Below are positions 1 through 64,000 of a stretch of DNA of 64,000 nucleotides, piece after piece. A program made the translations under genes and the position numbers. Under the pieces are notes generated by a model. That model saw only the letters and a program-made list of their open reading frames with translations, ran no database searches and was not told where the DNA came from. The stretch is from Candidatus Bathyarchaeota archaeon. GTDB lineage: Archaea; Thermoproteota; Bathyarchaeia; Bathyarchaeales; Bathycorpusculaceae. The stretch spans positions 992,001 through 1,056,000 of the forward strand of contig OY970280.1 in NCBI GenBank assembly GCA_963715865.1, read 5' to 3'. How positions within the stretch are numbered: the stretch's first letter is position 1; the number at the start of each line of letters is the position of its first letter.

Positions 1-44
1 ATTTAAAGTGACAAAGAATCTCTTCACACTCGGAGCCCGTATAA

Positions 45-347
45 ATGTCTGCAAATGCCCGCTCGTTAAAATACTTGCTAGGATGGCTAATCGCAGGTAC
101 CCGAGGCGGACCAACTCGCGCAAAAATAATTGAGGCACTAAAGGAAACTCCGCAGAACGCAAATCAACTAGCGACCATGCTAAAAATGGATTACAAAACA
201 ATGAGGCATCACCTTGAAGTTCTAGAAAAAAACAAAATAATCACTTCTGTCGGAGACAGGTATGGCGCAACCTATTTTTTGTCGCAAACTATGGAAGAAA
301 ATTACGCAATGTTTGAGGAGATTATGAAGAAAATCGGGAAAAAGTAG
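45..347 (+). CDS. Winged helix-turn-helix (ArsR-like) transcriptional regulator
   Basis: 100 aa; GGPTRAKIIEAL...NANQLA...DYKTMRHHLEVL HTH pattern common in archaea. Confidence 0.85.
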   Translation: MSANARSLKYLLGWLIAGTRGGPTRAKIIEALKETPQNANQLATMLKMDYKTMRHHLEVLEKNKIITSVGDRYGATYFLSQTMEENYAMFEEIMKKIGKK

Positions 348-366
348 AAAAAGGAGAAATAGCAAA

Positions 367-813
367 ATGGAGAAGCAAATGAATAAAAGATTAAAACTTG
401 GATTAATAATTGCGATTTTGGTATCAGTCGCTATTTTTGCGGCTTTTTGGACAATAATAAGTCAGCAGCAGATTCCCGGGTTTGAACAAAGGCGAGTTCC
501 ACCACCTGGTTTCATTTCGGGCGACTTTGAATTTTTTTACGGCGCATTTACAATAATTTCCACGGTCAATATAGCGCTCTTAGTCATCTTAACATTAATT
601 TACATTAATATCTATGTCAAAACGCGTTCCCAATTCACAATTGGACTAATAATTTTTGCTTTAGTCTTCCTAGTAAAAGACTTGACATCTAGCCCTCTTA
701 TAACGTCGCTATTAGGATTTAGAGCTTATGGACTTGGGCCATTCGAGCTTTTGCCAGGCTTGTTCGAGTGCTTTGCATTATCTATACTGCTGTACCTAAG
801 CATTAAGTATTAG
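367..813 (+). CDS. Membrane protein, probably co-transcribed with the wHTH regulator
   Basis: About four hydrophobic segments; 19 bp after the regulator. Confidence 0.7.
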   Translation: MEKQMNKRLKLGLIIAILVSVAIFAAFWTIISQQQIPGFEQRRVPPPGFISGDFEFFYGAFTIISTVNIALLVILTLIYINIYVKTRSQFTIGLIIFALVFLVKDLTSSPLITSLLGFRAYGLGPFELLPGLFECFALSILLYLSIKY

Positions 814-1394
814 GAAAACATTTAAGCAAAGATGATTTAACCCTGTAACACTGCGCGAGTTATGGTCTCAATTTTCGACCAGAACGTAACATTAGGCATG
901 TCAGGAACCGCAGTATTCCCAGTCCTACCATGTACAGCATAAGTCAGAATCGGCAACTTAGACCAGACAAGCGCCGTTGTAACTGTAACAGTCTCATACT
1001 ACTATTAATCCTTCCTTTTTTTATAATATCCTAAATAAGGGAACCTTGAAGTTCGGTAAACTTCTGGTAAGCTAAAGCAAGCAAGGCTTAGAGCATTTTT
1101 TTTCGAATGTAAAGCCAGCGATTATGCGTCTGTGGGGCAAAAAATAAATCGTTAGTCAAACAAGTTTCCTTTGGGCTGTCGCTATTCGCCAAGATATTGA
1201 GATTCGAGGGTTAGTCTATTGCTGGAACCTAGCACAACATTAGGAAATATCATACGAAGAAGTAAACCTGCCGGTAAAAGAAGAAGGCTAACCAAGGTGA
1301 TTGCAAGCAGAGCATGATTCGAATGCTTTCCTTGAGGAAAAGCGCAGAATTAAGCAAAAACTACATAGAGATAAAGTCTGAGGCAGTTAGTTGA

Positions 1395-2363
1395 ATGCTA
1401 ACTAAAAACAAGAAAACACTGATTATTTCAGTAATCTTAATAGCGGTGGCGTTGAATGCAATTACCTTTTTCTGTGCGTATCCTGAAACGTTTAAGCCAG
1501 AATCGCCCACTCTTGCGAGAGATTTCTCGGCTTACTACATTGGAGAATGGCGATTGTTCAATAATCCAACCAAAATTTATACGGGAAGTCCTCAGCCGGG
1601 AGATTACCAGATCCTTCCAAAACCCCAAACCTTCAAGTACACTCCTTCCTTCCTGATTCTCTTTGCGCCATTTTTAGCCTTAAGTTATCAAGATGCTCTT
1701 ATCGCCTTTGACATGGTACAACTTGCTTTAATTCCAGCCTTGGCTTTCTTTGTTTACAAGATTGTTAAAGACAAGAACCTAGCTATCGGCGCTGTAGCAG
1801 CCATCATCATTTTGATCGAACCACTCCCCACTCCACCGATAGATCAAGCCGCACTCAACTTACTCCATTACCGGTTCTTTAGCTTAAATCCCCAATCTTT
1901 CTCTCCAAGTTACTACGTGGGCTATGTCTTAGCAAATGCTCACATACTCCAAGCCATCCTCTTGGTAGGCGCTTTATACTTTGGATTCACTAAAAAACCA
2001 TGGCTCTCAGCATTGCTGTTTGCGTTTGGTTCATTTGACCCGCGCGCTTCACTTTTGGCACTCCCACTGCTTCTATGGTACAACAGACAAAAAATACTTC
2101 AGTTCATTACTGGCACTGTTACGTTTCTTCTCGCAACAAATTTGCCCTTTTTCTTCTACTATAATATAGGATTCACCTTCTTGCAAACGGAAATGAATGG
2201 TAGCATCATCTCCCAAATGTACCCGTACGACTGGATTCCATTATACGCGATTGTCACATTAACCATAATCGAAATAATCAACACCAGCAGCAGAAACACA
2301 AAAAAGCCCTTCAGATTTTCACTTACAAGAAAAACAAAAAGGTTAGAAACAACACAAAAGTAA
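1395..2363 (+). CDS. GT-C fold membrane glycosyltransferase (GT87/DUF2029-like)
   Basis: DFSAYY motif after first TM helix, FKYTPSFLILFAPF motif, multiple TM helices. Confidence 0.7.
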   Translation: MLTKNKKTLIISVILIAVALNAITFFCAYPETFKPESPTLARDFSAYYIGEWRLFNNPTKIYTGSPQPGDYQILPKPQTFKYTPSFLILFAPFLALSYQDALIAFDMVQLALIPALAFFVYKIVKDKNLAIGAVAAIIILIEPLPTPPIDQAALNLLHYRFFSLNPQSFSPSYYVGYVLANAHILQAILLVGALYFGFTKKPWLSALLFAFGSFDPRASLLALPLLLWYNRQKILQFITGTVTFLLATNLPFFFYYNIGFTFLQTEMNGSIISQMYPYDWIPLYAIVTLTIIEIINTSSRNTKKPFRFSLTRKTKRLETTQK

Positions 2364-2417
2364 TAAGAGCAACATTATGCCCCGGTCTTTTTACTAACTT
2401 GCAAGCTTATTTAGGTA

Positions 2418-3608
2418 TCATTCTTTGCGAATTACTTCGAATTTTTTTGGATCTCCCTTTGCGAAGCCTATTAGATGAATAATAAAATTTAGCGTCACTG
2501 TTATGTAGCTTGCGGCAGTACCTGCTAGGGCATGTTTCCAACCCATGCATACGCCAATGGTATAAGCTCTTATTGCAAGCCATACAGCTAAAGTGATATA
2601 TGTTAATGGCAAGAGCACAGCCGGTATATTAACGATGCCTAAATAATATAATGGCAACCCCACTGTTGCAATAGAGTACAGCCACAATCCTGAAAAGCCT
2701 ATCACACTCAACCTAAGCCTGTTAGGGAGGGGCAGCATTTTACGAGTTAAAATTCTAAGTTGCCCCCAAACCCACCTACGTCTTTGTTTTATGGCATCAC
2801 CAAAACTTAACGGCGGCATTATGAAAATCCGCTCTTCCGAATTAAAAACAGTATAACCCATTACTGATGCTTTGTGGAAGTAAAAAGCGTCTTCGCTGCT
2901 TATCAACTTGTGCTTAGTATTATGCGTAAAGCTACTTATGTCGTAGGAAACGTTCTTGTCGACTTGACTACTCATGCAGGTTCCTTCCCCATGAGCCCAG
3001 AGTGGTTTTCCAATGTTAGTAAAAAAATTGCAGAAAATCCCGCAAGCAACACAGCGTTCATAGTCGAGGATAGTGTTCCATACGCCTTTTACTATTGGAG
3101 TGATCGTACCTATGATAATGTCCGCGTTAACGGTCAAGCTTTCCTTTATGAACTCGAGACTAGGCACAGCATCGTCGTCTCCTTGAAGTAACAAATAGTT
3201 CGGCCCCAGCATGCCCTCGGCAACCATTTTTTGTCTTAGCCTACGAGCATATTCTAACGCACGACCCTTGTACAAATCTTCACATTCAAAATCTGGAGGA
3301 ACAACAACAACCTTATCGCAAACATATTCGGCCTTATGTTTGTCCCAATCTTCAATGATTACCCACGTTTCCAAGGGCACAGGCAGATCATAGTTTTTCA
3401 CCGTCTCAAATATCTTATTTACTGACTTTACGTTCCCTACAGTGGGTATCTGAAAGATTATCTTGTCAACTTTCTTCTCAGCCTGCCCTTTCTGTTTCAA
3501 TAGATTGATCCTTCGCGTCCTGTTGAATATTTTTCCAAACGCTAAGACAGCGAGGTAGAGAAAAGGTGAAAGCCAAATCGCCGAAATCACATAATCAAGT
3601 ATTATCAT
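2418..3608 (-). CDS. Family 2 glycosyltransferase with C-terminal TM helices
   Basis: DDD, SED and QRRRW motifs of processive GT2 enzymes. Confidence 0.85.
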   Translation of the reverse strand: MIILDYVISAIWLSPFLYLAVLAFGKIFNRTRRINLLKQKGQAEKKVDKIIFQIPTVGNVKSVNKIFETVKNYDLPVPLETWVIIEDWDKHKAEYVCDKVVVVPPDFECEDLYKGRALEYARRLRQKMVAEGMLGPNYLLLQGDDDAVPSLEFIKESLTVNADIIIGTITPIVKGVWNTILDYERCVACGIFCNFFTNIGKPLWAHGEGTCMSSQVDKNVSYDISSFTHNTKHKLISSEDAFYFHKASVMGYTVFNSEERIFIMPPLSFGDAIKQRRRWVWGQLRILTRKMLPLPNRLRLSVIGFSGLWLYSIATVGLPLYYLGIVNIPAVLLPLTYITLAVWLAIRAYTIGVCMGWKHALAGTAASYITVTLNFIIHLIGFAKGDPKKFEVIRKE

Positions 3609-4341
3609 GCTTGTTCTGAATCCTTAAATTATATGTTTTAACAGCCTCAAATAGCAATGGATTTAAGCCTTCGCCGCGAAAAGCAGAAATCAATTCATCC
3701 ATGCACATTGGAAGACATTTTCCTCCAAAGGGGTGACCGAACTTGGACGCGCCATACGTAGACATCCTACTATCAGCGCAGACTAAACGCGCAACCTCAC
3801 TAGTGGTTAGCCCTAGTTTCTTTGAAAGCTCATCGGCCTCGTTCCAAAAAGTTATCAACACACTGAGGTACGCGTTAGAAAGAAGCTTGGCAGCCTCGCT
3901 TTCGATAAGGCCAGTGACGTAGATAGGCTTCTTCAAAGGAGCATAAAGAGTAACCAGTTTCTGGGCATGCTCACTGCAACATTGACCTATTATTATCCGG
4001 TCTGGATTCATTACGTCTTCATATGCGCATTGTTCCCGTAAAAACTCAGGATTATTCAATAAATGAACGCCCCAACTATCCATCAAGCCTTTCGCAGTAC
4101 CTATAGACGTTGTACTCTTAATAACGTAAAGTCCTTCCACACCCTGCTCTACAAGGTTGTTGACAGCGTCAGGCACAACATTTCCGGGAGTACATACAAA
4201 AGTCAACTCCACCTGCTTCTCAGGACTCTTAACATCAGGAAAAACATAAGGATCAAAAACGAAAACTTCATGACCCAACTTTTTCAACAAAAACTCCTGT
4301 GCCTTACCAACGGTACCATACCCAATTACGTTTACCCTCAT
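3595..4341 (-). CDS. Short UDP-glucose/GDP-mannose dehydrogenase family protein
   Basis: GYGTVG Rossmann motif, KST, NPEFLRE, GGKCLP catalytic Cys; only 248 aa, C-terminal domain absent. Confidence 0.85.
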   Translation of the reverse strand: MRVNVIGYGTVGKAQEFLLKKLGHEVFVFDPYVFPDVKSPEKQVELTFVCTPGNVVPDAVNNLVEQGVEGLYVIKSTTSIGTAKGLMDSWGVHLLNNPEFLREQCAYEDVMNPDRIIIGQCCSEHAQKLVTLYAPLKKPIYVTGLIESEAAKLLSNAYLSVLITFWNEADELSKKLGLTTSEVARLVCADSRMSTYGASKFGHPFGGKCLPMCMDELISAFRGEGLNPLLFEAVKTYNLRIQNKHDNT

Positions 4342-4662
4342 CCTTCAACTCTCTTCTTTCGTACATAGCGTATATAGCGTTCCTTTTGTCTACAATTCTT
4401 AAAAGCTTTGCTCCAAATCCCCCAACCAACCGGTTAAAAGAACAGCTGACTAGCAAGCGATGACCCGGATTTCAATTTTGAGGGTGCCAACTATACGCCA
4501 TTATCTAAAGGCAACGTCAACTCTCCATCTATTGCCTTGCAAATCTGTATATGTTGAGTTAGGGTTCTGCGGTTTGCTTAAAAATAAATTAGGAATTCTG
4601 AATCAGAGTCGGAATTAGAACAAACAAAACCCGAGTTTTTTAATTAAAAAGCTGTCAAAAAA

Positions 4663-4750
4663 TGGCGCCGGGAATGGGATTCGAACCCATGCGGACCAGA
4701 AGGTCCACGGGCTCTCAAGGCCCGCGCGTTAACCACTCTGCCATCCCGGC
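4663..4750 (-). tRNA. tRNA-Ser(TGA), CCA encoded
   Basis: Reverse complement GCCGGGATGGCAGAGTGG...GGGCCTTGAGAGCCC...long variable arm...GGGTTCGAATCCC...CCCGGCGCCA. Confidence 0.95.
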
Positions 4751-4828
4751 TCTTTTTAGTGTAATGAGGATGGTTGTTTATTTCTGTTTTTCCTTAGTGA
4801 AAACTCAGTAAAGGTAATAAAGCCGTAA

Positions 4829-5236
4829 ATGCATGGGCGTTTCATGGCAAAAACTCAAGAAGTGTCTATGAGTCAGGAGTTACTGGATTCAATTTTTGAG
4901 GGTGCAAAACGACTTTACCCGAGGGAGACGATTTTGCTTCTTAGGGGTAAAAAGGCTAAAGATGCCCTTCGTATAGTTGACCTTGTGATTCCGCCGTTGG
5001 CGACTTATGGGCATGGGTTTGCTAATTACCCGCTTCATTTGTTGCCCATGGATTTCTCTCTGGTAGGCACCGTGCATTCGCATCCGTCAGGTAACAAAAC
5101 GCCTTCGGATGTGGATTTTAATCATTTCTTTGGACGAATCCTCATGATTGTAGGCTACCCTTATGCGAGCCAGCAGGATGTTGCTGTATATAATTCGCAT
5201 GGGGAAAAATTACCATTGCTGGTAACTAAGGAGTAA
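4829..5236 (+). CDS. JAMM/MPN (Mov34) metalloprotease; its last 12 nt are the attachment core of the element
   Basis: E...VHSHPSG...PSDVD JAMM motif; true start may be the second Met. Confidence 0.9.
   Translation: MHGRFMAKTQEVSMSQELLDSIFEGAKRLYPRETILLLRGKKAKDALRIVDLVIPPLATYGHGFANYPLHLLPMDFSLVGTVHSHPSGNKTPSDVDFNHFFGRILMIVGYPYASQQDVAVYNSHGEKLPLLVTKE
5225..5236 (+). repeat. attL core, 12-bp direct repeat
   Basis: ACTAAGGAGTAA = Thr-Lys-Glu-stop of the JAMM gene. Confidence 0.85.
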
Positions 5237-5305
5237 GCCTATTTTAAACGCGGTTATCTAAACCTTTTTAAGCGACGGAGCCATATCAGTCTATTGGCGA
5301 GATAA

Positions 5306-6367
5306 ATGTTAAATCAGCAAGTCGAAAACTGGTTAAGCGAATGCAGAACCGCAAACACAGAACGACAATATCGAATAAGAATAACAAATTTTTTAAATTG
5401 GTATAATGGCACGGTTGAACAGTTCTTAGCCTTAACCCCGGCAGAGAAACGTAACGCTATTTTGAGGTTTCAAAACGCGCCTATACACAAATCCAAAAAC
5501 ACCGCTGGCTCTCATGTTGTCGCTATTCTATCCTTCTTGCGATCCGTTGATATGCCACTGGATTTAAGGGGAAAAAAACTTCGCTATCAAATGGATATTT
5601 CAAGCCACACCTTCACAAACGGCGACTTGCAAAAAATGTTTGAGGTAGCCGACATAAAAGGCAAGGCACTTTTAGCTTTAGCGACTTCGCTGGGCTGGGA
5701 GGTCAGCGCGGTTCTCGGCCTCAAACGTGCCTATGTGGAATCTTTAATAGCGAAGGCAAAAAGCGAAAACCAACAGTTCTATTATTTCCTTTCACAGCGG
5801 GAAAAGACTGGAGCGCCACGGTTAGGCGTCTTAAACCCGTTAGCGATTGAATGGCTCTCTAAATGGTTTATCGAAAGTGACCAATACCCAAAACGCAACC
5901 GCATAAAGAACCCTAAAAGAGACTATGGAAACAGCGACATATTCGACGTTAATGAAGCATCCGCAAACAAGATAGTACAGCGATTAGCAAGGAGAGCGCA
6001 TATAGTCACCACGGGCAGAGTGCGTTTTCACAAGATAAGAGGCTGGGTTATGAGCAATCTTAGCCGCGCAGGATTCAACGAGTTTCAGGTTAAGTTTTGT
6101 GTTGGTAAGGCTATTCAAGCAAGCGACATGACTTATCTAAATACTTTACAAGAGCAAATAGCAGAGCGTTACCCAGCAGCCTATAACGACTATTTAAGTT
6201 TACAAAGCACCGTTCCAGCAAAAGCCTTAGTTAAAATGAGCAAAGAAACCGAGGCTATCAAAGCAGATAACGCTGAGTTAAAGGCCAAGATTGCGAAGAT
6301 TGAAAATGACATGAAAGAGTTGCTTCTTAAAGTGGTCGCACAGGAACCAAAGCTTCCTGACGAATAA
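5306..6367 (+). CDS. Tyrosine recombinase/integrase
   Basis: N-terminal SAM-like region, REKTG, RFHKIR (HxxR), VGK, DMTYL (Tyr); C-terminal coiled coil. Confidence 0.9.
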   Translation: MLNQQVENWLSECRTANTERQYRIRITNFLNWYNGTVEQFLALTPAEKRNAILRFQNAPIHKSKNTAGSHVVAILSFLRSVDMPLDLRGKKLRYQMDISSHTFTNGDLQKMFEVADIKGKALLALATSLGWEVSAVLGLKRAYVESLIAKAKSENQQFYYFLSQREKTGAPRLGVLNPLAIEWLSKWFIESDQYPKRNRIKNPKRDYGNSDIFDVNEASANKIVQRLARRAHIVTTGRVRFHKIRGWVMSNLSRAGFNEFQVKFCVGKAIQASDMTYLNTLQEQIAERYPAAYNDYLSLQSTVPAKALVKMSKETEAIKADNAELKAKIAKIENDMKELLLKVVAQEPKLPDE

Positions 6368-6403
6368 GAGAAAGATTAAAAAAAGAAAAAAGCTATTGTT
6401 GCA

Positions 6404-7156
6404 CTAACATTTTTTCTGTTGGTCACAGTGTTTGCATACTTCAGCGATGTCGAGGTCTCCCAACTTCAAAATGTGTGGCCCTCGGTCTATTTTTGGCTGT
6501 TGTATTTGGTAACAGGATGGATATTCTTCTTCTTTCTCAATTTGATCGAGTGCTGATTTTGCTTCGTTTAGTTGTAAACCCATTTTTCCAGCCAACCAGT
6601 CGAGATAGTCCGCGATCTCATTCATCGAATATCCTTTCTCTTTTAAGTAAATTCCAGTGAGCCTTAATCCTCTATTGAAGCCGTCTTCAAATGTGCATGG
6701 GGAAAAGAGAGCTACGCATTTTTTCGGAGATTCTCTATGAACCCAGAAAAGCTCAGGTATCCACTTTGGTTGCTCTTCTATCTTTTTGCCACTAAGTTCT
6801 TCTACAGTTAATATTTTTGTTAAGGAGTCTCTTTCTTCCTGCGACATGAGTTTTTCTGCCATCCGTTGTACTTGCCTTCTGGCATCAGAACGTTGAACCA
6901 CTAAACCAAACTTCAATGTTGGATGGTTCTCCTTCAACAAATGAAAATGGAATAACTTTTCTTCATATCGAGCCTTGAGTTCGACTTCCCAAAGTATCTT
7001 TTCTTCGTTTTTCTCCCAACAAACATCTACTATAACTTTAGCCCTCTTAGGAATCTCAAAAGAAGGGTTTCCAATAACATAACCCTTTTCAATTCCTTGC
7101 TTCTTAAGCAAATCTGCTAACGTAGTATGCAAAGACACTATTTTCTTTTCTGGCAT
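6404..7156 (-). CDS. PD-(D/E)xK nuclease-like domain fused to a primase C-terminal-like helical domain
   Basis: VIVDVCW...ILWEVELK at N-terminus; RLTGIYLKEKGYS...YPSC...CKHC at C-terminus. Confidence 0.45.
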   Translation of the reverse strand: MPEKKIVSLHTTLADLLKKQGIEKGYVIGNPSFEIPKRAKVIVDVCWEKNEEKILWEVELKARYEEKLFHFHLLKENHPTLKFGLVVQRSDARRQVQRMAEKLMSQEERDSLTKILTVEELSGKKIEEQPKWIPELFWVHRESPKKCVALFSPCTFEDGFNRGLRLTGIYLKEKGYSMNEIADYLDWLAGKMGLQLNEAKSALDQIEKEEEYPSCYQIQQPKIDRGPHILKLGDLDIAEVCKHCDQQKKC

Positions 7157-7168
7157 CTATTCACCTCC

Positions 7169-7696
7169 CTAAGAGCGCGCTGGCATTTTTCGAATGTAGT
7201 ATCTTGCCAGATCCGTTGTTTTTTCAAGTGGTTCTATGCCATGGCACATCCTGTCTAACATTTTTCGAAGCCTGCTTATCCCCATTTTTGAGATTTTAAT
7301 GGGAAGGCAGTGGTAGTCATATTTTACTATTATGCCATCCACTGAGTCTATCAGTTCCCTATTCTTTTCAATGTTGTCTCGCTTTTGTTTGTAACTCGTA
7401 AACCATTCATGTATTTTTTGATTTGAGATTTTATCGATGCACACATTGCCGACCTTAGACGTCTTTCCGCTACTATCGGCAACTACATAAATATCTTTGA
7501 TTCTTTCGTGACCACATACTTGACAATTAAGAAATACTTCTGAACGATAATGGTCAACGAGTCGGTAACTTTCACCTTCATACTGGAATTCGCCAACGGC
7601 CTTTATGTATTCTGGAATACTTGCATCCAATTCGCTCAAAACTTCGTCAGTTTTTGATATAATGTTCAATCGTTTCTTCAAACCTGTTTTACTCAT
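7169..7696 (-). CDS. Zn-finger protein of virus/plasmid type
   Basis: CQVCGH...KVGNVCI motif. Confidence 0.55.
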   Translation of the reverse strand: MSKTGLKKRLNIISKTDEVLSELDASIPEYIKAVGEFQYEGESYRLVDHYRSEVFLNCQVCGHERIKDIYVVADSSGKTSKVGNVCIDKISNQKIHEWFTSYKQKRDNIEKNRELIDSVDGIIVKYDYHCLPIKISKMGISRLRKMLDRMCHGIEPLEKTTDLARYYIRKMPARS

Positions 7697-9758
7697 TTTT
7701 CGAAGATTCCTCCTCTTCCATCAACTCAGCCAACGTCTTTTTGCGATTCTCTGCGTTAACATCATCAGACGAAATTAGTGCATCTACAGCCTTTTGCTCG
7801 TTAGACGCGTTTTCGGAGTTATTTTCTGGTTCTAACGCTGATTCTTCCTTAGAAACTATTACCACCAAGGGGTCGCTTTGCACCCTATCATTTTTATTAT
7901 TTTCTATTGAAGGATTAGATAGGGTTAGATTAGATTGTATAGATATATTATTTTCGCCAACTTTATTTTTACTATCAGGTGGTAATAGTTTAGAAGAGAC
8001 TTCACTGTTAAATTCAGAGTGCGCGTCCATAATCATTTTATCAAATTCTTCTTCAGTTATCGGTGTTTCAGTTTTATCAATGAAATTAATTTTTGATAGG
8101 GCGTAAGTGACACCCCTGGTGGTAATTGTTTCTTTCCATGTTTTGAAGTCCTTTATCAATTTCGCCTTTAAATCAGGGTTAATTGGCAAATTGGCTCTAA
8201 GTGCACTAATTTCAGTTTGAATCTCCGAATTTGACGCATTTTTTAACGGGTAATATGTTAATTCTCGACTGTCAGATTGTTCGTCTTCGCGTATGTCAAC
8301 CCAGCCTAAATCGCATAGTCTTTCTAAATATCGTCTTGCTGTTTTTCTTGACGGCGCTTTGGTTGTTGGTGTCTTTTCGCCTTCATAATTCATGGTAGGA
8401 TTGTTTTTGTCGTAGATGTGATTTACAATTGTCTTTAAGGTTGCGCCGTTAACGTGGTGTTCAACGTATTCATGGTAAAACGTTAATGTGCGCTTATCCG
8501 TGTTTGTCTGTGTGGTTTCGTAAATGAACTTGAAGTGTTTTTCTGCGTTTATGAAGTCTTGAACTGTAGCTACAAAGAATTTTTCGCCTTCTATGGTGAA
8601 AATAGGACGCTGGAATAGTGACAGGATCGGTTTTGCAGATAGGAGTTGTTGAAAATGTTCGAAGTCTCGCATGTCTCTTACTTCTAATCCGCCTATTAAC
8701 TCGTCGCAGTTGGGGAAGGGATTAATGAATTTTAGGTCATACTTTTTGATTGTATCGCGTATATTTCGAATCAAGGCTTTAAACAATATTTTGTCTTGGG
8801 ATGGTTTGGATTCCCAGGGGTAAGATCGTTTAGTCGCGATTGTTTTTTTGCCAGCTCGGATTTTAGCTTCATTGGTGTCTGGAGTGTCTGAAATTACTCT
8901 GGTTGCAAATTCCGAATAGTAATATTCGTCGATGCTACAGAAAATGAAGGCTGGTGCACCTTCAAGAACTACAACATGAACGTGGCCGTGCTCATCGACA
9001 AATTTATGTGTAATTCGGGGGCCGTCATGCGACATAGTGCTTTTTAACATCGCTAAGGTTTCTTTTGGTACAGTTTCTAAGAGAATGTAGATTTTGCCAG
9101 TGAATTTTATTAGGTCGAATGCTGCTTTAACTTTTTTGTCCCATTTAGGTTTTTCAATTTTGTAAACGTCTAATGCGTCTTGGTATTCTTCTTTCCCATC
9201 ATAATTTTTGGGTTTTGGCGCGTGCGGTGCATCATCCATGTTTAATGGTTCCTCTTCGCCGTTCTCATTGATTGTCATAAGTTCGCCCTGTTCATGAGTA
9301 ATAACTTTAGGGCTTTGCGAAGCGACCGTTATTATGTCTTCTTCCGGGAAATACGCGAAGACTGCTGTGGTATCATAGGTTTTTCCGCTTCCGCTTTCGG
9401 TGCTCTTGTGGCTAACTGAGAAGGGATCAACATAGGCGCTTAGCCCAGCCGCTTTATTGTCCTCGATAACCGCGTCATCAAACTTAACTGTTCTATGAAT
9501 ATCTGCATTAAATCGTTCTTCAATTTTTGGGTCATAAGCTAATTGTTCCAGCGAGCTTTTCAGTTCCAGTGGTACATGAAAGCTTTCAAGGCATTGCGTG
9601 TTGAGTAGGTTTTGCATGATTTCTTTTCCTTTAGCGCGGCATTCAGGGCAAAGAAGCTTGCCTGTTGGTGTTTCGCGCGTGACATCTAAACTTGATATGC
9701 CGCAGGCTTCGCATGTCTGCTCGATTTTTCGGAATCGTAAAAATTTAGGGAATTTCAT
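7689..9758 (-). CDS. Putative replicative helicase (MCM-like AAA+) with N-terminal Zn finger and C-terminal wHTH
   Basis: CEAC/CPEC; Walker A-like TESGSGKT; EFATR Arg-finger-like motif; SRKTARRYLERLCDLGWV wHTH. Confidence 0.65.
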   Translation of the reverse strand: MKFPKFLRFRKIEQTCEACGISSLDVTRETPTGKLLCPECRAKGKEIMQNLLNTQCLESFHVPLELKSSLEQLAYDPKIEERFNADIHRTVKFDDAVIEDNKAAGLSAYVDPFSVSHKSTESGSGKTYDTTAVFAYFPEEDIITVASQSPKVITHEQGELMTINENGEEEPLNMDDAPHAPKPKNYDGKEEYQDALDVYKIEKPKWDKKVKAAFDLIKFTGKIYILLETVPKETLAMLKSTMSHDGPRITHKFVDEHGHVHVVVLEGAPAFIFCSIDEYYYSEFATRVISDTPDTNEAKIRAGKKTIATKRSYPWESKPSQDKILFKALIRNIRDTIKKYDLKFINPFPNCDELIGGLEVRDMRDFEHFQQLLSAKPILSLFQRPIFTIEGEKFFVATVQDFINAEKHFKFIYETTQTNTDKRTLTFYHEYVEHHVNGATLKTIVNHIYDKNNPTMNYEGEKTPTTKAPSRKTARRYLERLCDLGWVDIREDEQSDSRELTYYPLKNASNSEIQTEISALRANLPINPDLKAKLIKDFKTWKETITTRGVTYALSKINFIDKTETPITEEEFDKMIMDAHSEFNSEVSSKLLPPDSKNKVGENNISIQSNLTLSNPSIENNKNDRVQSDPLVVIVSKEESALEPENNSENASNEQKAVDALISSDDVNAENRKKTLAELMEEEESSKNE

Positions 9759-9868
9759 TGTGGAATCACTTCAAGCGCTTTTAACCGCGCTTCAATTTTG
9801 TCGAAAACCAGGTTCATTTCACGAATAAGGTCACGGATTGTAAATTCTTCACTTTTTGGGTTCATCAT
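9755..9868 (-). CDS. Small coiled-coil protein, 37 aa (not in ORF track)
   Basis: MMNPKSEEFTIRDLIREMNLVFDKIEARLKALEVIPQ; stop overlaps helicase start (ATGA). Confidence 0.5.
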   Translation of the reverse strand: MMNPKSEEFTIRDLIREMNLVFDKIEARLKALEVIPQ

Positions 9869-10202
9869 GCAAATCAACTTTTTTCATTTTTTCCCTCCAA
9901 GCTCCATCTTCCAGCTTCGTTTTTTGGTTTGCATGTTCGTCGTAACCGAAAGAGCGTTTGCATCGACCATATTTATAGTTTTCCAACTTTTTCTAATTTC
10001 TAATTTTATTTCTACCGTTTATTTTCCCCAATTTTAAAAAAACTAAAAGGGCAACCTTAGAGCCTTAGTCGGCAGTCTTACGAAATCCAAAATCCAGCGC
10101 TTTTTGGGCAAAGTCAATGAAATTCCAAAGATCGCAAGACCGCTATCGACGGGGTTTGAGTTGCATAGGCTTTTCTGGCGCTCCTGAGGTGAGTCAAGGT
10201 TA

Positions 10203-10365
10203 TCCAGACGCTGAAACGCGGAAATTAGACGAATAGATGAAACCGCGCTCAGTGCTCGCGCGAACTCTGAGACGCTGGAACAGCGCATTCGGAGCCTAAG
10301 CGCGCTTAGAGCGCTACGTGTGGTAAATAAGCCTGAGTGTTCCGAAGAGGCCTACTTACCACACG
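10203..10365 (-). ncRNA. Putative structured RNA or cruciform region
   Basis: Three-way junction, 14-bp palindrome and 18-bp stem with two G-U pairs on the minus strand. Confidence 0.4.
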
Positions 10366-10439
10366 CTGACTGGACGGTTGGAGAATTCATGGCAAGCCAA
10401 CCGGCGCACAAGTGGAGGAGAATCAAGGCTTGTGCTATG

Positions 10440-10604
10440 TCAGTTTAATGTCTGTAATGGTTTGCGTGGAGGGCTTCTTTGAAAGGGCAGTGAATTGTGG
10501 TTCTTGACGGTGCATGGTAAAGCGCTGTATTGTCGCACGTTTCGGAAAAACTGATACCAGTTTGTTGTGGTCTTTCTGGCTCTTCCGCGTTGTCGGTCTG
10601 TCAT
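10440..10604 (-). CDS. Small basic protein, 54 aa (not in ORF track)
   Basis: ATG 1 nt after the stop of 10606-11304; MTDRQRGRARKTT... Confidence 0.35.
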   Translation of the reverse strand: MTDRQRGRARKTTTNWYQFFRNVRQYSALPCTVKNHNSLPFQRSPPRKPLQTLN

Positions 10605-10605
10605 G

Positions 10606-11304
10606 CTATCGCCTGCTCTTTGCGTGATAAATGGGGCCTAGCGTAGTGGTTCCGTCTGGTTGTGGTGTTGGAAGTCCGCCGCCTATTTCAAAGTCGTCAG
10701 AGTTCACGATTTTCAGGTTGCCACGCGAGTCTGTTGTCAGCAGTGCTTTGTCGAGCGGTACATCGGGACTCAATGCGCCGACGAGGTGCGTTCCTTTGGT
10801 TAAGTTAGGAACGACTCCGCTTAGGTGTGGCGCGATTTTCTCCAGTTCTGCCTCAATCGCGTTGAACGCGGCAAGCCTTTTATCGAACTTTGCCATTTTC
10901 ATCTCTAAACATTCTCTGAGTGCGCGCTGTTCACCTAATAATTGCGCAAGCCCCAAAGCTTCAACCGCGACAACGTTGGTTCTACCTCTTAGATGGAGGT
11001 CGAGTTTTTCCATCAGATCGCATTCTATACTTAACGCGGCAGTGACTAACTTTGAGGTTTCAATGTTCGCTTTTAGCTCTTCCGTAAATTGTGTCATAGT
11101 AGCTTTCCACCATTTCCCGACGGTAATTTCGCTATCTAAATTGGCGAATTGCTTTGCTGCACTGGGAGTATTGGATGTTATGACTTGATGAGTCGGGAAG
11201 TCTCGCTGAAGCATTTCATAGGCCTTTTCCAATATAGCGTAAGCGTTCCGCACGTCTGCGTCTGCGTCAAACATTTTCAAGTTATTAAAAGTTTCAAGTT
11301 TCAT
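10606..11304 (-). CDS. Hypothetical alpha-helical/coiled-coil protein
   Basis: 232 aa, GAGGTG ribosome-binding site, in the leftward operon. Confidence 0.7.
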   Translation of the reverse strand: MKLETFNNLKMFDADADVRNAYAILEKAYEMLQRDFPTHQVITSNTPSAAKQFANLDSEITVGKWWKATMTQFTEELKANIETSKLVTAALSIECDLMEKLDLHLRGRTNVVAVEALGLAQLLGEQRALRECLEMKMAKFDKRLAAFNAIEAELEKIAPHLSGVVPNLTKGTHLVGALSPDVPLDKALLTTDSRGNLKIVNSDDFEIGGGLPTPQPDGTTTLGPIYHAKSRR

Positions 11305-11319
11305 GTTTTTTCACCTCTA

Positions 11320-11706
11320 TTAAAGCCATATCGTATTTTTTTCTTGTACCGTTAAAACTTTTAGTCGCCAATCTGAGCATGGAGCGCCGTTATGAATAAA
11401 AGCTGGCGAACCAAGTTTGCAGCGCTCGCGCTTTGTATCATTCATGAGACAGGTAAATTCTACTTGATCGTAAGGCGCGTACATTTTAATGCGCCAGTCG
11501 TCTGGGTTAGCCATTACCGCGCTTTGCGACAATTCGACACGGTGAATGTGATCGCATGAACGGCAGCATCCGGGCATTTGGCACTTTTCGCATGGCGGTG
11601 AACAGGCGGGTTTAGGCAATTCTGCAACTTCGGATTCTGAAGGTTTCTTAGGTTGATTAGTTTGTTCTTGCATAATTTTTTTCTTCCTACGAAATGGATT
11701 TTTCAT
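11320..11706 (-). CDS. Cys-rich hypothetical protein
   Basis: CSPPCEKCQMPGCCRSCDH plus three further Cys. Confidence 0.6.
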   Translation of the reverse strand: MKNPFRRKKKIMQEQTNQPKKPSESEVAELPKPACSPPCEKCQMPGCCRSCDHIHRVELSQSAVMANPDDWRIKMYAPYDQVEFTCLMNDTKRERCKLGSPAFIHNGAPCSDWRLKVLTVQEKNTIWL

Positions 11707-11847
11707 TTACTTTCAACTCTCGGGTTTCGTTCATTCCAAGCTGTTCTGGCTGACCGAAACATTCCATTATGACTTTTTCAAACGCGCGGATGCGCTTGGT
11801 GTGGCTGGAGATATTGCATCTTGTTTTCTCTTTTTTAGAAACTTTGC

Positions 11848-12159
11848 TCATTTTTCGTTCTCCTCTGCTTCTGGATACTTTGGATATTTGTTTATTGTTT
11901 GGGCAATCCGCAAAACCACGACCACGACTCCGTGTTTAATAGCGCAATCAAAAAGTGACATTGCCAAAACGGAGTCAGAAAGACCTATGACGCTTTCAGT
12001 TAATGCGAAGTGTTTAATTGGAAAACCGAGCAGTTTTTTGGCGTCGCGGTAGAATGCCTGCCTTCCTTTCCCATTAGCCGCAAAATCGTAATCCACAATG
12101 TAATACTCTGTGTGTGCGCCTAATTCCTGAATTTTTCGCATAAAAATGACCTTACTCAT
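11848..12159 (-). CDS. Cas2/VapD-like ferredoxin-fold protein
   Basis: YYIVDYDF...RQAFYRDAKKLLG resembles the Cas2 YxVxYDI...R pattern. Confidence 0.45.
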   Translation of the reverse strand: MSKVIFMRKIQELGAHTEYYIVDYDFAANGKGRQAFYRDAKKLLGFPIKHFALTESVIGLSDSVLAMSLFDCAIKHGVVVVVLRIAQTINKYPKYPEAEENEK

Positions 12160-12184
12160 TTTCTTTCACATTTCACTTTTTCAT

Positions 12185-12406
12185 TTATGTGATTAAAGGA
12201 TTTTTTACGCTTGGAACAAGTTGTTTAAGATCGGAGAAAGCTATTTTGTAGAGAATCTGATGATGGCATTCGGGGCATTCAAAAGTCATTATAATTAAGG
12301 GGTCTTTGCCGACGTTTATGACTTCAGCTTTAACGGTTTTCAGCAGAACCTCAGATTTTTTATGTACACAGAAGAAATGTTGCTGATTCATCAATGCCTG
12401 CGCCAT
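12185..12406 (-). CDS. Small Zn-ribbon protein
   Basis: CVH ... CPEC metal-binding pairs. Confidence 0.5.
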   Translation of the reverse strand: MAQALMNQQHFFCVHKKSEVLLKTVKAEVINVGKDPLIIMTFECPECHHQILYKIAFSDLKQLVPSVKNPLIT

Positions 12407-12437
12407 TAACTTCGCCTCCGTTTTAATTCACTCATTC

Positions 12438-14165
12438 TTATTTGCCTCCGCGATAAAGTTTCTGTTGCGCAAACGCTTGCGATAAAGCCGTGACTAAAGG
12501 AGTTTCAAGACCGTTTATGATTGCTTGTGTTAAAGCATTTGTGAAATCCTGCAAACTTGCGTTAACTCCTAAACTTGCAATGCTAATTGTGGGGTTAACA
12601 GTGATTTGGAAAGTGTTTTCGTTTGTTACGGAGCCACCGCCACTTTCAGCCGTTGTTGCTAATGGAGTTACTGTGCCGACGTTGCTTAATGCTTCGCCAA
12701 GATTTTCGTTTAACGGCATAACAGCTTCTGGGCCAGATTCGCCAACCATTGCCAATGTTGGTTGAGTCACTACAGCGCCCCCTGCTAAGCCAATAGCGCT
12801 AAAAGCACCACCGATAGCTGATCCAACACCACCAAGCGCACTTCCAATGGTTCCGAAAAAGCCAGCGATTGGCTTCAACACTGTATTATAAACTGTTTCC
12901 AACGCGTCAAAAACAGGTTTAATCAATATATTGTATGCCGAACTGAGACCACTTGAAAGAGTGTTCCACGCAGCAAGCAATGTATCAACAATGAATGTTC
13001 CAAGCGGCGCTAAAACGTCGTTCCAAACCAATGTAAGCGCATCTTTAACGTCGTTTACGGCTGTTTGAATAAGGCCCCAAGCAACTTCGAAGGGTTTAAG
13101 GTACAGGTTAACCCAAACTTCTCCGATAAATTTGCCCAATGGAACAAGCACGTTATTCCATAAGAATGTTAATGCGCCTTCAATATCATCCAACGCAGTT
13201 TTTAATGCTCCTCCTAACACCGAACCAATCTCATTTATTGCATCGCGGAAAGGCGCGCAGTTCTGGTATGCTTCATAGATTCCAACTGCTAAGAGAGCGA
13301 TGCCAGTGATTACAAGAATGATGGGGTTTGCGGCGAGAAAATCCATTGCTCCCGAAATACCCTCAATCCCGCCAGACACGGCTGAACTGATGCCTGGAAA
13401 AGCTGTCATAAGTGTGGACATACCTGCAAATACGCTGGTAACAGCGGGGATGACGCTTACGCCAGTCATCATGAAGTCGTTGTTTAAGTTGCGTTGACCT
13501 TCAGTGACTCGTTCATTCGCAACCGTTAACGCGTCCTGCGCTGCACTAAGCTTACTCGCCGCTAAGGTTGCCTGCGGACTATCTGCTCCATACTTCGCGA
13601 CGGCTGTATTGTACGCATTTTGCGCCGACGTAACCGCATTAGTATCTCTCTCAACTGTAACATGAGCCTTGTCCAGGCTAACTTGCGCGTTTTCGATGTT
13701 GCTTACGCCCATGACAAGCATCGCGCCTGAAGATGCTAATTGCCCAACCGCTCCTACCTGTCGCAAAGTGCTGGCAGACGCCGCGTCAGTGGCTGAAACT
13801 GTTTGTCCCTGAGCGTTTACAGTCGTGGTTGCACTGGTTAAATTCGCGTTTGCAACATTTTCCGTCGCGGTTTGTGCTCCACTTAAGCTGCTGTTCACGT
13901 TCACCATTGAACTTTCGACATTTTGACTCACTGTGGCTGCAGTACTGCTAATCTGGTTTAGACTTTGATCAATATTTTCACTTGCTGTAGAAAATGCATT
14001 TTCGACGGAGGAAGCGGCATTTTCCATGCCACTTTCAAAAGTGGTCATTGGGGTACTGACATCTTCGATGCTGCCGCTTAATCCGCTTAATGCACTTTCC
14101 ATTCCACTAATCGCGCTGCTAACCTGATCTGATAATGTGAATTGGAATTGAACTGGAAAACTCAA
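12438..14165 (-). CDS. Tail tape-measure protein
   Basis: Ser/Ala-rich N-terminus, coiled coil, NPIILVITGIALL...PFRD motif, periodic W/F repeats, C-terminal LAGGAVVTQPTLAMVGESGPEAVMPL motif. Confidence 0.85.
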   Translation of the reverse strand: MSFPVQFQFTLSDQVSSAISGMESALSGLSGSIEDVSTPMTTFESGMENAASSVENAFSTASENIDQSLNQISSTAATVSQNVESSMVNVNSSLSGAQTATENVANANLTSATTTVNAQGQTVSATDAASASTLRQVGAVGQLASSGAMLVMGVSNIENAQVSLDKAHVTVERDTNAVTSAQNAYNTAVAKYGADSPQATLAASKLSAAQDALTVANERVTEGQRNLNNDFMMTGVSVIPAVTSVFAGMSTLMTAFPGISSAVSGGIEGISGAMDFLAANPIILVITGIALLAVGIYEAYQNCAPFRDAINEIGSVLGGALKTALDDIEGALTFLWNNVLVPLGKFIGEVWVNLYLKPFEVAWGLIQTAVNDVKDALTLVWNDVLAPLGTFIVDTLLAAWNTLSSGLSSAYNILIKPVFDALETVYNTVLKPIAGFFGTIGSALGGVGSAIGGAFSAIGLAGGAVVTQPTLAMVGESGPEAVMPLNENLGEALSNVGTVTPLATTAESGGGSVTNENTFQITVNPTISIASLGVNASLQDFTNALTQAIINGLETPLVTALSQAFAQQKLYRGGK

Positions 14166-14167
14166 TT

Positions 14168-14341
14168 TTAAGCCTCCGATGCTTTTTCAATAATTAGCCG
14201 TTCATTGTCGATGCGGACTAAAATTTTAGTGGGTAGTTTAGGAAACGGAAAACTTGAATCTGACATGACACAAGATGGAATGTACACGATCCCAGTTTTC
14301 GCGCATGGATGCGCTATTAATCTTCCGACGCTTTCACGCAT
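14168..14341 (-). CDS. AbrB/SpoVT-like small protein, 57 aa (not in ORF track)
   Basis: KTGIVYIPS...DSSFPF...VRIDNERLIIEK swapped-hairpin pattern; ends 2 nt before the tape-measure start. Confidence 0.6.
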   Translation of the reverse strand: MRESVGRLIAHPCAKTGIVYIPSCVMSDSSFPFPKLPTKILVRIDNERLIIEKASEA

Positions 14342-14803
14342 TTTTCGGTCTCTCTTTTTTCTTGCCTATGTTCCAGAGACCGTTCCACGCTATGCGCGAA
14401 AGCGACCTATTTCCAAGTTTTCCTTAGAGAGCATTGGAGCTTTAAGTCACTGAGTGCTTGTCGGGTCTTACACGCGAGCTGGGGTGATACTCCTTCCGTC
14501 TCGCCGAAGCTCAGGATACAGTTCCTTCCACTACGCAGAGCCCTGTGACTCCAGTATGGACTATGGACGGTGCCGCACGTCCTCGGCTTACGGTTGCTCC
14601 GTTGCTCCCATTACTAAGGCGAAAGTGAAGTAAAGCAAATTTGGCTTCATGCTTAGCTTCGCATTATTAGGCTTGATTTCAATGTTTGTTTGGCTATTCC
14701 GCCTTAGCAGATTTAGTATTGTTGCGCCTGCTTAAAAACTTTACGCATTTTTAGCATAAATAATATTAAAAGTAACTTTTTTATCAATAAATTGAATAGA
14801 ATA

Positions 14804-14875
14804 AAATACTAACATATAAGTTAGTATTTGTTTGAAATATTAACATATAAGTTAGTATTTGTGATATGTTAAGAT
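14804..14875. repeat. Tandem palindromic 26-bp repeats with 31-bp period plus an inverted half site
   Basis: AAATA(C/T)TAAC-ATATAA-GTTAGTATTT at 14804 and 14835; ATATGTTAAGATTT at 14864. Confidence 0.85.
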
Positions 14876-15114
14876 TTGTCAGTTAACTAACCACGTTTTT
14901 AAAAGGCCGCGCTAATCGCAAGAATCACAAGATAAATTCTCGCCACAGATTGACTTATCCCATCTATTTCTTAATAGGATCGCTGAGAATCGCTTTAAAC
15001 ACTGGATTGACTGAGAAAAAGTGAGTTGTTACCCTACCCTAAACAATGCAGAAAAGCGACTCAGCAACATAGGCGTTTGCTAAAATACAAAAAAAAGAAG
15101 GGTTATTAGACTTT

Positions 15115-15243
15115 TCATTTGTCTTGTTGACGAAGCTCTTGTAGAAGAAGAGAAGAAACGTAATCCGTGATTGATAATCCATTACGTTTTGCTCTATCTT
15201 CTATCGCGGCAAACGCTTCTTTACTAACTCTTAATTTCTTCAT
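15115..15243 (-). CDS. RHH/CopG-like DNA-binding protein, 42 aa (not in ORF track)
   Basis: MKKLRVSKEAFAAIEDRAKRNGLSITDYVSSLL; GAGGTG ribosome-binding site. Confidence 0.65.
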   Translation of the reverse strand: MKKLRVSKEAFAAIEDRAKRNGLSITDYVSSLLLQELRQQDK

Positions 15244-15381
15244 TCAATCACCTCTTTTTTTCCACGCTATTATCTGCGGGCAGTCACTTTCACACCCTGA
15301 GTAATAACATTCTGGTGTTTCGCTATCTTGATCAATTTCATGAGCAGTTTTATTTTTAGGTTTCTTGGTTGTTTTTTGCAT
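15244..15381 (-). CDS. Small protein, 45 aa, three Cys (not in ORF track)
   Basis: Start overlaps upstream stop and its stop abuts the downstream start. Confidence 0.45.
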   Translation of the reverse strand: MQKTTKKPKNKTAHEIDQDSETPECYYSGCESDCPQIIAWKKRGD

Positions 15382-15566
15382 TAAGGCACTGCTCCGTTTT
15401 TGATTGGATGGGTTTTCATGTACTCGGTTAAGGCCTGCACTGTTTCCTCTGAAACTTTGTAGGTTGAGCCCGTTTTTCTATGAACGTAAAGTGTCCATTC
15501 GAGCCAGAACTTGTCGTCTATGTTTAAGCTTGTTCTTTTCTTTGTCATAGATTGCATATTTACCAC
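15381..15566 (-). CDS. RHH DNA-binding protein
   Basis: KRTSLNIDDKFW...VSEETVQALTEYM. Confidence 0.7.
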   Translation of the reverse strand: MVNMQSMTKKRTSLNIDDKFWLEWTLYVHRKTGSTYKVSEETVQALTEYMKTHPIKNGAVP

Positions 15567-15647
15567 GTTACTTTACTTAATGCTTTCGTCCCTATTAAAC
15601 ATTACCACATTAACACATTAACACAATGTTTATTAATTACCACGTTA
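15560..15647. promoter_or_regulatory. Divergent promoter with three TTACCAC(G/A)TTA direct repeats
   Basis: Copies at 15560, 15602 and 15637 between divergent genes. Confidence 0.6.
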
Positions 15648-15859
15648 TTACGTTATTATTTGAGGAAAGCGAAATGTGGAATCAAACAAACTTGGATGGA
15701 AAAATTTTAGAACTCCCTACGGAGCTCCAATCAGTTTGCTGCGAAATTTGTTATAACGCAACCGAGGAAAAATGCGATTGTAAGTGCCACGGCGCCTTTC
15801 ACGGTCTCGGCAACTTGAACAAGAAAACAGAAACTGAGAAAATGCGCGAGGGATTTTAA
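15626..15859 (+). CDS. Small Cys/His metal-binding protein
   Basis: CCEIC...CDCKCHGAFHG; real start probably MWNQ. Confidence 0.55.
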   Translation: MFINYHVITLLFEESEMWNQTNLDGKILELPTELQSVCCEICYNATEEKCDCKCHGAFHGLGNLNKKTETEKMREGF

Positions 15860-15860
15860 G

Positions 15861-16196
15861 ATGGAAGTCGTAATGAACCGCACTAAGGAACATTGGCTTT
15901 TCACTTGGACGCCTACTGGCACCGTTAAAACTTACTTTGTCAGCGAAGGACACATTAACGTGCAATGCCTACCCGGCGAGAAAGAGTTAACCAACCAACT
16001 GTTCAACGCATTGTACGCTGGAGTGCCCGTTCACGTTCACGGCGCCTATGACAAGGAAACTCACATCCTCACGATTAAGCCTGCCGAACGCGATGAAAAT
16101 GCGCCAGTCCCCACGCAAACGCCGCAACAGCGCGACCGCGCCACAGACGACTATTTCAAGTGGCAAGAAGAACACCTCAAAAACCTATGCGTGTAA
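15861..16196 (+). CDS. Hypothetical protein
   Basis: 111 aa, directly follows the previous gene. Confidence 0.55.
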   Translation: MEVVMNRTKEHWLFTWTPTGTVKTYFVSEGHINVQCLPGEKELTNQLFNALYAGVPVHVHGAYDKETHILTIKPAERDENAPVPTQTPQQRDRATDDYFKWQEEHLKNLCV

Positions 16197-16232
16197 TCCG
16201 CAATATTCAAGAAGTTAGGAGTCGTATAGGAG

Positions 16233-16484
16233 GTGAAAAGTGTGAGTGAAAAATTTGAGTATGAACAAGTAACTATCAAAGTGCCTAAGCAAATAATGGC
16301 TTTTCTGCGCTTCCAAGCTGGACAGCACGATGTCCAGGTAACGGAAGAAATAGAAGGCTGTGTGCTTGACGATGTGCGAGGTCTAATGGAAGGTATGGAG
16401 GGAGAAGAATTGATTGGTTTTCTCGGGATGGACACTATTTTCTATGAGCTATTAGACGACCAAAACTATAAGCCAAAAGGCTAA
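16233..16484 (+). CDS. RHH-like protein
   Basis: YEQVTIKVPKQIMAFLR; GGAGGTGA ribosome-binding site. Confidence 0.6.
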   Translation: MKSVSEKFEYEQVTIKVPKQIMAFLRFQAGQHDVQVTEEIEGCVLDDVRGLMEGMEGEELIGFLGMDTIFYELLDDQNYKPKG

Positions 16485-16602
16485 AAGCAACAGATTAAAC
16501 CTTCAATATCTCTTTTTTTTATTTTTCAAATATGCCTACCGGGAGGGGTCTTTTTTCCAGACAGACAAACTAAAAATCAATAACCGTCTTTTATTTAAGT
16601 TT

Positions 16603-16614
16603 ACTAAGGAGTAA
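16603..16614 (+). repeat. attR core, 12-bp direct repeat
   Basis: ACTAAGGAGTAA identical to 5225-5236. Confidence 0.85.
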
Positions 16615-16624
16615 CCGCTCTTCA

Positions 16625-16969
16625 CTAAGCGCATAGGGCTTTGTAGGCTTCGATAAATTCCATGGCAAATTTGTCAGCGTATTTCTCTGTGCCTCTATGC
16701 ATTTTATCCACCGCTTTGCTGCGCAGGTGATGATAAAACTCGTGTAGAATAACGAAGGGGTTCACCATCACGTCACTATTTAGCACTGAAATGGTTTCAT
16801 TTTTAGATGTATAACAACCGAACGCTTTCATCTTGTGCCCTTTTGGTAAACCAACTTTCAGTTTGGGAACATTCACTTTGTAATTTTTCGCCAGTAAAGT
16901 GAGCGCTTCTTCCGGTTTTCCATTGAGAATAAACCAGACCACTAGTGGTTTGAAGTTGTCCTGCGTCAT
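16625..16969 (-). CDS. Zincin-like HExxH protein, conserved archaeal hypothetical
   Basis: FVILHEFYHH motif. Confidence 0.75.
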   Translation of the reverse strand: MTQDNFKPLVVWFILNGKPEEALTLLAKNYKVNVPKLKVGLPKGHKMKAFGCYTSKNETISVLNSDVMVNPFVILHEFYHHLRSKAVDKMHRGTEKYADKFAMEFIEAYKALCA

Positions 16970-17039
16970 TGTGCCGTCAGCAATACAGAGTTGCGCTGCT
17001 TAATTAACTGCCCCGTAAAAAGATTGGATAAGCATAAGG

Positions 17040-18290
17040 TTACTCGCCGTAAGTGCCTCTTCTAATCTTCTCAGCCAACAAATGGATGAACTCAATCGGC
17101 CAAACATCATCACAAACATCGTCCGTCAATATGTTGCGTTGATGATACATGGAAATTAAATCATTTTTTAGTAGAAGTATTAGAAGGAATTTGTGGCCAT
17201 AAGTTCTTTTGAACAGCGCATATTTGCGAGCTTGCCTTTTAGTCATTTCAAAGTGGGGTTCAAGGATTATTTTTCTTCCTTGAAGTGTCTTTTCTAATAT
17301 AAAATCTGGGGTGTAAATTTCGTTGTTTGGCAAAGGGAAGCTAATCGTTTCATAACCATATGGAATGTGCATCCTCAAAAGGGTGAGGGCGGTTTTTTTC
17401 TCCCATCCGCTCTTGTAGCGGCTCATTTTTTGGTAATAAGCTTGGGACTGCCCAGTTATTTTTTGCATGCGATCAAGAAAATCAAGTGCTGTTTTCAACG
17501 TGTAGCGGTTTAAGGTTTTTTGTTTAAGCCATCTGCCCAAGAGGAAAAAGGGAGAATCTACCTTCGCAGGGTCTTGTGGGAAAAGTCGTTTTGCAAAGTC
17601 AGTTATTTTTTGCCGTGCATCTGCTGCGGTGCGTTCGTCTCTCCACAGCGATGGCGAAGCTGAGTTTATTACACCCAAGCTTGCAGCAACATTAGCGTTT
17701 TCCTTGGTCAATGGAACGTAGAGGTCTTCTGGCAAAAGATGGTCGTAGATTTGCAGGTCAGGTAGAGGTCTCACCATCCACCGCATATAAATCCACGCCT
17801 TGTCTATGTGCGGTCCGCTAAGCGCTTTGATGTTTTGTGCAATGTCCTCGATGAAATCCTTAGGCTTACTAAATCTTTGGGCGTACTTTAGCAGGTTTTT
17901 TTCTTCATTAGTCTTCACAAATAAGTTAACAGACGCCAAGATTTCGGATGCCGCTTTTTTGTTTGGACCTAAATCGTAATAAAAATCGGATTTTACGATT
18001 TCTTCTTCGAAAATATGCGCTTTTTTTATTTCGAAAAGGCTGTTGCCAAAGGCTTCATGTAGATATGCTAGTAGCATTCGTGCGTTTTCAGGGTAACCTA
18101 CAACTGTATCATCAAGTATAGATGCAGCCAGTAGAAAGTAGTGCGCTATAGTTTTCCGCTCTTCATACTTTTCCGAGTACGGGTTAAAGAGCAACCGTGG
18201 ACTCATACGTCGGTCCCATTGGATGTCAACAACGTTGGAATTCTTGTTAATGAAGTCAACAAGTAAAGTTAGCACTTCATCGGTTGCCAT
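17040..18290 (-). CDS. DUF2400-like (HhH-GPD superfamily) domain fused to a T7 endonuclease I-like PD-(D/E)xK domain
   Basis: YMRWMVR...LYVPL...FPQDPAKVD; then YKSGWE...YGYE...YTPDF...ILEPH. Confidence 0.65.
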   Translation of the reverse strand: MATDEVLTLLVDFINKNSNVVDIQWDRRMSPRLLFNPYSEKYEERKTIAHYFLLAASILDDTVVGYPENARMLLAYLHEAFGNSLFEIKKAHIFEEEIVKSDFYYDLGPNKKAASEILASVNLFVKTNEEKNLLKYAQRFSKPKDFIEDIAQNIKALSGPHIDKAWIYMRWMVRPLPDLQIYDHLLPEDLYVPLTKENANVAASLGVINSASPSLWRDERTAADARQKITDFAKRLFPQDPAKVDSPFFLLGRWLKQKTLNRYTLKTALDFLDRMQKITGQSQAYYQKMSRYKSGWEKKTALTLLRMHIPYGYETISFPLPNNEIYTPDFILEKTLQGRKIILEPHFEMTKRQARKYALFKRTYGHKFLLILLLKNDLISMYHQRNILTDDVCDDVWPIEFIHLLAEKIRRGTYGE

Positions 18291-18491
18291 AGCCCATACC
18301 CCGTTTATTGACTATATATGCATTAGTGGCTTAAAACTGCTATTATAGTAAGCGACCATTTAACTAAAGAAATATTTTTGATCTTTAAGACTGGGAAATA
18401 GATTAATAGAAGCGGGAATTTTGAATATGCATTACAGCGGAAAGACGAAGCGCCTATATAGGAAAAAGCTGTAAAAAAAATAAGCACACGT

Positions 18492-18569
18492 GGGCCGGTC
18501 GTCTAGCCTGGTTAGGACATCTGCTTGACGTGCAGAAGGTCGCCGGTCCGAATCCGGTCCGGCCCACCA
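18492..18569 (+). tRNA. tRNA-Val(GAC), CCA encoded
   Basis: GGGCCGG acceptor stem, anticodon arm TCTGC-TTGACGT-GCAGA, ends CCGGCCCACCA. Confidence 0.95.
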
Positions 18570-19227
18570 ACATTTCATCTTTTAGACAATTCTCAGGTCA
18601 AACGGTCATTTTCGTTCTTGACGCTTGCACAAAAAAAGCCAATAAGGCAAAATGAAGGCGTTTCAGGGTTTTCTTATCTTCACCAATGAGGTTTTAGGTA
18701 ATGAGAGCGCCGTATTTTGTTGTTAAAGTTTGTATCTTTCAAGATCGGATTGAGAACCGCATTTTGGGGTAACAAAATAGAAGATTTCTCCACAGTTGCT
18801 ACAGCGAAACTCTTGATTTTTGTTTTTCTCTACCGCTGGAGAACTACATTTAGGACAGCGTATTTCAACGTTCGGCGTTTTTTCTTCCTTCCAAGTTTAG
18901 CGTAAATTGTTTTGTTATTAAAGATTACGACAAATATGGGTTAGGTTAAAGGGCAAGGTTTTTGAGTGGCGTTGTTTTCTATTGCCTGCCAAGGTTGATG
19001 AATTTTGTCTAGAAAAGCAAAGAAAGCCGAGGGTCTAGAAAAGCACAAGAAATTGCAACGGGAAAAGGACCAGAAACGAAAAGAGAAAAAACAGGTTTCA
19101 CTCCCAGCAAAACACGCCAAAGGCAAAAAATAGTTCTTTTGCGTTAAACGAAGTTTGTCTACTCCGATGTAATCTACTTTTTCCGTTTGTTACCTATTTC
19201 TAAATTCTGAGTTTCAGTGGCCAAAGC

Positions 19228-19266
19228 GCAGAACGTCGCCGGTCCAGATCCGGCCCGGCTCACCAA
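19228..19266 (+). repeat. Degenerate copy of the tRNA-Val 3' half (att scar)
   Basis: 34 of 39 nt identical to 18532-18570. Confidence 0.8.
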
Positions 19267-19367
19267 GCCAACCACAAATTTTTAGCTTTTAGAGTAATTA
19301 ACTTTTCACTGAAACTAAAGTATATGTTAATTAGATCAAGAAAAATTAAGAAAAAATAATGTTAGGT

Positions 19368-20516
19368 TTATGCTTTTGGTGGAGGTCTTGCTGCAAGAAC
19401 AACGGTCACGTCTATCTGTGAGTTTCCTCTAAAGACACTAATAATTACGCTGTCACCTGGCAAAGTATGTTCTTCCAAGTAGGTTGCTAAATCATCGTTG
19501 TTTCTGATTGTTTGGTTATTCAATGCAATTACAATGTCGCCGACGTTTAATTTGCCATCTGAAGGCCCTCCGCCGACTACTGAAGCAATCCTCCAGCCAT
19601 AAGTAACGCTGGCGCCGTATTGCTGAGCCAAACTATAATCCATGTCCTCTCCTGTTACGCCTAAATAGGCGTGCCCAGTGTAATATCCATTTGTTATCAA
19701 AGAGGATATTTCTCGTAATATAGTGTCTGAGGGAATAGCAAAGCCTAATCCTTGCGAGTCAGAAACTATCGCTGTTGTTATGCCTACTACATTTCCAGCA
19801 GCGTTTAGCAACGGGCCCCCTGAATTTCCAGGGTTTATAGGCGTGCTCGTTTGAATGATATTAGCAATTGCGAACCCTCCAGCTGTGTCTTCCGTTATTG
19901 TTCTTCCCAGTGCACTTACAACGCCTGTCGTTAACGAGCCGACTAGTCCATAGGGATTTCCAATAGCGATTACTGATTCGCCCACACCTAATGTAGAAGA
20001 ACTTACGATATTAACAGGTTTAAACTCCGATGAAAGTGCATTAACTGAAAGAACTGCTAAATCAGAGTACGGGTCAGTTCCAAGGACTGTTGCTGAGTAG
20101 CCGTTTCCATCTGAGAAGGTGACGCTTAAACCGGTAGTGCCTTCAACAACATGGTAATTGGTTAATACAACGGTTCTGCCTGAAAAGGTATAAACGAAAC
20201 CTGATCCTTGCACGGTACCACTGCTAGTGTCGCCTTGTATTAAAACAATGGAGTCACGAACACTTTGGTACAGAGCAGCTAGAGACGTGCCGTTCTGAAT
20301 TATGTTGATGGTTTGGTAAGTAGCATTTTGGAAGCCTTTAAGGTCAGAAACTTGACTTCGCAGATTCGCAACTTGACTGCTAAGGCTATTTACTTGCTCG
20401 TAATTGATATAAAAACTCACTAATCCTCCAGCTAGTAACCCTGCGGCAAACAGGAGTATTAGAAGGCTAGCTAAAGCTTTACTACCCTTGGACGCTATCA
20501 TTTCATTGAACCTCAA
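19368..20516 (-). CDS. htrA: HtrA/DegP-like serine protease with PDZ domain
   Basis: TNYHV, DLAVL, GNSGGPL triad motifs; N-terminal membrane anchor; C-terminal PDZ. Confidence 0.92.
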   Translation of the reverse strand: MRFNEMIASKGSKALASLLILLFAAGLLAGGLVSFYINYEQVNSLSSQVANLRSQVSDLKGFQNATYQTINIIQNGTSLAALYQSVRDSIVLIQGDTSSGTVQGSGFVYTFSGRTVVLTNYHVVEGTTGLSVTFSDGNGYSATVLGTDPYSDLAVLSVNALSSEFKPVNIVSSSTLGVGESVIAIGNPYGLVGSLTTGVVSALGRTITEDTAGGFAIANIIQTSTPINPGNSGGPLLNAAGNVVGITTAIVSDSQGLGFAIPSDTILREISSLITNGYYTGHAYLGVTGEDMDYSLAQQYGASVTYGWRIASVVGGGPSDGKLNVGDIVIALNNQTIRNNDDLATYLEEHTLPGDSVIISVFRGNSQIDVTVVLAARPPPKA

Positions 20517-20548
20517 AAGATAATTTGCATTTAAGAAAATAAAAGTTG

Positions 20549-21550
20549 CTATTTTCTACGGTCAATTATCTCCATTGCCTCAGGTCCCGTGCCAACTAAA
20601 ACGATAGGCACGCCAGTTTTGATTTCAACCTCTTTTATGAAGCCCTTTGCTTCCTTAGGTAAATCGCTGTATTGTTTGGCGCCTCTGCAGTTTGGGAAAA
20701 GGCTGTCTAGTTTTGTCATTGCCGCTTGCGTGGCGCCGTTTATTTTGGCGCTTTTCTTTGCTAACTCGAAATTAAACGGTGCTGAGCGTCTGTCTCTGCC
20801 TGTTCCAGCAGCGACTTCAAACCAGCCTCTTTTCTGAGCTTCCTCTTTTGTTATTTCTCCAGGTAATGGTCCGGCGCCAACTCTTGTCATGAACGATTTA
20901 TACACTATCAGAACGTCGTCAACTCTTGTTGGCCCCACTCCTGCTTCTGAGGCGATGGCTGATGCGCCTGTGTCTCTTCCAGTCACGTATGGGTAGCCGC
21001 CGCTCAAGAACAGTGACAACATGAAGCCTTGCGTGCCTTCAAGAAGCACTTTTTTACCTTCATCTAAGCCATCGTTGACTTCTGCCACTTGGTCAGTAAG
21101 GTAGGATTTCAACTCGGGAATGTCTTTGGCAAGTTTTGCAGTGCGTCTAACGCGTTCTTCGATGGCAGGTCCTACACCCCAACCTGTGGTTCCTATGCCT
21201 TTGTTGACAGCGCTTGCCTTATCCTGAGCGCTATGCTTCTCCTCAATAATTGAAGCGTTCTGGTCTATGCCAATTCTGCCTTGCACTTTTGTTAGTTCTA
21301 CTTCTTCAAAAAATTTCGGCACATGGATGTTTGCACCTGCAGCGATAAGCAGGCGTGTTTTAGGATTTAAGAAGGCTGCGGGAACCATATGTAAAGCGTA
21401 TTTTTTGCCTTCAAACCAGACAGTATGTGCTGCATTTACTGAGCCGGTTCTAACGCAGAAATCAAGTTTATCCTTAAGGGCTAAATAAGAGATTATTTTT
21501 CCTTTGCCTTCGTCTCCCCAGAAGGCGCCGACAATAACCGTGCAAGGCAT
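20549..21550 (-). CDS. purA: Adenylosuccinate synthetase (short archaeal type)
   Basis: GAFWGDEGKGK, EGTQG, YPYVT motifs. Confidence 0.97.
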   Translation of the reverse strand: MPCTVIVGAFWGDEGKGKIISYLALKDKLDFCVRTGSVNAAHTVWFEGKKYALHMVPAAFLNPKTRLLIAAGANIHVPKFFEEVELTKVQGRIGIDQNASIIEEKHSAQDKASAVNKGIGTTGWGVGPAIEERVRRTAKLAKDIPELKSYLTDQVAEVNDGLDEGKKVLLEGTQGFMLSLFLSGGYPYVTGRDTGASAIASEAGVGPTRVDDVLIVYKSFMTRVGAGPLPGEITKEEAQKRGWFEVAAGTGRDRRSAPFNFELAKKSAKINGATQAAMTKLDSLFPNCRGAKQYSDLPKEAKGFIKEVEIKTGVPIVLVGTGPEAMEIIDRRK

Positions 21551-21575
21551 AGCAATTCACCTTTGACAAGTCGCA

Positions 21576-21782
21576 TCAAGAATTATTTAAAGATGTAGGG
21601 GGCTTTTTATTGTGTCTCTTATTTTCATTTATCAATTGAGCTAAACGGTAAGTAACATAGGCTGAAAAGCTGCGAATGCCTTTTTTTATGGCGTATTCCT
21701 CTTTGACCTCGAGCCATTCGTTAAAAAAGTAATCGTAAACCTCAGCCTTTACAGTAATGCTTTTATAGCCTTTTTTTGGCGT
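21576..21782 (-). CDS. RHH-like protein with ACG at the expected start, 68 aa (not in ORF track)
   Basis: (M)PKKGYKSITVKAEVYD preceded by GAGGGG; paralog of 21907-22053. Confidence 0.55.
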   Translation of the reverse strand, partial: TPKKGYKSITVKAEVYDYFFNEWLEVKEEYAIKKGIRSFSAYVTYRLAQLINENKRHNKKPPTSLNNS

Positions 21783-21906
21783 TTTGTTCCCCTCTTAAGC
21801 ATAGCTACCGAACGTACATTTATATAAGGTTTGACAATCTTGCGGTAATTTACCGTTAATTATATATTTACTGAGTACCGTAAAGTACGGAAGGGAGATT
21901 GGAGTT

Positions 21907-22053
21907 TTGCCACGGAAAGGTTATAAATCTATAACTGTCACTGAGAAGGTTCATGAAGTCATCAAAAAAAGATCAAAGGAAACCAACCGAACTATTAGAG
22001 AATATGTTGAATACTTGCTTGCTAAGGATAAAACTGCTAAAGAAGGAAAATAA
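21907..22053 (+). CDS. RHH-like protein, 48 aa (not in ORF track)
   Basis: TTG start; MPRKGYKSITVTEKVHEVIKKRSKETNRTIREYVEYLL. Confidence 0.65.
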   Translation: MPRKGYKSITVTEKVHEVIKKRSKETNRTIREYVEYLLAKDKTAKEGK

Positions 22054-22056
22054 TTT

Positions 22057-22236
22057 TTGACCATCAAAATTGTTCAAAGCAACGAGAGGGTTGCTGAAGT
22101 ACAATTCGTTTGCGATTGCTGCGGCAAACTAATAAGAACCTGTCTAATAAGAAGAGAAGAAGTTGAAGCTCAAAAAAACACAAAAACAATTTGCTGTCAA
22201 TGCAAACATGCCAAAAACGAAAAGAATAAGCCCTGA
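22057..22236 (+). CDS. Small Zn-finger protein, 59 aa (not in ORF track)
   Basis: CDCCG ... CCQC; TTG 3 nt after the upstream stop. Confidence 0.5.
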   Translation: MTIKIVQSNERVAEVQFVCDCCGKLIRTCLIRREEVEAQKNTKTICCQCKHAKNEKNKP

Positions 22237-22252
22237 TTTTCATTAGGAATTT

Positions 22253-22633
22253 TCAAGAACGCCTGTTTACTGCTTCGCAATCGATTCTTTCCAAAAGTTT
22301 AATCACTCTCTTGCCCTTTAGATTTTTTTCTTTTTCTGTTATTGTATTTCGTGATTGACAAATTTCGTCTAAAATAATTCCTTTTTCTTCATCAAATATA
22401 ACAGGATATACTCGGCAGCCCGAAGGTCTATCAACATAAACGCTGCATTCGCGTTTTTTGCGGTCGTAGAAAACGCAGTAGCCTTCTCGGTTCTTGAGTT
22501 GAGCGTAGCCTTGCTTGTCGAATTTTACAAAGTAGTTTTTGTTGAAGCCTTTCTTTTCTAAGCGCGTGATGTCTTTTTTGGCGAGAAGCATTTCTGTTTC
22601 TGTGCAACAGGCGCCACAATTTGAACAACGCAT
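22253..22633 (-). CDS. YkgJ family (CxxCxxCC) Fe-S/Zn cluster protein
   Basis: CSNCGACC, CVFYD, CSVY, RPSGCRVYP. Confidence 0.9.
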   Translation of the reverse strand: MRCSNCGACCTETEMLLAKKDITRLEKKGFNKNYFVKFDKQGYAQLKNREGYCVFYDRKKRECSVYVDRPSGCRVYPVIFDEEKGIILDEICQSRNTITEKEKNLKGKRVIKLLERIDCEAVNRRS

Positions 22634-22676
22634 AAGCTTGAAGTATTTTGCTTGTATTTTTGCTTTTATCTTGTGT

Positions 22677-22925
22677 TTAGTAACATTTTAGGCGACTGGG
22701 TTGCAGTATGTTTGGGTTTAAAAGTTCTGCCCACGCGACGTTTCTTAAGGGTATGCGGATGGTTCTGCGGTTGCCACATGTAGTGCACGCGATTAAGCTG
22801 TTTTTTCCTGAGCCTTTATGGATTCCAGTTAATTGCACGTTTATTATCACGGCTCCATCCTTTAAGTGCAGGTTAACGTTTTTTCCAATGTATGATTTGG
22901 CGCTGTTAGCGCTGAAGTTCTCCAT
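22677..22925 (-). CDS. Small Sm-like fold protein
   Basis: YIGKNVNLHLKDGAVIINV ... IPLRNVAW. Confidence 0.55.
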   Translation of the reverse strand: MENFSANSAKSYIGKNVNLHLKDGAVIINVQLTGIHKGSGKNSLIACTTCGNRRTIRIPLRNVAWAELLNPNILQPSRLKCY

Positions 22926-23195
22926 TGTCTTTTCACCACTCGTTTTCTTGGTCAGCTATTTTGTTCCAGCATTGTTGGCAGATGGGTTTTTTTTCGCCTT
23001 TTATGAGAATGTATAGTTTGATGTTTTCGCTTTTGCAGTCGTCTTTCCAAGGGTTTTTGCAATGCTCCATTTTTATTACCTCTGAATTACCGTTTTTAGC
23101 GTTTAGCGCTTTTAAGGCGGTTGCAGAAACTACTGTTTGGAGCAGGGGAGGGGTGAGTGAAAGTAAAACTTTATACGCTTAGCGTTTAAACTGAT

Positions 23196-23660
23196 TTGGC
23201 TGTGGAGTGCATGTCTCTCTTAAATAACCCTTTTGCGCTCATTGCAACGACTAGTTTAACTATTCAAATCATTGTTTTATTTTTGCTGCTGTACGGTTAC
23301 TCGCTGAAGAGGAAGCTGAGGTTTCGGCAGCATGGAATCGCCATGTCCGCCGCTGTTGTTTTGCATCTGGTAGTAGTGTTTGCGATTATGATTCCTTCCT
23401 TTGTTCTTGCGGTGATTCCAGGATATGTTATTCCGCATTTTTCTGGAATAATATCTGTTGTTAGTTTGGTTCATGCAGTCGCTGGAGCTTTAGCAGGTTC
23501 ACTTGGTGTCTGGCTGGTTGCTTCTTGGCGCTTTCGCGACTTGAAGGGTTGCTTTACGAAAAAAAGGTTTATGCTTTGGACAATAACAGTTTGGTTTATA
23601 TCATTGTCTTTTGGAATCGCGCTGTACACTATCTTTTATTGGGCTATTCTAATGAGTTAA
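23196..23660 (+). CDS. DUF420-like membrane protein
   Basis: Four TM helices with conserved His (RQHG, VHAV). Confidence 0.6.
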   Translation: MAVECMSLLNNPFALIATTSLTIQIIVLFLLLYGYSLKRKLRFRQHGIAMSAAVVLHLVVVFAIMIPSFVLAVIPGYVIPHFSGIISVVSLVHAVAGALAGSLGVWLVASWRFRDLKGCFTKKRFMLWTITVWFISLSFGIALYTIFYWAILMS

Positions 23661-24199
23661 AGGTTTATTATATACGGCGCTATGGTTTCCTTTGTTATTT
23701 TTAGCAACCCAACCGACGGCTTATTCAGGAAAGACGCAGGGTCAGTAGGGCTTCCCGGATTAATATAGAGGATTTTTCCTTCCCATTTTATGCTGGAACT
23801 ATGAGTGTGCCCATAGACAAAAACGTTGAAACCGTTCTGTTTAGCAATTTCAACCATCTTGCCCGAGCCAAAAAGAATGTTTGGGTCATGCCTGACGCCT
23901 ATTTTCCAATCGAAAATTTTAAGCGAGTTAAGTCTAGGTAAGGCGCCGCTGACTTCTGGGCCATCCATGTTGCCGTGAACCGCTAAAACTGGGGCAATCT
24001 GCTCCAAGTCATCGATCACTGTTAATTCCACTAAGTCGCCAGCGTGTATAATGAAATCCACATGTTCGAAGATTTCAAAGACTTTCTTGGGAATACATCT
24101 TGCTTTTTTAGGGACGTGCGTGTCTGAAATTAAGCCGATGATTTTAGCCGCTTCGAAATTTGCTGCATCCCGACTAATTATTGTTTGTGCGCTGGTCAT
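23657..24199 (-). CDS. YfcE/MJ0936 family metallophosphoesterase
   Basis: SDTH, HAGD, GNMD, GHTH, NPGS motifs. Confidence 0.93.
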   Translation of the reverse strand: MTSAQTIISRDAANFEAAKIIGLISDTHVPKKARCIPKKVFEIFEHVDFIIHAGDLVELTVIDDLEQIAPVLAVHGNMDGPEVSGALPRLNSLKIFDWKIGVRHDPNILFGSGKMVEIAKQNGFNVFVYGHTHSSSIKWEGKILYINPGSPTDPASFLNKPSVGLLKITKETIAPYIINL

Positions 24200-24357
24200 T
24201 TTGCGGTTGACACCAAGATAGGTGTTATCTTGCTTGTTAGAAAAGGTAATGTTAGTATAAAAAATTTTACATTTTCAAAAATTTAAAGCATAATTTTAGA
24301 GTTAAGAACATCCCCTTTCGTTCAGCCTAGGCGTGGCAGGCAAGTATAGCCTTGTTT

Positions 24358-25716
24358 TTAACTCATGAATCTTTTCACAGTTTCATAGAGTATACTTGTT
24401 CCGTAAACAAGGTTTTCTATAGTTATTCGCTCGTCGATGCCGTGCATTCGTTTGTTTAATTGGTCGTTTGGCTCGTCTGGGATCATTGGTTGAAAACCAT
24501 AGCATATGCTGCCGTTTTCTCTAAAGAAGCGCGAATCAGTTCCGCCTGTGGTTAAAGTCGGCGTTACTCCGCAGCCAGGTTCAAACTCTCTTAGAACCTG
24601 TGTGATAGCATTGTAAAGTGGTGTTTCTGTAGTTGATTCTGAACCGTCATGCGCTTGTATAATCTCAAAAGTTAACTTCTCCATGCCCACATCTTTCAGA
24701 AGATCTTTGATTAAATCAATCGTTTTAGTCACGCTTTGCCCAGGGAGTATCCTGCAATCAAACACTGCTTCGCAGTCTGAAGGTATAATGTTCTCTTTGA
24801 CTCCACCTTGGATCATGGTTGGTGTTATGGTCATTTTGGTTCGGGGCCTGATTTCTTCAGCTAAAGCCCTATCTTTTTTTGCCAACTCGTCTAGGATTTT
24901 TTCGCTTTGCTTGGGATTGGCAAGTAAACGTGAAAACGTCTCGTTAAGTTCAGGGTTGTGCTTTGCTATTTCCGCAAGGAACTGTTTGAGGGTGGGGACA
25001 TACATGGTTTCTGGCTGGTAATTTCCAAGGTTGTTGATGACTTTGTTCATGCGCACAATGGCGTTGTCAGCCGTGTTAGGCGTGGAACCGTGACCTGGGA
25101 CCCCTTTCGCTTTTATTTTGAGCCATAAAATTCCTTTTTCTGCCGTCTGCACGGTGAAAACGTTGCCTTTTTTTGTGGGAGTGGCTAATCCTCCACCTTC
25201 ATTTAGAACGTATGGGCACCAAATTTTCTCTCGATGATGTTGCAGAAGGTAGCCTGCTCCTTCTTCGCCGCCTTTTTCTTCATCCGCTGTAGCCGCCAAA
25301 ACGACGTCGCCTTTGAGTTTGGCATTGTTTTTCTTTAAAAGTTTCATGACGAGCACTTCAATGGTCGTCATGCTTTTCATGTCTATGGCACCTCTGCCAT
25401 AAACGTAATTGTCCTTAATTATACCACCAAACGGGTCAACGGTCCATTCGTTTGGGTTAGCTGCAACCACATCGAGATGCGATAATAAGAGTATGCGGGG
25501 TTTTTCACCTGTGCCCTTAAGCCGCGTGATAACGTTGCCTCTTCCGGGCGCTGACTCGATAATTTCAGTTTTGAAGCCCTCTTTAGCTAAGTATTGTGCT
25601 ATGTAGGTGGCAGCTTGTGTTTCGTTGCCTGGAGGATTAGTTGTGTTTATGCGTATTAAATCACTGAGGAAATGAGTGATTTCTTGCTCTACCTCTTTTA
25701 AAATTTGAAATGGCAT
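24358..25716 (-). CDS. M20 family metallopeptidase/amidohydrolase
   Basis: SHLDVV, GRGAIDMK, DEE, GGTD, HGIDE motifs. Confidence 0.93.
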   Translation of the reverse strand: MPFQILKEVEQEITHFLSDLIRINTTNPPGNETQAATYIAQYLAKEGFKTEIIESAPGRGNVITRLKGTGEKPRILLLSHLDVVAANPNEWTVDPFGGIIKDNYVYGRGAIDMKSMTTIEVLVMKLLKKNNAKLKGDVVLAATADEEKGGEEGAGYLLQHHREKIWCPYVLNEGGGLATPTKKGNVFTVQTAEKGILWLKIKAKGVPGHGSTPNTADNAIVRMNKVINNLGNYQPETMYVPTLKQFLAEIAKHNPELNETFSRLLANPKQSEKILDELAKKDRALAEEIRPRTKMTITPTMIQGGVKENIIPSDCEAVFDCRILPGQSVTKTIDLIKDLLKDVGMEKLTFEIIQAHDGSESTTETPLYNAITQVLREFEPGCGVTPTLTTGGTDSRFFRENGSICYGFQPMIPDEPNDQLNKRMHGIDERITIENLVYGTSILYETVKRFMS

Positions 25717-25862
25717 TGCTTTCAGAGCTCCTGCATGTTGTCTAGTGGCTTTTTTCTCTTAAGAGTTGCTGTTACTGCTGCCCAGTAAAAATGGGCGGAT
25801 TTTTCGTTTATTCAACAATGATGTTTATATATGATGTCAAAAACGCTAGTGAATAGTAAAAG

Positions 25863-26378
25863 TTGATCAAAATGAAAGAACTGAAACCTATAGACTACAA
25901 AATTCTGTTTGAATTAATGAAGGATTCTCACAGAAGCGATAGGCAACTAGCAAGATCCCTAGGTGTTTCCCAACCTACTGTAACCCGAAGAAGAGCCATG
26001 CTTGAAGAAAACTTCATCGAAGGATACACGGTTATACCAAAGTTTGGTCAAATCGGGTTTGAGATAGCAGCTTTCACATTTTTGAAAAGCAAACTTAAAT
26101 TTAAAACAGGCGAGGAAAAAGCTCAGGCTTTAAAGAAAATGAAGGAGTGGTACATGAAACAACCCAATGTTATTCTAGTTTTGGACGGAAGAGGAATGGG
26201 TTGGGATACTGCCTGCATATCGCTTCACGAAAACTTCGCAAATTTCGCCGAGTTCATAAGGGCGCATGATTCAGAACTATCTGAGTGGGTAGTTGAAAGC
26301 CAAACCTTCCATGCTGACTTGAAGGCTGGAATCGTAATCAAGCCATTCCATCTTAAATATTTGATAACACCAAAGTAA
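25863..26378 (+). CDS. Lrp/AsnC family transcriptional regulator
   Basis: N-terminal HTH (IDYKIL...SDRQLARSLGVSQPTV). Confidence 0.88.
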   Translation: MIKMKELKPIDYKILFELMKDSHRSDRQLARSLGVSQPTVTRRRAMLEENFIEGYTVIPKFGQIGFEIAAFTFLKSKLKFKTGEEKAQALKKMKEWYMKQPNVILVLDGRGMGWDTACISLHENFANFAEFIRAHDSELSEWVVESQTFHADLKAGIVIKPFHLKYLITPK

Positions 26379-27301
26379 ATTAGCCCATAAACTACCTTAC
26401 CTTGATGCGTAAGGTGGTTAACATGCTCTTTGCGTTCTATTTTCTTTTTTTAACAAGAATGGTTGCTGCAATGGATTTTTGGTTGGAATAGGGTAGGCTT
26501 TTTGCTAGGTGATTTAAACATCAAAAAGCGGGTAACCCTACTTTTTTGCTATTGAAAATAGGTCTAAAAAGTAGGTAGGTAGGGTAGGCGCAATTTAGCT
26601 TGGATGTTTCAGTAGCAAAATGAGGGGAGGGGGGAGGGTATGCTTGGGTAATTTCGCTTTTTAAACAAGCCTTTGTATGCTGGTTATGAACACATAGCTA
26701 AAAAGCATTTTCTCAGCTATTAATTTAAAAAATTAGACAGAATAGAAGGCACCGATTGTTTACCTTCTATTTATTTTTTTTAGCAGCCGCTTTTTTGGAA
26801 GCTTTGGCTTCTTTGTTCTTTCTACATCCACGGCCAAACCAATCAACCCATTATTATAATTAGTTGTTAACTACATATAAGGCTTGATATGTCGAGCAAT
26901 TAGAGCCACGCAACACAGTTTAGCGTTGATGTGAGAATAACCGCAACACAAGTTTAAATCGAGTTTTCAACCATCAGTTTTGGTTTCGAGCGTCTTGGAA
27001 GCTTTCTATGGCAAACAGAGCTTATAAGAACATGAAGAACATGACGATTATATCTCAATTGGCAAAGATGAAAAAAGTCACAAACGGGCTTAGTGTTGGA
27101 GGGGCTGGTTTTTGTTTGTTGGCTACTCAGTGCCATCCGTCATCGAGGAGAAAGGAGAAGGCTTCGAAAACGGAAAAAGGTTTATGGCTTGAGTGATTTA
27201 GCCTTCGACCTAAACTAGCCCTCCAATCACTAATAAGACTTAAGATACTATAAAGTGCTTATAAAGCTTATGAATCAAAAATAAAGTTTAAAAATACTAA
27301 C

Positions 27302-27868
27302 TTAGCCTATAGCTAAAATACCTTCCAAAATATTCTTTTCAGGAACATTCAGCTGCTTAGACAACCAAGTCTTCAGAATTGAAGAAAACTTTGGAAGCGC
27401 GCCGCTATAAGTAATAATCTGGTTACCCTTAAGCGCATCAGCTTGGAAAACCTTTTCATCCTCTTTATAGCTAAAGGACAACGTTTGAGCTTGGAAAGCT
27501 AAAGTTTGGAAATCTTCCCACTGCTTACACCGCAAAATCACAGAAGGCCCACTTTGAACTACCGCTGGAGGCGCAGCCTCACCCACCTGTTCCTTAACCG
27601 CAGCAGGAAGGGCTTCTTTCTGTGCGCCTGATAAGTAACTAATCAAGTTTGTTACTTCTTTTTGTAAACTGTTTATTTTTTCCTCAACTTTTTCCACTTT
27701 ACCGACTAATTCACCGGTGTCGCCAAGTTGCTCGGTAACCGTCGCTAACTCATTAATCAGCTTATCTAAGTCTTTCTCATGCTCTTTGAGCACGTTCACT
27801 ATAAAATCTAAAGCCTCTAATGCTTCATCTTTCGATTGCGGAATCTTCGCCAATCTATCTACCCCCAA
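27302..27868 (-). CDS. Conserved coiled-coil hypothetical protein
   Basis: EALEALDFIVNVLKEHEKDLD coiled coil plus C-terminal globular domain. Confidence 0.7.
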   Translation of the reverse strand: MGVDRLAKIPQSKDEALEALDFIVNVLKEHEKDLDKLINELATVTEQLGDTGELVGKVEKVEEKINSLQKEVTNLISYLSGAQKEALPAAVKEQVGEAAPPAVVQSGPSVILRCKQWEDFQTLAFQAQTLSFSYKEDEKVFQADALKGNQIITYSGALPKFSSILKTWLSKQLNVPEKNILEGILAIG

Positions 27869-27983
27869 CTATCTGACAACTCAATATACGAAACTATAAA
27901 TAAACATAGCGAATTCTCAAGTAATATCACAGCAACGGCATACCTATACTTATTGGCAATTATTTTTTCTAATATATGACGAT

Positions 27984-28805
27984 TTACGATACTACATCTA
28001 ATTTACCTTTTCCACGCCTGTCCTTATGAATAAAGTAGCCTACTGCCACCAACGCCACGGTTGTCCCAAGTGCTATTGCATATGCAACCGCAAATGGAAA
28101 GCCTAAACCCTCAGGGCTGGTTTCTGGAGGCGTAGATGCTTTTTGTTCAGGTTGAGTAGCATTTGCTGGAGGTGCAACTGGTTCAGTGCTGGTCTCATTT
28201 TTTGGCGTAGTGGTGGGTTGTGTTGGTATGGGCGTTTGTTGCTGAGTCGAAGATTGCGCTGTTGAGTTATTTGACGACAGTATCCCCGCCAATGGTCCTG
28301 GGGCAGGATATGTTGGTTGGCTTATAGTCACCGGGATCGTACTCATGGTTATTGAAGTAATCATTGCTATCCACATGTTGCCGTTATATTCAGGAACAAT
28401 CAAACGTAGCATTTCAGACAGAGGCGAATCATTCAACTGGTAAGCGATGATTACATTCGACTGCATGGCCTCCTGTAATGGGATGCTGACTGCGTATCCG
28501 TCTGAAGCTTGAAAAGCAACTGAAGCTACTGCCGGGTCCAGTCCTGCTTGCTGAAGCAAATAGCTAAGGCTTACTCCACCCCAGTTGCCACTGGTTACCA
28601 GACTGCCGTAACAATAAAGGTTAGCGCTTACATTAGTTTCAGGCATTGCCCTAAGTTGATCGTAAGTATAGGTAACAGTGGTGCCTGCAAGATTGCTCAC
28701 CTGTAAATTCCATTCTGTTTGGGCTGAGACTCTTCCTATTGGCGTTATTAGTAGCAATCCAAATAGTGTTAGGAGAAGGCAGGTTTGGAGAAGTTTCTTT
28801 TTCAT
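27984..28805 (-). CDS. Secreted, membrane-anchored molybdopterin-binding oxidoreductase-like domain protein
   Basis: Signal peptide; LYC...WGGVSL...ASDGY...LRLIVP; Pro/Thr linker; C-terminal TM helix. Confidence 0.75.
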   Translation of the reverse strand: MKKKLLQTCLLLTLFGLLLITPIGRVSAQTEWNLQVSNLAGTTVTYTYDQLRAMPETNVSANLYCYGSLVTSGNWGGVSLSYLLQQAGLDPAVASVAFQASDGYAVSIPLQEAMQSNVIIAYQLNDSPLSEMLRLIVPEYNGNMWIAMITSITMSTIPVTISQPTYPAPGPLAGILSSNNSTAQSSTQQQTPIPTQPTTTPKNETSTEPVAPPANATQPEQKASTPPETSPEGLGFPFAVAYAIALGTTVALVAVGYFIHKDRRGKGKLDVVS

Positions 28806-28950
28806 TTAATTCCTTCATTTGATTTAAATGCTAATTGTTGACAATTGTCATACTTTTAAACTTTTATTAACAATATAGAAAAAACAGCACTTACTAGCTT
28901 TGAGCAGATTTGCTTTGAAACAGGGAAAAAGTGAACTCAGGGTTTTATTA

Positions 28951-30063
28951 TTAAAGCTGTTTTAGCTGTTCCTTGAAAATTCCTCTGCTCTCTTCGATAA
29001 CGCTTTCGCGGTCGCTTTCAAGACCCATTTTATCTATGTTGCCCTTAAGCTCGTCAATGTTAACTTTAAAGTTAGTCTCGTTAGCCAAGTTTTGCAAGAC
29101 AACTTCAAGCTGAGTATTCTCTTTTTTGTTTTCTTTATCTCCGACCACCTTGCCAAGTAAAAGGTCATTTAACGTGTAATATGCTAAAATCAAGGCTTTC
29201 GCGTTCTGGAAATTCGGTTGATTCTCTTTAAGGTCATCGTTAAGGTTTAAGCCGTTAAAGTATTCATATATCGTTTTTAGGATGTTATAGGCTTCTTTTG
29301 AAGTTCCTTTTGGAACCTGCCTTTTTATGGCTGAAGAGACATTTGAAAAGTCCAAGCTCAAAGGCGGCATCGTTTGCCCTGTGAAACTCAAGTTCTCCCC
29401 AAAACCTTTAGAGTGGTCTTCTACTTGTTGCCAGTTAATTCGCTTTGTTTGCAAACTAATCAGAACATCAAACGATGAATCAATGATGCCTATTGAAGCA
29501 TTAATTACCCCTAATAGTTCATTCCTTCTTAGAGTGGCTTTTTGTTTGTTCTCCAACGATTTCTGATGCTCCTCAAGAATTCTGTTTACTTCATCACGCA
29601 ATTTACCTAATGATTCAGCCTTTTCCTTCATGAAAAACGTGTCAGTAACACCCTTCCATGTTACGCTTAGCTCATTCCCAAAATTCTCAACGCTTGTTAT
29701 TTCGTAAACGGGAATTTCCTTAATGGCAACCCATCGTTTTTTAAGGAATCCTTTTGCAACAAAAAATTTGACAGTATTATCAATAACCTCAACTTTGGTT
29801 ACGGGAATACCCTTCGGCTTTGGCTTCGGCTGATTTTCTTGAACAGCTGAATCGACGAGTTTTCTTTTTGCTTTTCTTCTATGAACAAAAAATGCAAGCA
29901 AGATGCATGCACACACGGCACTTGATATTATAGCAATCAAGAGAATGTAGGGATATTCAAAAAGTCCTGGCAAAGTAAAAGCCGCAGAAAAGGGAAATGC
30001 AGTCATGTAGCTTTCAAAAATGGATTCCTGACGTTTAGCCGTTGAGTCAACTTGGTTTGTCAT
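28951..30063 (-). CDS. Membrane-anchored hypothetical protein
   Basis: Single N-terminal TM helix then soluble beta-rich and helical regions. Confidence 0.65.
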   Translation of the reverse strand: MTNQVDSTAKRQESIFESYMTAFPFSAAFTLPGLFEYPYILLIAIISSAVCACILLAFFVHRRKAKRKLVDSAVQENQPKPKPKGIPVTKVEVIDNTVKFFVAKGFLKKRWVAIKEIPVYEITSVENFGNELSVTWKGVTDTFFMKEKAESLGKLRDEVNRILEEHQKSLENKQKATLRRNELLGVINASIGIIDSSFDVLISLQTKRINWQQVEDHSKGFGENLSFTGQTMPPLSLDFSNVSSAIKRQVPKGTSKEAYNILKTIYEYFNGLNLNDDLKENQPNFQNAKALILAYYTLNDLLLGKVVGDKENKKENTQLEVVLQNLANETNFKVNIDELKGNIDKMGLESDRESVIEESRGIFKEQLKQL

Positions 30064-30305
30064 GTTGTGTCTTGTCTTTTATCGATTTATTAATTTATAA
30101 ACTAATGCATTACCCAAGTTGATTGATACTTAACCGCACGCTAAATCAATAGTGCACACTTTAGAGCCAGCTTCTGATGAAGGCTAGGGACATTTGTTCG
30201 TTCGCGTAAAAGTTTTGTTCAAACAATCCAGCTCGGCAAAAGAAGCCTTGAGCATGAAGTCATGCATGTTCCGAGAAAAGTATATTGTTTATGGATAAAG
30301 AAAAT

Positions 30306-30391
30306 TCAATAAGGATTCCATGTGCACTTAATCGCTTTCGACACGCAAGCTAACACGCATGGAGCACTGTTGCTTTCAGGCTTGCAAGAAG
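30306..30391 (-). pseudogene. 3' remnant of a BzdM-like ferredoxin paralog
   Basis: SCKPESNSAPCVLACVSKAIKCTWNPY-stop; 66 of 86 nt identical, ungapped, to 40075-40160. Confidence 0.8.
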
Positions 30392-31002
30392 CGTGCGCTA
30401 CAACAAAAGAATAAAGATTAACTAGTTTTTTGTGCGTCTTTGCCTTAAGACTGTTCGTGTGTGCGCGCAACAGCCTACCCCCGGTCTACTATATGCTCCT
30501 AATAGGCTCCAAATATAATTCAACATAGTTCAACATAGAATTAACTCCCGCACTTTCAACATGAAATAGCGCTCTTTCTACATGTGAAAAGTTTAGTTAT
30601 GTTGGTTGTAGACAAGTTTTTAGAGTTTTCCCGAGCTAAGTAGTCTTGAAGGCGGAAAGCATGAACAAAACAGGTTTTGTGCCCTCCTCAACTTAAAATG
30701 GTAAAACCCATAAAACTTGTTGGAATGCTGCTGCAGAAAAAAGTATACTTATTTGGGAGTGAAAAGTTGCACACTGTTAATGCTGCTATTTTCGATAACT
30801 TACAAAAGACTGGAGTTGAATTTTTTGGCTGGTTTATGTATATTTTCCAGCTTTGAGCAGGCATAAGTTTAATTTTTTTCTACAAACTCCGTTTACAGGT
30901 TTTTAATAACACCTTGCTTTTGATGTGTGCAGGTATACCAGTATAACAGTTAAGATGTAGAAAGCCATAAATCGTCATAGCTGAAATATAAGATTGATTA
31001 AA

Positions 31003-31164
31003 ATGAAACCTCGAGAACGGTTGAGTACAGAAATTGACGGAGAGGTGTTACGCCAGTTCAAGCAATTAGTGATTCGGAAGCATGGCAAATTGAGAGGCAA
31101 CATGACTAATGAGGTAACTATGGCTTTGCAACTCTACATTTCAAATTTTAAGGAAGAGAGTTAA
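31003..31164 (+). CDS. RHH regulator, 53 aa, first gene of the island operon (not in ORF track)
   Basis: RERLSTEIDGEVLRQFKQLVIRKHG...NEVTMALQLY; ends 2 nt before 31167. Confidence 0.7.
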   Translation: MKPRERLSTEIDGEVLRQFKQLVIRKHGKLRGNMTNEVTMALQLYISNFKEES

Positions 31165-31166
31165 AC

Positions 31167-32696
31167 ATGGCAGTCTTGGGGTGGTGCAACAATTGTAATG
31201 TTCCAATTCTAGACGCTGGCGATTGCGGAATTTGTGGTTCAAAAAGCAAGGTCATCAGATCTTGCGAAGTTAAACCAATATTCGACATTGAACGAGAGAA
31301 AATTAGAGGGTTGCTGGCTGAGCAAGGTTTAGATCAGAATCTTCTTCCTATGAGTATTAATTTCAAAGATGTAATTGGATACATCATAACTGATGGTATC
31401 AAATCCCTTAGGCTCGCTTTTGAGCCTGAAAACAATCATTGGTATGTCGAAAAAACGAAGACTTTGGAAAAAAAGAATGGAGAGTTCAAAGGGTCTGACC
31501 GCCAAGTGATGATAAGAGCTAATGAACACATACTAAAAGAGAAAGAAAGAGAGGCCTGTGATTTCATAGGCAAAGTGATGGAGGAGAATTCGAGAATTCC
31601 TCTAGCGGTTTCCTTTAGCGGAGGCAAAGACAGCACGGTTGCTCTGCATCTAGCAAGGCAAATTCAAAGCGATGTTGATGTAGTTTTCTTGGATACTACA
31701 ATTGAGCTTCCTGAGACGGTGGAATATACCAAAGAACTTGCCAAGCTGTGGAACTTGAACTTAATCTCCGTCAGGCCCAGCCATGATTTTCTGGAACTTT
31801 GCAAACTCATTGGTCCGCCTAGTAGATTCATGAAGTGGTGCTGCAAGACTCAAAAGTTCTCGCAGATGAATAAACTGCTTCACGAGAGATACAATGAGGG
31901 CGTAATAATGGTGAGAGGAATAAGAGCGGCCGAATCAGGGAAACGTGGAAAATACATGCGGGTTGGCAAAATGAAATATACTCCGAACGAAATCATTGCC
32001 AATCCAATATTGAAGTGGACATCCCTTGATGTTTGGTTGTACATTTTCTGGAAAGAAATCCCGTACAACAAAGCTTATGAATACGGATTTTCGAGGATAG
32101 GCTGCTGGGCATGTCCATCAAAGACTTTGAGGGATTTCTCGATATTGGAGGGGGTACATCCTGAGTTGATAACCAAGCTTTATTCCATTCTCGACAACTT
32201 TGCCATGAAACGGAACATTGTCGACAATAAATGGAGTAAATCTGGGGACTGGAGAACTAGAAAGTCTAGAGTTAGTAAAATGAGCGTATGTGCCTCTAAG
32301 CCTTGTTCGACAAGCAAAGAGTTTGTGTTTTCTATTAACAATCTTTCAACTGTCTGCAATGTCTTAGAGTTTTTCAAAATATTTGGGAAGATAAAGAAAA
32401 GAGGACCAATATCAGTCATCAATGGTACTGATGTGGAACTTTCGACAGTTGGCAAGAGTATTCGAATATTGTTCAAAAACGAGGAGAAAGAAGATCAGAT
32501 ACTCCATTACCTTGAAAGAGCACTAAATTGCATTAGCTGTGGTGCATGCCAAGGAGTTTGCAAAGTAGGAGCGATTACGCAATCTGAAGGTCAACGGTTC
32601 ATTGATGCAACAAAATGCACGGGGTGCCAGAAATGTCTGATTTTCAGTTGTATTGCATTTCGCTACGGATCCGATCGGATGTCGGTTGAATTGTAA
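31167..32696 (+). CDS. PAPS-reductase family (DndC/SspD-like) protein with Zn ribbon and C-terminal ferredoxin domain
   Basis: WCNNCNVP/CGIC; PP-loop SFSGGKDS; WCCK; GIRAAES; RIGCWACP; CISCGAC...C and CTGCQKC. Confidence 0.85.
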   Translation: MAVLGWCNNCNVPILDAGDCGICGSKSKVIRSCEVKPIFDIEREKIRGLLAEQGLDQNLLPMSINFKDVIGYIITDGIKSLRLAFEPENNHWYVEKTKTLEKKNGEFKGSDRQVMIRANEHILKEKEREACDFIGKVMEENSRIPLAVSFSGGKDSTVALHLARQIQSDVDVVFLDTTIELPETVEYTKELAKLWNLNLISVRPSHDFLELCKLIGPPSRFMKWCCKTQKFSQMNKLLHERYNEGVIMVRGIRAAESGKRGKYMRVGKMKYTPNEIIANPILKWTSLDVWLYIFWKEIPYNKAYEYGFSRIGCWACPSKTLRDFSILEGVHPELITKLYSILDNFAMKRNIVDNKWSKSGDWRTRKSRVSKMSVCASKPCSTSKEFVFSINNLSTVCNVLEFFKIFGKIKKRGPISVINGTDVELSTVGKSIRILFKNEEKEDQILHYLERALNCISCGACQGVCKVGAITQSEGQRFIDATKCTGCQKCLIFSCIAFRYGSDRMSVEL

Positions 32697-32759
32697 TCCT
32701 ATCGTTTTGGATAACTGCAGTATTTCTAAGTTATAAGCAGAATCATCGATATTGGTTAT

Positions 32760-33155
32760 TTGCATTTGAGGTCCTCAGATGTTAAGTCTGTTTCAGGTGA
32801 AATAATGACTCGAATCAGGAACCATCAAGTAATTGGAAAACAAGGGGCATATGAGCTTCTAGGACTCCTTGAACAGAATTTGAACTTAACCGAGTCTTTA
32901 ATTGTTGACAAACTAAGCAGAATCTTGTCTTCAAAAGAAACTTCTAAACTTACGAGAGAACTTTTAGACATCGCATTTATCAGGCGTATACCTCAAAAAG
33001 AATATTTGGAGCTGACTGATATTGGACGAGAAGCCTTCCTCCTTGCGAAAGTTATTAATGGAGCGTCTCTTGATTCAGTCGTAAATCAACTTTCAAGACT
33101 TCGAGCTAGGCAGCTTCTCTCTGATTACTCAGGATATTTGCGGATGCTTCCTTAA
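32760..33155 (+). CDS. wHTH-like protein, possibly the N-terminal half of a frameshifted gene
   Basis: Helix-rich with LELTDIGREA wing motif; stop 1 nt before the PLD start. Confidence 0.5.
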   Translation: MHLRSSDVKSVSGEIMTRIRNHQVIGKQGAYELLGLLEQNLNLTESLIVDKLSRILSSKETSKLTRELLDIAFIRRIPQKEYLELTDIGREAFLLAKVINGASLDSVVNQLSRLRARQLLSDYSGYLRMLP

Positions 33156-33156
33156 C

Positions 33157-33612
33157 ATGATCAAAAACAGACATGCTGTCGAAGAAGTATACATATGTTC
33201 TCCTTGGATACGACTGAGCGACAATTATCTAGCGGATTTAGAGGAAACCACTCGAAAAAGTCATGGGGGCATCGACTTTCGAATTATTACAAGACCACCT
33301 TCAGAGCTTATTTGCGGCACACCTTCTTCGTGGCATAATCAATCCCTGAAAACACTAAGATGGTTTAAGGAACACGATGCTGATATGGTTAAACTAAGGA
33401 AATTGCATACAAAGTTGTATTGTGCACTCGGAGGAAATTGGCAATGTGCTCTTTTTGGATCCGAGAATCTTACAGAAGCAGGAAACGTTGAGTTAGGAAT
33501 TCGGATTGATGATGAGCAGATGACGCAAAAACTCTTAAGCTACTTTAATCGAATTTATAGTCACAGCACCGAAATATCAAAGGATGAATTGTATGTCGAG
33601 AATCGATGTTAA
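33157..33612 (+). CDS. Phospholipase D family (HxK) nuclease-like protein
   Basis: ICSPWI; LHTKLY; ALFGSENLT; NVELG. Confidence 0.85.
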   Translation: MIKNRHAVEEVYICSPWIRLSDNYLADLEETTRKSHGGIDFRIITRPPSELICGTPSSWHNQSLKTLRWFKEHDADMVKLRKLHTKLYCALGGNWQCALFGSENLTEAGNVELGIRIDDEQMTQKLLSYFNRIYSHSTEISKDELYVENRC

Positions 33613-34759
33613 CCTGCATGAATGGTTTGGTCTAACCCGAGATAACTATATACTCAGGCCAAGAGAAATCGTTGAGGACAGGAAATTTTATGCTCGCCGA
33701 CCAGAATCAGTCCAGATAGAGAAACAGATAACCAACCTTGAAGTAGACCTTGCAGGTAAGATGTCTCCCAAGAAGCTATATTGGGGAGTTATTGGTGGAG
33801 GCAAGACTCACACTCTATACAATATTCTAGAAGAACTAAGAGTCAGGCTTGATATAGAGGTAGTTTTCGTTGAATGCCCAGTGACAAAGAAATCTCTCAA
33901 CTTCTCTGAACTTTACAGAAAAGTATTGGATTCAATGGGTATGGACCTTATTGTAAATGATCTGCTTCGGGGCGTAGTCAGCAACGTAGTCCAACGCGTT
34001 GGCATAATTGAGCAGGGCAAAGCGGAAAAGGAACTTAACAAGCTTCTTGGTTACGAAGACTTGGCTAGGGCTTCTTACACGATATTAACAGCAGGTTCAG
34101 AATTTAATCCTCTTACAATGTGGAGGTGGCTTAAAGCAGAGGAAGTCTCGAGCTCTGAAAGAGACAGTCTAAGAGTTTCAGCTGACCTTAAGACAGACCC
34201 AGAAGTACTGGCTGACATTTTGATTCTGATTGGGCGATTTATGCAGGAAAGGAAAAACAAAACTCTTGTTCTTGTTTTTGATGAACTCGATAGGATCCAC
34301 GATGCTTCGGTAGATGCAAAGGAGACTTTTAAAGCGGCATTCACAAAGCTTACCGAGCCTGGGCAGTCATATGTTTCGGTTTTCTTGTGTGCTTCCGCCG
34401 AAAGTTCTGCAAATGTACCAGACCTGATTGGCGAAGCCGTGGAAGACCGACTGAAAGGTGATATCAGTGAGATTCCTACAATGACAAGCAATGATGTGCT
34501 TCCTTTTGTAACGGATCTTGTGAAACACTTTAGGGACCCTGCTGCCAATATTAGCGAATTGGTTAAGATCGCGAAAGAGGAAACAGATGAAACTCTGGAT
34601 GAAGATCTTTATCCTTTTACGCAAGATGCCGTGGAAGCCATCAAAGCTGCTTGCGGCGATAAGAAGACCCCGAGGGCAATAACCAGAGCAATGTCCAAAG
34701 GGGCTGGAAGAGCCGTTATAAGGAAAAAGCACGTTGTTTCCAGCAAAGAAATAGAATAA
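33584..34759 (+). CDS. AAA+ P-loop ATPase (Cdc6/BrxD-like)
   Basis: Walker A GVIGGGKT; Walker B LVFDE; YPFT...TPR C-terminal motif. Confidence 0.85.
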   Translation: MNCMSRIDVNLHEWFGLTRDNYILRPREIVEDRKFYARRPESVQIEKQITNLEVDLAGKMSPKKLYWGVIGGGKTHTLYNILEELRVRLDIEVVFVECPVTKKSLNFSELYRKVLDSMGMDLIVNDLLRGVVSNVVQRVGIIEQGKAEKELNKLLGYEDLARASYTILTAGSEFNPLTMWRWLKAEEVSSSERDSLRVSADLKTDPEVLADILILIGRFMQERKNKTLVLVFDELDRIHDASVDAKETFKAAFTKLTEPGQSYVSVFLCASAESSANVPDLIGEAVEDRLKGDISEIPTMTSNDVLPFVTDLVKHFRDPAANISELVKIAKEETDETLDEDLYPFTQDAVEAIKAACGDKKTPRAITRAMSKGAGRAVIRKKHVVSSKEIE

Positions 34760-34786
34760 GAACGGAAATACAGGTCTGCAACCTTT

Positions 34787-36232
34787 ATGATAGCTCAGAA
34801 ACCCATAAGTTTCGATCACGGTTACCGCTTTTTCGATCCTCTTAAACTTGCTCAATTTGGTTCAGAAGGAGATCTTATTGCGGGACTGATTAGCGAGGAA
34901 AAAAACCCGGATGCAATCTTCTTTGGGAAGATCGCAGAATTCGATGGGATAATGGGAAAGAATGTTTGGTTTGACACTAAAGGCGCCCATGTAATATACA
35001 TAATAGGAAAACGAAGGGGCGGAAAAAGCTTCACATTAGGAACGTTAGCGGAAGGTTTGGGCTCAGATACATTTCATGTTGGTGATTCTAAGCAAGCTAT
35101 CCTCATTTTGGACACTCTCAACATTTTCTGGACTATGGAAAGCGGAGCAACAGACTCAGAACAATTGAAGGAACTTGAAAAATGGGGTCTAAAACCTGAA
35201 CCAATGAAAAATGTTGTGTGCTTTTATCCTAGGGGGCTAAAAAAACCGTATACTCCTCAACATTACAAAGAATTTGCACTGAAACCATCTGACCTTGAAG
35301 GGTCAGATTGGGCAGCACTCTTCGGTGTTGATCCCATATTGGATCCAATGGGCCAGTTACTGACGGAATTGCATGAAAAAGTGGCTATTGACGGATACAC
35401 AGGGGCAGGATCTTTCGTAAAACCTAACCACAATTATTCTGTTTCTGACCTTCTCCAATGCCTCAGCAGGGACAAAGAAATTTTGAGGTTTGCCACTCAA
35501 ACTATTGAAGCGGTAAGACGATATCTAAAAGCAGTAGAACGGTCTCCATTCTTCTCAAGTACAGGAACCGATGTAAGAGACATTTTTAGAAAAGGCCAAA
35601 TAACAATTTTGCTATTACGGGACCTTGATCAGCAAATTAGAGGATTAATAATCGGGCTCTTGATCAAAAAAATTATGAAAATTCGCGGGGAAACGGTTGA
35701 ATGCGAAAAAAGGCTGGCCATAAAGAAGAAGCAACTTAGCCTTTCTGAAAAGAGTCAGGAACAAACACCTGATGCCGATTCAGTAACCCTGGAAAAACTC
35801 GTGGAAAATGGTTTACCGAGAGGTTGGATTCTAATTGATGAGGCGCATAATTACATTCCTCAAAACGGAATAATCGGTTCAAAAGAACCTCTTAAGAAAT
35901 ATGTGAATGAAGGGCGCAATATCGGGCTTTCTATTGCGGTTACAACTCAACAACCATCAGGACTTGATGCAGCAATAAGAAGAAATGCGGATATCCTAGT
36001 TGTTCATGCCATTACTATGGCGAGTGATTTGGAAGTGACTGAAGGTATGCTGAATACATCAGTGCCAAAGACCGTTGCTATCGAAAGAAAAAAAGTTGAC
36101 GCCCATGTCTTCGAAAACATGGTCCGCGACCTCAAAATAGGCTACGCCATCATATCTTGCGTAAACGTCAACAGAGTCTTTCTCGTTAAGGTAAGACCAA
36201 GAGCTACCACACATGGCGGGGTTGAATATTAA
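34787..36232 (+). CDS. HerA/FtsK-like ATPase (DUF87)
   Basis: IIGKRRGGKS; ILIDEAH; EGRNIG; TQQP. Confidence 0.88.
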   Translation: MIAQKPISFDHGYRFFDPLKLAQFGSEGDLIAGLISEEKNPDAIFFGKIAEFDGIMGKNVWFDTKGAHVIYIIGKRRGGKSFTLGTLAEGLGSDTFHVGDSKQAILILDTLNIFWTMESGATDSEQLKELEKWGLKPEPMKNVVCFYPRGLKKPYTPQHYKEFALKPSDLEGSDWAALFGVDPILDPMGQLLTELHEKVAIDGYTGAGSFVKPNHNYSVSDLLQCLSRDKEILRFATQTIEAVRRYLKAVERSPFFSSTGTDVRDIFRKGQITILLLRDLDQQIRGLIIGLLIKKIMKIRGETVECEKRLAIKKKQLSLSEKSQEQTPDADSVTLEKLVENGLPRGWILIDEAHNYIPQNGIIGSKEPLKKYVNEGRNIGLSIAVTTQQPSGLDAAIRRNADILVVHAITMASDLEVTEGMLNTSVPKTVAIERKKVDAHVFENMVRDLKIGYAIISCVNVNRVFLVKVRPRATTHGGVEY

Positions 36233-37430
36233 CAAGAAAGGTTTCATATACAATACTCATGAAAGTGCTGAACGACCTTATTATGTATCTGCGCTGATTA
36301 AGGAATGTACCAAGCCACGTGAATCAATTTCAATTAACAATCTGGCAATTCTTGTCCACCAAAAACTGCGTCGAGAAATGTTTTTTCCAATCCCTGAGAG
36401 AGCGTGTCCATACATAATTCAAACAGCAATAGAGCTTAGGGTTCTTGAGAAAGATGTGTACAACGAAGGCATCGTGAACAGGTGGGGTGCCAGGGGATAT
36501 GTTCTCAACGAAATATCGCCTCAAATACCTTCAGGGCTACCTGACGACCTAAGGCTTCTGGAAAAAGACAGACTTGCTTTCTTGAAATATTACCTTGACG
36601 CCGATGGTCTTGCTCTGCTCTATCTTGTCAACAAGCTCAATTCAGAAGGGGAAATCAAACTTGCGGAACTGGTTCAAGGAAAACAGGTTGAACAAATGTG
36701 GAACAGCATCATCAAAGAATCACTGTTGTATACAAAGAACAGCAAGCTTAGAAGCGAAATGCAAGAGCTTATGAAAAGCAGCAGATTCCTGACAGGAAAC
36801 CCTCGAGCAACCGGCAAAACTTTGGAGCATATCAGGAAACAAAGAGTTACTCCCCATTTGGATATATTGGTGGATTTGGGTATCCTGGAGAGAAGCCCTC
36901 CACCCATGAATAGAACCGCTGTCGCAGAAGGTCTAAGAATGAAGGATAATAGAATGAAGAAGGCTGCATTAACAAGCAGTGAGAGAGTTGTCTATCGTCC
37001 AAAGTTTGAAAACAACATTAATCGAGTAGAGGCCTTTTTGAAGGAGTTTATGAATGCCCAAACTGTGGACCGCATACTCTCAACGCATGAAGGAGGGTTT
37101 TTTTCAGCCGCTGCCTTGATGTATGGTTTCAGTTTCCCCAGAGTTAGTTTAGAAACAGACTTTGTCCTAATACAAAAAGAAGTCGTTAAAGCTTACGAGT
37201 CTTGTCGCGATGACGTATACCGGCTAGCCTTCATTGACGCGATTTCTGATATAGTTTGTGTTAACTTACAAGTATTTGCTAAGAAGGTTTGTGAGCCTCA
37301 AGATGTCCGATCAGTTGTAGAAAAAATGCACCAAGCTTCGGAGAAAGATGTAAGATTTCACAGAGACAACTATGGAGTTATTACCTACCTAGTGTTAAGC
37401 AACGATTATGTCAAGACAGTTTTATCCTAA
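36213..37430 (+). CDS. Hypothetical protein, 405 aa, possibly tandem wHTH
   Basis: Start overlaps the HerA gene end; no catalytic motif recognised. Confidence 0.7.
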   Translation: MAGLNINKKGFIYNTHESAERPYYVSALIKECTKPRESISINNLAILVHQKLRREMFFPIPERACPYIIQTAIELRVLEKDVYNEGIVNRWGARGYVLNEISPQIPSGLPDDLRLLEKDRLAFLKYYLDADGLALLYLVNKLNSEGEIKLAELVQGKQVEQMWNSIIKESLLYTKNSKLRSEMQELMKSSRFLTGNPRATGKTLEHIRKQRVTPHLDILVDLGILERSPPPMNRTAVAEGLRMKDNRMKKAALTSSERVVYRPKFENNINRVEAFLKEFMNAQTVDRILSTHEGGFFSAAALMYGFSFPRVSLETDFVLIQKEVVKAYESCRDDVYRLAFIDAISDIVCVNLQVFAKKVCEPQDVRSVVEKMHQASEKDVRFHRDNYGVITYLVLSNDYVKTVLS

Positions 37431-37431
37431 A

Positions 37432-38583
37432 CTAATCCTGTGGAACTGTTGGGAAATGAGCTTGAACAAATTCTGGTGTTATTTTGTTTGGATAGATCTC
37501 ATCTTGTGCCCGTGAAGTCAGAAAGTCGAAGTATTTCATAAGATTGCGCGGGGTCAAATCATCCCCTTGTTTTGATATTAATTGAATTGTCAATTTCAAA
37601 CTTTCTTTGGTGAATGGATAGTATTTGTCCTCCACTTTTTCGTTCTGGAATTTTTTATTGCATAGTAAGTCCGAAATGAATTCGAGACTTTCTTCAAACG
37701 TAAGCGGAGGGATTTGAATTGTACGCGAGACCCTGCTTTGCAGGTCCAGAATGAGGAGATCTTTCATAACCGAGAAACTACCAGAAGCAAAGGAGAGGGC
37801 AAGTGAGAGATTATCGGGGCAGAGGTCAAACATATCACGTATTCCTTGTTGTATCGCAACAAAGTTATTTTGACTTTGCTTTCTTATTTCGGCAAAGTAA
37901 TGGCAATCATCTAGCACCCAAATTAAAGAGCAATACTCGTGGCATTTATCATCCTGATAAGTTAACATTCTGACAATAGAAGATGCTGCTTTGACAAAAT
38001 CCGAATCGTCAGTTAGATTTGCTGAAACGCCCAGAACCGATAAATATCTTTTGGAAAGGCGCTCTCCGGAAAGCCAAGCCTGCGAAAGCAAACAAATTGG
38101 GTCTCTAACAGACTTTGACGTTGCGACACTTCTTCCAAGAGCTAGAATGACGTTGGCAATGTCCATCCGCCCGCAAGCTATTTCATTTGTGACGATTTCG
38201 ATGGCCTTCATCTCTTCATCTAAATTTACTCCGCTGGGATTCAGTTTCGTCCAGATATCGGCGGCGACCTTGGCGAGGGCAATTGGGTTCATAGCTGAAA
38301 AAAATCCCTGTTGGTACAAATCTGCAAATCTGCGCATTTCTTTGGGCAGAGGTGAATAAACAACCGTATTCTTTCCCTCTTTTTCGAATGAGTTTTTGAA
38401 ATGAAGTAGAGAGTGAGATTTACCCGCGCCTACATAGCCCCAAACGCATAGCAGCGTCGACCTCTTCTTTTCTATTGTGTCGGCAAACGACATTTTTAAT
38501 TCTTCAAATAATTTCTTTCTATCCGCCCAGATATCAGGGGATCGCTCCGGCACCATTCTAAATGGCCAACTTTTGAAATACAT
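37432..38583 (-). CDS. Second AAA+ P-loop ATPase, paralog of 33584-34759
   Basis: WGYVGAGKS; WVLDD; YPFT...LTPR; start reassigned from 38808 to the Met at 38583 (MYFKSWPF). Confidence 0.8.
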   Translation of the reverse strand: MYFKSWPFRMVPERSPDIWADRKKLFEELKMSFADTIEKKRSTLLCVWGYVGAGKSHSLLHFKNSFEKEGKNTVVYSPLPKEMRRFADLYQQGFFSAMNPIALAKVAADIWTKLNPSGVNLDEEMKAIEIVTNEIACGRMDIANVILALGRSVATSKSVRDPICLLSQAWLSGERLSKRYLSVLGVSANLTDDSDFVKAASSIVRMLTYQDDKCHEYCSLIWVLDDCHYFAEIRKQSQNNFVAIQQGIRDMFDLCPDNLSLALSFASGSFSVMKDLLILDLQSRVSRTIQIPPLTFEESLEFISDLLCNKKFQNEKVEDKYYPFTKESLKLTIQLISKQGDDLTPRNLMKYFDFLTSRAQDEIYPNKITPEFVQAHFPTVPQD

Positions 38584-38659
38584 AATTTGACTCCGTGCAT
38601 GAATTTTAGGAATAAGACTATTATCTCTCAACCTAAATAAAACAATGTGGAAATAAAAC

Positions 38660-39721
38660 ATGGCTAGGACTGGGTTTCTTCTCAGCGGAGAAGGCTTTGT
38701 TTGGGCGCGCCAAGGTCTGACCAAAATTAACGAACTGAGCCCTGGGGACAAATTACTTGGACTAGAATCAGGAAAACCCTCATGGTCCATTCTCGAATCG
38801 GTAAGCAAGAGACCCGGTCTTGATCGATTACTTAGAATAACAACGGACGGAAATGAGATTCTAATTTCAAAAGATTCTGAGGTTTTTGCCGTGGGAGGAG
38901 TTAAAAGGGCTTCCGAATTAACGGTGGGTGAAATTATTGAAACTTATAATATTCCGCAGGAAACTCAAGAATTAATGAATGACGGAAAGCCGATCTTCGT
39001 GGAATCTGAAGCAGGGCCTCTACGAATTGATAGCAAAATAGCATACATTTTGGGCACCCAAGTTAGGTCTCAAAAATTTGAGGATAAAGTAATCATAAAA
39101 GACCTTAGTCCAAACCACGCTTATGAAGTTGCCAAGTTGTGCTCAGAGGCATTGAAGGAACAATTCATTCCACATAAGGTCTATTACCTTGATGGAGGAA
39201 AAAAAGTCCGAGTTGACTGCGTTCCTCTGGCTCAAGCTTGCAGAGAAATAACTCAAACGAATATCCCAAGATTCATTCGGCAGTCAAATACTACGGTCTT
39301 GAGGTATTTTCTCATCGGTATACTGGATACCATCATTTGTTTAAATGAATCTGAAGATCCGCCAACTTCGTTCATTACCCTCGCTAAGCAAAGCGAGTTT
39401 AGAAGATTTGTTATAGATTGCTTACGATTGTTTGGAATAATTCCAATAAAGACATACGTTATTCACTCCTCCCAAGGACCTGCATACGTAAAGACATATG
39501 CAAATCCTAAAGACTTGATTCAATTGGGTCTGAAGTTCATCAAGGTTGAAGATGCACCGATTCTGACGGCAATACACGAAAAGGATGCTATGAGTTATTG
39601 CATTATCAGAAATATCTCAGAGTTTCAGGGGAAGCTATATTTTGTGCCCGAACCTAAGCTGCACTGGAGCCTCATAGCGGACATGGCGCCTTTGCATCGC
39701 CACGCTTTCTCTGATCCTTAA
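38660..39721 (+). CDS. Free-standing degenerate intein (Hint plus LAGLIDADG) protein
   Basis: Block A-like LLSGEGFVW..GL.KINEL.PGD; AYILG and FLIGILD helices; C-terminal LIADMAPLHR; catalytic residues replaced. Confidence 0.75.
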   Translation: MARTGFLLSGEGFVWARQGLTKINELSPGDKLLGLESGKPSWSILESVSKRPGLDRLLRITTDGNEILISKDSEVFAVGGVKRASELTVGEIIETYNIPQETQELMNDGKPIFVESEAGPLRIDSKIAYILGTQVRSQKFEDKVIIKDLSPNHAYEVAKLCSEALKEQFIPHKVYYLDGGKKVRVDCVPLAQACREITQTNIPRFIRQSNTTVLRYFLIGILDTIICLNESEDPPTSFITLAKQSEFRRFVIDCLRLFGIIPIKTYVIHSSQGPAYVKTYANPKDLIQLGLKFIKVEDAPILTAIHEKDAMSYCIIRNISEFQGKLYFVPEPKLHWSLIADMAPLHRHAFSDP

Positions 39722-39870
39722 GTGGACAGCAGACATATGCTCGTTTGAAAGTACATTGCAACGGAAAAAGCGTGATAAATCCAGTCATTCTTTTAAAGCA
39801 ATATTGTTATATGTTGTTTCTGTGTCTGATTTGAGACTTGAGCGGTCCCTTTTTGCAGCTTAATCCAGAA

Positions 39871-39987
39871 AAGAAGCCTAACAGGCTGATTAATGAAAAG
39901 CGTCCTTGTCTTCTTCAGCATGCTTACAATCCTGCGGATTGGTTTCCGTGGGGTCAAGAAACCTTGACAAAGCAACTCATCCCTTAA
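39871..39987 (+). pseudogene. N-terminal fragment of a YyaL/SPATA20 (DUF255) thioredoxin-domain gene
   Basis: [27 protein letters not shown], then an early stop. Confidence 0.8.
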
Positions 39988-40074
39988 ACGCTTGTTAAAC
40001 GCACTAAACAAGTTTAGTCAAAAGCTTTATTGTAAAAAATATTAAAAACTAATGAAAAGTTAGGACTAAATGAG

Positions 40075-40365
40075 TTATTGTGGCTTCCATGTGCAGTTGA
40101 TTGCTTTATTATCGCAGGCTAACACGCATGGAGCCTTATTGGTTTCGGGCTTGCAGGAAGAGCAGGTGTACTTTATTTTTTTCCGGTGCTCCTCCGTAAC
40201 GGATGCAACGGTCTTATCCTCAAGGTCTATGAGCATGGTTTCCAGCTGAAGTGCTGATTGAGGACATTGCTTAACGCATTTGCCGCAGCCGTTGCACTTG
40301 TCTGTGTCGATAGTTATGTAGTAATCGCCTGACCCATTGCTGTAGCCATAATGCGTAATAATAAT
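40075..40365 (-). CDS. BzdM-like 4Fe-4S ferredoxin, about 96 aa, no canonical start codon (not in ORF track)
   Basis: HYGYSNGSGDYYITIDTDKCNGCGKCVKQCP ... CSSC ... PCVLAC. Confidence 0.85.
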   Translation of the reverse strand: MIITHYGYSNGSGDYYITIDTDKCNGCGKCVKQCPQSALQLETMLIDLEDKTVASVTEEHRKKIKYTCSSCKPETNKAPCVLACDNKAINCTWKPQ

Positions 40366-40368
40366 CCA

Positions 40369-41292
40369 TCAACCCCTTCCGTCTGTTTTTTGCGCCTTCT
40401 CATACAGCGCCTTAGCAAAAAGCGCCGCGCCCAACGCACCCGCAATCATCGGGTCTAACCCGTTTTCCCGCCAATTAGGCATCGGCAAACACTTCACGCC
40501 CAAAACAACCTCTATTCTGCTGACAACCCCAATGTTTTTCGACTGCCCACCCGTAATCACCAATTCTTTTTCTAAACCTACCCTATCGATTAAGTTAGCC
40601 ATGCGAACCGCCATGGCTCGCGTGTAAGCAGCCAAAACCATCTCTTTAGACCAGCCCTTACGCAAGAGCCCCATGGCTTCGGTTTTCGCAAAAGCCACGC
40701 AGGTGCAACTTACCGGCGGCGGCTCCTCGTCCACCTTTAATGAGATTTCACCAATTTCTTCAATGGAAATTTTTAGTAAATCAGCGAAAACTTCCATGCC
40801 TCTGCCAGTTCCAGCTGCACATTTGTCATTCATCAAGAAAGAAACCACTCTGCCTGTTTCATCGCTGCGGATGGCTTTGATGTCTTGTCCTCCAACATCC
40901 AGCACGGTTCGAACGCTGGGTCCCCAAATATAATTTGCGCCTTTAGCATGACAAGCAATTTCCGTTACGGCTTTGTTTGCCATGGGAACGTTAACTCGCC
41001 CATAACCCGTGCCAACAATATATTTGAGGTCACTTACCTTAAGCCCAGTTCCCTCCAGCGCCCAATCTAAAGCTTTCTTGGCGCTCTCAGGACTGTTAGA
41101 GCCAGTTCGTGTTATTCCCCAAGAGTAAGCTTCACCATTAATCATTATGGCTGCTTTGGAGCTGACTGAACCAACATCAACACCTGCGGTGATTATGTCC
41201 TTGTTTGTCCATTTCTTGCCCTGCACTACACGATGGTACTCGCGCCAACGCCAAAACTCAACCTCATCCTTAATTGTGCTTGGCTCTTTCAT
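40369..41292 (-). CDS. ASKHA ATPase activator, BzdQ/BcrA-like
   Basis: EFWRW N-terminus; GVDVGS; TGYGR; DVGGQD; NDKCAAGTG; SCTC. Confidence 0.88.
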   Translation of the reverse strand: MKEPSTIKDEVEFWRWREYHRVVQGKKWTNKDIITAGVDVGSVSSKAAIMINGEAYSWGITRTGSNSPESAKKALDWALEGTGLKVSDLKYIVGTGYGRVNVPMANKAVTEIACHAKGANYIWGPSVRTVLDVGGQDIKAIRSDETGRVVSFLMNDKCAAGTGRGMEVFADLLKISIEEIGEISLKVDEEPPPVSCTCVAFAKTEAMGLLRKGWSKEMVLAAYTRAMAVRMANLIDRVGLEKELVITGGQSKNIGVVSRIEVVLGVKCLPMPNWRENGLDPMIAGALGAALFAKALYEKAQKTDGRG

Positions 41293-42074
41293 TTTTGCCC
41301 CTCCTTAGCTCGGCTTGCCGCTGCAAGAGCTGCACCTAAAGCACCAGCAAAATCTGGAAACTCGGGAATCAACACGTTAACACCTAACTTTCGATTTAGC
41401 GATGCAACAAAACCAACGTCCTTTGCTATACCGCCAACCAGAACCACGTCAGGGTTTACCCCTAACCTGTGAACCATAGATGAAATTCGGTCAGCCATTG
41501 CATCAAAAACTGCCCTTGCAATTTCAGGCTTAGACTCTTGGCGGTGAATCAGCGACACAACATCGGATTCACCGAAGATAACGCAGGAAGCGTTTATGGG
41601 GCTTGCCCGTTCCGCCTTAAGCGACAGCGGACCCATTTCCTCCAATTTCACCTCTAAAGCCCTTGCCATCGCCTCAATGAAAGCTCCCGCACCAGCGGCG
41701 CAGCGTTCGTTAACGACAAAATCAACCATGAGACCTTTCTCGTCGCATTTGACGGCTCTTGCTTCTTCGGCGCCAACATCAATTATCGTTCTAGCCTTCG
41801 GAAAAAGGTAGACTCCTGCTTTAGCATCAGCGCCCATCATGCTTACGGTGCTTTTGGCATAAGGCGCCATTTCCATGGCTGAACCAGTAGCAACAAAATA
41901 AGCCACATCAGATATTTTCAGGTTTGCCTTTTTCAGTGCCTCATCCACTGCTTGTTCGGCGGCTTTGGTTGGATCGAACCCTGAGAAAGCTTGTCCTCTT
42001 GATACAACAGCGTCGTCTTTTAGGATTACCGCTTTTACTCTTTGAGTGCCTAAATCCATTCCAACGGTAATCAC
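41289..42074 (-). CDS. ASKHA ATPase activator, BzdP/BcrD-like
   Basis: GMDLG; IDVGAEE; NERCAAGAG; ASCVIFGESD. Confidence 0.88.
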   Translation of the reverse strand: MITVGMDLGTQRVKAVILKDDAVVSRGQAFSGFDPTKAAEQAVDEALKKANLKISDVAYFVATGSAMEMAPYAKSTVSMMGADAKAGVYLFPKARTIIDVGAEEARAVKCDEKGLMVDFVVNERCAAGAGAFIEAMARALEVKLEEMGPLSLKAERASPINASCVIFGESDVVSLIHRQESKPEIARAVFDAMADRISSMVHRLGVNPDVVLVGGIAKDVGFVASLNRKLGVNVLIPEFPDFAGALGAALAAASRAKEGQK

Positions 42075-42084
42075 GAAATCACCT

Positions 42085-43428
42085 TTAGAAATCCACTCTT
42101 GCCGTTAACATTTCAAGGAACGCTTCAACACGCGTCTTCATTTGTCCCACGTCTTCCCTAGTGTAATCTGTGTCAAGATAGTACACGGGTATATTTATTT
42201 TGTCAAGAGCTTTCTTAATTCTGGTGTACTCCATGCCGTAGAGCATGCAACCGCGCACTACATAGTAAATAACGCCTTGAACATTCCATTCTTTAACCTT
42301 ATTTATCAACCAGTTAATTCTATCTTCATTTCCATCGCTAGACGTGAAGCAGGGGCAAGTGGAAGCCATCAAGTATCGTTCTCCAATAGCACTCAGCATG
42401 TCATCCATTGTCCATTCGTCTACGCCAACTGGGTCGTTGAGAATTCTTTCGCCTGAACAGAGCTCGTCTGCAACAATAATGCCCTTAGGATTAGCTTCCT
42501 CGACTAACGTTGGAAGCTTCCAGTTATCAGGCCAAAACATTGGAGTACCCGTAACTAGTACCCGCGGAGTATCAGGTGAACAAACCCACTCTTTCCTTTG
42601 CGCTCTCTGCTCAAGCTCATCACACAATGCCTCAGTTTTCTCTGTCCACCGCTTTTTATCGTCCCACAAGTACGTTTGATTAACAAGCATAGCGTCTCTG
42701 CCCATAATTACCGGTGGACCCTTACGCAAATCCTGCAAGCGACGGAACGCTTTTGTTGCCCTCTGGGTCTGTTCAATAGCCTCTTTCAAGCTTTTACGAG
42801 TGATTTTGTTGCCAGTAAACTCTTCAATCTGCGCTTTCATGTGTCTTATTTCATCATTCCAAAAGCGAAGTGATTGGGCTGAATCTTTAACCCTTGGAAT
42901 ATTCATTCCCCAAATCGTTTTGTAATCACTTAAAATCTCACTAAGCTTAGTCATTCCGTCACATGTTAAAACACTGATCAAAGCGTCGCTCAGCTCAAGA
43001 AAAGGTGACAGCTCAATCATTTTCGCGCCTATAGTTGAACGAATAACTGGACAAACCTCCACTGGCACAACCCTGTCGCCAAGCTTGGAAGTATCATACC
43101 AACCTGAATTCACTCGGACTGGAATGGCGTCTGCTGCTAAAATCAACTCTGTCGGAGCAAACAAACACATGTAACCAATAACTTTCTTGCCTTTCTCCTT
43201 CTCAGCCGCAATTTCTTTTTGGCGCTGACCAAATAAGTTTGCCATCTCATCAAAATATTTCATTGCTTGGGGCCTGTTAGGGTCAGCTTTCTTCATGCGT
43301 TCAATGTTGTCAGCAATTATCTTTTCAGAAGCAGTTTTTATTGTGTTTCTTAGTTCGTCAATTTCTTTCCTTGGAACTTCAGGCATGAACTTTTTTTCTA
43401 CTTTTTCGCTCTTCATTCTTCCCTTCAC
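42085..43428 (-). CDS. 2-hydroxyacyl-CoA dehydratase family protein, double-cubane-type signature
   Basis: CLFAPTE, VCP, TCDG, ELCSG, TCPC, GC (7 Cys); QMKTRVEAFLEML. Confidence 0.85.
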   Translation of the reverse strand: MKGRMKSEKVEKKFMPEVPRKEIDELRNTIKTASEKIIADNIERMKKADPNRPQAMKYFDEMANLFGQRQKEIAAEKEKGKKVIGYMCLFAPTELILAADAIPVRVNSGWYDTSKLGDRVVPVEVCPVIRSTIGAKMIELSPFLELSDALISVLTCDGMTKLSEILSDYKTIWGMNIPRVKDSAQSLRFWNDEIRHMKAQIEEFTGNKITRKSLKEAIEQTQRATKAFRRLQDLRKGPPVIMGRDAMLVNQTYLWDDKKRWTEKTEALCDELEQRAQRKEWVCSPDTPRVLVTGTPMFWPDNWKLPTLVEEANPKGIIVADELCSGERILNDPVGVDEWTMDDMLSAIGERYLMASTCPCFTSSDGNEDRINWLINKVKEWNVQGVIYYVVRGCMLYGMEYTRIKKALDKINIPVYYLDTDYTREDVGQMKTRVEAFLEMLTARVDF

Positions 43429-44408
43429 TCACTTGTTGACGGTTCTAACCAGTTTCTTGACTTAAATAGTGTCTTATTCCCAAACTTAACTTTCAACGTA
43501 TCCTCATACGGGCACATTTCCGCACACCGTAGGCATAGCATGCACATTGAAGTGTTAATTTTTCCTCCCTTCTGCTCATACACATCAGTTACTTGCGATT
43601 GGCAAACCCTCTTGCAAACGCCACATTTCGTGCATTTTTCCTCGTCTTTTTCAATATGAAGGAGAGGAGCCCACTTAAAACCCTTAAACCTATTCACCAC
43701 CGCTAATGAGGCGCCGGTTGGACAGAAGCGGCACCAAAAACGTCTCACAAAGAATGAACCTGCCAGCGTCAAACCCACAAAAGCAATAGCGACTGCTTGA
43801 CCAATGTTTTGGCCTAGATAAGTGAGAACTTCTTGAACATAGGGATAAGTCAAGTTAATCTGGAAAACAGCTACCGCCGCATTAGTCCACGGCACAACGA
43901 ACGGTATCAGAGGGTCAATCAGAATACTATATGGCCTAAATGGACCAGCTAAAAGCTGCGTCTCCATAACTGCGACAGCCATACTTGGAGGCGGCTGAAC
44001 CAGCCATAAAGCAGTGGGCACAAACAGGAAAAACAGTAATATTGCGTATCTTGATTTGTGCAGTATATTGTTTAGTCTATCAGGAAGGATTCGGTAACGG
44101 ATTTTTAACGCCTTTCTAACTAGAATGGTTAGGTCCATGACAAAGCCCAATGGGCAGATCCATCCGCAGTACAGCCGACCTATAACAATAGTCACTGCAA
44201 AAATAGCAATCAGCACGTAAAGAAGTGGGACGGTAAAGGTGAAAAAGTAAAAAAGTGATGCAAAAGCAACCGCCTGAATTACTAGTCTCATGTAGGTTAT
44301 TCTTGTTGCTAAGTTTTTCTTCCAAATCAAAATGGCGAGCACCCCCGCTACTCCAAGGCCTGCAAGCACTGCGATTCTTAGTATGTCGCCAACGATTTCC
44401 CAATCCAT
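43425..44408 (-). CDS. Membrane 4Fe-4S binding protein (NapH/MauN-like)
   Basis: CGWICP; WCRFCP; CTKCGVC...C; CMLCLRC...CP. Confidence 0.88.
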   Translation of the reverse strand: MDWEIVGDILRIAVLAGLGVAGVLAILIWKKNLATRITYMRLVIQAVAFASLFYFFTFTVPLLYVLIAIFAVTIVIGRLYCGWICPLGFVMDLTILVRKALKIRYRILPDRLNNILHKSRYAILLFFLFVPTALWLVQPPPSMAVAVMETQLLAGPFRPYSILIDPLIPFVVPWTNAAVAVFQINLTYPYVQEVLTYLGQNIGQAVAIAFVGLTLAGSFFVRRFWCRFCPTGASLAVVNRFKGFKWAPLLHIEKDEEKCTKCGVCKRVCQSQVTDVYEQKGGKINTSMCMLCLRCAEMCPYEDTLKVKFGNKTLFKSRNWLEPSTSE

Positions 44409-44429
44409 TCTTTTTTCGCCATTTTGATA

Positions 44430-45140
44430 TTATAAGTGGATTACCGAGCTTATCAATGTGCTAATTCCAAGCAGTATCAATATCCCTGCGCCACCTAACG
44501 CAACCCACTTCCTAAATAACGGTGCCTTGTTAAGAAGCCAACCCGTAACTCCTCCTAACAGCAATATGGGAGATAGAGCGGTTCCCAAGCCAAACATGAC
44601 TGCTAAAGCTACACTGCCAATGGGGTTTGAAAACGGCAAGGAATAAATCAAGAGCGCTACGAGCGGGGGACATATGATTAATCCTCTGCTTAAACCAAGC
44701 GAAAAAGCGCCAAAATCAAACCCAAACCTGCCTGTTTTAGCTTTTGCAACTAGGCTTTTGGTGTCAGCTGAACTGCATTCGCATGGTTTTCGATATTTTA
44801 CAAGCACACTAGCGCCAATTATTATAGTTACAATGCCGAAGGCAAGTGAAGAATACATTTGAAAGGGAGAAATAGCCGCGTTAGATACAAACAATCGAAA
44901 TAAGCCGCTGAATAAACCGACTAACCCTCCAATCAACGCGTAACCAGCAACCCGTCCCCCACTAAAAATTAAAGTTACGCCGATGCCTTTACGGAATCCA
45001 GCGCCGATACCTGCAATGTAGCTTGCAATATAAGGGAGACAGGATGCGGTGCAAACAACTAATCCATATAATAGTCCACCGGCAAACGCTCCTATATACG
45101 GGTTAGAGATTTGAGGTATTAACGACATGCAGGTGCTCAT
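44430..45140 (-). CDS. DsbD/TauE-like (sulfite exporter-type) membrane protein
   Basis: CTASC; GRVAGY; ICPP; multiple TM helices. Confidence 0.75.
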   Translation of the reverse strand: MSTCMSLIPQISNPYIGAFAGGLLYGLVVCTASCLPYIASYIAGIGAGFRKGIGVTLIFSGGRVAGYALIGGLVGLFSGLFRLFVSNAAISPFQMYSSLAFGIVTIIIGASVLVKYRKPCECSSADTKSLVAKAKTGRFGFDFGAFSLGLSRGLIICPPLVALLIYSLPFSNPIGSVALAVMFGLGTALSPILLLGGVTGWLLNKAPLFRKWVALGGAGILILLGISTLISSVIHL

Positions 45141-45251
45141 CCAATTTTTGTTAACCCAAATAATAAAGGCGAATCAATTTAAAGCTTACATTTTTTTTGC
45201 CTGCATATCTTTTTACCTTTTAAATGCAGCTTCCAGGAAGAGAAATGTGCC

Positions 45252-47507
45252 TTAAGAAGCTGGTATTTCTCTTGTGTTGTACTGTTTGAGATATGCTAAG
45301 TGTGCGGCGTCATAGGGGTAACTTTCATTCGCTGGGTATGGGAATCCGCTCATAGCCATGAAAGGCATCGGGTCAACGGTGTAAGTGAATCCGTAACCCC
45401 ATTGTCCTGGTGGGTCTTTAAACCAGCAGGCTATGAATAGGAAGTAGTCTCTTTCCATGCCTGGTGCAGGTGCTGTTAGGTTGGCGGTTGGGAATTCGAG
45501 AGTGACTAGGTCACCTTGTCTTCCAATTACGTACATATCGTCTGCGTTTTGAACTAGCGCTGTAACATCACCATATCTTGTAAAGTTTCCAGACGAAGTA
45601 GAGTTGGTAACACAGAATTGGCTGAGAGTTGCAGTAGGACTGATTTTTTGCACTGTTATGTTTTCTTGAGTACTTGTGTCTATTCCGACGTAGTCATAGG
45701 TCACGTTCCAGAAGTTGGTTATTCTTATTTGGTAATCACTTATGCCCTTGGGGAATAGTCCTGTTAATTCTACGACAAAAGTTCTAGGGTTGGAGTCTGA
45801 AGGTATCGGTATCTGCCTGTCTTGTGGAGCGCGCACCCAACTGCCGTTTGCGGCTTTTATTTCCATGTACGGAGCCGGTGTAATCGGTGTGCCATCTGGT
45901 ACAAGTCCTTGGGCGGCTGCAGCCTTGAACTGGTCTATCCAATTGTTATAGGATTGGTATGGTCCCCAATCAACAATTCCAGTAATTACAAGTTTTATCT
46001 GTTGAGCCGAAGATAGATTACCAAGGTCAAGTGTTAACTGGTTTAGCGTTATATTGTTCCATGATGGGCTTTGATTTCCATTGCTGCCAGGCGTATAAAC
46101 GCCGTCCTGTTTTAAGATGTCTGGAAGGACGTTTTGTCCTTTTTCGTTGGTTGCTGCGATAGGTGACAAGATGTTAGTTGTGTTTACAGTGTAAATCTGT
46201 TCTGTCGAACCTTTGTTAAGATAATTAGTCATGGTTGTATAAGCATCTGTGCCTACTGGATGGTCAACAACCACCAAAGAAGCTGCGTCTAAGTAGAACA
46301 GTTCATCCCATTGCTGTGAAAGAGCCATCTCGTAGTAGCTGTTACCATTGATGGTTTGTGTTGCTAGCAGGTTTTTGTCAAGTTTTACGTAATCCCACGG
46401 GTTTCCTCCACTAAAGATGATATTGCCATTTTGGTTTATGGAGCCTATGTATCCTAGCCAGCCAGAGTTTGCTACATCAGTGACATAAGAGTACCCTGTG
46501 CCGTTCCAGATGAAGAGTGATGGGCATGATGCGTATCCGCTGATTACGTAATAGGTTGCAACTAATATTGTCCATTTATCTAATGTAAAGGTTCTTGTCG
46601 GATTAGTATTTCCATCGCTCCAATAGGAAAATCCTACGACGCCAGTTCCAACATCATAAGGGCTTGGTACAGATATAGTATGTTCTCCTGCTGGCAATAG
46701 CGCAGTATATGGAGTGCCATAATCTTGCCCGTCTAATGTGAAGGGTAACGGTTTCGGACCACCACCTGACCTGTTAACCATAAGCGTATGGTACCCAGTC
46801 TCTACAACTGTGAATAACCCCGGAAGACTGTTTACTGTGACGTTATATCGTCCTTCTGTTGCGCCTGCAGTAACATTGAATTCGACGGTTTGGGTTATTC
46901 CAGCATCCAATTGAATAACTTCAGTTTGGACCACTGCACCATCAACTGCTACTTTAACTGTAAGATTATCAGCTTCTGTGGTGGGATTTTGCGCAGTTGC
47001 AGTTAAAGTAACTGTTTGATTTGCCCAAACCTCCCATGGATCAACTCTCAAGTTGGACAACACTATTTTACTTGATTCTGGCGGAGCAGGGTTAATGATA
47101 AAGTTTCCAGTCAAATCGCCAACTTTAACACTATAATTGCCAGGTGAAGTTTCGATGTCTGTAAACTGGACGATTTGAGACGAGCCTGCTACAAGTGACA
47201 CGTTCTCTGTGTTCTTTACGGCATTATTGATTTCAAAATTTACCGTTTCGTTACCTTGTAAATCGCCAATATTTGTTACGTTAACTGAAATTTGTACGGC
47301 GTTACCAGCGGTTGTTTCACCTGGGCTGATGATTAAGTTTTTTAGAGTAAACTCAGCTGGCCTAGTTGCACCTGCTATCATGCCTTCGTTTTGAAGATAA
47401 AAGTAGACTCCTGCGGCTGCACCTACTATAATAAGGTCAATAACGAGAATAGCTTTCAGTTTAACTATGGCTGAGTGAGATAGCATTCTCATAGCACCTT
47501 TAACCAT
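45252..47507 (-). CDS. Large membrane-anchored extracellular protein with CARDB/Ig-like repeats
   Basis: N-terminal TM helix; VTNIGD CARDB-like repeats; SCPSLFIWNG...YNTR C-terminal domain. Confidence 0.75.
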   Translation of the reverse strand: MVKGAMRMLSHSAIVKLKAILVIDLIIVGAAAGVYFYLQNEGMIAGATRPAEFTLKNLIISPGETTAGNAVQISVNVTNIGDLQGNETVNFEINNAVKNTENVSLVAGSSQIVQFTDIETSPGNYSVKVGDLTGNFIINPAPPESSKIVLSNLRVDPWEVWANQTVTLTATAQNPTTEADNLTVKVAVDGAVVQTEVIQLDAGITQTVEFNVTAGATEGRYNVTVNSLPGLFTVVETGYHTLMVNRSGGGPKPLPFTLDGQDYGTPYTALLPAGEHTISVPSPYDVGTGVVGFSYWSDGNTNPTRTFTLDKWTILVATYYVISGYASCPSLFIWNGTGYSYVTDVANSGWLGYIGSINQNGNIIFSGGNPWDYVKLDKNLLATQTINGNSYYEMALSQQWDELFYLDAASLVVVDHPVGTDAYTTMTNYLNKGSTEQIYTVNTTNILSPIAATNEKGQNVLPDILKQDGVYTPGSNGNQSPSWNNITLNQLTLDLGNLSSAQQIKLVITGIVDWGPYQSYNNWIDQFKAAAAQGLVPDGTPITPAPYMEIKAANGSWVRAPQDRQIPIPSDSNPRTFVVELTGLFPKGISDYQIRITNFWNVTYDYVGIDTSTQENITVQKISPTATLSQFCVTNSTSSGNFTRYGDVTALVQNADDMYVIGRQGDLVTLEFPTANLTAPAPGMERDYFLFIACWFKDPPGQWGYGFTYTVDPMPFMAMSGFPYPANESYPYDAAHLAYLKQYNTREIPAS

Positions 47508-47703
47508 TTACATAAGCTAGTATATAATGATAAGCATTAAAGTGTCTATGCGCTAATTAACTTCAACTTTGCTATCTCTACTCCAGTGGTTTCAAAAATT
47601 CCAAGCGTTATGTTGTTGTTGCACTACAGTCACATAGTTAAATATATCAAATTCACTTCTTCAAAGAAGTAAGCATTCTAAATTTTTAGGGAGATAACAA
47701 AAA

Positions 47704-48465
47704 TTGTTAAAATCTAATAAAACCTTCCAAGTTTTTGCTTTGATTCTACTAGCGTCAGCACTCTTACTAGCGGCTACAAATCCAGGTATCCAAAGCGTGA
47801 AAGCACAAGGACAAGACACTGTAGTCATCTATGCCTCAGTAGGCGGAACAACAAATCCAACCGAAGGAACCTACAATTATACTGACGGCACGGCTGTTAC
47901 AATCACAGCGAACCCGGGCATTGGCTTTGAATTCGTGAATTGGGCGGTTGCCAGCGCTGCAGGAGCCAACACTTTCGCCGATAACCCACTCGTAATCACC
48001 GTTTCCGAGAGCGCCTACGCTGTACAGGCAATGTTCCAGCCAATAAATTATATTTCACCAGCCACTTCAAGTACATCTAATAACGCCATCGTCGTGGTCT
48101 TGGCTGCAGTGGGAGGAACAACAACCCCTGCACCAGGAACATATGCTTTGGCTAATGCGGCCAATCTTAACTTAACGGCAACCCCAGACAGCGGCTGGGT
48201 ATTTCACAACTGGATCATTGGAGGCTCTCCACTTACTCACGGTGCATACTCATTCACAGATACTCCCACAGATAACCCGTACAATGTGAATCACGGTTAC
48301 GGAAACACCTACACTTACCAACCAGTATTCAGTCCCATCAGCACTACTACTTCACCGACGCCTACAGTAAGTGAGTTTTCAACTGAAGCTACAATCATCA
48401 TAGCTGTCGTATTAGTCACAGTACTGATCGCTTTCGGAACATACGCATACAGCAAAAGAAAGTAA
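47704..48465 (+). CDS. Secreted surface protein with two InlB-B-like repeats and C-terminal anchor
   Basis: GGTT.P..GTY...TA.P..G..F..W repeats; VSEF before the TM helix; basic tail. Confidence 0.7.
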   Translation: MLKSNKTFQVFALILLASALLLAATNPGIQSVKAQGQDTVVIYASVGGTTNPTEGTYNYTDGTAVTITANPGIGFEFVNWAVASAAGANTFADNPLVITVSESAYAVQAMFQPINYISPATSSTSNNAIVVVLAAVGGTTTPAPGTYALANAANLNLTATPDSGWVFHNWIIGGSPLTHGAYSFTDTPTDNPYNVNHGYGNTYTYQPVFSPISTTTSPTPTVSEFSTEATIIIAVVLVTVLIAFGTYAYSKRK

Positions 48466-48555
48466 ATTTGCCCCTTCCTTTTTTGTTTTTTTAAAACACT
48501 CGAAATCAATTTGTCAAGTTAAATTTTTAATTGAAAAAACGGTTTTTAGGGAATT

Positions 48556-49890
48556 TTATTCGCATTCTGGTTCCATGTGCACAGTGACAACTGCGTTTGC
48601 AAAACGCTCCTTAGTTTCTTTTTCAACCTGTGAAGCGATTTTGTGTGCCTCCTTTATTTGAACCTGCTTGGTGATGCAGCAGTCTATGTTAATGTAACGT
48701 TTCCCTGCGGAAGCGTATGTTACTATCCGTTTAATGCGCAGATTACCAGCGATGCTTTTGGCAACTTCGTAAACGACTTTTCTAAGTTGAGCCTCATTTA
48801 CTTCGGCGGCTGGAACCGCCACGCCTGAAGGTTCAACGTGCACGGTGACGTTTTCAAGCGGCTTTATTTCTGCATGTATTCTTCGCTCAATAGCTTCAGC
48901 AATGTTATGCGCTTCTTCAACTGACAATTCAGGGTTCACGTACGCGTGCAAGGTAATATAGAGTTTACCGCCAATGTAGATGGTTGAGATTTCATGCACT
49001 TCTTTCACGCCCTCAACCGTCGCTAGTTTCTCAACTAGCTGTTCCATTTTAGTCTCTTTTTCAGATGGCTCAATATGAATTGTGGCGTCAACATTGCCAA
49101 GGGCTACTTTCAAGTCAGCCTCTATTTTTGAGGCTAAAGAATGCGCTTCTTCCAAGCTCATGATACTTGAAACTTGTACGGATGCGTCAATGAAGATTTT
49201 AGAGCTTACTTTGCGGACTTTGAGGTTTTCGGTTTTCACTACGCCCTCATTTGAAAGAATTACTTTTCTTGTTTTTTGAACAAGCTCCTTTGATGCTGTG
49301 TCGCTTAGTTCCATAACACTGAATTTCACAAGTTTAAAGCTCAAATAACTAAGCATAATTCCAAGGAAGATTGATGCTACGGCATCTCCGTAAAAAAAGC
49401 CTAAGGTAGCTAAGCCAAACCCCAGCAGAGCTATCAAAGTTGAGCTTAAATCTGAAATAGCATCGTAAAGACCAACCTTCATAGAGGGACTTTCAATGTG
49501 CTGAGTTTTCCTGAAAACCGTAACTCTTAAAGAAGCAATAAAAAGAGCGTAGCCGATGGCGATGAAACCTGCAAACTCTACGCTTGCAACAATCTTGGGC
49601 ATGTTCTCTATCAATCTTAGTGCGGCTTCGTAAAAAATCAAGAATGCCACGGCAATTAAGACTATGCCACCGATAAGTCCGCCTATAGTTTCAAACTTCT
49701 CATGCCCGTAAGTATGTTCTTCGTCTGGAGGCTTGATTGAAGCGCGAACCGCAAAAAATAACATAATAGTTGATACGGCATCAAGTAATGCGTGCAAGCC
49801 GTCGCTGAGTATAGCTAAACTGTTAACAATTAAGCCTACCGAAACCTCAACTATTACAACACTAAAGATTGCAATAGCCGAAATTTTCAA
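48556..49890 (-). CDS. Cation diffusion facilitator with three C-terminal dimerisation domains
   Basis: DGLHALLD; KPPDEEHTYGH; three EAH...HxEP repeats. Confidence 0.9.
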   Translation of the reverse strand: MKISAIAIFSVVIVEVSVGLIVNSLAILSDGLHALLDAVSTIMLFFAVRASIKPPDEEHTYGHEKFETIGGLIGGIVLIAVAFLIFYEAALRLIENMPKIVASVEFAGFIAIGYALFIASLRVTVFRKTQHIESPSMKVGLYDAISDLSSTLIALLGFGLATLGFFYGDAVASIFLGIMLSYLSFKLVKFSVMELSDTASKELVQKTRKVILSNEGVVKTENLKVRKVSSKIFIDASVQVSSIMSLEEAHSLASKIEADLKVALGNVDATIHIEPSEKETKMEQLVEKLATVEGVKEVHEISTIYIGGKLYITLHAYVNPELSVEEAHNIAEAIERRIHAEIKPLENVTVHVEPSGVAVPAAEVNEAQLRKVVYEVAKSIAGNLRIKRIVTYASAGKRYINIDCCITKQVQIKEAHKIASQVEKETKERFANAVVTVHMEPECE

Positions 49891-50157
49891 TGCTTTAAGT
49901 TTGTAGTTTCCTTCAGCGAGAGCCTTGCATTTTGCTTAATCCAAATATGCTCGTTGCAAGGGCGATTTAAGAATTGCGGGAGAAAATAAACCAATCATTT
50001 TTGAAATCAAGCGTTCCTCATGGTCACTGTAAGTAAAAAGTTTAAGCGAAGGGTTGCTTAGTCAAGAAACTTCGACTAAAAAGTAGCTGGTTAGTCAAGA
50101 AATCTTGACAAAAAGGCTTATATCAAAAAATAGCCTTAGCGAAATAAGAGTGGAACT

Positions 50158-51267
50158 ATGAGCAAAAGTCTCTGCTTGGTGCTTGTTCTCGTCTTCCTTA
50201 TGGGGTCCTGCTTATTCATTGCTAAGCCTTCTTTTGGCGCCAGTGTGACTGAGAATTCTTGGGTTTCGAAGGCACTGATGCCAACGGCAAGAGGATATTT
50301 AGGAGTAGCTGAAGTTAACGGGAAGATATATGCTATCGGAGGAAGTGGACCCATTGGGGCAAACGAAGAATACGATCCTGAAACAGATACTTGGACTACA
50401 AAAGCACCTATGCCCATACCTGAACAAAGTTTTGCTATAGCTGCCTACCAAAATAAGATTTACTGTATAGGCGGAATACCCACAGGCAGCACCGGAGTGA
50501 GCCAAGTCTATGATCCAGCAACTGATTCTTGGGAAACCAAAGCACCCATGCCCACAGGCAGGTACGGCTTGCAAGCTAACGTTGTAGACGGCAAAATCTA
50601 CTTAATAGGAGGAGTGAATCCGAATCTTGGTTACAATAAAGGTGTCGAGCCATTAAACGTAACCGAAGTTTACGACCCATCAAGTAACACATGGTCCACA
50701 AAAGCGCCGATGCCGAACACAAATGGCTATGTTTCAGCAGTAATAAATAATAAAATATACATTATCGGATCAGGGCTCAATCAAATTTACAACCCTAAAA
50801 CAAATACGTGGAGTGAAGGCGCGCCCACACCTGTAAACATCAGCGCTGGTGGGGCAAATGGTGTTGCAGCTGCGGCAGCTGCGACAACTGGAGTTATGGC
50901 GCCCAAGCGGATTTACGTGTACGACGGGTTTTATCTTCAAGTTTACAATCCCCAGAATAACAGTTGGACACTTGGCGCTGATCCACCTGTCAACCGCCAA
51001 TACCTAGCTATTGCCGTTGTAAATGACATGCTGTACTTTATCGGTGGTTTTACTGACCATCTCGACAATATCCCTGGCTATTTTGGTGATTATTCGACGA
51101 ACGAACAGTATACGCCTTTCGGATATGGAACTATTCCGCCAGAATCCCAGCAAGAGCCTTTCCCAACTGCATTTGCCGCAGCTTCAGGAGCAGCCATCAT
51201 CTTGGTTGGCGCAGGTACAATACTCTACCTTAAAAAGTACCGTCATAAAGCAGTTTCGAGCGAGTGA
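50158..51267 (+). CDS. Secreted Kelch-repeat protein with C-terminal anchor
   Basis: Repeated GKIY.IGG...YDP.TDTW..KAPMP; EPFPT plus TM helix. Confidence 0.92.
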   Translation: MSKSLCLVLVLVFLMGSCLFIAKPSFGASVTENSWVSKALMPTARGYLGVAEVNGKIYAIGGSGPIGANEEYDPETDTWTTKAPMPIPEQSFAIAAYQNKIYCIGGIPTGSTGVSQVYDPATDSWETKAPMPTGRYGLQANVVDGKIYLIGGVNPNLGYNKGVEPLNVTEVYDPSSNTWSTKAPMPNTNGYVSAVINNKIYIIGSGLNQIYNPKTNTWSEGAPTPVNISAGGANGVAAAAAATTGVMAPKRIYVYDGFYLQVYNPQNNSWTLGADPPVNRQYLAIAVVNDMLYFIGGFTDHLDNIPGYFGDYSTNEQYTPFGYGTIPPESQQEPFPTAFAAASGAAIILVGAGTILYLKKYRHKAVSSE

Positions 51268-51785
51268 AGCTGTTCAAAAGTTATCGCTCTTAATTTAAAT
51301 ATGTTTGAGCCGATTGCATTAGCATAATGAAGTTGTCAGCGCTTTTCCGCGGAGACGCGGCGGCTGCAATACCTCTTTCTGTTTTTGTATTTTGGAGGGT
51401 TTACGAGCCTATCATCAAAGAAACGTAAAGGATTTTTAACGCTAAATTGCTGAGTTTAGAGAGAAACGGCATTTAACATTAATGTTTTATCGTTTGTTTT
51501 GGAAACCCATCCTTTGGTATGATATTTTCATATATGATTATTGCTCGAGAACGGTTCCATGCCTTTTGAAATGTTCCTTGTAAACATCAACTGTGTTCTG
51601 GGCACTTTCTCTTTCATCGTATAATTTGCCTGCCCGAACCTAAGCTTACCCACAAGTATTCGAACAAACTAAGACTCCTAGCTCTTTTTAAAGTAAAAAT
51701 CGTTTAATCAAGCATATCTAAAGTTAAAAGCTTAAAATCGATAGGCATTTAGGTTTGAAAATAAGTATTAAATGGAAATGGTTGA

Positions 51786-53075
51786 ATGCTGATGACTTTG
51801 GTAAAAATAGGCGAAGTATTAGAAGGACGCTATCCAGACCAGAAAGTAACTCTACGCGGCTGGGTTTACCGTAAACGTGAAGGAAAAGAGCTAATCTTTC
51901 TATTAATCCGCGATTCAACAGGAGTAATCCAGTGTACTGTTAAAAAAACTAGCCCTTGCTGGAACGAGGCACAGAAATTAACAATTGAATCTGCACTCTC
52001 GCTTGAAGGCGCCGCTAAACAAGACAAGCGCGCCCCTGGCGGATATGAAATCAGCGCAGAAAACATAACGATTATCGGTTTGGCAGAAACCTTCCCTATA
52101 TCGAAAGATAAAAGCGAAGAATTCATCCGCGACATGCGTCACCTTTGGCTCCGCAGCAGAAAAATGAACTTAATCATGAAGGTTCGAGCTGATGTGTTAG
52201 AAGCAGCACGCCAATACTTTAAAAGCCAAGAATTCACTGAGGTTTCACCTCCAATGTTTATTTCCGCCGCAGTTGAAGGTGGCTCAACACTTTTCGGCTT
52301 GAAATATTTTGATCAAGACCTTTACCTAACGCAGAGTTCTCAGCTTTACCTTGAAATTCTAATCTACTCTTTAGAAAATGTCTATTGCATCGCGCCGTCG
52401 TTTCGAGCTGAAAAAAGCAGAACAATCAGGCATTTGACTGAGTATTGGCACATCGAAGGCGAATGGCCCTTCGCTGACATGAATGGTTTGATGAAGTTTG
52501 AAGAAGGCTTAATGGCGCATGTTTGCCAAAGCATCGGCGATAAATGCCAAAAGGAATTTGCAGAGTTAGGCGCGGACATAAATAAGCTGAAAGCGGTGAA
52601 AACTCCGTTTCCACGCATAACTTACGCTGAAGCAATCAATAGGCTTAAAGTGAAAAATCCAGCGTTAACCTGGGGCACTGATTTAGGTTACGAGGACGAG
52701 AAGGTTTTAGCTGAAGATTTCGGCAAACCATTCTTCGTTTACGATTACCCAACGGCGATTAAGGCGTTTTACTGCAAAACGTACAGTGACCACCCTGAAG
52801 TCGCAATGTCAGTGGACATGATGGTACCAAGAATAGGCGAAATCAGCACAGGCGGCGCAAGAGAAGAAGACAAGGACGTACTTATTCAACGTATGAAAGA
52901 GCAGGGCTTAAAACCTGAAGATTACGAATGGTACCTTGACCTGCGACGTTACGGCACGGTGCCTCATGTTGGTTTTGGCATGGGACTAGAACGCCTTTTG
53001 ACGTGGATGCTTGACTTAGATAACATAATAGATGCCATTCCGTTCCCCAGAACCACCAGAAGGTTCTACCCCTAG
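51786..53075 (+). CDS. asnS: Asparagine--tRNA ligase
   Basis: OB anticodon domain; LTQSSQLYLE; FRAEKSRT.RHLTEYW; GFGMGLER. Confidence 0.9.
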   Translation: MLMTLVKIGEVLEGRYPDQKVTLRGWVYRKREGKELIFLLIRDSTGVIQCTVKKTSPCWNEAQKLTIESALSLEGAAKQDKRAPGGYEISAENITIIGLAETFPISKDKSEEFIRDMRHLWLRSRKMNLIMKVRADVLEAARQYFKSQEFTEVSPPMFISAAVEGGSTLFGLKYFDQDLYLTQSSQLYLEILIYSLENVYCIAPSFRAEKSRTIRHLTEYWHIEGEWPFADMNGLMKFEEGLMAHVCQSIGDKCQKEFAELGADINKLKAVKTPFPRITYAEAINRLKVKNPALTWGTDLGYEDEKVLAEDFGKPFFVYDYPTAIKAFYCKTYSDHPEVAMSVDMMVPRIGEISTGGAREEDKDVLIQRMKEQGLKPEDYEWYLDLRRYGTVPHVGFGMGLERLLTWMLDLDNIIDAIPFPRTTRRFYP

Positions 53076-53113
53076 CAAGGAGAATTGAGAAAAGGGCAAT
53101 TTTCGCCCTTTAT

Positions 53114-53653
53114 TCAAAGTCCCTTCCAACTCATAAGGGGTGGCTCAACGTTCATTTGCCAAAGCAGCGCAATCAGCTCGCCCCTATGATGGATCTCCTC
53201 CTCAAAAACGTGAACTAAAACGTCTTCCGCTGTGACAGACACGGTTTTTTTGTCATCGTCTTTAGCGGTGTAGGTTTTCTGGAGCTCTTCTTGTGTCAAT
53301 GATTTGAGGTATTTTTTCATGCGATTTTCAACATGCTCCATGTAGACACGCACTTCCTCGTATGTTTTGTACGCGTCGAATTCTCTGCGTGAATACAGGT
53401 TTTGCTGCTGCAGAAAATCCAGCCAAAAATCGATAGATCCCATCGTGTGGAGAAAAATGTTTCTTATAGAGTGGAAGCTCGCTTCCCTGTTCTTTGTGAA
53501 CTCGCCCCAGGGCAGGTTGCTTAAGGCGTCGAAGTATCGATGTCTCACCTGCATGTTGTATTCCAAGAGCTCTTTGACACCAACCATTGAATGACACCGA
53601 AAACCGTTATCAGCATAGGTAAGTATTAACACTTGCCAATTCCGCTGATGCAT
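53114..53653 (-). CDS. DinB family protein
   Basis: SIRNIFLH ... HVFEEEIHHRGE. Confidence 0.88.
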   Translation of the reverse strand: MHQRNWQVLILTYADNGFRCHSMVGVKELLEYNMQVRHRYFDALSNLPWGEFTKNREASFHSIRNIFLHTMGSIDFWLDFLQQQNLYSRREFDAYKTYEEVRVYMEHVENRMKKYLKSLTQEELQKTYTAKDDDKKTVSVTAEDVLVHVFEEEIHHRGELIALLWQMNVEPPLMSWKGL

Positions 53654-53697
53654 CGTTTCGCAGGCTACAAGTTAAGAAAAAAGGCGATTTGCGCCTT

Positions 53698-54399
53698 CTA
53701 CGCGTGCCCCACAAAGTATTCCAGCTTCAACTGCGTCCCTGGCAGACCCAAAGCGGCGACCACTTTCTGCATTGCAGTCACCATTCTAGGGGGGCCACAG
53801 GCGTAGAAAATGCGGTCTTTGAAGTCTGGAACTTCCTGCTTTATCAGGTCTACGGTGACGAAGCCAACTTTGCCGGTCCAGCCCGGGCTGGGTTCGTTGA
53901 GGATGTAAATCACTTTTAGATGCGAGTTTTTCTTCTGCATGTCCTCCAACTCTTGCTTAAAGGCAATTTCTTGCTCGCTGCGGCAACCATAGAAAAGCGT
54001 AATTTTCGAGTCTAAGCGTTTGTCTGTGGCGTATTTGCATATGCTCATGAACGGGGTTATGCCTATGCCTCCAGCAAGCAGTGCGATTTTGGGGTATTCG
54101 CCTTCGAAAGTGAATTGTCCATATGGCGCGTCTATTCTTGCCCAGTCGCCTACTTTGGCGGCCTTTAGAGCCATCGAGTATTCGTGGTCTGTGAATTTTT
54201 TAGTGAATTCGAAGAAGTCTTTTTCCGTTGGGCTGCTGCTAAAACTAAAAGGTTTAGTTAACTCTTTGCCGCCTTGTTTTATGGTTATGAAAAAGTATTG
54301 TCCTGGCTTGTAAGTTAATTCTGGAGGTCGGGGAAACCCGTAGCTGGCTACGTCAACTGTTCTTGGGATTATTTCTTTGATTTTGGTTTCAAACTTCAT
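53698..54399 (-). CDS. FAD/NAD(P)-binding oxidoreductase (FNR-like)
   Basis: KPFSFSS; AGGIGITP; YACGPP. Confidence 0.9.
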   Translation of the reverse strand: MKFETKIKEIIPRTVDVASYGFPRPPELTYKPGQYFFITIKQGGKELTKPFSFSSSPTEKDFFEFTKKFTDHEYSMALKAAKVGDWARIDAPYGQFTFEGEYPKIALLAGGIGITPFMSICKYATDKRLDSKITLFYGCRSEQEIAFKQELEDMQKKNSHLKVIYILNEPSPGWTGKVGFVTVDLIKQEVPDFKDRIFYACGPPRMVTAMQKVVAALGLPGTQLKLEYFVGHA

Positions 54400-54461
54400 G
54401 AAAAAGCCTCTCTTCGAAGCGATTTTAATAATTCTTTAATTGCTCCATTAAACTTTTGCGG

Positions 54462-55892
54462 CTACGTTACGCTGCTAGTGCCTTCTATGATGTCGCTTAT
54501 TCGGGTTAGATTGCTTGCAACAACATTCCTCCGGTAAGAACTCTGCAGTGTCTTTCCAACTTGCCTCAGCAGATACGATGGTCGGCGGACATGCTCCATG
54601 AACGCTTTGTGAATCATTTGTTTTATTTCTTCACAGGGCACGGCGGTTGGGCAAATCTTGGAAACACCCACTCCAGTCTCCCAATCTTCATCCGCGTTCA
54701 AGAAGCCCTTTGATTCCATCTCGTTCCAGATGTCGTTTCCTGGGTGTGCGCCTAAAATGTTGAATTGTGGGAGGTCAATGGGTAGGCGTTTGGCAAAGTT
54801 TATGGTGTTTTGGATTTCCTGCCTCGTCTCGTCCGGGGCGCCAACGATGAAGGAGCCTACAATCACGTCTACGCCTGCTTTACGGGCGGTTTTCACAGCG
54901 GTTTCTGTTTGCTGCGGCGTGATTGTTTTGTTAAAGTAATCAAGTATTCTTTGGTTAGCGTTTTCTATGCCGAAATACAGGATTTTGAGGCCCGCTTTCA
55001 CCATTGCTTTTAGCAGTTCACTTGAGCAGTTGTCTACTCTTCCTTCGCATATCCATTGGAAATCCATTTTTTCTTTTATCATGCCTTTGCAGAGTTCTAT
55101 TGTTCTTTTAGGGTTCAATGTGAAGTTGTCATCAACAAAAATTAACTGTTTGTAGCCTTCGCTTACGAGCAGTTCCAGTTCTTCAAGAGTGTTTTGGGCT
55201 GACCGAGCCCTCCAAACGTTATGGGCGAATTCTGTACAACTACAAAAGCGACACGAGTAAACGCAGCCTCGGCTGGAAACTATGCTTGTGAACTTTTTAG
55301 GCGCTACGTTTGCTCCCGCTATCATGCAGTGATAATCAACATTGATCAGTTTGCGGTCTGGAAAAGGCAAAGCATCCAAGTTTTTGATTAAAGGCTGGTC
55401 GGGTGTGGATACTATGTCGTGGTTGTTTCTGTAGTTAATGCCAAGTACGTTGCTTAAGGGTTCATTGCGTTTTAGGCAGTCCGCTAATTGCGTGATTGTT
55501 TTTTCGCCTTCTCCCCGTACAATAACATCCACTGATGGGTATCGTTTTAGGATTCGATGTGCGTTAAAGGTAGCGTAATGGTTACCTAGAACGGTTGTGA
55601 TATTTGGGTTTCTCTCTTTCACTTTACTGCTGATTAATGCCGCCGTTTTGCCTGAGGTAGAAAGCGCTGAGAAACCTAAAACATCAGGGTTCTCCTTCAT
55701 GACCCAATCCACGGTTTCATTCACCGTTAAGCCTTGACCTGGCTGGTCTAGTACTGAAACTTCAACGCCGTTTATTTTTAGAGCCGAAGCTAAATAGAGA
55801 AGGCTTAGGGGCGGAAATGCAGCGATTGATTTGTTTTTTTCCCGTTCGTCCAGCCCCTCGTTAGGACTAGCGCTGACTAAGCAAAACTTCAT
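54462..55892 (-). CDS. B12-binding radical SAM protein
   Basis: PPLSLLYLA cobalamin domain; SRGCVYSCRFC. Confidence 0.93.
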   Translation of the reverse strand: MKFCLVSASPNEGLDEREKNKSIAAFPPLSLLYLASALKINGVEVSVLDQPGQGLTVNETVDWVMKENPDVLGFSALSTSGKTAALISSKVKERNPNITTVLGNHYATFNAHRILKRYPSVDVIVRGEGEKTITQLADCLKRNEPLSNVLGINYRNNHDIVSTPDQPLIKNLDALPFPDRKLINVDYHCMIAGANVAPKKFTSIVSSRGCVYSCRFCSCTEFAHNVWRARSAQNTLEELELLVSEGYKQLIFVDDNFTLNPKRTIELCKGMIKEKMDFQWICEGRVDNCSSELLKAMVKAGLKILYFGIENANQRILDYFNKTITPQQTETAVKTARKAGVDVIVGSFIVGAPDETRQEIQNTINFAKRLPIDLPQFNILGAHPGNDIWNEMESKGFLNADEDWETGVGVSKICPTAVPCEEIKQMIHKAFMEHVRRPSYLLRQVGKTLQSSYRRNVVASNLTRISDIIEGTSSVT

Positions 55893-56066
55893 GTTGACAC
55901 GCTTGTATACTTATTTTGGTGATAAGTAAGACAACTTAAAGTTTTAGGTAAATTCCTTTTTACAAAATTGTTAGCTTATCTGCTTGCAGTTTTCTTATAA
56001 GCCAGTTTAATCAATCTAAACAAGGTTGTGAGAAAAGAGTATAACTAAAGCACTTAAAGAGAAAGG

Positions 56067-58835
56067 GTGGAAATGGGGCAGACATCAAAGAATTGGCATT
56101 CTCAAAGCATAGATGAAACTCTAAGAAAACTTGATTCTAACGCTGATGGGTTAACCATAAAAGAAGCCCAAAAGCGTCTCAGCATTTATGGACCCAACGA
56201 GTTGAAGAAGGAGAAAAGAAAGTCGCCCCTGAAACTTTTGCTAGGACAGTTCACGAACGTACTCATGATCATCCTACTCATAGCCACAGGGCTTTCCCTG
56301 GCTGTTGGCGAAGCAACCGACGCCGCCATCATCCTAGCCATCGTCATAGCGAGCGCAGTTTTAGGTTTCACCCAAGAATACCGCAGCGAAAAAGCAGTTG
56401 AAGCCCTCAAAAAGATGACTGCACCCACCGCCAATGTTCTTCGCGAAGGAAAAAGTATGAAGGTTGCAACCAGCCAACTTGTTCCCGGCGATATCATCTT
56501 GCTTTACACTGGCGATAAGATTCCTGCAGACGCAAGGCTTCTGGAAGCCTTCACTCTGAAAGTGGATGAAGCATCATTAACTGGAGAGTCAACTCCCGTC
56601 AATAAATTCACCCCGGAGCTATCTGAGCAAACGCCACTAAATGACAGACGCAACATGGTTTTCACGGGAACAATCATCGTCTACGGAAGAGGCAAAGCCG
56701 TCGTCACCACCACAGGCATGAACACGGAATTTGGCAAAATCGCCGAAATGGTCCAAGCTGCACCCCAAGAGCGAACACCCTTGGAAAAGCGAATGGCAGT
56801 TGTGGGCAAGTGGATAGGCATCATAGCCATAATTGTTACTATCAGCGTAGGAATAGTCGGCATAGTTGTTGAACAGCGCCCTGTTGTCGATATGATTTTA
56901 TGGGCTGTCAGTCTCGCTGTTGCCGCGGTTCCTGAAGCGTTACCTGCCATCGTAACTGGCGCTCTGGCTATAGGCATGTATCGCATGGCTAAAGTCAACA
57001 CCATAGTTAAGCGGTTGCCCGCCGTGGAGACGCTTGGAAGCACCAGCGTCATATGCAGCGATAAAACTGGAACAATGACGAAGGGAGAGATGACAGTCCA
57101 ACGTATCTACGCCAACGACCGGGTCATAAAAGTAACGGGAATAGGGTATGCTCCAACGGGCGAATTCCTGTTTGAAGATAAAGCAGTCTCCCCTGACGAT
57201 CACCTGAAAACCCTGCTCAAAGTCGCGGCGCTATGCAATGACTCCAGCCTTGAAAAACACATGAAAACAGGAACTTGGACTGTTAAAGGCGACCCTACTG
57301 AGGGAGCGCTAATTGTTGCCGCAAAAAAAGCAGGCATTGACAAAGAAGAGCTTGAAAAGCAAGAGCCACGAATAGCTGAAATTCCATTCTCTTCTGAAAG
57401 AAAACGCATGACAACCATACATGCTACACAAGGCAGAAAAATCGCCTACATGAAAGGTGCCCCTGAAGTAGTCTTGGAGAGATGCAGCAAAATCTTCATA
57501 GACGGAAAAGTACAGCCGTTCAGCAGGGAAACCCTCGCTAAACACCTCAAAGTCACGGAAGCCATGGCACTCCAAGCCTTAAGGAACTTGGGCTTTGCCT
57601 ACAAAGAATTGCCTAACGAAGCTGGCAAATTAGACGAAGAGCTCGAACATGACTTTGTATTCGTCGGTATAATGGGCATGATTGATCCTCCTCGTCCCGA
57701 AGTCAAGGATGCCATAGGCATCTGCAAAAGCGCTGGAATCCGTGTCGTTATGATCACAGGCGACCACAAACTTACCGCAGTAGCCGTTGCTAAGGGGCTG
57801 AATTTGCTTGGTGAAAAAGAGGAAGAAGGCAAGGTGCTGACGGGTGCAGAACTTGAAGAGATGACGGATGATCAGTTAGCTGCTGTAGTAGAGAAAGTGG
57901 TTATTTACGCTAGGGTGTCACCTGAACATAAGATGCGAATTATCAAGGCTTGGAAGAAAAAAAATGAAGTTGTTGCCATGACAGGTGACGGCGTCAACGA
58001 TGCCCCAGCACTGAAAATGAGTGACATAGGTATAGCCATGGGCATTACGGGCACCGAAGTGACGAAGGAAGCCGCAGATATGGTTTTGGCAGATGATAAC
58101 TTTGCCAGCATCGTTAAAGCCGTAAAAGAAGGCAGAGAAATCTACGATAACATCAAAAAATACCTAACCTACCTGCTCCAGTGCAACATCATGGAGATTC
58201 TCGTTATATTCTTTGCTGTGATTAGCGTTCCGTACATAGCCCAAATGTTTACGCCTAATCCTGACATAGCCTTGGTAAGCAGCGCTGGAATCGCATTGAC
58301 TGCTGTACAACTCCTTTGGATAAACTTAGTTACCGATGGATTGCCAGCCATTGCTTTAGGCGTAGACCCGGGCGATCCAGATTTAATGCAACGGAAACCG
58401 CGTAAGCCCAACGAGAGCATGTTCAGCAAAGACGTGAAAATTTACCTTACCGTTATGCCGATTTTCATGACTGCTCTTTTGCTGCTGGCTTTCTTCTCTA
58501 ATGTTCCTTGGGAAAGCCCATTTAAACTGGCAGAGGCTCGGACGCAACTGTTTACTGCCATGATAATGATCGAGTTAGTCATTGCAATTTCTGCTCGGTC
58601 CTTAAAGTATACCGTCTTCAAAGTAGGACTATTCAAGAACAAGTTCCTCTGGCTTGCAGTGCTCTCATCGTTTGCCCTGCAACTGTTCGTGCTTTACACA
58701 CCAGGCGTACAAGCCCTCTTTGATGTGCATACGCCTGAACTAATTGATTGGGCAATTGCTGTTCTGTTTGCATTTGTGGTCTTTAGCGTCTTAGAAATTG
58801 GCAAGTATGTGGCTTCGCGACGGAGAAAGGCATGA
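56067..58835 (+). CDS. Cation-transporting P-type ATPase (type II, Ca2+-like)
   Basis: TGES; PEALP; CSDKTGT; KGAPE; TGDGVND. Confidence 0.95.
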   Translation: MEMGQTSKNWHSQSIDETLRKLDSNADGLTIKEAQKRLSIYGPNELKKEKRKSPLKLLLGQFTNVLMIILLIATGLSLAVGEATDAAIILAIVIASAVLGFTQEYRSEKAVEALKKMTAPTANVLREGKSMKVATSQLVPGDIILLYTGDKIPADARLLEAFTLKVDEASLTGESTPVNKFTPELSEQTPLNDRRNMVFTGTIIVYGRGKAVVTTTGMNTEFGKIAEMVQAAPQERTPLEKRMAVVGKWIGIIAIIVTISVGIVGIVVEQRPVVDMILWAVSLAVAAVPEALPAIVTGALAIGMYRMAKVNTIVKRLPAVETLGSTSVICSDKTGTMTKGEMTVQRIYANDRVIKVTGIGYAPTGEFLFEDKAVSPDDHLKTLLKVAALCNDSSLEKHMKTGTWTVKGDPTEGALIVAAKKAGIDKEELEKQEPRIAEIPFSSERKRMTTIHATQGRKIAYMKGAPEVVLERCSKIFIDGKVQPFSRETLAKHLKVTEAMALQALRNLGFAYKELPNEAGKLDEELEHDFVFVGIMGMIDPPRPEVKDAIGICKSAGIRVVMITGDHKLTAVAVAKGLNLLGEKEEEGKVLTGAELEEMTDDQLAAVVEKVVIYARVSPEHKMRIIKAWKKKNEVVAMTGDGVNDAPALKMSDIGIAMGITGTEVTKEAADMVLADDNFASIVKAVKEGREIYDNIKKYLTYLLQCNIMEILVIFFAVISVPYIAQMFTPNPDIALVSSAGIALTAVQLLWINLVTDGLPAIALGVDPGDPDLMQRKPRKPNESMFSKDVKIYLTVMPIFMTALLLLAFFSNVPWESPFKLAEARTQLFTAMIMIELVIAISARSLKYTVFKVGLFKNKFLWLAVLSSFALQLFVLYTPGVQALFDVHTPELIDWAIAVLFAFVVFSVLEIGKYVASRRRKA

Positions 58836-58903
58836 AGTCCCCCGAAAAGCTTTATAACAAAACGTGCAGAATTCAAGGGTCAATACAATAACTTGGGGAA
58901 ACA

Positions 58904-59512
58904 TTGAAAATGAGTGATGAACTAGTAACAAAATTGGCGAATCCTGCACCGCTGGGACTACTCGGCTTTGGCATGACCACAGTTCTGTTGAACTTGGTTA
59001 ACGCTGGCGTTTTTCCTCTGGACACGATGATTTTAGCTATGGGCATAGCGTACGGAGGACTAGCACAGATAATTGTTGGCATAATGGAGTATCGGAAAGG
59101 CAATACCTTTGGCACGGTAGCTTTCAGTTCTTACGGCTTCTTTTGGTGGTCCCTTGTCATTCTTCTTGTTCTGCCCAAAGTAACATTCTTGACTGGACTC
59201 AATGCACCAACAGAAACCGCTATGGCGGCGTATTTCCTGATGTGGGGAATCTTTACCTTCGCCATGTTCTTTGGTACATTGAAAGCTAATCGCGGGCTGC
59301 AGTTCGTGTTCATGAGTTTAGCTATACTATTCTTCATGTTAACGATAAGAGAGTTAACCAACAACCCAGTTCTGTTTGGGAACGTAACATTCAACACAAT
59401 CACTGGCATCGAAGGCGTCATCTGCGGCTTAAGTGCAGTATACCTTGCAATAGCTGAAGTCTTAAATGAAGCGCACCATAAGACTATCTTGCCGATTTGC
59501 CCGACAAGTTAA
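58904..59512 (+). CDS. satP: Acetate uptake transporter (SatP/GPR1/FUN34/YaaH)
   Basis: [12 protein letters not shown] signature. Confidence 0.93.
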
Positions 59513-59598
59513 AAATAACTAAATTCTTTTTTTTATTTTCTAACTTATGACTGAAAAACTTATATTCTTTAGAACTTACCTTTCCCAGCAATTTAAGA

Positions 59599-61566
59599 GT
59601 GAAAGAAATGTCAGAAACAAGTTTACCTTTCAATGAGAAGTATAGCCCAAGTAACGCAAAAGTTTCTTCTGGAGAAAAACGAAAAAAGGAATGGGAAGAA
59701 TCGTTAAAGAACCCGCAGGAATACTGGTCAGAAAAAGCCAAAGCCATCGACTGGTTCAAACCCCCAAGCAAAGTCTTAGATGACTCCAACCCACCGTTTT
59801 ACAAGTGGTTCCCTGACGGCGAACTAAACATTTCCTATAACGCCCTAGACAGGCACGTAAAAAGCAACCGCAAAAACAAGCTTGCCTACATTTGGGAAGG
59901 CGAAATGGGCGAAATAAAAACTTACACATACTACCAACTATACCGCGAAGTAAACAAACTTGCAAAAGCACTAAAAGACTTCGGCGTCAAAAAAGGCGAC
60001 CGAGTCGCAGTTTTCCTCCCTGTTATCCCTGAGTTGCCAATAACTTTGCTTGCAACAGCAAGGATAGGCGGAGTTCATGCAGTAGTCTTTTCAGGATTCA
60101 GCGCTGAAGCATTAGCTGACCGAGTTAACGATTGTGGAGCAAAAATTCTAGTTACAGCAGACGGATCCTTCCGACGAGGAAAACCAGTCTCTATCAAAGA
60201 CAACGCAGACCGCGGATTACCCAACATGCCTAACATTGAAAAAGTTATTGTTGTCAAAAGAACTGGCCAAGCCGTTCAGATGAAGGAAGGTAGAGACGTA
60301 TGGTACCATGACGCTCTTGCAAATGCAGGCGCAAACGCCTACGTAGAACCTGAAAGCCTGAAATCCACAGACCCACTATTCATCCTTTACACTTCTGGAA
60401 CAACAGGCAAACCAAAAGGCGTACAGCATGGTACAGGAGGCTATCTTGTTTGGGCTTACTGGACGCTCAAGTGGGCTTTTAACCCAACTGACGAGGATAT
60501 TTTCTGGTGTGTTGCTGACATTGGCTGGATTACCGGGCACACGTACAACGTTTATGCACCGTTAAGCATGGGCATCACAGCGTTCCTTTTCGAAGGCACA
60601 CCTGATTACCCCGCGCAAGACCGATGGTGGGACATAATTGAAAGACACGGCATAACCATCCTCTATGGCACACCAACCGCTGTCAGAATGTTCATGAAAT
60701 TCGGTGAACAATGGGTACTAAAGCATGACCTAAGCACCCTACGCATCTTGGGCACTGTCGGCGAACCGATAAACCCTGAAGCGTGGAAATGGTACTACCG
60801 CGTCGTCGGCAAAGAAAAACTTCCGATAATTGATACTTGGTGGCAAACAGAAACCGGCGGATTCATGATTTCCCCAGCATTAGGCATAGAACTCACGCCT
60901 TTCAAGCCAGGTTCAGCAACATTCCCGCTGCCATCCATCAACGCTGATATCTACGATGAGAAAGGACAGCCAGTCAAAGCAGGCACCAAAGGTGTTCTAG
61001 TAATCAAATCACCTTGGCCAGGAATGCTGCAGACACTTTGGAAAGACTCAGATCGCTTCAAGCAGACGTACTTTGGCAGGTGGCCAGGAATCTATTACTC
61101 AGGCGACTACTCAGTCCGAGACCCTGACGGCTACTTCTGGCTACTTGGCAGAGCAGATGAAGTCCTCAAAGTTGCAGGGCACCGCATAGGCACAGTAGAA
61201 CTTGAAAGTGCATTGGTTGCGCACCCAGCAGTCTCTGAAGCAGCAGTGATGGGCAAAGAAGACGCAGTGAAAGGCGAAGTTCCAGTAGCATTTGTAACAT
61301 TACGAAGTGGTTTCACGCCATCCGAAGAGCTCCGTGCTGAACTCATAAAGCACATTAGAACCACGATAGGTCCAATAGCCACTCCAGATGCCATTGTTAT
61401 TGTTAACAAGCTGCCGAAGACACGAAGCGGCAAAATAATGCGCAGGCTACTCAAAGCAGTACTGGTTGGAGCACCACTCGGCGACACGTCAACACTTGAA
61501 GACGAAGGCTCAATTGAAGACATAAAAGCAACATACAACGACCTGCGAAAGCAACTCACTAAATAA
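59599..61566 (+). CDS. acs: AMP-forming acetyl-CoA synthetase
   Basis: YTSGTTGKPKG; DTWWQTETG; PKTRSGK. Confidence 0.95.
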   Translation: MKEMSETSLPFNEKYSPSNAKVSSGEKRKKEWEESLKNPQEYWSEKAKAIDWFKPPSKVLDDSNPPFYKWFPDGELNISYNALDRHVKSNRKNKLAYIWEGEMGEIKTYTYYQLYREVNKLAKALKDFGVKKGDRVAVFLPVIPELPITLLATARIGGVHAVVFSGFSAEALADRVNDCGAKILVTADGSFRRGKPVSIKDNADRGLPNMPNIEKVIVVKRTGQAVQMKEGRDVWYHDALANAGANAYVEPESLKSTDPLFILYTSGTTGKPKGVQHGTGGYLVWAYWTLKWAFNPTDEDIFWCVADIGWITGHTYNVYAPLSMGITAFLFEGTPDYPAQDRWWDIIERHGITILYGTPTAVRMFMKFGEQWVLKHDLSTLRILGTVGEPINPEAWKWYYRVVGKEKLPIIDTWWQTETGGFMISPALGIELTPFKPGSATFPLPSINADIYDEKGQPVKAGTKGVLVIKSPWPGMLQTLWKDSDRFKQTYFGRWPGIYYSGDYSVRDPDGYFWLLGRADEVLKVAGHRIGTVELESALVAHPAVSEAAVMGKEDAVKGEVPVAFVTLRSGFTPSEELRAELIKHIRTTIGPIATPDAIVIVNKLPKTRSGKIMRRLLKAVLVGAPLGDTSTLEDEGSIEDIKATYNDLRKQLTK

Positions 61567-61626
61567 AATTCTTCTTTTATTTTTTCATTTTTCTTAATTA
61601 CTTTAAACAAGAAATAAGAAAGTTAG

Positions 61627-62040
61627 TTAAAAGTTCATAAATTGTGTTCCATGTGGCAGCCAGCCTGTACTGATTCCCATTAATGTCAGCACAAGAACGA
61701 TAAGGAACAATATTACAACTGCTATGATCACCGCTACTATACTTATTGCTAAAGCTTTCAGCCATCCGCAGTCAAAGAAATGCTTCACCAAAGCCAACCA
61801 AATAACTAAAAGTATGAGGTACGACAGTATAACCGAGCCTATTAAGTCTTGGAGGAAATAGCTGAAAAAATAAAAGATTACCGTTCCAATGAGCACTATC
61901 CATAAGGCATGGGTGAACTTTGCTTTTTTGCCTGCTAGCAGTCTTCCTGAAATCCAAAGAACGGGCGCGATTATGATGATGTTAGCGATGATAGTTACTA
62001 TTAGGCCTAGCAATAACGGATCTAAATTGAGTGTTGCCAT
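61627..62040 (-). CDS. Membrane protein
   Basis: Four hydrophobic helices. Confidence 0.7.
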   Translation of the reverse strand: MATLNLDPLLLGLIVTIIANIIIIAPVLWISGRLLAGKKAKFTHALWIVLIGTVIFYFFSYFLQDLIGSVILSYLILLVIWLALVKHFFDCGWLKALAISIVAVIIAVVILFLIVLVLTLMGISTGWLPHGTQFMNF

Positions 62041-62136
62041 TCTTTCCCCTCGTTAGATTTTTTCAGAAGTATCTCTGGTACAGCTTAAATATTTTATGTT
62101 AGGTCTGACTCTGCAGAGTGCAGTTGCAATAGGCGT

Positions 62137-63249
62137 TTAGAAATGGAATTTTCGGTTTTTCGCTTGCACATCTGTGTTGAACTCTGTTGCTAATTGTTCA
62201 ATAAGTGCCCTTTGCTGGGGTGTAAGTTTTTCTGGAACTGAAATTCCTATGCGCACAAATAAGTCGCCCTTGCCGTATGCCCTGAAACGCGGCATCCCTC
62301 TTCCCCTAAGCGTTATGACTTCGCCTGCTTGTGTTCCTGGATGAATCTTAACGGTTGTGGGTCCATCAAGGGTGGGAACGGTTATTTCAGCGCCTAATGC
62401 TGCTTGCGGATAAGTAATTATGGCTACGTGCCAAATGTCGTCTCCTTCCCGCATGAATTGCTGGTGAGGCTTAACGTGAACGACAACATAGAGGTCGCCT
62501 GCTTCGCCGCCGTTGGGCGCCATCTCTCCTTCTCCTCGAAGCCTAAGCTGGTAGCCTTCGTCTATGCCCATTGGAATGCGGACGCTGATTTTTCTTCGTT
62601 TCCTAACTAGCCCTGAACCGTGACAATTACTGCATAGCGTCTCTATCAGTTTGCCTTTTCCCCTGCATGTTGGACAAGCAGTAACCTGCACGTACATGGC
62701 GAAGCTGCTTTTGCGCATGTTTTGTACTTGGCCAGAACCACCGCATCTTGGGCAAACTTTAGCCGTGGTGCCTGGGCTTGCGCCTGAGCCTCCGCATACA
62801 TCGCATCTTTCGGTTCGGGGGATTTCGATTTCTTTTTCGGTTCCCTTTGCTGCATCTTCTAGAGTTATTTCAAGGTCATAAGCTAAGTCTTGACCTATAT
62901 TGCTTCTTTCGCCTCCGAATCCTCCGCCGCCGAAGAAAGTTCGGAAAAGGTCGCCGAAGCCCATATCTCTAAAAACGGAGTCAAAGTCGGCGCCTCTGAA
63001 AATGTCTTCTGAAGTGTATCTTTGGTCAAAGCCTGAATGGCCAAGGGTATCGTATTGTTGTCTTTTTTGGTCGTCGGAGAGAACAGCGTAAGCTTCAGAG
63101 ATTTCTTTGAATTTTTCTTCTGCACCTAGTGCCTTGTTTCGGTCTGGATGATACTGCATTGCCAGTTTTCGGTAAGCATCTTTGATTTGGTCTTTTGATG
63201 TGTTGCGTTGAACGCCTAGAACTTCATAGTAGTCTCGTTTTTCAGCCAT
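62137..63249 (-). CDS. dnaJ: Chaperone DnaJ
   Basis: J domain with HPD; four CxxCxGxG repeats. Confidence 0.98.
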   Translation of the reverse strand: MAEKRDYYEVLGVQRNTSKDQIKDAYRKLAMQYHPDRNKALGAEEKFKEISEAYAVLSDDQKRQQYDTLGHSGFDQRYTSEDIFRGADFDSVFRDMGFGDLFRTFFGGGGFGGERSNIGQDLAYDLEITLEDAAKGTEKEIEIPRTERCDVCGGSGASPGTTAKVCPRCGGSGQVQNMRKSSFAMYVQVTACPTCRGKGKLIETLCSNCHGSGLVRKRRKISVRIPMGIDEGYQLRLRGEGEMAPNGGEAGDLYVVVHVKPHQQFMREGDDIWHVAIITYPQAALGAEITVPTLDGPTTVKIHPGTQAGEVITLRGRGMPRFRAYGKGDLFVRIGISVPEKLTPQQRALIEQLATEFNTDVQAKNRKFHF

Positions 63250-63281
63250 TAGGTTTTACCGCTAAATTAACATCTATTATT

Positions 63282-64000
63282 TCATTTAACTTTGTAATCT
63301 TCCGAGTCAACCACTTTCTCTTCACCAGAGCCTTCGGGACCTGGACCGCCGCTTGGAGGTGGTTGTGGTCCTGCTCCTGCTTCTGGTCCTTGGCCTGGTT
63401 GTTGCTGTCCTTGCTGTTTTGCGTATTCTGCTGCTGCTTGCTGGTAAACCATGGTGCCGATTTCCTGCAGAATCTTTTGGAGCTCGTCGGATTTTGCTTT
63501 AACCTGGGTCATGTCTTTGGCTAATGCGTCTTTTAATGCTGCTACGGCTGTGTCGATTTTGCCTATTTGCTCTTGTGTTATTTTGCCTGCGAGGTCGGTT
63601 TTTGTTTTTTCTGCTGTGTAGACTAGGCTGTCAGCGTTGTTTCGTATTTCTGCTTCTTCACGTTTCTTTTTGTCTTGGTCTGCGAATTGTTCGGCGTCTT
63701 TGATTAAGCGTTCTTTTTCTTCTTTGGAAAGTTTGGTTGATGCAGTTATGCGTATTTTTGATTCTTTTCCTGTGCCGCGGTCTTTGGCGGTTACGTTTAG
63801 GATGCCGTTAGCGTCAATGTCGAAGGTTACTTCTATTTGTGGGACGCCTCTTGGCGCTGGCGGCAAATCAACGAGGTTGAACATGCCTAATGATACGTTG
63901 TCTGATGCCATTGCTCGTTCTCCTTGAAGCACGTGGATTGTTACTGCTGTTTGGAAGTCTGCTGCTGTAGTGAACACTTGGCTTCTTTTGGTTGGGATGG
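63282..64000 (-). CDS. dnaK: Chaperone DnaK, 3' part (5' end lies beyond the window)
   Basis: [22 protein letters not shown] substrate-binding domain. Confidence 0.98.

Follow-up and report, generated by a model that had tools for sequence, protein, structure and literature searches.

Archaeal elements with tyrosine integrases mostly target tRNA genes. At a locus in the 2.35-Mb genome of a member of the class Bathyarchaeia, 11.4 kb of DNA begins at the stop codon of a JAMM/MPN gene, close to a tRNA-Ser gene, and ends just short of a convergent HExxH metalloprotease gene. The locus lies in a stretch of 64,000 nucleotides that was analyzed as a whole (hereafter, the window). A sequence-only reading of this stretch had proposed a precisely bounded and perhaps still mobile element integrated in the JAMM gene's 3' end, an unusual target, with the host gene left intact.

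Here, we describe this DNA, 11,366 bp between two 12-bp cores in the bathyarchaeial chromosome, as what is very probably a site-specific integrative element inserted by the mechanism proposed below. The features of the element and its flanks are collected in Table 1.

Table 1. Features of the integrated element and flanking host genes (window coordinates)
Feature	Position	Strand	Basis
tRNA-Ser(tga), host gene	4663..4750	-	ARAGORN and Rfam
JAMM/MPN host gene, 135 aa	4829..5236	+	PF14464 Prok-JAB, E 2.8e-9; 3'-terminal 12 nt are the att core
attL core, ACTAAGGAGTAA	5225..5236	+	Exact repeat; JAMM 3' end; comparison with G046 and relatives
attL element-side arm (P' arm) and integrase upstream region	5237..5305	+	Nearly identical in the G046 element; dyad test
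Integrase P0001, 353 aa, intact ORF	5306..6367	+	Weak NCBIfam XerA match, Foldseek, alignments
Two ORFs, 250 aa and 175 aa	6404..7696	-	Weak PHROG match of no known function
Replication-type protein P0121, 689 aa	7689..9758	-	Homologues, AF2 and Foldseek
Small ORFs, 232, 128, 54, 103 and 73 aa, several Cys-rich	10606..12406	-	No significant family match
Tail tape-measure protein homologue, 575 aa, intact	12438..14165	-	PHROG tape-measure families, E 1e-13 to 1e-16
57-aa ORF immediately upstream of the tape-measure gene (putative regulator)	14168..14341	-	AbrB/SpoVT-like by eye
AT-rich non-coding stretch, GC 0.38	14342..15243		Composition and repeat search
Small ORFs, 61 aa (-) and 77, 111 and 83 aa (+)	15381..16484		tblastn
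attR element-side arm (P arm), left half of attP palindrome	16573..16602	+	Dyad test
attR core, ACTAAGGAGTAA	16603..16614	+	Exact repeat
HExxH host gene, 114 aa, ImmA/IrrE-like metalloprotease	16625..16969	-	phrog_87 metalloprotease, E 6e-7

The 12-bp cores and the target gene

The 12-mer ACTAAGGAGTAA occurs at both ends of the element, its two exact copies 11,378 bp apart from start to start, and nowhere else in the window or in the genome. Two copies are not expected by chance in the window (expectation 0.01; none of 100 shuffles reached two), and the repeat cannot be extended, with neighbouring bases mismatching on either side. The core encodes T-K-E-stop, the last three codons and the stop of the JAMM gene, which is present in 32 of 41 related genomes; its C-terminus, ...VTKE-stop, is alike in occupied and empty genomes, with the target frame preserved. 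Beyond the right copy, the HExxH ORF ends after 10 bp. A core of 12 bp is short, and we count this length as a point against a site-specific reading.

The core overlaps no tRNA gene and is separated by 475 bp from tRNA-Ser, which remains syntenic with JAMM in empty and occupied relatives alike, which speaks against a tRNA-targeting element. An Rfam scan returned two tRNAs and nothing else, and repeat comparison revealed no repeated tRNA fragment at the right end of the element. Likewise, no tRNA was found within 1.5 kb of 28 homologous integrase loci, located in other genomes of the genus or elsewhere in this genome. Scanning for sigma-70 promoters and terminators around attL, an approach ill-suited to archaea, produced no match.

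Empty, occupied, and relic sites in related genomes

About 20 genomes of the genus lack the element and have a gap of 9-30 nt between the convergent JAMM and HExxH genes. The synteny breakpoints relative to these empty sites coincide with the direct 12-mer repeats at the two ends, which places the element among those inserted in the 3'-distal part of a protein-coding gene. The identical 12-mer is found at the JAMM stop in five empty genomes (G018, G041, G084, G106, and G128), where the DNA that follows it matches the right flank of attR. The comparison that the sequence-only reading had named in advance as capable of overturning it was run, and cargo-free relatives do join JAMM and HExxH at the 12-mer. 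Its other claims about the insertion, namely, an exact repeat at both positions (here, the only pair in the genome), precise boundaries, an intact JAMM reading frame, and a target distinct from tRNA-Ser, were borne out as well. The site is empty in the closest relative, G041 (96% in JAMM), so that gain of the element (or its precise loss) was recent.

Two other genomes show reuse of the same site, one by a different element and one by a relic. In Bathyarchaeia MAG SPRUCE 136 (G046), a second species from peat, copies of the 12-mer lie 10,626 bp apart at this site and bound a different element of 10.6 kb, whose integrase is 85% identical to P0001 and, like it, begins at a distance of 69 nt from the core. 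The G046 cargo is unrelated, save for a 738-aa replication protein 34% identical to P0121, and includes a lone large terminase (TerL). In G062, the JAMM site holds a relic insertion of 0.9 kb bounded by a 22-nt repeat with one mismatch. More distant genomes with JAMM and no adjoining HExxH have no integrase beside JAMM; their synteny merely differs. CRISPR-spacer-like matches to the element DNA were not evident in 120 genomes of the genus.

Reconstruction of attP and the proposed mechanism

Reconstructed from the two arms, attP is an imperfect palindrome of ~56 bp, with the first ~26 nt of the attL arm as its right half. Of 35 half-positions, 20 obey the dyad in the window, a score attained by 4 of 20,000 shuffles, and 25 do so in G046, a score attained by 0 of 20,000; the same test detected no dyad in attB. 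DNA similarity with the G046 element resumes at 16579, within the attR arm, and an arm similar to that at attL is located upstream of integrases 71-76% identical to P0001 that occupy other targets. A review has raised the question of whether att sites in protein-coding genes possess the dyad symmetry needed by tyrosine recombinases (PMC8371274); in the present case, attP is clearly symmetric and attB is not.

Under the proposed mechanism, a free circular element would carry attP, the palindrome centre being identical to the last three codons and stop of JAMM, and the element integrase, encoded 69 nt downstream of the core, would bind both inverted arms. Strand exchange would then fall inside the 12-bp identity shared by attP and chromosomal attB, yielding the attL and attR cores. 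Because the shared core rebuilds the end of JAMM, the host gene stays intact. From this arrangement, we infer the crossover position and the circular form. Viral and metagenome contigs contained no free attP junction or circular copy, a result that does not make the circular form absent: a 25-nt core-plus-arm pattern had no match in IMG/VR and, among genome contigs, matched the G046 contig alone, and a 38-nt degenerate pattern recovered from JGI metagenomes just two attL copies of the G046-type element. No excisionase was recognised in the element. We put the chances that the element is active at present at even.

An integrase with a variant active-site signature

Sequence searches with P0001 returned little: PF00589 of Pfam did not match at E 0.01 or better, the NCBIfam XerA match (residues 15-289) was weak and far under the curated cut-off, and PDB searches with the sequence alone or its profile yielded nothing but coiled-coil noise. 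Some homologues (45-60% identical) have precomputed PF00589 or PF02899 matches. The AF2 model (pLDDT 79.4) matched XerA, IntI, XerH, Cre, lambda Int, and Tn1549 Int in Foldseek (probability 1.0, E from 4.5e-7), the best structural matches being XerA (5hxy/4a8e), IntI (2a3v), and XerH (5jjv), with the recombinase-fold repressors YopR and SroF among the weaker ones. Judged by its predicted structure, P0001 is a protein of the tyrosine recombinase fold. Two close homologues of the integrase have a tRNA-Lys ~300 nt from the predicted core.

At E 1e-30 or better, a profile search recovered 108 clusters, and 99 representatives were tallied. Lys167, His242, Arg245, and Tyr277 are invariant in 30 homologues and kept in nearly all of the 99 representatives. 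The canonical first arginine (Arg-I) is missing: Glu132 aligns to the Arg of the GLRASDF motif of the sister clade (hhalign, probability 99.9; this alignment was used in place of one to a single Xer-like sequence, uninformative at 0.8%). The Arg-I position is occupied by E, G, S, A, D, N, or T in 88 representatives, 86 of which possess Arg165, two residues ahead of the catalytic Lys167; the remaining 11 keep Arg-I, and 10 of these lack Arg165. The clade devoid of Arg-I is large and mostly from Bathyarchaeia.

With Arg-I replaced and Arg165 present instead, P0001 is classed as a member of the fold with a variant active-site signature, and Arg165 may stand in for the absent arginine. In Cre, only His and Lys at the Arg-I position retain any activity (PMC2943603), so that catalysis by P0001, with Glu there, would need a compensating residue. 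If confirmed, this would be a natural case of a catalytic residue relocating within the active site of a tyrosine recombinase; it would also account for the failure of standard profiles to detect many such integrases, with the result that integrated elements are under-called in these genomes.

Replication module, small cargo, and a lone tape-measure gene

In P0121, a Cys4 finger at the N-terminus precedes a P-loop (GSGKT) ATPase, and the C-terminal region is winged-helix-like. Among its 113 homologues, one is fused to PrimPol (PF09250). The P0121 profile found no useful match in PDB; with the AF2 model (pLDDT 73), at least 30 top Foldseek matches were MCM subunits (E from 7e-7, TM-scores ~0.3), suggestive of an MCM-like fold. 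The AT-rich stretch contains a tandem pair of 28-nt palindromic repeats (14804-14831 and 14835-14862, 96% identity, family D3), a candidate origin or operator, and together with P0121 would make up the element's own replication module.

The rest of the cargo would comprise putative regulators of small size and a single captured gene for a tail tape-measure protein. PADLOC, NCBIfam, and PHROGs suggested no function for the small cargo ORFs; the 250-aa and 175-aa ORFs had no significant Pfam, NCBIfam, or PADLOC match, and the 57-aa ORF had none in Pfam or PHROGs. The 77-aa and 83-aa products recur in related elements (L085, L099, L100, L090, and L092; tblastn).

The tape-measure gene is single-copy in the genome. 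Homologues with 46-53% identity reside in tailed proviruses that are complete, with both TerL and a capsid gene, and distant ones carry PF10145, PF06791, or PF20155. It is the sole recognisable virion gene in the element: no major capsid, portal, or large terminase gene was recognised there, in disagreement with a tailed provirus, and the proteins of two complete related proviruses matched the tape-measure gene alone within the element (tblastn). A tailed provirus-like region is present elsewhere in the genome (1.69-1.715 Mb).

Alternative explanations

The alternatives differ in what they keep of the proposed history. Rather unlikely, in our assessment, is a fossil, brought in by a single event of site-specific recombination and now immobile, its integrase being catalytically dead or a DNA-binding regulator like YopR or SroF. 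The glutamate at the Arg-I position, the repressors among the fold matches, and the failure to find an attP junction in viral or metagenome contigs are consistent with immobility, and composition does not mark the element as foreign (GC 42.1% compared to 42.8% in the host; 85th percentile among windows of the genome in tetranucleotide distance). However, the two cores do not differ, the integrase ORF is unbroken, the other catalytic residues and, in nearly all representatives without Arg-I, Arg165 are conserved, gain or loss was recent given the empty site in G041, and the sister integrase brings other cargo to the same site. Improbable is descent from a tailed provirus in which internal deletions took capsid, portal, and terminase genes, sparing that for the tape measure. 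The provirus homologues of the tape-measure protein, a 71%-identical integrase at the edge of a tailed provirus with an HK97-gp10-like gene, and other degraded virus-gene clusters in this genome fit such decay, but the tape-measure ORF is intact and flanked by small unrelated ORFs, whereas in proviruses its neighbours are chaperone and distal-tail genes; moreover, the element encodes its own replication protein in a compact layout without gaps, and related small elements (G046 and L099/L100) are likewise 10-15 kb in size, with one morphogenesis gene each.

Very improbable, too, is a casposon-like origin, whereby a transposase-like enzyme would have generated the 12-mers as a target-site duplication and the arms would be terminal inverted repeats. 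No Cas1 or transposase (DDE included) was detected among the main element ORFs scanned, the sole recombinase being the tyrosine recombinase homologue; two different elements share exactly the 12 bp, and the longer, imperfect repeat in G062 is expected where an element brings its own copy of the gene end. These findings outweigh the resemblance of the integrated attP half-sites to imperfect terminal inverted repeats beside a 12-bp direct repeat and the inclusion of 3' ends of genes among casposon targets (PMC6563490). A chance repeat in native DNA, or tRNA-Ser as the true target, can be given almost no weight: the repeat is just 12 bp and the tRNA is near, but these readings were tested and not supported, with the breakpoints in ~20 relatives at the 12-mer, the low chance expectation, and the constant association of tRNA-Ser with JAMM. 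Site-specific integration at the JAMM stop remains the preferred reading.

Comparison with known systems

Among 68 thaumarchaeal integrated elements, 14 are inserted at 3'-distal positions in protein-coding genes, some of their att sites being no longer than 13 bp (PMC6563490; reviewed in PMC8371274). The target here is therefore uncommon, not new: the sequence-only reading was right that it is a protein-coding gene and implied more novelty than this record allows. As in NitEve-E2 (Krupovic et al. 2019, PMC6563490), a tyrosine recombinase gene is located at the element edge, a short att core (12 bp, compared with 13 bp there) covers the stop of a conserved host gene whose end the element rebuilds, and the site was validated against the empty site of a sister species. 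Unlike the thaumarchaeal elements, the present one has a host in Bathyarchaeia and a JAMM/MPN target, one core is used by at least two unrelated cargos and a relic, and the integrase clade is without the canonical first arginine. The integration mode is a well-documented addition to a known class, contributing a conserved attB within a protein gene that, in a single genus of uncultured archaea, occurs naturally in empty, occupied, and relic form. SSV-type elements target a tRNA gene and carry attP within int, a gene that becomes split as they integrate (PMC8371274). P0001 shares with these 'suicidal' integrases of archaeal viruses and plasmids its membership in the tyrosine recombinase superfamily and falls outside their type, with int intact, att 69 nt upstream, and a protein-coding target.

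Xer/Cre-type systems (XerA-dif, Cre-loxP) share the fold and the organization of attP as two inverted half-sites around a short centre. In contrast to these, attB has just the central 12 bp in common with attP; the signature R...K...HxxR...H/W...Y is represented in P0001 by Glu132 ... Arg165-x-Lys167 ... H242xxR245 ... K268 ... Y277; and an extra C-terminal coiled coil of ~50 aa follows the catalytic region. We consider this active-site variant a more interesting result than the integration mode.

Satellites of bacterial phages (P4, PICI, cf-PICI) and the archaeal satellites pSSVx and pSSVi are small and combine an integrase with their own replication protein and few virion-related genes. The element resembles them in size (~11 kb), gene set, and a resident tailed provirus-like region in the same genome; a lone tape-measure gene is not known as a satellite module. 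It is an improbable proposition that tailed viruses of Bathyarchaeia have the JAMM-targeting elements as their satellites, each with one captured morphogenesis gene that would exploit or interfere with a helper, and moved by an integrase clade in which Arg-I would have migrated to the strand of the catalytic Lys. If true, archaeal tailed viruses would gain their first described satellites; the lone tape-measure and terminase genes in sibling elements offer a lead towards them.

Results

Boundaries of the element and the empty site

The coordinates and arithmetic on which the sequence-only reading had based an 11.4-kb element were rechecked for both 12-mer copies, the JAMM and HExxH ORFs and the tRNA-Ser, and all were correct (see the table). 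The 12-mer, ACTAAGGAGTAA, is exact at both boundaries and has no further copy in the window, where 0.01 matches are expected by chance and two copies arose in 0 of 100 shuffles, nor a third copy in the 2,354,843-bp genome. The left copy encodes T-K-E-stop, that is, the final three codons and stop of the JAMM ORF, and 10 bp separate the right copy from the stop of the convergent HExxH ORF. The host flank formed by the HExxH gene, which encodes a small ImmA/IrrE-like protein convergent with JAMM, and the DUF2400 gene that follows it is conserved genus-wide; the C-terminus of the DUF2400 protein weakly matches phage endonuclease I.

Coordinates of the element, its flanks and related features (OY970280.1 window positions unless another sequence is named)
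Feature	Position	Strand	Remark
tRNA-Ser(tga)	4663-4750		
JAMM ORF	4829-5236		135 aa; Prok-JAB PF14464 match
12-mer, left copy (attL core)	5225-5236		
Integrase P0001	5306-6367	+	353 aa
15-nt motif, four copies	7688-7702, 11843-11857, 14333-14347, 14740-14754		TTTACTCATTTTTCG and variants
12-mer, right copy (attR core)	16603-16614		
HExxH ORF	16625-16969		114 aa; match to PHROG metalloprotease family
DUF2400 gene	17040-18290		
tRNA-Val(gac), 3' half	18532-18570		
Repeat of tRNA-Val 3' half	19228-19266		87% identity; 696 bp downstream
Tailed provirus-like region	G000:C1, ~1,689,000-1,715,000	-	window's own genome, outside window
Sibling element (L051)	G046:C7, 7000-17600		SPRUCE 136 genome
Insertion at JAMM stop (L069)	G062:C17, ~1420-2370	reverse	0.9 kb

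The existence of cargo-free relatives with JAMM and HExxH joined at the 12-mer had been set beforehand as decisive for the proposed boundaries. The JAMM protein was searched in related genomes, the region downstream of every match was inspected, and such relatives were found: ~20 genomes of this genus have the HExxH gene directly after JAMM, convergent with it across a gap of 9-30 nt, and the DUF2400 gene comes next, matching the order to the right of the window's element. The identical 12-mer is present at the JAMM stop in five empty sites (G018, G041, G084, G106 and G128), and with one or two base differences in those of G071 and G104. The site is empty in the closest relative, G041 (JAMM 96%, DUF2400 98%). 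When the element's ends are aligned to the empty sites, the sequence left of the 12-mer corresponds to the left flank of attL and that right of it to the right flank of attR.

Recurrent use of the JAMM stop codon

In G046 (Candidatus Bathyarchaeia archaeon isolate SPRUCE 136), the JAMM gene is 87% identical to that of the window, and the gene after it encodes an integrase with 85% identity to P0001. Two copies of the same 12-mer lie 10,626 bp from each other, and beyond the second the order continues with the HExxH and DUF2400 genes. What the two elements share is limited to the integrase and to a pair of proteins, of 738 aa in G046 and 689 aa in the window, that are 34% identical; the remaining G046 cargo is unrelated. 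This sibling element encodes a large terminase (438 aa, PF03237; phrog_2, E 4e-34), but neither a capsid nor a portal or tape-measure gene was recognised in it. In a third genome, G062, an insertion separates the HExxH gene from the JAMM stop. The insertion is bounded by a 22-nt repeat, with one mismatch, in which an extra, diverged JAMM 3' end is included, and the small flavin-protein-like ORF inside it is frameshifted; it appears to be what remains of a third integration event. With the window and G046 elements and the G062 insertion all at one place, the JAMM stop codon has thus served repeatedly as an attachment site within the genus.

Structure of the attachment sites

To reconstruct attP, the sequence left of the attR core, the 12-mer itself and the sequence right of the attL core were put together; the result is an imperfect palindrome with AAGG at its centre. 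Of 35 half-positions, 20 pair in the window element, a value reached in 4 of 20,000 shuffles, and 25 of 35 pair in G046 (0 of 20,000 shuffles), whereas the dyad test on the empty attB sites reveals none beyond the central ACT..AGT. The distance from core to integrase start is 69 nt in both elements, and their element-side arms are conserved over ~24 nt on the left side of attP and >45 nt on its right side. Integrases 71-76% identical to P0001, found in metagenome contigs, have a similar right arm and another sequence at the expected core position. Their neighbouring genes are also different: one site is ~300 nt away from a tRNA-Lys, and another is in the region preceding a rubrerythrin gene. 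No tRNA is located within 1.5 kb of 28 homologous integrase loci, in other genomes of the genus and elsewhere in the window's own genome.

The element or its ancestor most probably entered through site-specific recombination between a palindromic attP and the 12-bp attB at the JAMM stop, presumably catalysed by the element's own recombinase. The 12-mers could instead be read as a target-site duplication made by a transposase, which is unlikely because no such enzyme was recognised among the main element ORFs scanned. The nearby tRNA-Ser, considered as a target, proved irrelevant: the attachment site is the 12-mer at the JAMM stop. The element may still be able to excise, its repeats and integrase being intact and the site of the closest relative empty, but no attP junction was found in the viral and metagenome contigs searched.

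An integrase clade with a variant active-site signature

P0001 has no Pfam match and a weak full-length match to NCBIfam XerA; most of its >200 homologues are unnamed or labelled Bathyarchaeota. An AlphaFold2 model built from 30 homologues (pLDDT 79) gave XerA, IntI, XerH, Cre, lambda Int and Tn1549 Int as the best structural matches, with probability 1.0. K167, H242, R245 and Y277 are invariant in the alignment, as is an SLGWE motif at the location expected for Arg-I, the first catalytic arginine of tyrosine recombinases; profile-profile alignment (probability 99.9%) places Glu132 opposite the Arg of GLRASDF in a sister clade of the same genus. In the Glu132 subclade, the usual acidic residue three positions on is also lost.

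With homologues P0350-P0498 examined, P0001 belongs to a large clade devoid of the canonical Arg-I; the profile search found 108 cluster representatives at E <=1e-30 and 404 at <=1e-10. Residues were tallied over 99 representatives of at least 280 aa from the best 150 matches obtained when 1.8 billion cluster representatives were searched with the profile. The Arg-I column holds E, G, S, A, D, N or T in 88 of the 99, and 86 of these 88 have an arginine at position 165, two residues before the catalytic Lys; Arg-I is retained in the other 11, 10 of which lack Arg165. Because the tallied sequences are related, this pattern probably represents one evolutionary event rather than many, and its persistence over so many diverged clusters argues for function. 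The first arginine is present in all characterised archaeal integrases (PMC8371274), and at this position of Cre activity survives only with His or Lys substitution (PMC2943603). We infer that Arg165 may provide the missing guanidinium group.

Cargo and other mobile-element traces

The 689-aa protein combines a Cys4 finger, a GSGKT P-loop and a C-terminal winged-helix-like region; it has 113 homologues, one fused to a PrimPol domain, and the top structural matches of its model are all MCM helicases, with low TM-scores. We read it as a replication protein. A 575-aa tape-measure protein is supported by PHROG matches (E 1e-13 to 1e-16) and by PF10145 in remote homologues. Homologues 46-53% identical to it occur in complete tailed proviruses beside chaperone-sized and distal-tail genes; the window's gene, the sole copy in the genome, is intact yet stands alone, with only small, unrelated ORFs as neighbours. 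The related contigs L099 and L100 match the window element in the replication protein (72%), in two small ORFs and over part of the tape-measure protein, but their integrase is canonical. Scans of the other cargo with Pfam, PHROGs, NCBIfam, PADLOC and Rfam yielded nothing more, and the element's composition is host-like. Three copies of the 15-nt motif lie at start codons of minus-strand element genes and the fourth in a non-coding stretch; the motif may be a common translation-start or promoter context.

The tailed provirus-like region elsewhere in the host genome, a possible helper, has homologues of Bathyarchaeia provirus genes, terminase and capsid among them, and large ORFs (613, 699 and 1210 aa). 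Elsewhere in the same genome, capsid or terminase genes survive as degraded fragments near 0.59, 0.82, 0.98 and 1.67 Mb. The repeated 3' half of the tRNA-Val could mark where an older element, one that targeted a tRNA gene, left an att site behind.

Discussion

The lone morphogenesis genes, tape-measure in the window element and terminase in its sibling, suggest, speculatively, a satellite-like lifestyle. Among thaumarchaeal elements, 14 of 68 are integrated in protein-coding genes, at the 3'-distal part; att cores go down to 13 bp there and were checked against empty sites (PMC6563490), so this class of target is already known; such integration is reviewed in PMC8371274. What appears to be new is the JAMM target and its reuse by several elements, the clear difference in dyad symmetry between attP, which has it, and attB, which does not, and an integrase clade with a seemingly relocated first arginine.

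Follow-up and report, generated by a model that had tools for sequence, protein, structure and literature searches.

What is a virus tail gene doing in a small integrative element in which no other virion gene can be recognized? The question is posed by a 64,000-nt stretch of DNA (the window, to which positions refer below unless another locus is named) from the genome of a Candidatus Bathyarchaeota archaeon (GCA_963715865.1, contig OY970280.1; G000 in our genome set). An earlier note on this DNA had described a fully bounded element of 11.4 kb with intact att sites, carrying a 575-aa tail tape-measure protein (TMP) and no recognizable capsid, portal, terminase, tube, or baseplate ORF, and had proposed that it is a satellite of an archaeal virus. 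The description has held up. Comparing the element with its relatives, with Bathyarchaeia proviruses, and with known satellites, the reading we favor is that of a satellite with its own TMP, comparable to the Vibrio PLEs, that exploits siphovirus-like viruses of Bathyarchaeia; we would put the probability of this at about one-half.

The gene lies at 12438-14165 on the reverse strand, starts with TTG, and is uninterrupted over 575 aa. The tight coupling to its neighbors that the earlier note had pointed out is real: 2 bp separate the end of the upstream ORF from the TMP start, and the downstream ORF begins 31 bp past the TMP stop. Five PHROG tape-measure families (phrog_1535, 991, 58, 1272, and 4200) match the protein with E-values from 2e-14 to 1.6e-6, and phrog_971 matches at 1.8e-16. 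No Pfam family scored above the cut-off; PF10145 is carried by more distant homologs (P0057 and P0078). The N-terminal half is helical and rich in Ser, Ala, and Thr, hydrophobic segments are found at residues 231-249 and 272-301, and repeats of the W-N-x-V-L-x-P-L type at residues 330-430. The C-terminal motif G-G-x-V-x-x-P-T...G-E-x-G-P-E-A-V-x-P-L is common to the element TMP and virus TMPs. Its closest relatives, 43-53% identical, are encoded in complete head-tailed Bathyarchaeia proviruses and in viral contigs, where they fill the TMP slot after two TAC-like (chaperone-like) genes and before distal-tail/Laminin_G_3 genes. This gene order is the same in most same-genus proviruses and in 80 of 80 IMG/VR loci; proviruses L003 and L004, for example, have a terminase, an HK97-type capsid, a TMP, and a Laminin_G_3 protein. 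A search of viral contigs with the TMP alone gave one weak match. All family-invariant positions are kept in the window protein. Taken together, the PHROG matches and the orthologs in the viral TMP slot indicate that the ORF is a genuine tail tape-measure protein.

The element that contains this gene comprises 11,378 bp between two 12-bp cores (window 5225-16614). The attL core, ACTAAGGAGTAA, at 5225-5236 coincides with the last codons and stop of a host JAB/MPN gene (4829-5236), whose 3' end supplies it, and the second copy of the direct repeat, attR, lies at 16603-16614, 10 bp from a host HExxH gene (16625-16969) that is convergent towards it. By itself such a repeat is at chance level, with about one 12-mer match expected between the regions compared. 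We accept it as att, and the insertion as exact, because an empty site with one core copy exists: in the same-genus genome G018 (contig C21, locus L010), the JAB/MPN gene adjoins the HExxH/DUF2400 genes, and the single core is found at L010 977-988. Window positions 4659-5236 align to L010 412-988, and 16603-18430 to L010 977-2801. The flanking genes are ~430 bp apart in 12 same-genus genomes. In G070 (locus L038), a different element of 10,626 bp fills the same site, with the same core at L038 2963 and 13589. Two nearby tRNA genes, tRNA-Ser (4663-4750) and tRNA-Val (18492-18569), were rejected as targets, as the junctions fall in the 3' end of the JAB gene. In public metagenome and viral contigs, we detected no attP junction pattern, and no Rfam family matched within the element. 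The empty site, the core, and the second element at the site identify a discrete, recently acquired, site-specific integrative element that has its own integrase and replication functions, and the borders and att sites first proposed from the window are confirmed by the empty site in G018.

Two genes probably provide these functions. IntA (5306-6367, forward strand, 353 aa) resembles a divergent tyrosine-recombinase-like integrase: its match to Pfam Phage_integrase (PF00589) is weak and below the cut-off (E = 0.07, and 0.004 for the homolog in L038), and no PDB relative was found by sequence. Its residues H242-x-x-R245, W247, and Y277 are invariant in three homologs, and an 84%-identical copy lies beside the same att core in G070. 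Site-specific integration itself has strong genetic backing from the empty site and from this second element. RepA (7689-9758, reverse strand, 689 aa) is a putative plasmid-type, helicase-like replication protein. Its ESM Atlas features match, at 0.97, clusters in which ~10% of the members carry PF27228 (MTBMA_p00010_2nd), and its lower-ranked Atlas matches (0.84-0.87) are clusters with PF00910 RNA_helicase, DUF3987, or DUF3631.

We detected no other virion gene in the element with Pfam, PHROGs, PADLOC, or tblastn against lineage-specific provirus proteins, and no ORF besides the TMP had a sequence match to a capsid, portal, terminase, tube, or baseplate protein. Here the earlier note was right at the level that sequence searches reach, and the TMP is the sole virion gene that such searches detect. 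When the 232-aa and 250-aa ORFs were modeled with AF2 from single sequences, the models reached pLDDT values of 44.5 and 42.7 and were too poor for structure search. We detected no small terminase in the element and, by blastn, no cos or pac mimic, and blastn similarity between the element and viruses is confined to the TMP gene.

The element does not stand alone. At least seven small elements carry a TMP gene; five of them are bounded, at 8-11.4 kb. The bounded sisters measure 11,352, 10,255, and 9,920 bp, plus 7,991 bp for the element of L015, and the L017 element has an empty site in genome G112. In six of these elements, the TMP gene is followed by a gene for a zinc-ribbon protein of 73-93 aa. 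In the window, this is Zn73 (12185-12406, reverse strand, 73 aa), directly downstream of the TMP gene and zinc-ribbon-like in its C13, H15, and C44-P-x-C47; its homologs lie directly after the TMP gene in L014, L017, L028, L067, L068, and L069. L015 is without Zn73 and has a Neck1/tail-completion gene beside its TMP gene. The Zn73 family has only 13 members, all small, among 1.8 billion representatives, a homologous-protein search with Zn73 returned only itself, and we did not detect it in any of ~95 virus or provirus loci. We rejected the idea that Zn73 is a shortened version of the viral 130-aa post-TMP protein (hhalign probability 0.1%). A predicted TMP-Zn73 complex scored 0.00 in a run without controls and counts neither way. 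The elements are built on two unrelated integrase and replication backbones, with sister elements using a D5-like primase-helicase. Because the cassette of TMP and zinc-ribbon genes recurs in at least six small elements with two unrelated backbones, we conclude that the TMP is not debris, in line with the original argument against random decay. The window element is a member of a recurring family of TMP-bearing elements.

The TMPs of the small elements are polyphyletic among virus TMPs, and the starred branches of the tree require at least two origins. Such polyphyly is expected if elements must match their helpers. Both C-terminal TMP types occur in small elements and in viruses, and a TMP clade or C-terminus specific to small elements is rejected by the tree and by the C-terminal comparison. 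Nor are the TMPs of small elements systematically longer: they measure 452-582 aa, within a viral range of 332-967 aa. Repeated exchange with virus TMPs is shown at the sequence level. The dN/dS values are 0.07-0.19 for two element-provirus TMP pairs, compared with 0.10 for a virus-virus pair; these figures concern two sister elements only, the window TMP being saturated in dS against every relative. The TMPs of these two sister elements are under purifying selection.

G000 has only this one TMP gene, and none of the class-1 tail genes (tube, chaperone, 130-aa, or Laminin_G_3) has a homolog there. The helper provirus for which the earlier note had suggested looking in the same genome is missing, in that no provirus with a matching tail module was detected in G000. 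We considered two head-module regions, at 1.69-1.71 Mb and 577-596 kb, one of them decayed, and rejected both as a resident helper, since they are without class-1 tail-gene homologs. Among the provirus debris of G000 are a terminase and capsid with frameshifts at 590-595 kb, a terminase on its own at 976-977 kb, and C-terminal capsid fragments. Class-1 proviruses are present in its closest relative, G018, and in two genomes, G091 and G088, a small TMP element resides alongside a class-1 provirus. In G088, the TMP of the provirus is the closest relative of the TMP of the element, with 57.5% identity overall and 90% in the C-terminus. A simple repeat scan of the G000 genome found no CRISPR array.

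Several other explanations of a lone TMP have to be weighed. One is that the element derives by deletion from a complete provirus whose head and most tail genes were lost, which we consider hardly credible. The TMP is indeed the sole virion gene, and the Neck1/tail-completion gene of L015 and a TAC-like gene in locus L035 could be intermediate states of decay. Against this stand the exact borders, the intact integrase and TMP, the neighbors of the TMP (Zn73 and a 57-aa ORF), which are not viral, and the relatives of the backbone. Homologs of RepA occur in 10 of 119 same-genus genomes, and the loci we fetched are small elements, next to integrases. Of the eight RepA-homolog loci fetched, five had none of the virion markers tested and none was a complete provirus; the G070 locus has a terminase and a protease, and that of L035 a diverged TMP along with its TAC-like gene. 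A search of genome contigs with RepA alone found no relatives. Larger complete proviruses, which the earlier note had named as the finding that would speak against a satellite, are therefore not what the fetched backbone relatives turned out to be, and the replication modules of the elements (RepA or D5-like) differ from the rep482/r135 modules of the class-1 proviruses examined, as do the integration modules. Quite improbable, too, is that the TMP is a functionless relic, captured when a plasmid-like integrative element and a provirus recombined illegitimately, and merely carried along. G000 is full of provirus debris and has no helper, and a thaumarchaeal element with only TerS and TerL has been read as a relic (PMC6563490). 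However, the presence of an intact cassette on both unrelated backbones, in six or more elements, the low dN/dS (0.07-0.19) of the two measurable pairs, the retention of every family-invariant TMP residue, and the confinement of Zn73 to small elements with a TMP speak against a relic.

A functional TMP could also serve in ways other than satellite transmission. The elements might interfere with viruses: a TMP variant acting with Zn73 would poison or mis-size the tails of an infecting class-1 virus, thereby protecting the host population and therefore the element, which would spread by other means. We regard this as unlikely. TMPs that are full length, virus-compatible, of both C-terminal types, and under purifying selection would fit such a role, we detected neither a packaging gene nor a packaging signal in the element, and interference with tail assembly is documented, both for Rta of PLE11, which targets the helper TMP (PMC12987554), and for Tai systems, which block tail assembly (PMC11364771). 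Yet a decoy would need no full-length conservation that tracks the diversity of viral TMPs, PADLOC matched no defense model in the element, and an integrase, a replicase, and regulators within 8-11 kb make up the classic layout of a satellite; interference is, moreover, compatible with satellite behavior, given that a PLE does both. Another thought is that the TMP has been repurposed as a membrane protein that acts outside the virion, for example as a channel or in membrane remodeling for vesicle- or contact-mediated DNA transfer. The hydrophobic hairpin at residues 231-301, the lack of other virion genes in the element, and the non-viral partner Zn73 could all be accommodated, but the repeated replacement of element TMPs by virus TMPs and the high similarity to them over the whole length, C-terminus included, argue for a protein that still works in a viral tail. 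We know of no precedent for a TMP repurposed in this way and think it distinctly improbable.

We therefore return to the satellite reading and to how such an element might operate. Its chassis is a plasmid-like backbone of IntA, RepA, and small regulators, onto which a virus-derived, presumably functional TMP gene is coupled to a dedicated zinc-ribbon gene. When a helper virus replicates in the cell, the element would excise and replicate, possibly on induction by the helper, and its DNA would be packaged into helper-made capsids. The element TMP would replace that of the helper in helper-made tails, giving chimeric tails as in the Vibrio PLEs, with the outcome that transmission of the element is favored or the helper is impaired; Zn73 may take part in this process. 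Unlike PLEs, the element is without a tail assembly chaperone. The sibling element of G070 at the same att site carries TerL and a protease/scaffold-like gene, and the same backbone and att site with these genes instead would suggest alternative hijacking modules on one chassis. It is plausible, though we propose it tentatively, that the elements represent the first satellites of tailed viruses in Archaea: a family of 8-11.4-kb elements of peat and soil Bathyarchaeia with plasmid-like backbones, their own TMP, and a novel zinc-ribbon partner, with G070-type siblings that have a terminase and a protease/scaffold-like gene.

The layout is a familiar one. The satellite phage P4 is ~11.6 kb, and P4 and the PICIs are similar to the element in size and organization, with an integrase, a primase-helicase-type replication protein, small regulators, and one or a few genes that hijack morphogenesis. 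They differ in having no sequence relationship to it and in acting on capsid size or packaging (Sid/Psu, CpmAB, TerS), not on the tail. For tail hijacking, the closest parallel comes from the PLEs of Vibrio cholerae (PLE11, PLE1, and PLE4), satellites of phage ICP1, whose own TMP has been shown by experiment to replace that of the helper in chimeric tails (PMC12987554). This experimental demonstration of a satellite reprogramming tail assembly with its own TMP is recent and comes from Vibrio; predicted tmp genes have been noted in other putative satellites (PMC12987554). Like the element, PLEs are small and integrative and have their own TMP and no capsid genes. They are, however, bacterial and ~18 kb long, their genes include a tail assembly chaperone and a baseplate hub protein, and their TMP is only ~20% identical to that of the helper, whereas here the host is archaeal, the TMP shares 43-61% identity with those of viruses, the chaperone is missing, the partner is a novel zinc-ribbon protein, and knowledge of the system comes from its DNA. 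The actinobacterial satellites with a TMP that the earlier note mentioned do exist. These are the EPIPs, satellites of a Mycolicibacterium aichiense prophage, which have a TMP and whose particles have longer tails than those of the helper (PMC12822802, preprint). EPIPs carry more virion genes, encoding in addition a small terminase, head-tail adaptor and stopper, scaffold, and major capsid protein, as well as a serine integrase, none of which is found here (PMC12822802). In our assessment, the Vibrio PLEs are the stronger precedent.

According to a 2025 paper, the only archaeal satellites described are pSSVx, pSSVi, and the haloarchaeal SRCEs, which parasitize spindle-shaped viruses and carry an MCP and/or AAA+ ATPase (bioRxiv 10.1101/2025.02.15.638363). 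NitKor-E1 of Nitrosopumilus koreensis is integrated, with a tyrosine integrase, and TerS and TerL are its only Caudoviricetes-like genes (PMC6563490). It parallels the G070 sibling with its TerL and protease/scaffold-like gene, but it has a terminase and not a TMP, its authors read it as a probable relic, and recurrence at the family level was not shown (PMC6563490). The literature that we searched describes no satellite of tailed archaeal viruses or of Bathyarchaeia, in agreement with the initial impression that nothing of the kind was known from this lineage. If the elements are satellites, tail hijacking arose independently in Archaea, and nested parasitism gains a further layer in a lineage of soil and peat that is abundant and uncultivated. 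The finding also shows that when an archaeal mobile element has a single virion gene, that gene is not necessarily a relic. The compact signature of a TMP gene followed by a zinc-ribbon gene for 73-93 aa, with no chaperone gene upstream, could serve to search metagenomes and viromes for such elements.

The remaining genes of the element are mostly small. Leftward of RepA, on the same reverse strand, are a 250-aa ORF (6404-7156) with a Cys-rich C-terminus, a sub-threshold match to an AHJR-like nuclease (E = 0.1), and no ESM Atlas match, and a 175-aa ORF (7169-7696) with a weak match to the uncharacterized family phrog_2319 (E = 1.6e-4). Between RepA and the next ORF on that strand lie ~850 bp (9759-10605) that are GC-richer than their surroundings and have no convincing ORF, no Rfam match, and no DNA-level conservation in relatives. 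The 232-aa ORFan that follows (10606-11304, reverse strand) is predicted to consist mostly of long helices with a small beta C-terminus; it had no homologs among 5.8 billion proteins and no family or Atlas match. Also on the reverse strand are a 128-aa Cys-rich ORF (11320-11706), of which the TMP-bearing element of G108 (L015) has a weak homolog (25%, E = 2e-7), and a 103-aa ORF (11848-12159) with no Pfam or PHROG match, next after which comes a 54-aa ORF (11687-11851). Immediately upstream of the TMP gene, the 57-aa ORF (14168-14341, reverse strand) takes the position that a MazE/AbrB-type gene (PF04014) has directly upstream of the TMP gene in L067; it has no Pfam match and marginal similarity to the MazE-like protein of L068 (E = 0.05). 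The AT-rich intergenic region at 14342-15114 may act as an operator or origin; it contains a tandem pair of 28-bp palindromic repeats (14804-14831 and 14835-14862). Beyond it are three small reverse-strand ORFs of 42, 45, and 61 aa (15115-15566), of which the first looks, from a reading of its sequence, like a ribbon-helix-helix protein and is 74% identical at the DNA level to a stretch of L014. The rightward genes at 15626-16484, on the forward strand, encode a Cys-rich protein of 77 aa and proteins of 111 and 83 aa, none with a family match; the 77-aa ORF has a homolog in L035, while homologs of the 83-aa ORF occur in both L028 and L035, and DNA-level matches to it in L068 and at 926 kb in G000.

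We regard the identity of the product of the reverse-strand ORF at 12438-14165 as a tail tape-measure protein (TMP) as settled by sequence comparison, because of the gene contexts of its closest homologs, which occupy the TMP slot of proviruses. In one such locus (L003), a terminase and an HK97-type capsid gene (PF25209) are followed by small ORFs, two ~130-aa chaperone-like genes, the TMP homolog, a 143-aa gene and a 600-aa Laminin_G_3 protein; a second (L004) repeats the series from the capsid gene on, and a third (L001) has in common with it the small tail ORFs, the TMP homolog, the 130-aa gene and a large protein encoded downstream. The provirus gene order around TMP is kept in 80 of 80 IMG/VR loci and in most proviruses of the same genus. 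The tape-measure hallmarks that the earlier note had seen in the 575-aa protein are borne out by matches to five tape-measure families in PHROGs (E 2e-14 to 1.6e-6) and to phrog_971 (E 1.8e-16), with no Pfam family at or above the cut-off. Residues 1-230 are rich in Ser, Ala, Thr and Gln and are followed by two hydrophobic segments (231-249 and 272-301), repeats of the W-N-x-V-L-x-P-L type, a Gly-rich stretch and a conserved C-terminus. The 575 codons read through without interruption, as had been claimed, and every invariant position of the family is retained. A search of 5.8 billion proteins returned about 90 homologs of 330-950 aa (E < 1e-30), a few of the longer ones with PF10145. According to database records, this lineage belongs to Bathyarchaeia of peat and soil.

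The gene lies in an element flanked by the 12-mer ACTAAGGAGTAA at 5225-5236 and 16603-16614, the only repeat compatible with a length of 11.4 kb. The att sites, previously described as intact, do not stand on this repeat, which taken alone is at chance level, but the borders are exact and proven by comparative data. The alignment with the nearest genome (G018) breaks exactly at its single copy of the 12-mer, so that the insertion, 11,378 bp long, falls within the final codons of a protein-coding gene. The spacing between this JAB/MPN gene and the DUF2400 gene is ~430 bp in twelve same-genus genomes versus 11.8 kb here. An attP junction, as a sign of excision, was not found in public metagenome or viral contigs. 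The adjoining host gene (17040-18290), conserved across the genus at 83-93% identity, matches DUF2400 (E 1e-8) and, weakly at its C-terminus, Phage_endo_I (E 0.008).

Within the element, IntA (5306-6367) is a divergent tyrosine recombinase, scoring under the Pfam cut-off, with H-x-x-R and Tyr invariant in three homologs. RepA (7689-9758) resembles archaeal plasmid replication proteins of the MTBMA_p00010 type (ESM Atlas features, 0.97), and its lower-ranked Atlas matches (0.84-0.87) are helicase-related clusters. The ORFs other than these two and TMP are small regulators or ORFans. As first proposed, none of them appears by sequence to be a virion gene: Pfam, PHROGs and PADLOC gave no match to capsid, portal, terminase, tube, chaperone or baseplate, and tblastn with the lineage's own provirus proteins gave none either. 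A 232-aa ORF had no homologs among the 5.8 billion proteins; a low-confidence single-sequence model predicts mostly long helices for it, unlike an HK97 fold. Between it and RepA lie ~850 bp without a convincing ORF (9759-10605), GC-richer than their surroundings, which match nothing in Rfam and are not conserved as DNA among relatives; no packaging determinant was found in the element.

TMP homologs occur in 40 of 120 same-genus genomes. Among 16 contexts fetched, 12 are head-tailed proviruses, and in the other four TMP is the sole provirus marker within 10 kb. In three of these four (L014, L017, L028), TMP is directly followed by a homolog of Zn73, the 73-aa zinc-ribbon-like product (C/H...C-P-x-C) of the ORF at 12185-12406; so it is in L067, L068 and L069, three metagenomic contigs retrieved by way of this partner gene. 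Among 1.8 billion representative proteins, a profile search yielded only 13 small proteins of this family, and no virus or provirus locus examined was found to contain Zn73. A relationship with the viral 130-aa protein that follows TMP was considered and rejected, the two being unrelated. Small elements with TMP are delimited by a 24-bp repeat in L014 (11,352 bp), a 21-bp repeat in L017 (10,255 bp, with an empty site in G112), a tRNA-His repeat in L028 (9,920 bp) and a 23-bp repeat in L015 (7,991 bp), which has a Neck1/tail-completion gene and no Zn73. In L028 (G088:C2:4500-24500) the integrase, the D5-like helicase and the TMP C-terminus are each broken across frames, which could reflect early decay or assembly errors. 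A third TMP context (L054, L057, L081, L143, L147 and others) has, in this order, chaperone-like genes, TMP, r135, a distant terminase-like gene (~29% identity) and rep482 without the 130-aa and Laminin_G_3 genes; it seems to represent either another group of viruses or a compact variant.

The backbones of these sister elements are unlike that of the window's element: their replication gene encodes a D5-like primase-helicase, and their integrase, 445-476 aa long, has PF00589. RepA homologs in eight fetched loci all lie in small elements, five of which show none of the virion markers tested, while the one in G070 has terminase and protease; the proviral replication module rep482/r135 was found in no small element. 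One of the eight, L035 (G036:C130:24000-41561), encodes a diverged 752-aa TMP with a chaperone-like gene upstream. Two IntB integrases flank these genes and homologs of the window's ORFs of 77 and 83 aa, and a RepA 71% identical to the window's comes next; the locus could be a tandem or a composite element.

The copies from small elements do not form one clade in a tree of 33 TMPs, where starred branches force at least two origins. The L017 copy is nested within a provirus clade (support 100/99), and each of two C-terminal types is found in both viruses and small elements. Two genomes hold a small element together with a head-tailed class-1 provirus. The two TMPs share 61% identity in G091; in G088 no known relative of the element's TMP is closer than the provirus copy, at 57.5% overall and 90% over the last 100 residues. 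Nei-Gojobori dN/dS, rough because dS is near saturation, comes to 0.19 for the pair in G091 and, over the C-terminal region, 0.07 for that in G088, against 0.10 for a virus-virus pair; the window's TMP has no relative close enough to be included.

Simple provirus decay, by which the element would be what is left of a larger provirus, is excluded, and a neutral relic is unlikely, in line with the earlier argument against random decay: none of the eight RepA-homolog loci is a complete provirus, TMP recurs with Zn73, and the invariant TMP positions are kept. The data fit a plasmid-derived integrative element that would have captured, and would go on exchanging, a virus TMP. We give a probability of about 0.5 to its being a satellite. 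Its layout is that of bacterial satellites. Vibrio PLEs have been shown to build a TMP of their own into helper tails (PMC12987554), and the same has been proposed for mycobacterial EPIPs (PMC12822802), actinobacterial satellites with a TMP gene such as the earlier note had mentioned. The main rival, interference with tail assembly without transmission in virions, is compatible with the satellite reading. Archaeal satellites described so far are those of spindle-shaped viruses (10.1101/2025.02.15.638363). Consistent with the claim that no such element had been described in this lineage, no satellite of a tailed virus is mentioned in surveys covering Bathyarchaeia viruses and thaumarchaeal elements; a thaumarchaeal element that has a terminase alone was interpreted as a relic (PMC6563490, PMC10848311).

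A search for a helper provirus in the same genome had been suggested; the genome, a single contig of 2.35 Mb, has a single TMP and no homologs of class-1 tube, chaperone, 130-aa or Laminin_G_3 proteins. A helper would thus have to enter the cell as a virus; G018, for its part, has class-1 proviruses. Only other provirus material was found. A head module (C1:1,690,000-1,714,300; L030, L031) encodes terminase, portal (phrog_9232), HK97-type capsid, head-tail proteins, a phrog_290 minor tail protein and a 1210-aa protein, without homologs of the TMP, tube and chaperones that follow like head genes in related viruses. In a decayed provirus (C1:577,000-595,600; L032) the terminase and capsid matches are each split into two frames, and a 449-aa ORF of unknown family occupies the expected TMP place before a phrog_290 protein. 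A lone large terminase (C1:976,294-978,253; L033 8294-10253), 15 kb left of the window and 71% identical to a class-1 terminase, has a 173-aa HTH-containing gene upstream, with a SocA/Panacea-domain gene close by. Neither capsid nor portal was detected in its surroundings, and the locus may be another single-virion-gene element. More genes of small elements cluster at C1:922,000-943,000: a D5-like helicase, two genes homologous to the 83-aa ORF of the window, one IntB integrase with 73% identity and several fragments of integrases. The stretch of 922-1,009 kb is a mobile-DNA hotspot.

The window's att site is occupied in G070 by a different element of 10,626 bp (L038, G070:C7:46500-66500, at 2963-13600; attB at the JAB 3' end), with the identical 12-bp core on both sides, an integrase 84% identical to IntA and a RepA homolog 34% identical. 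It lacks capsid, portal and TMP, and carries, in place of TMP, a large terminase (phrog_2, E 4e-34) with a 160-aa gene upstream, and a 330-aa protein, probably a protease/scaffold because its homologs stand between portal and capsid genes in the provirus regions of the window's genome. Downstream of the window's element, a 39-nt partial copy (19228-19266, 87%) of the 3' half of tRNA-Val (18532-18570), 696 bp beyond the intact gene, looks like an att repeat left behind by a lost or tiny element.
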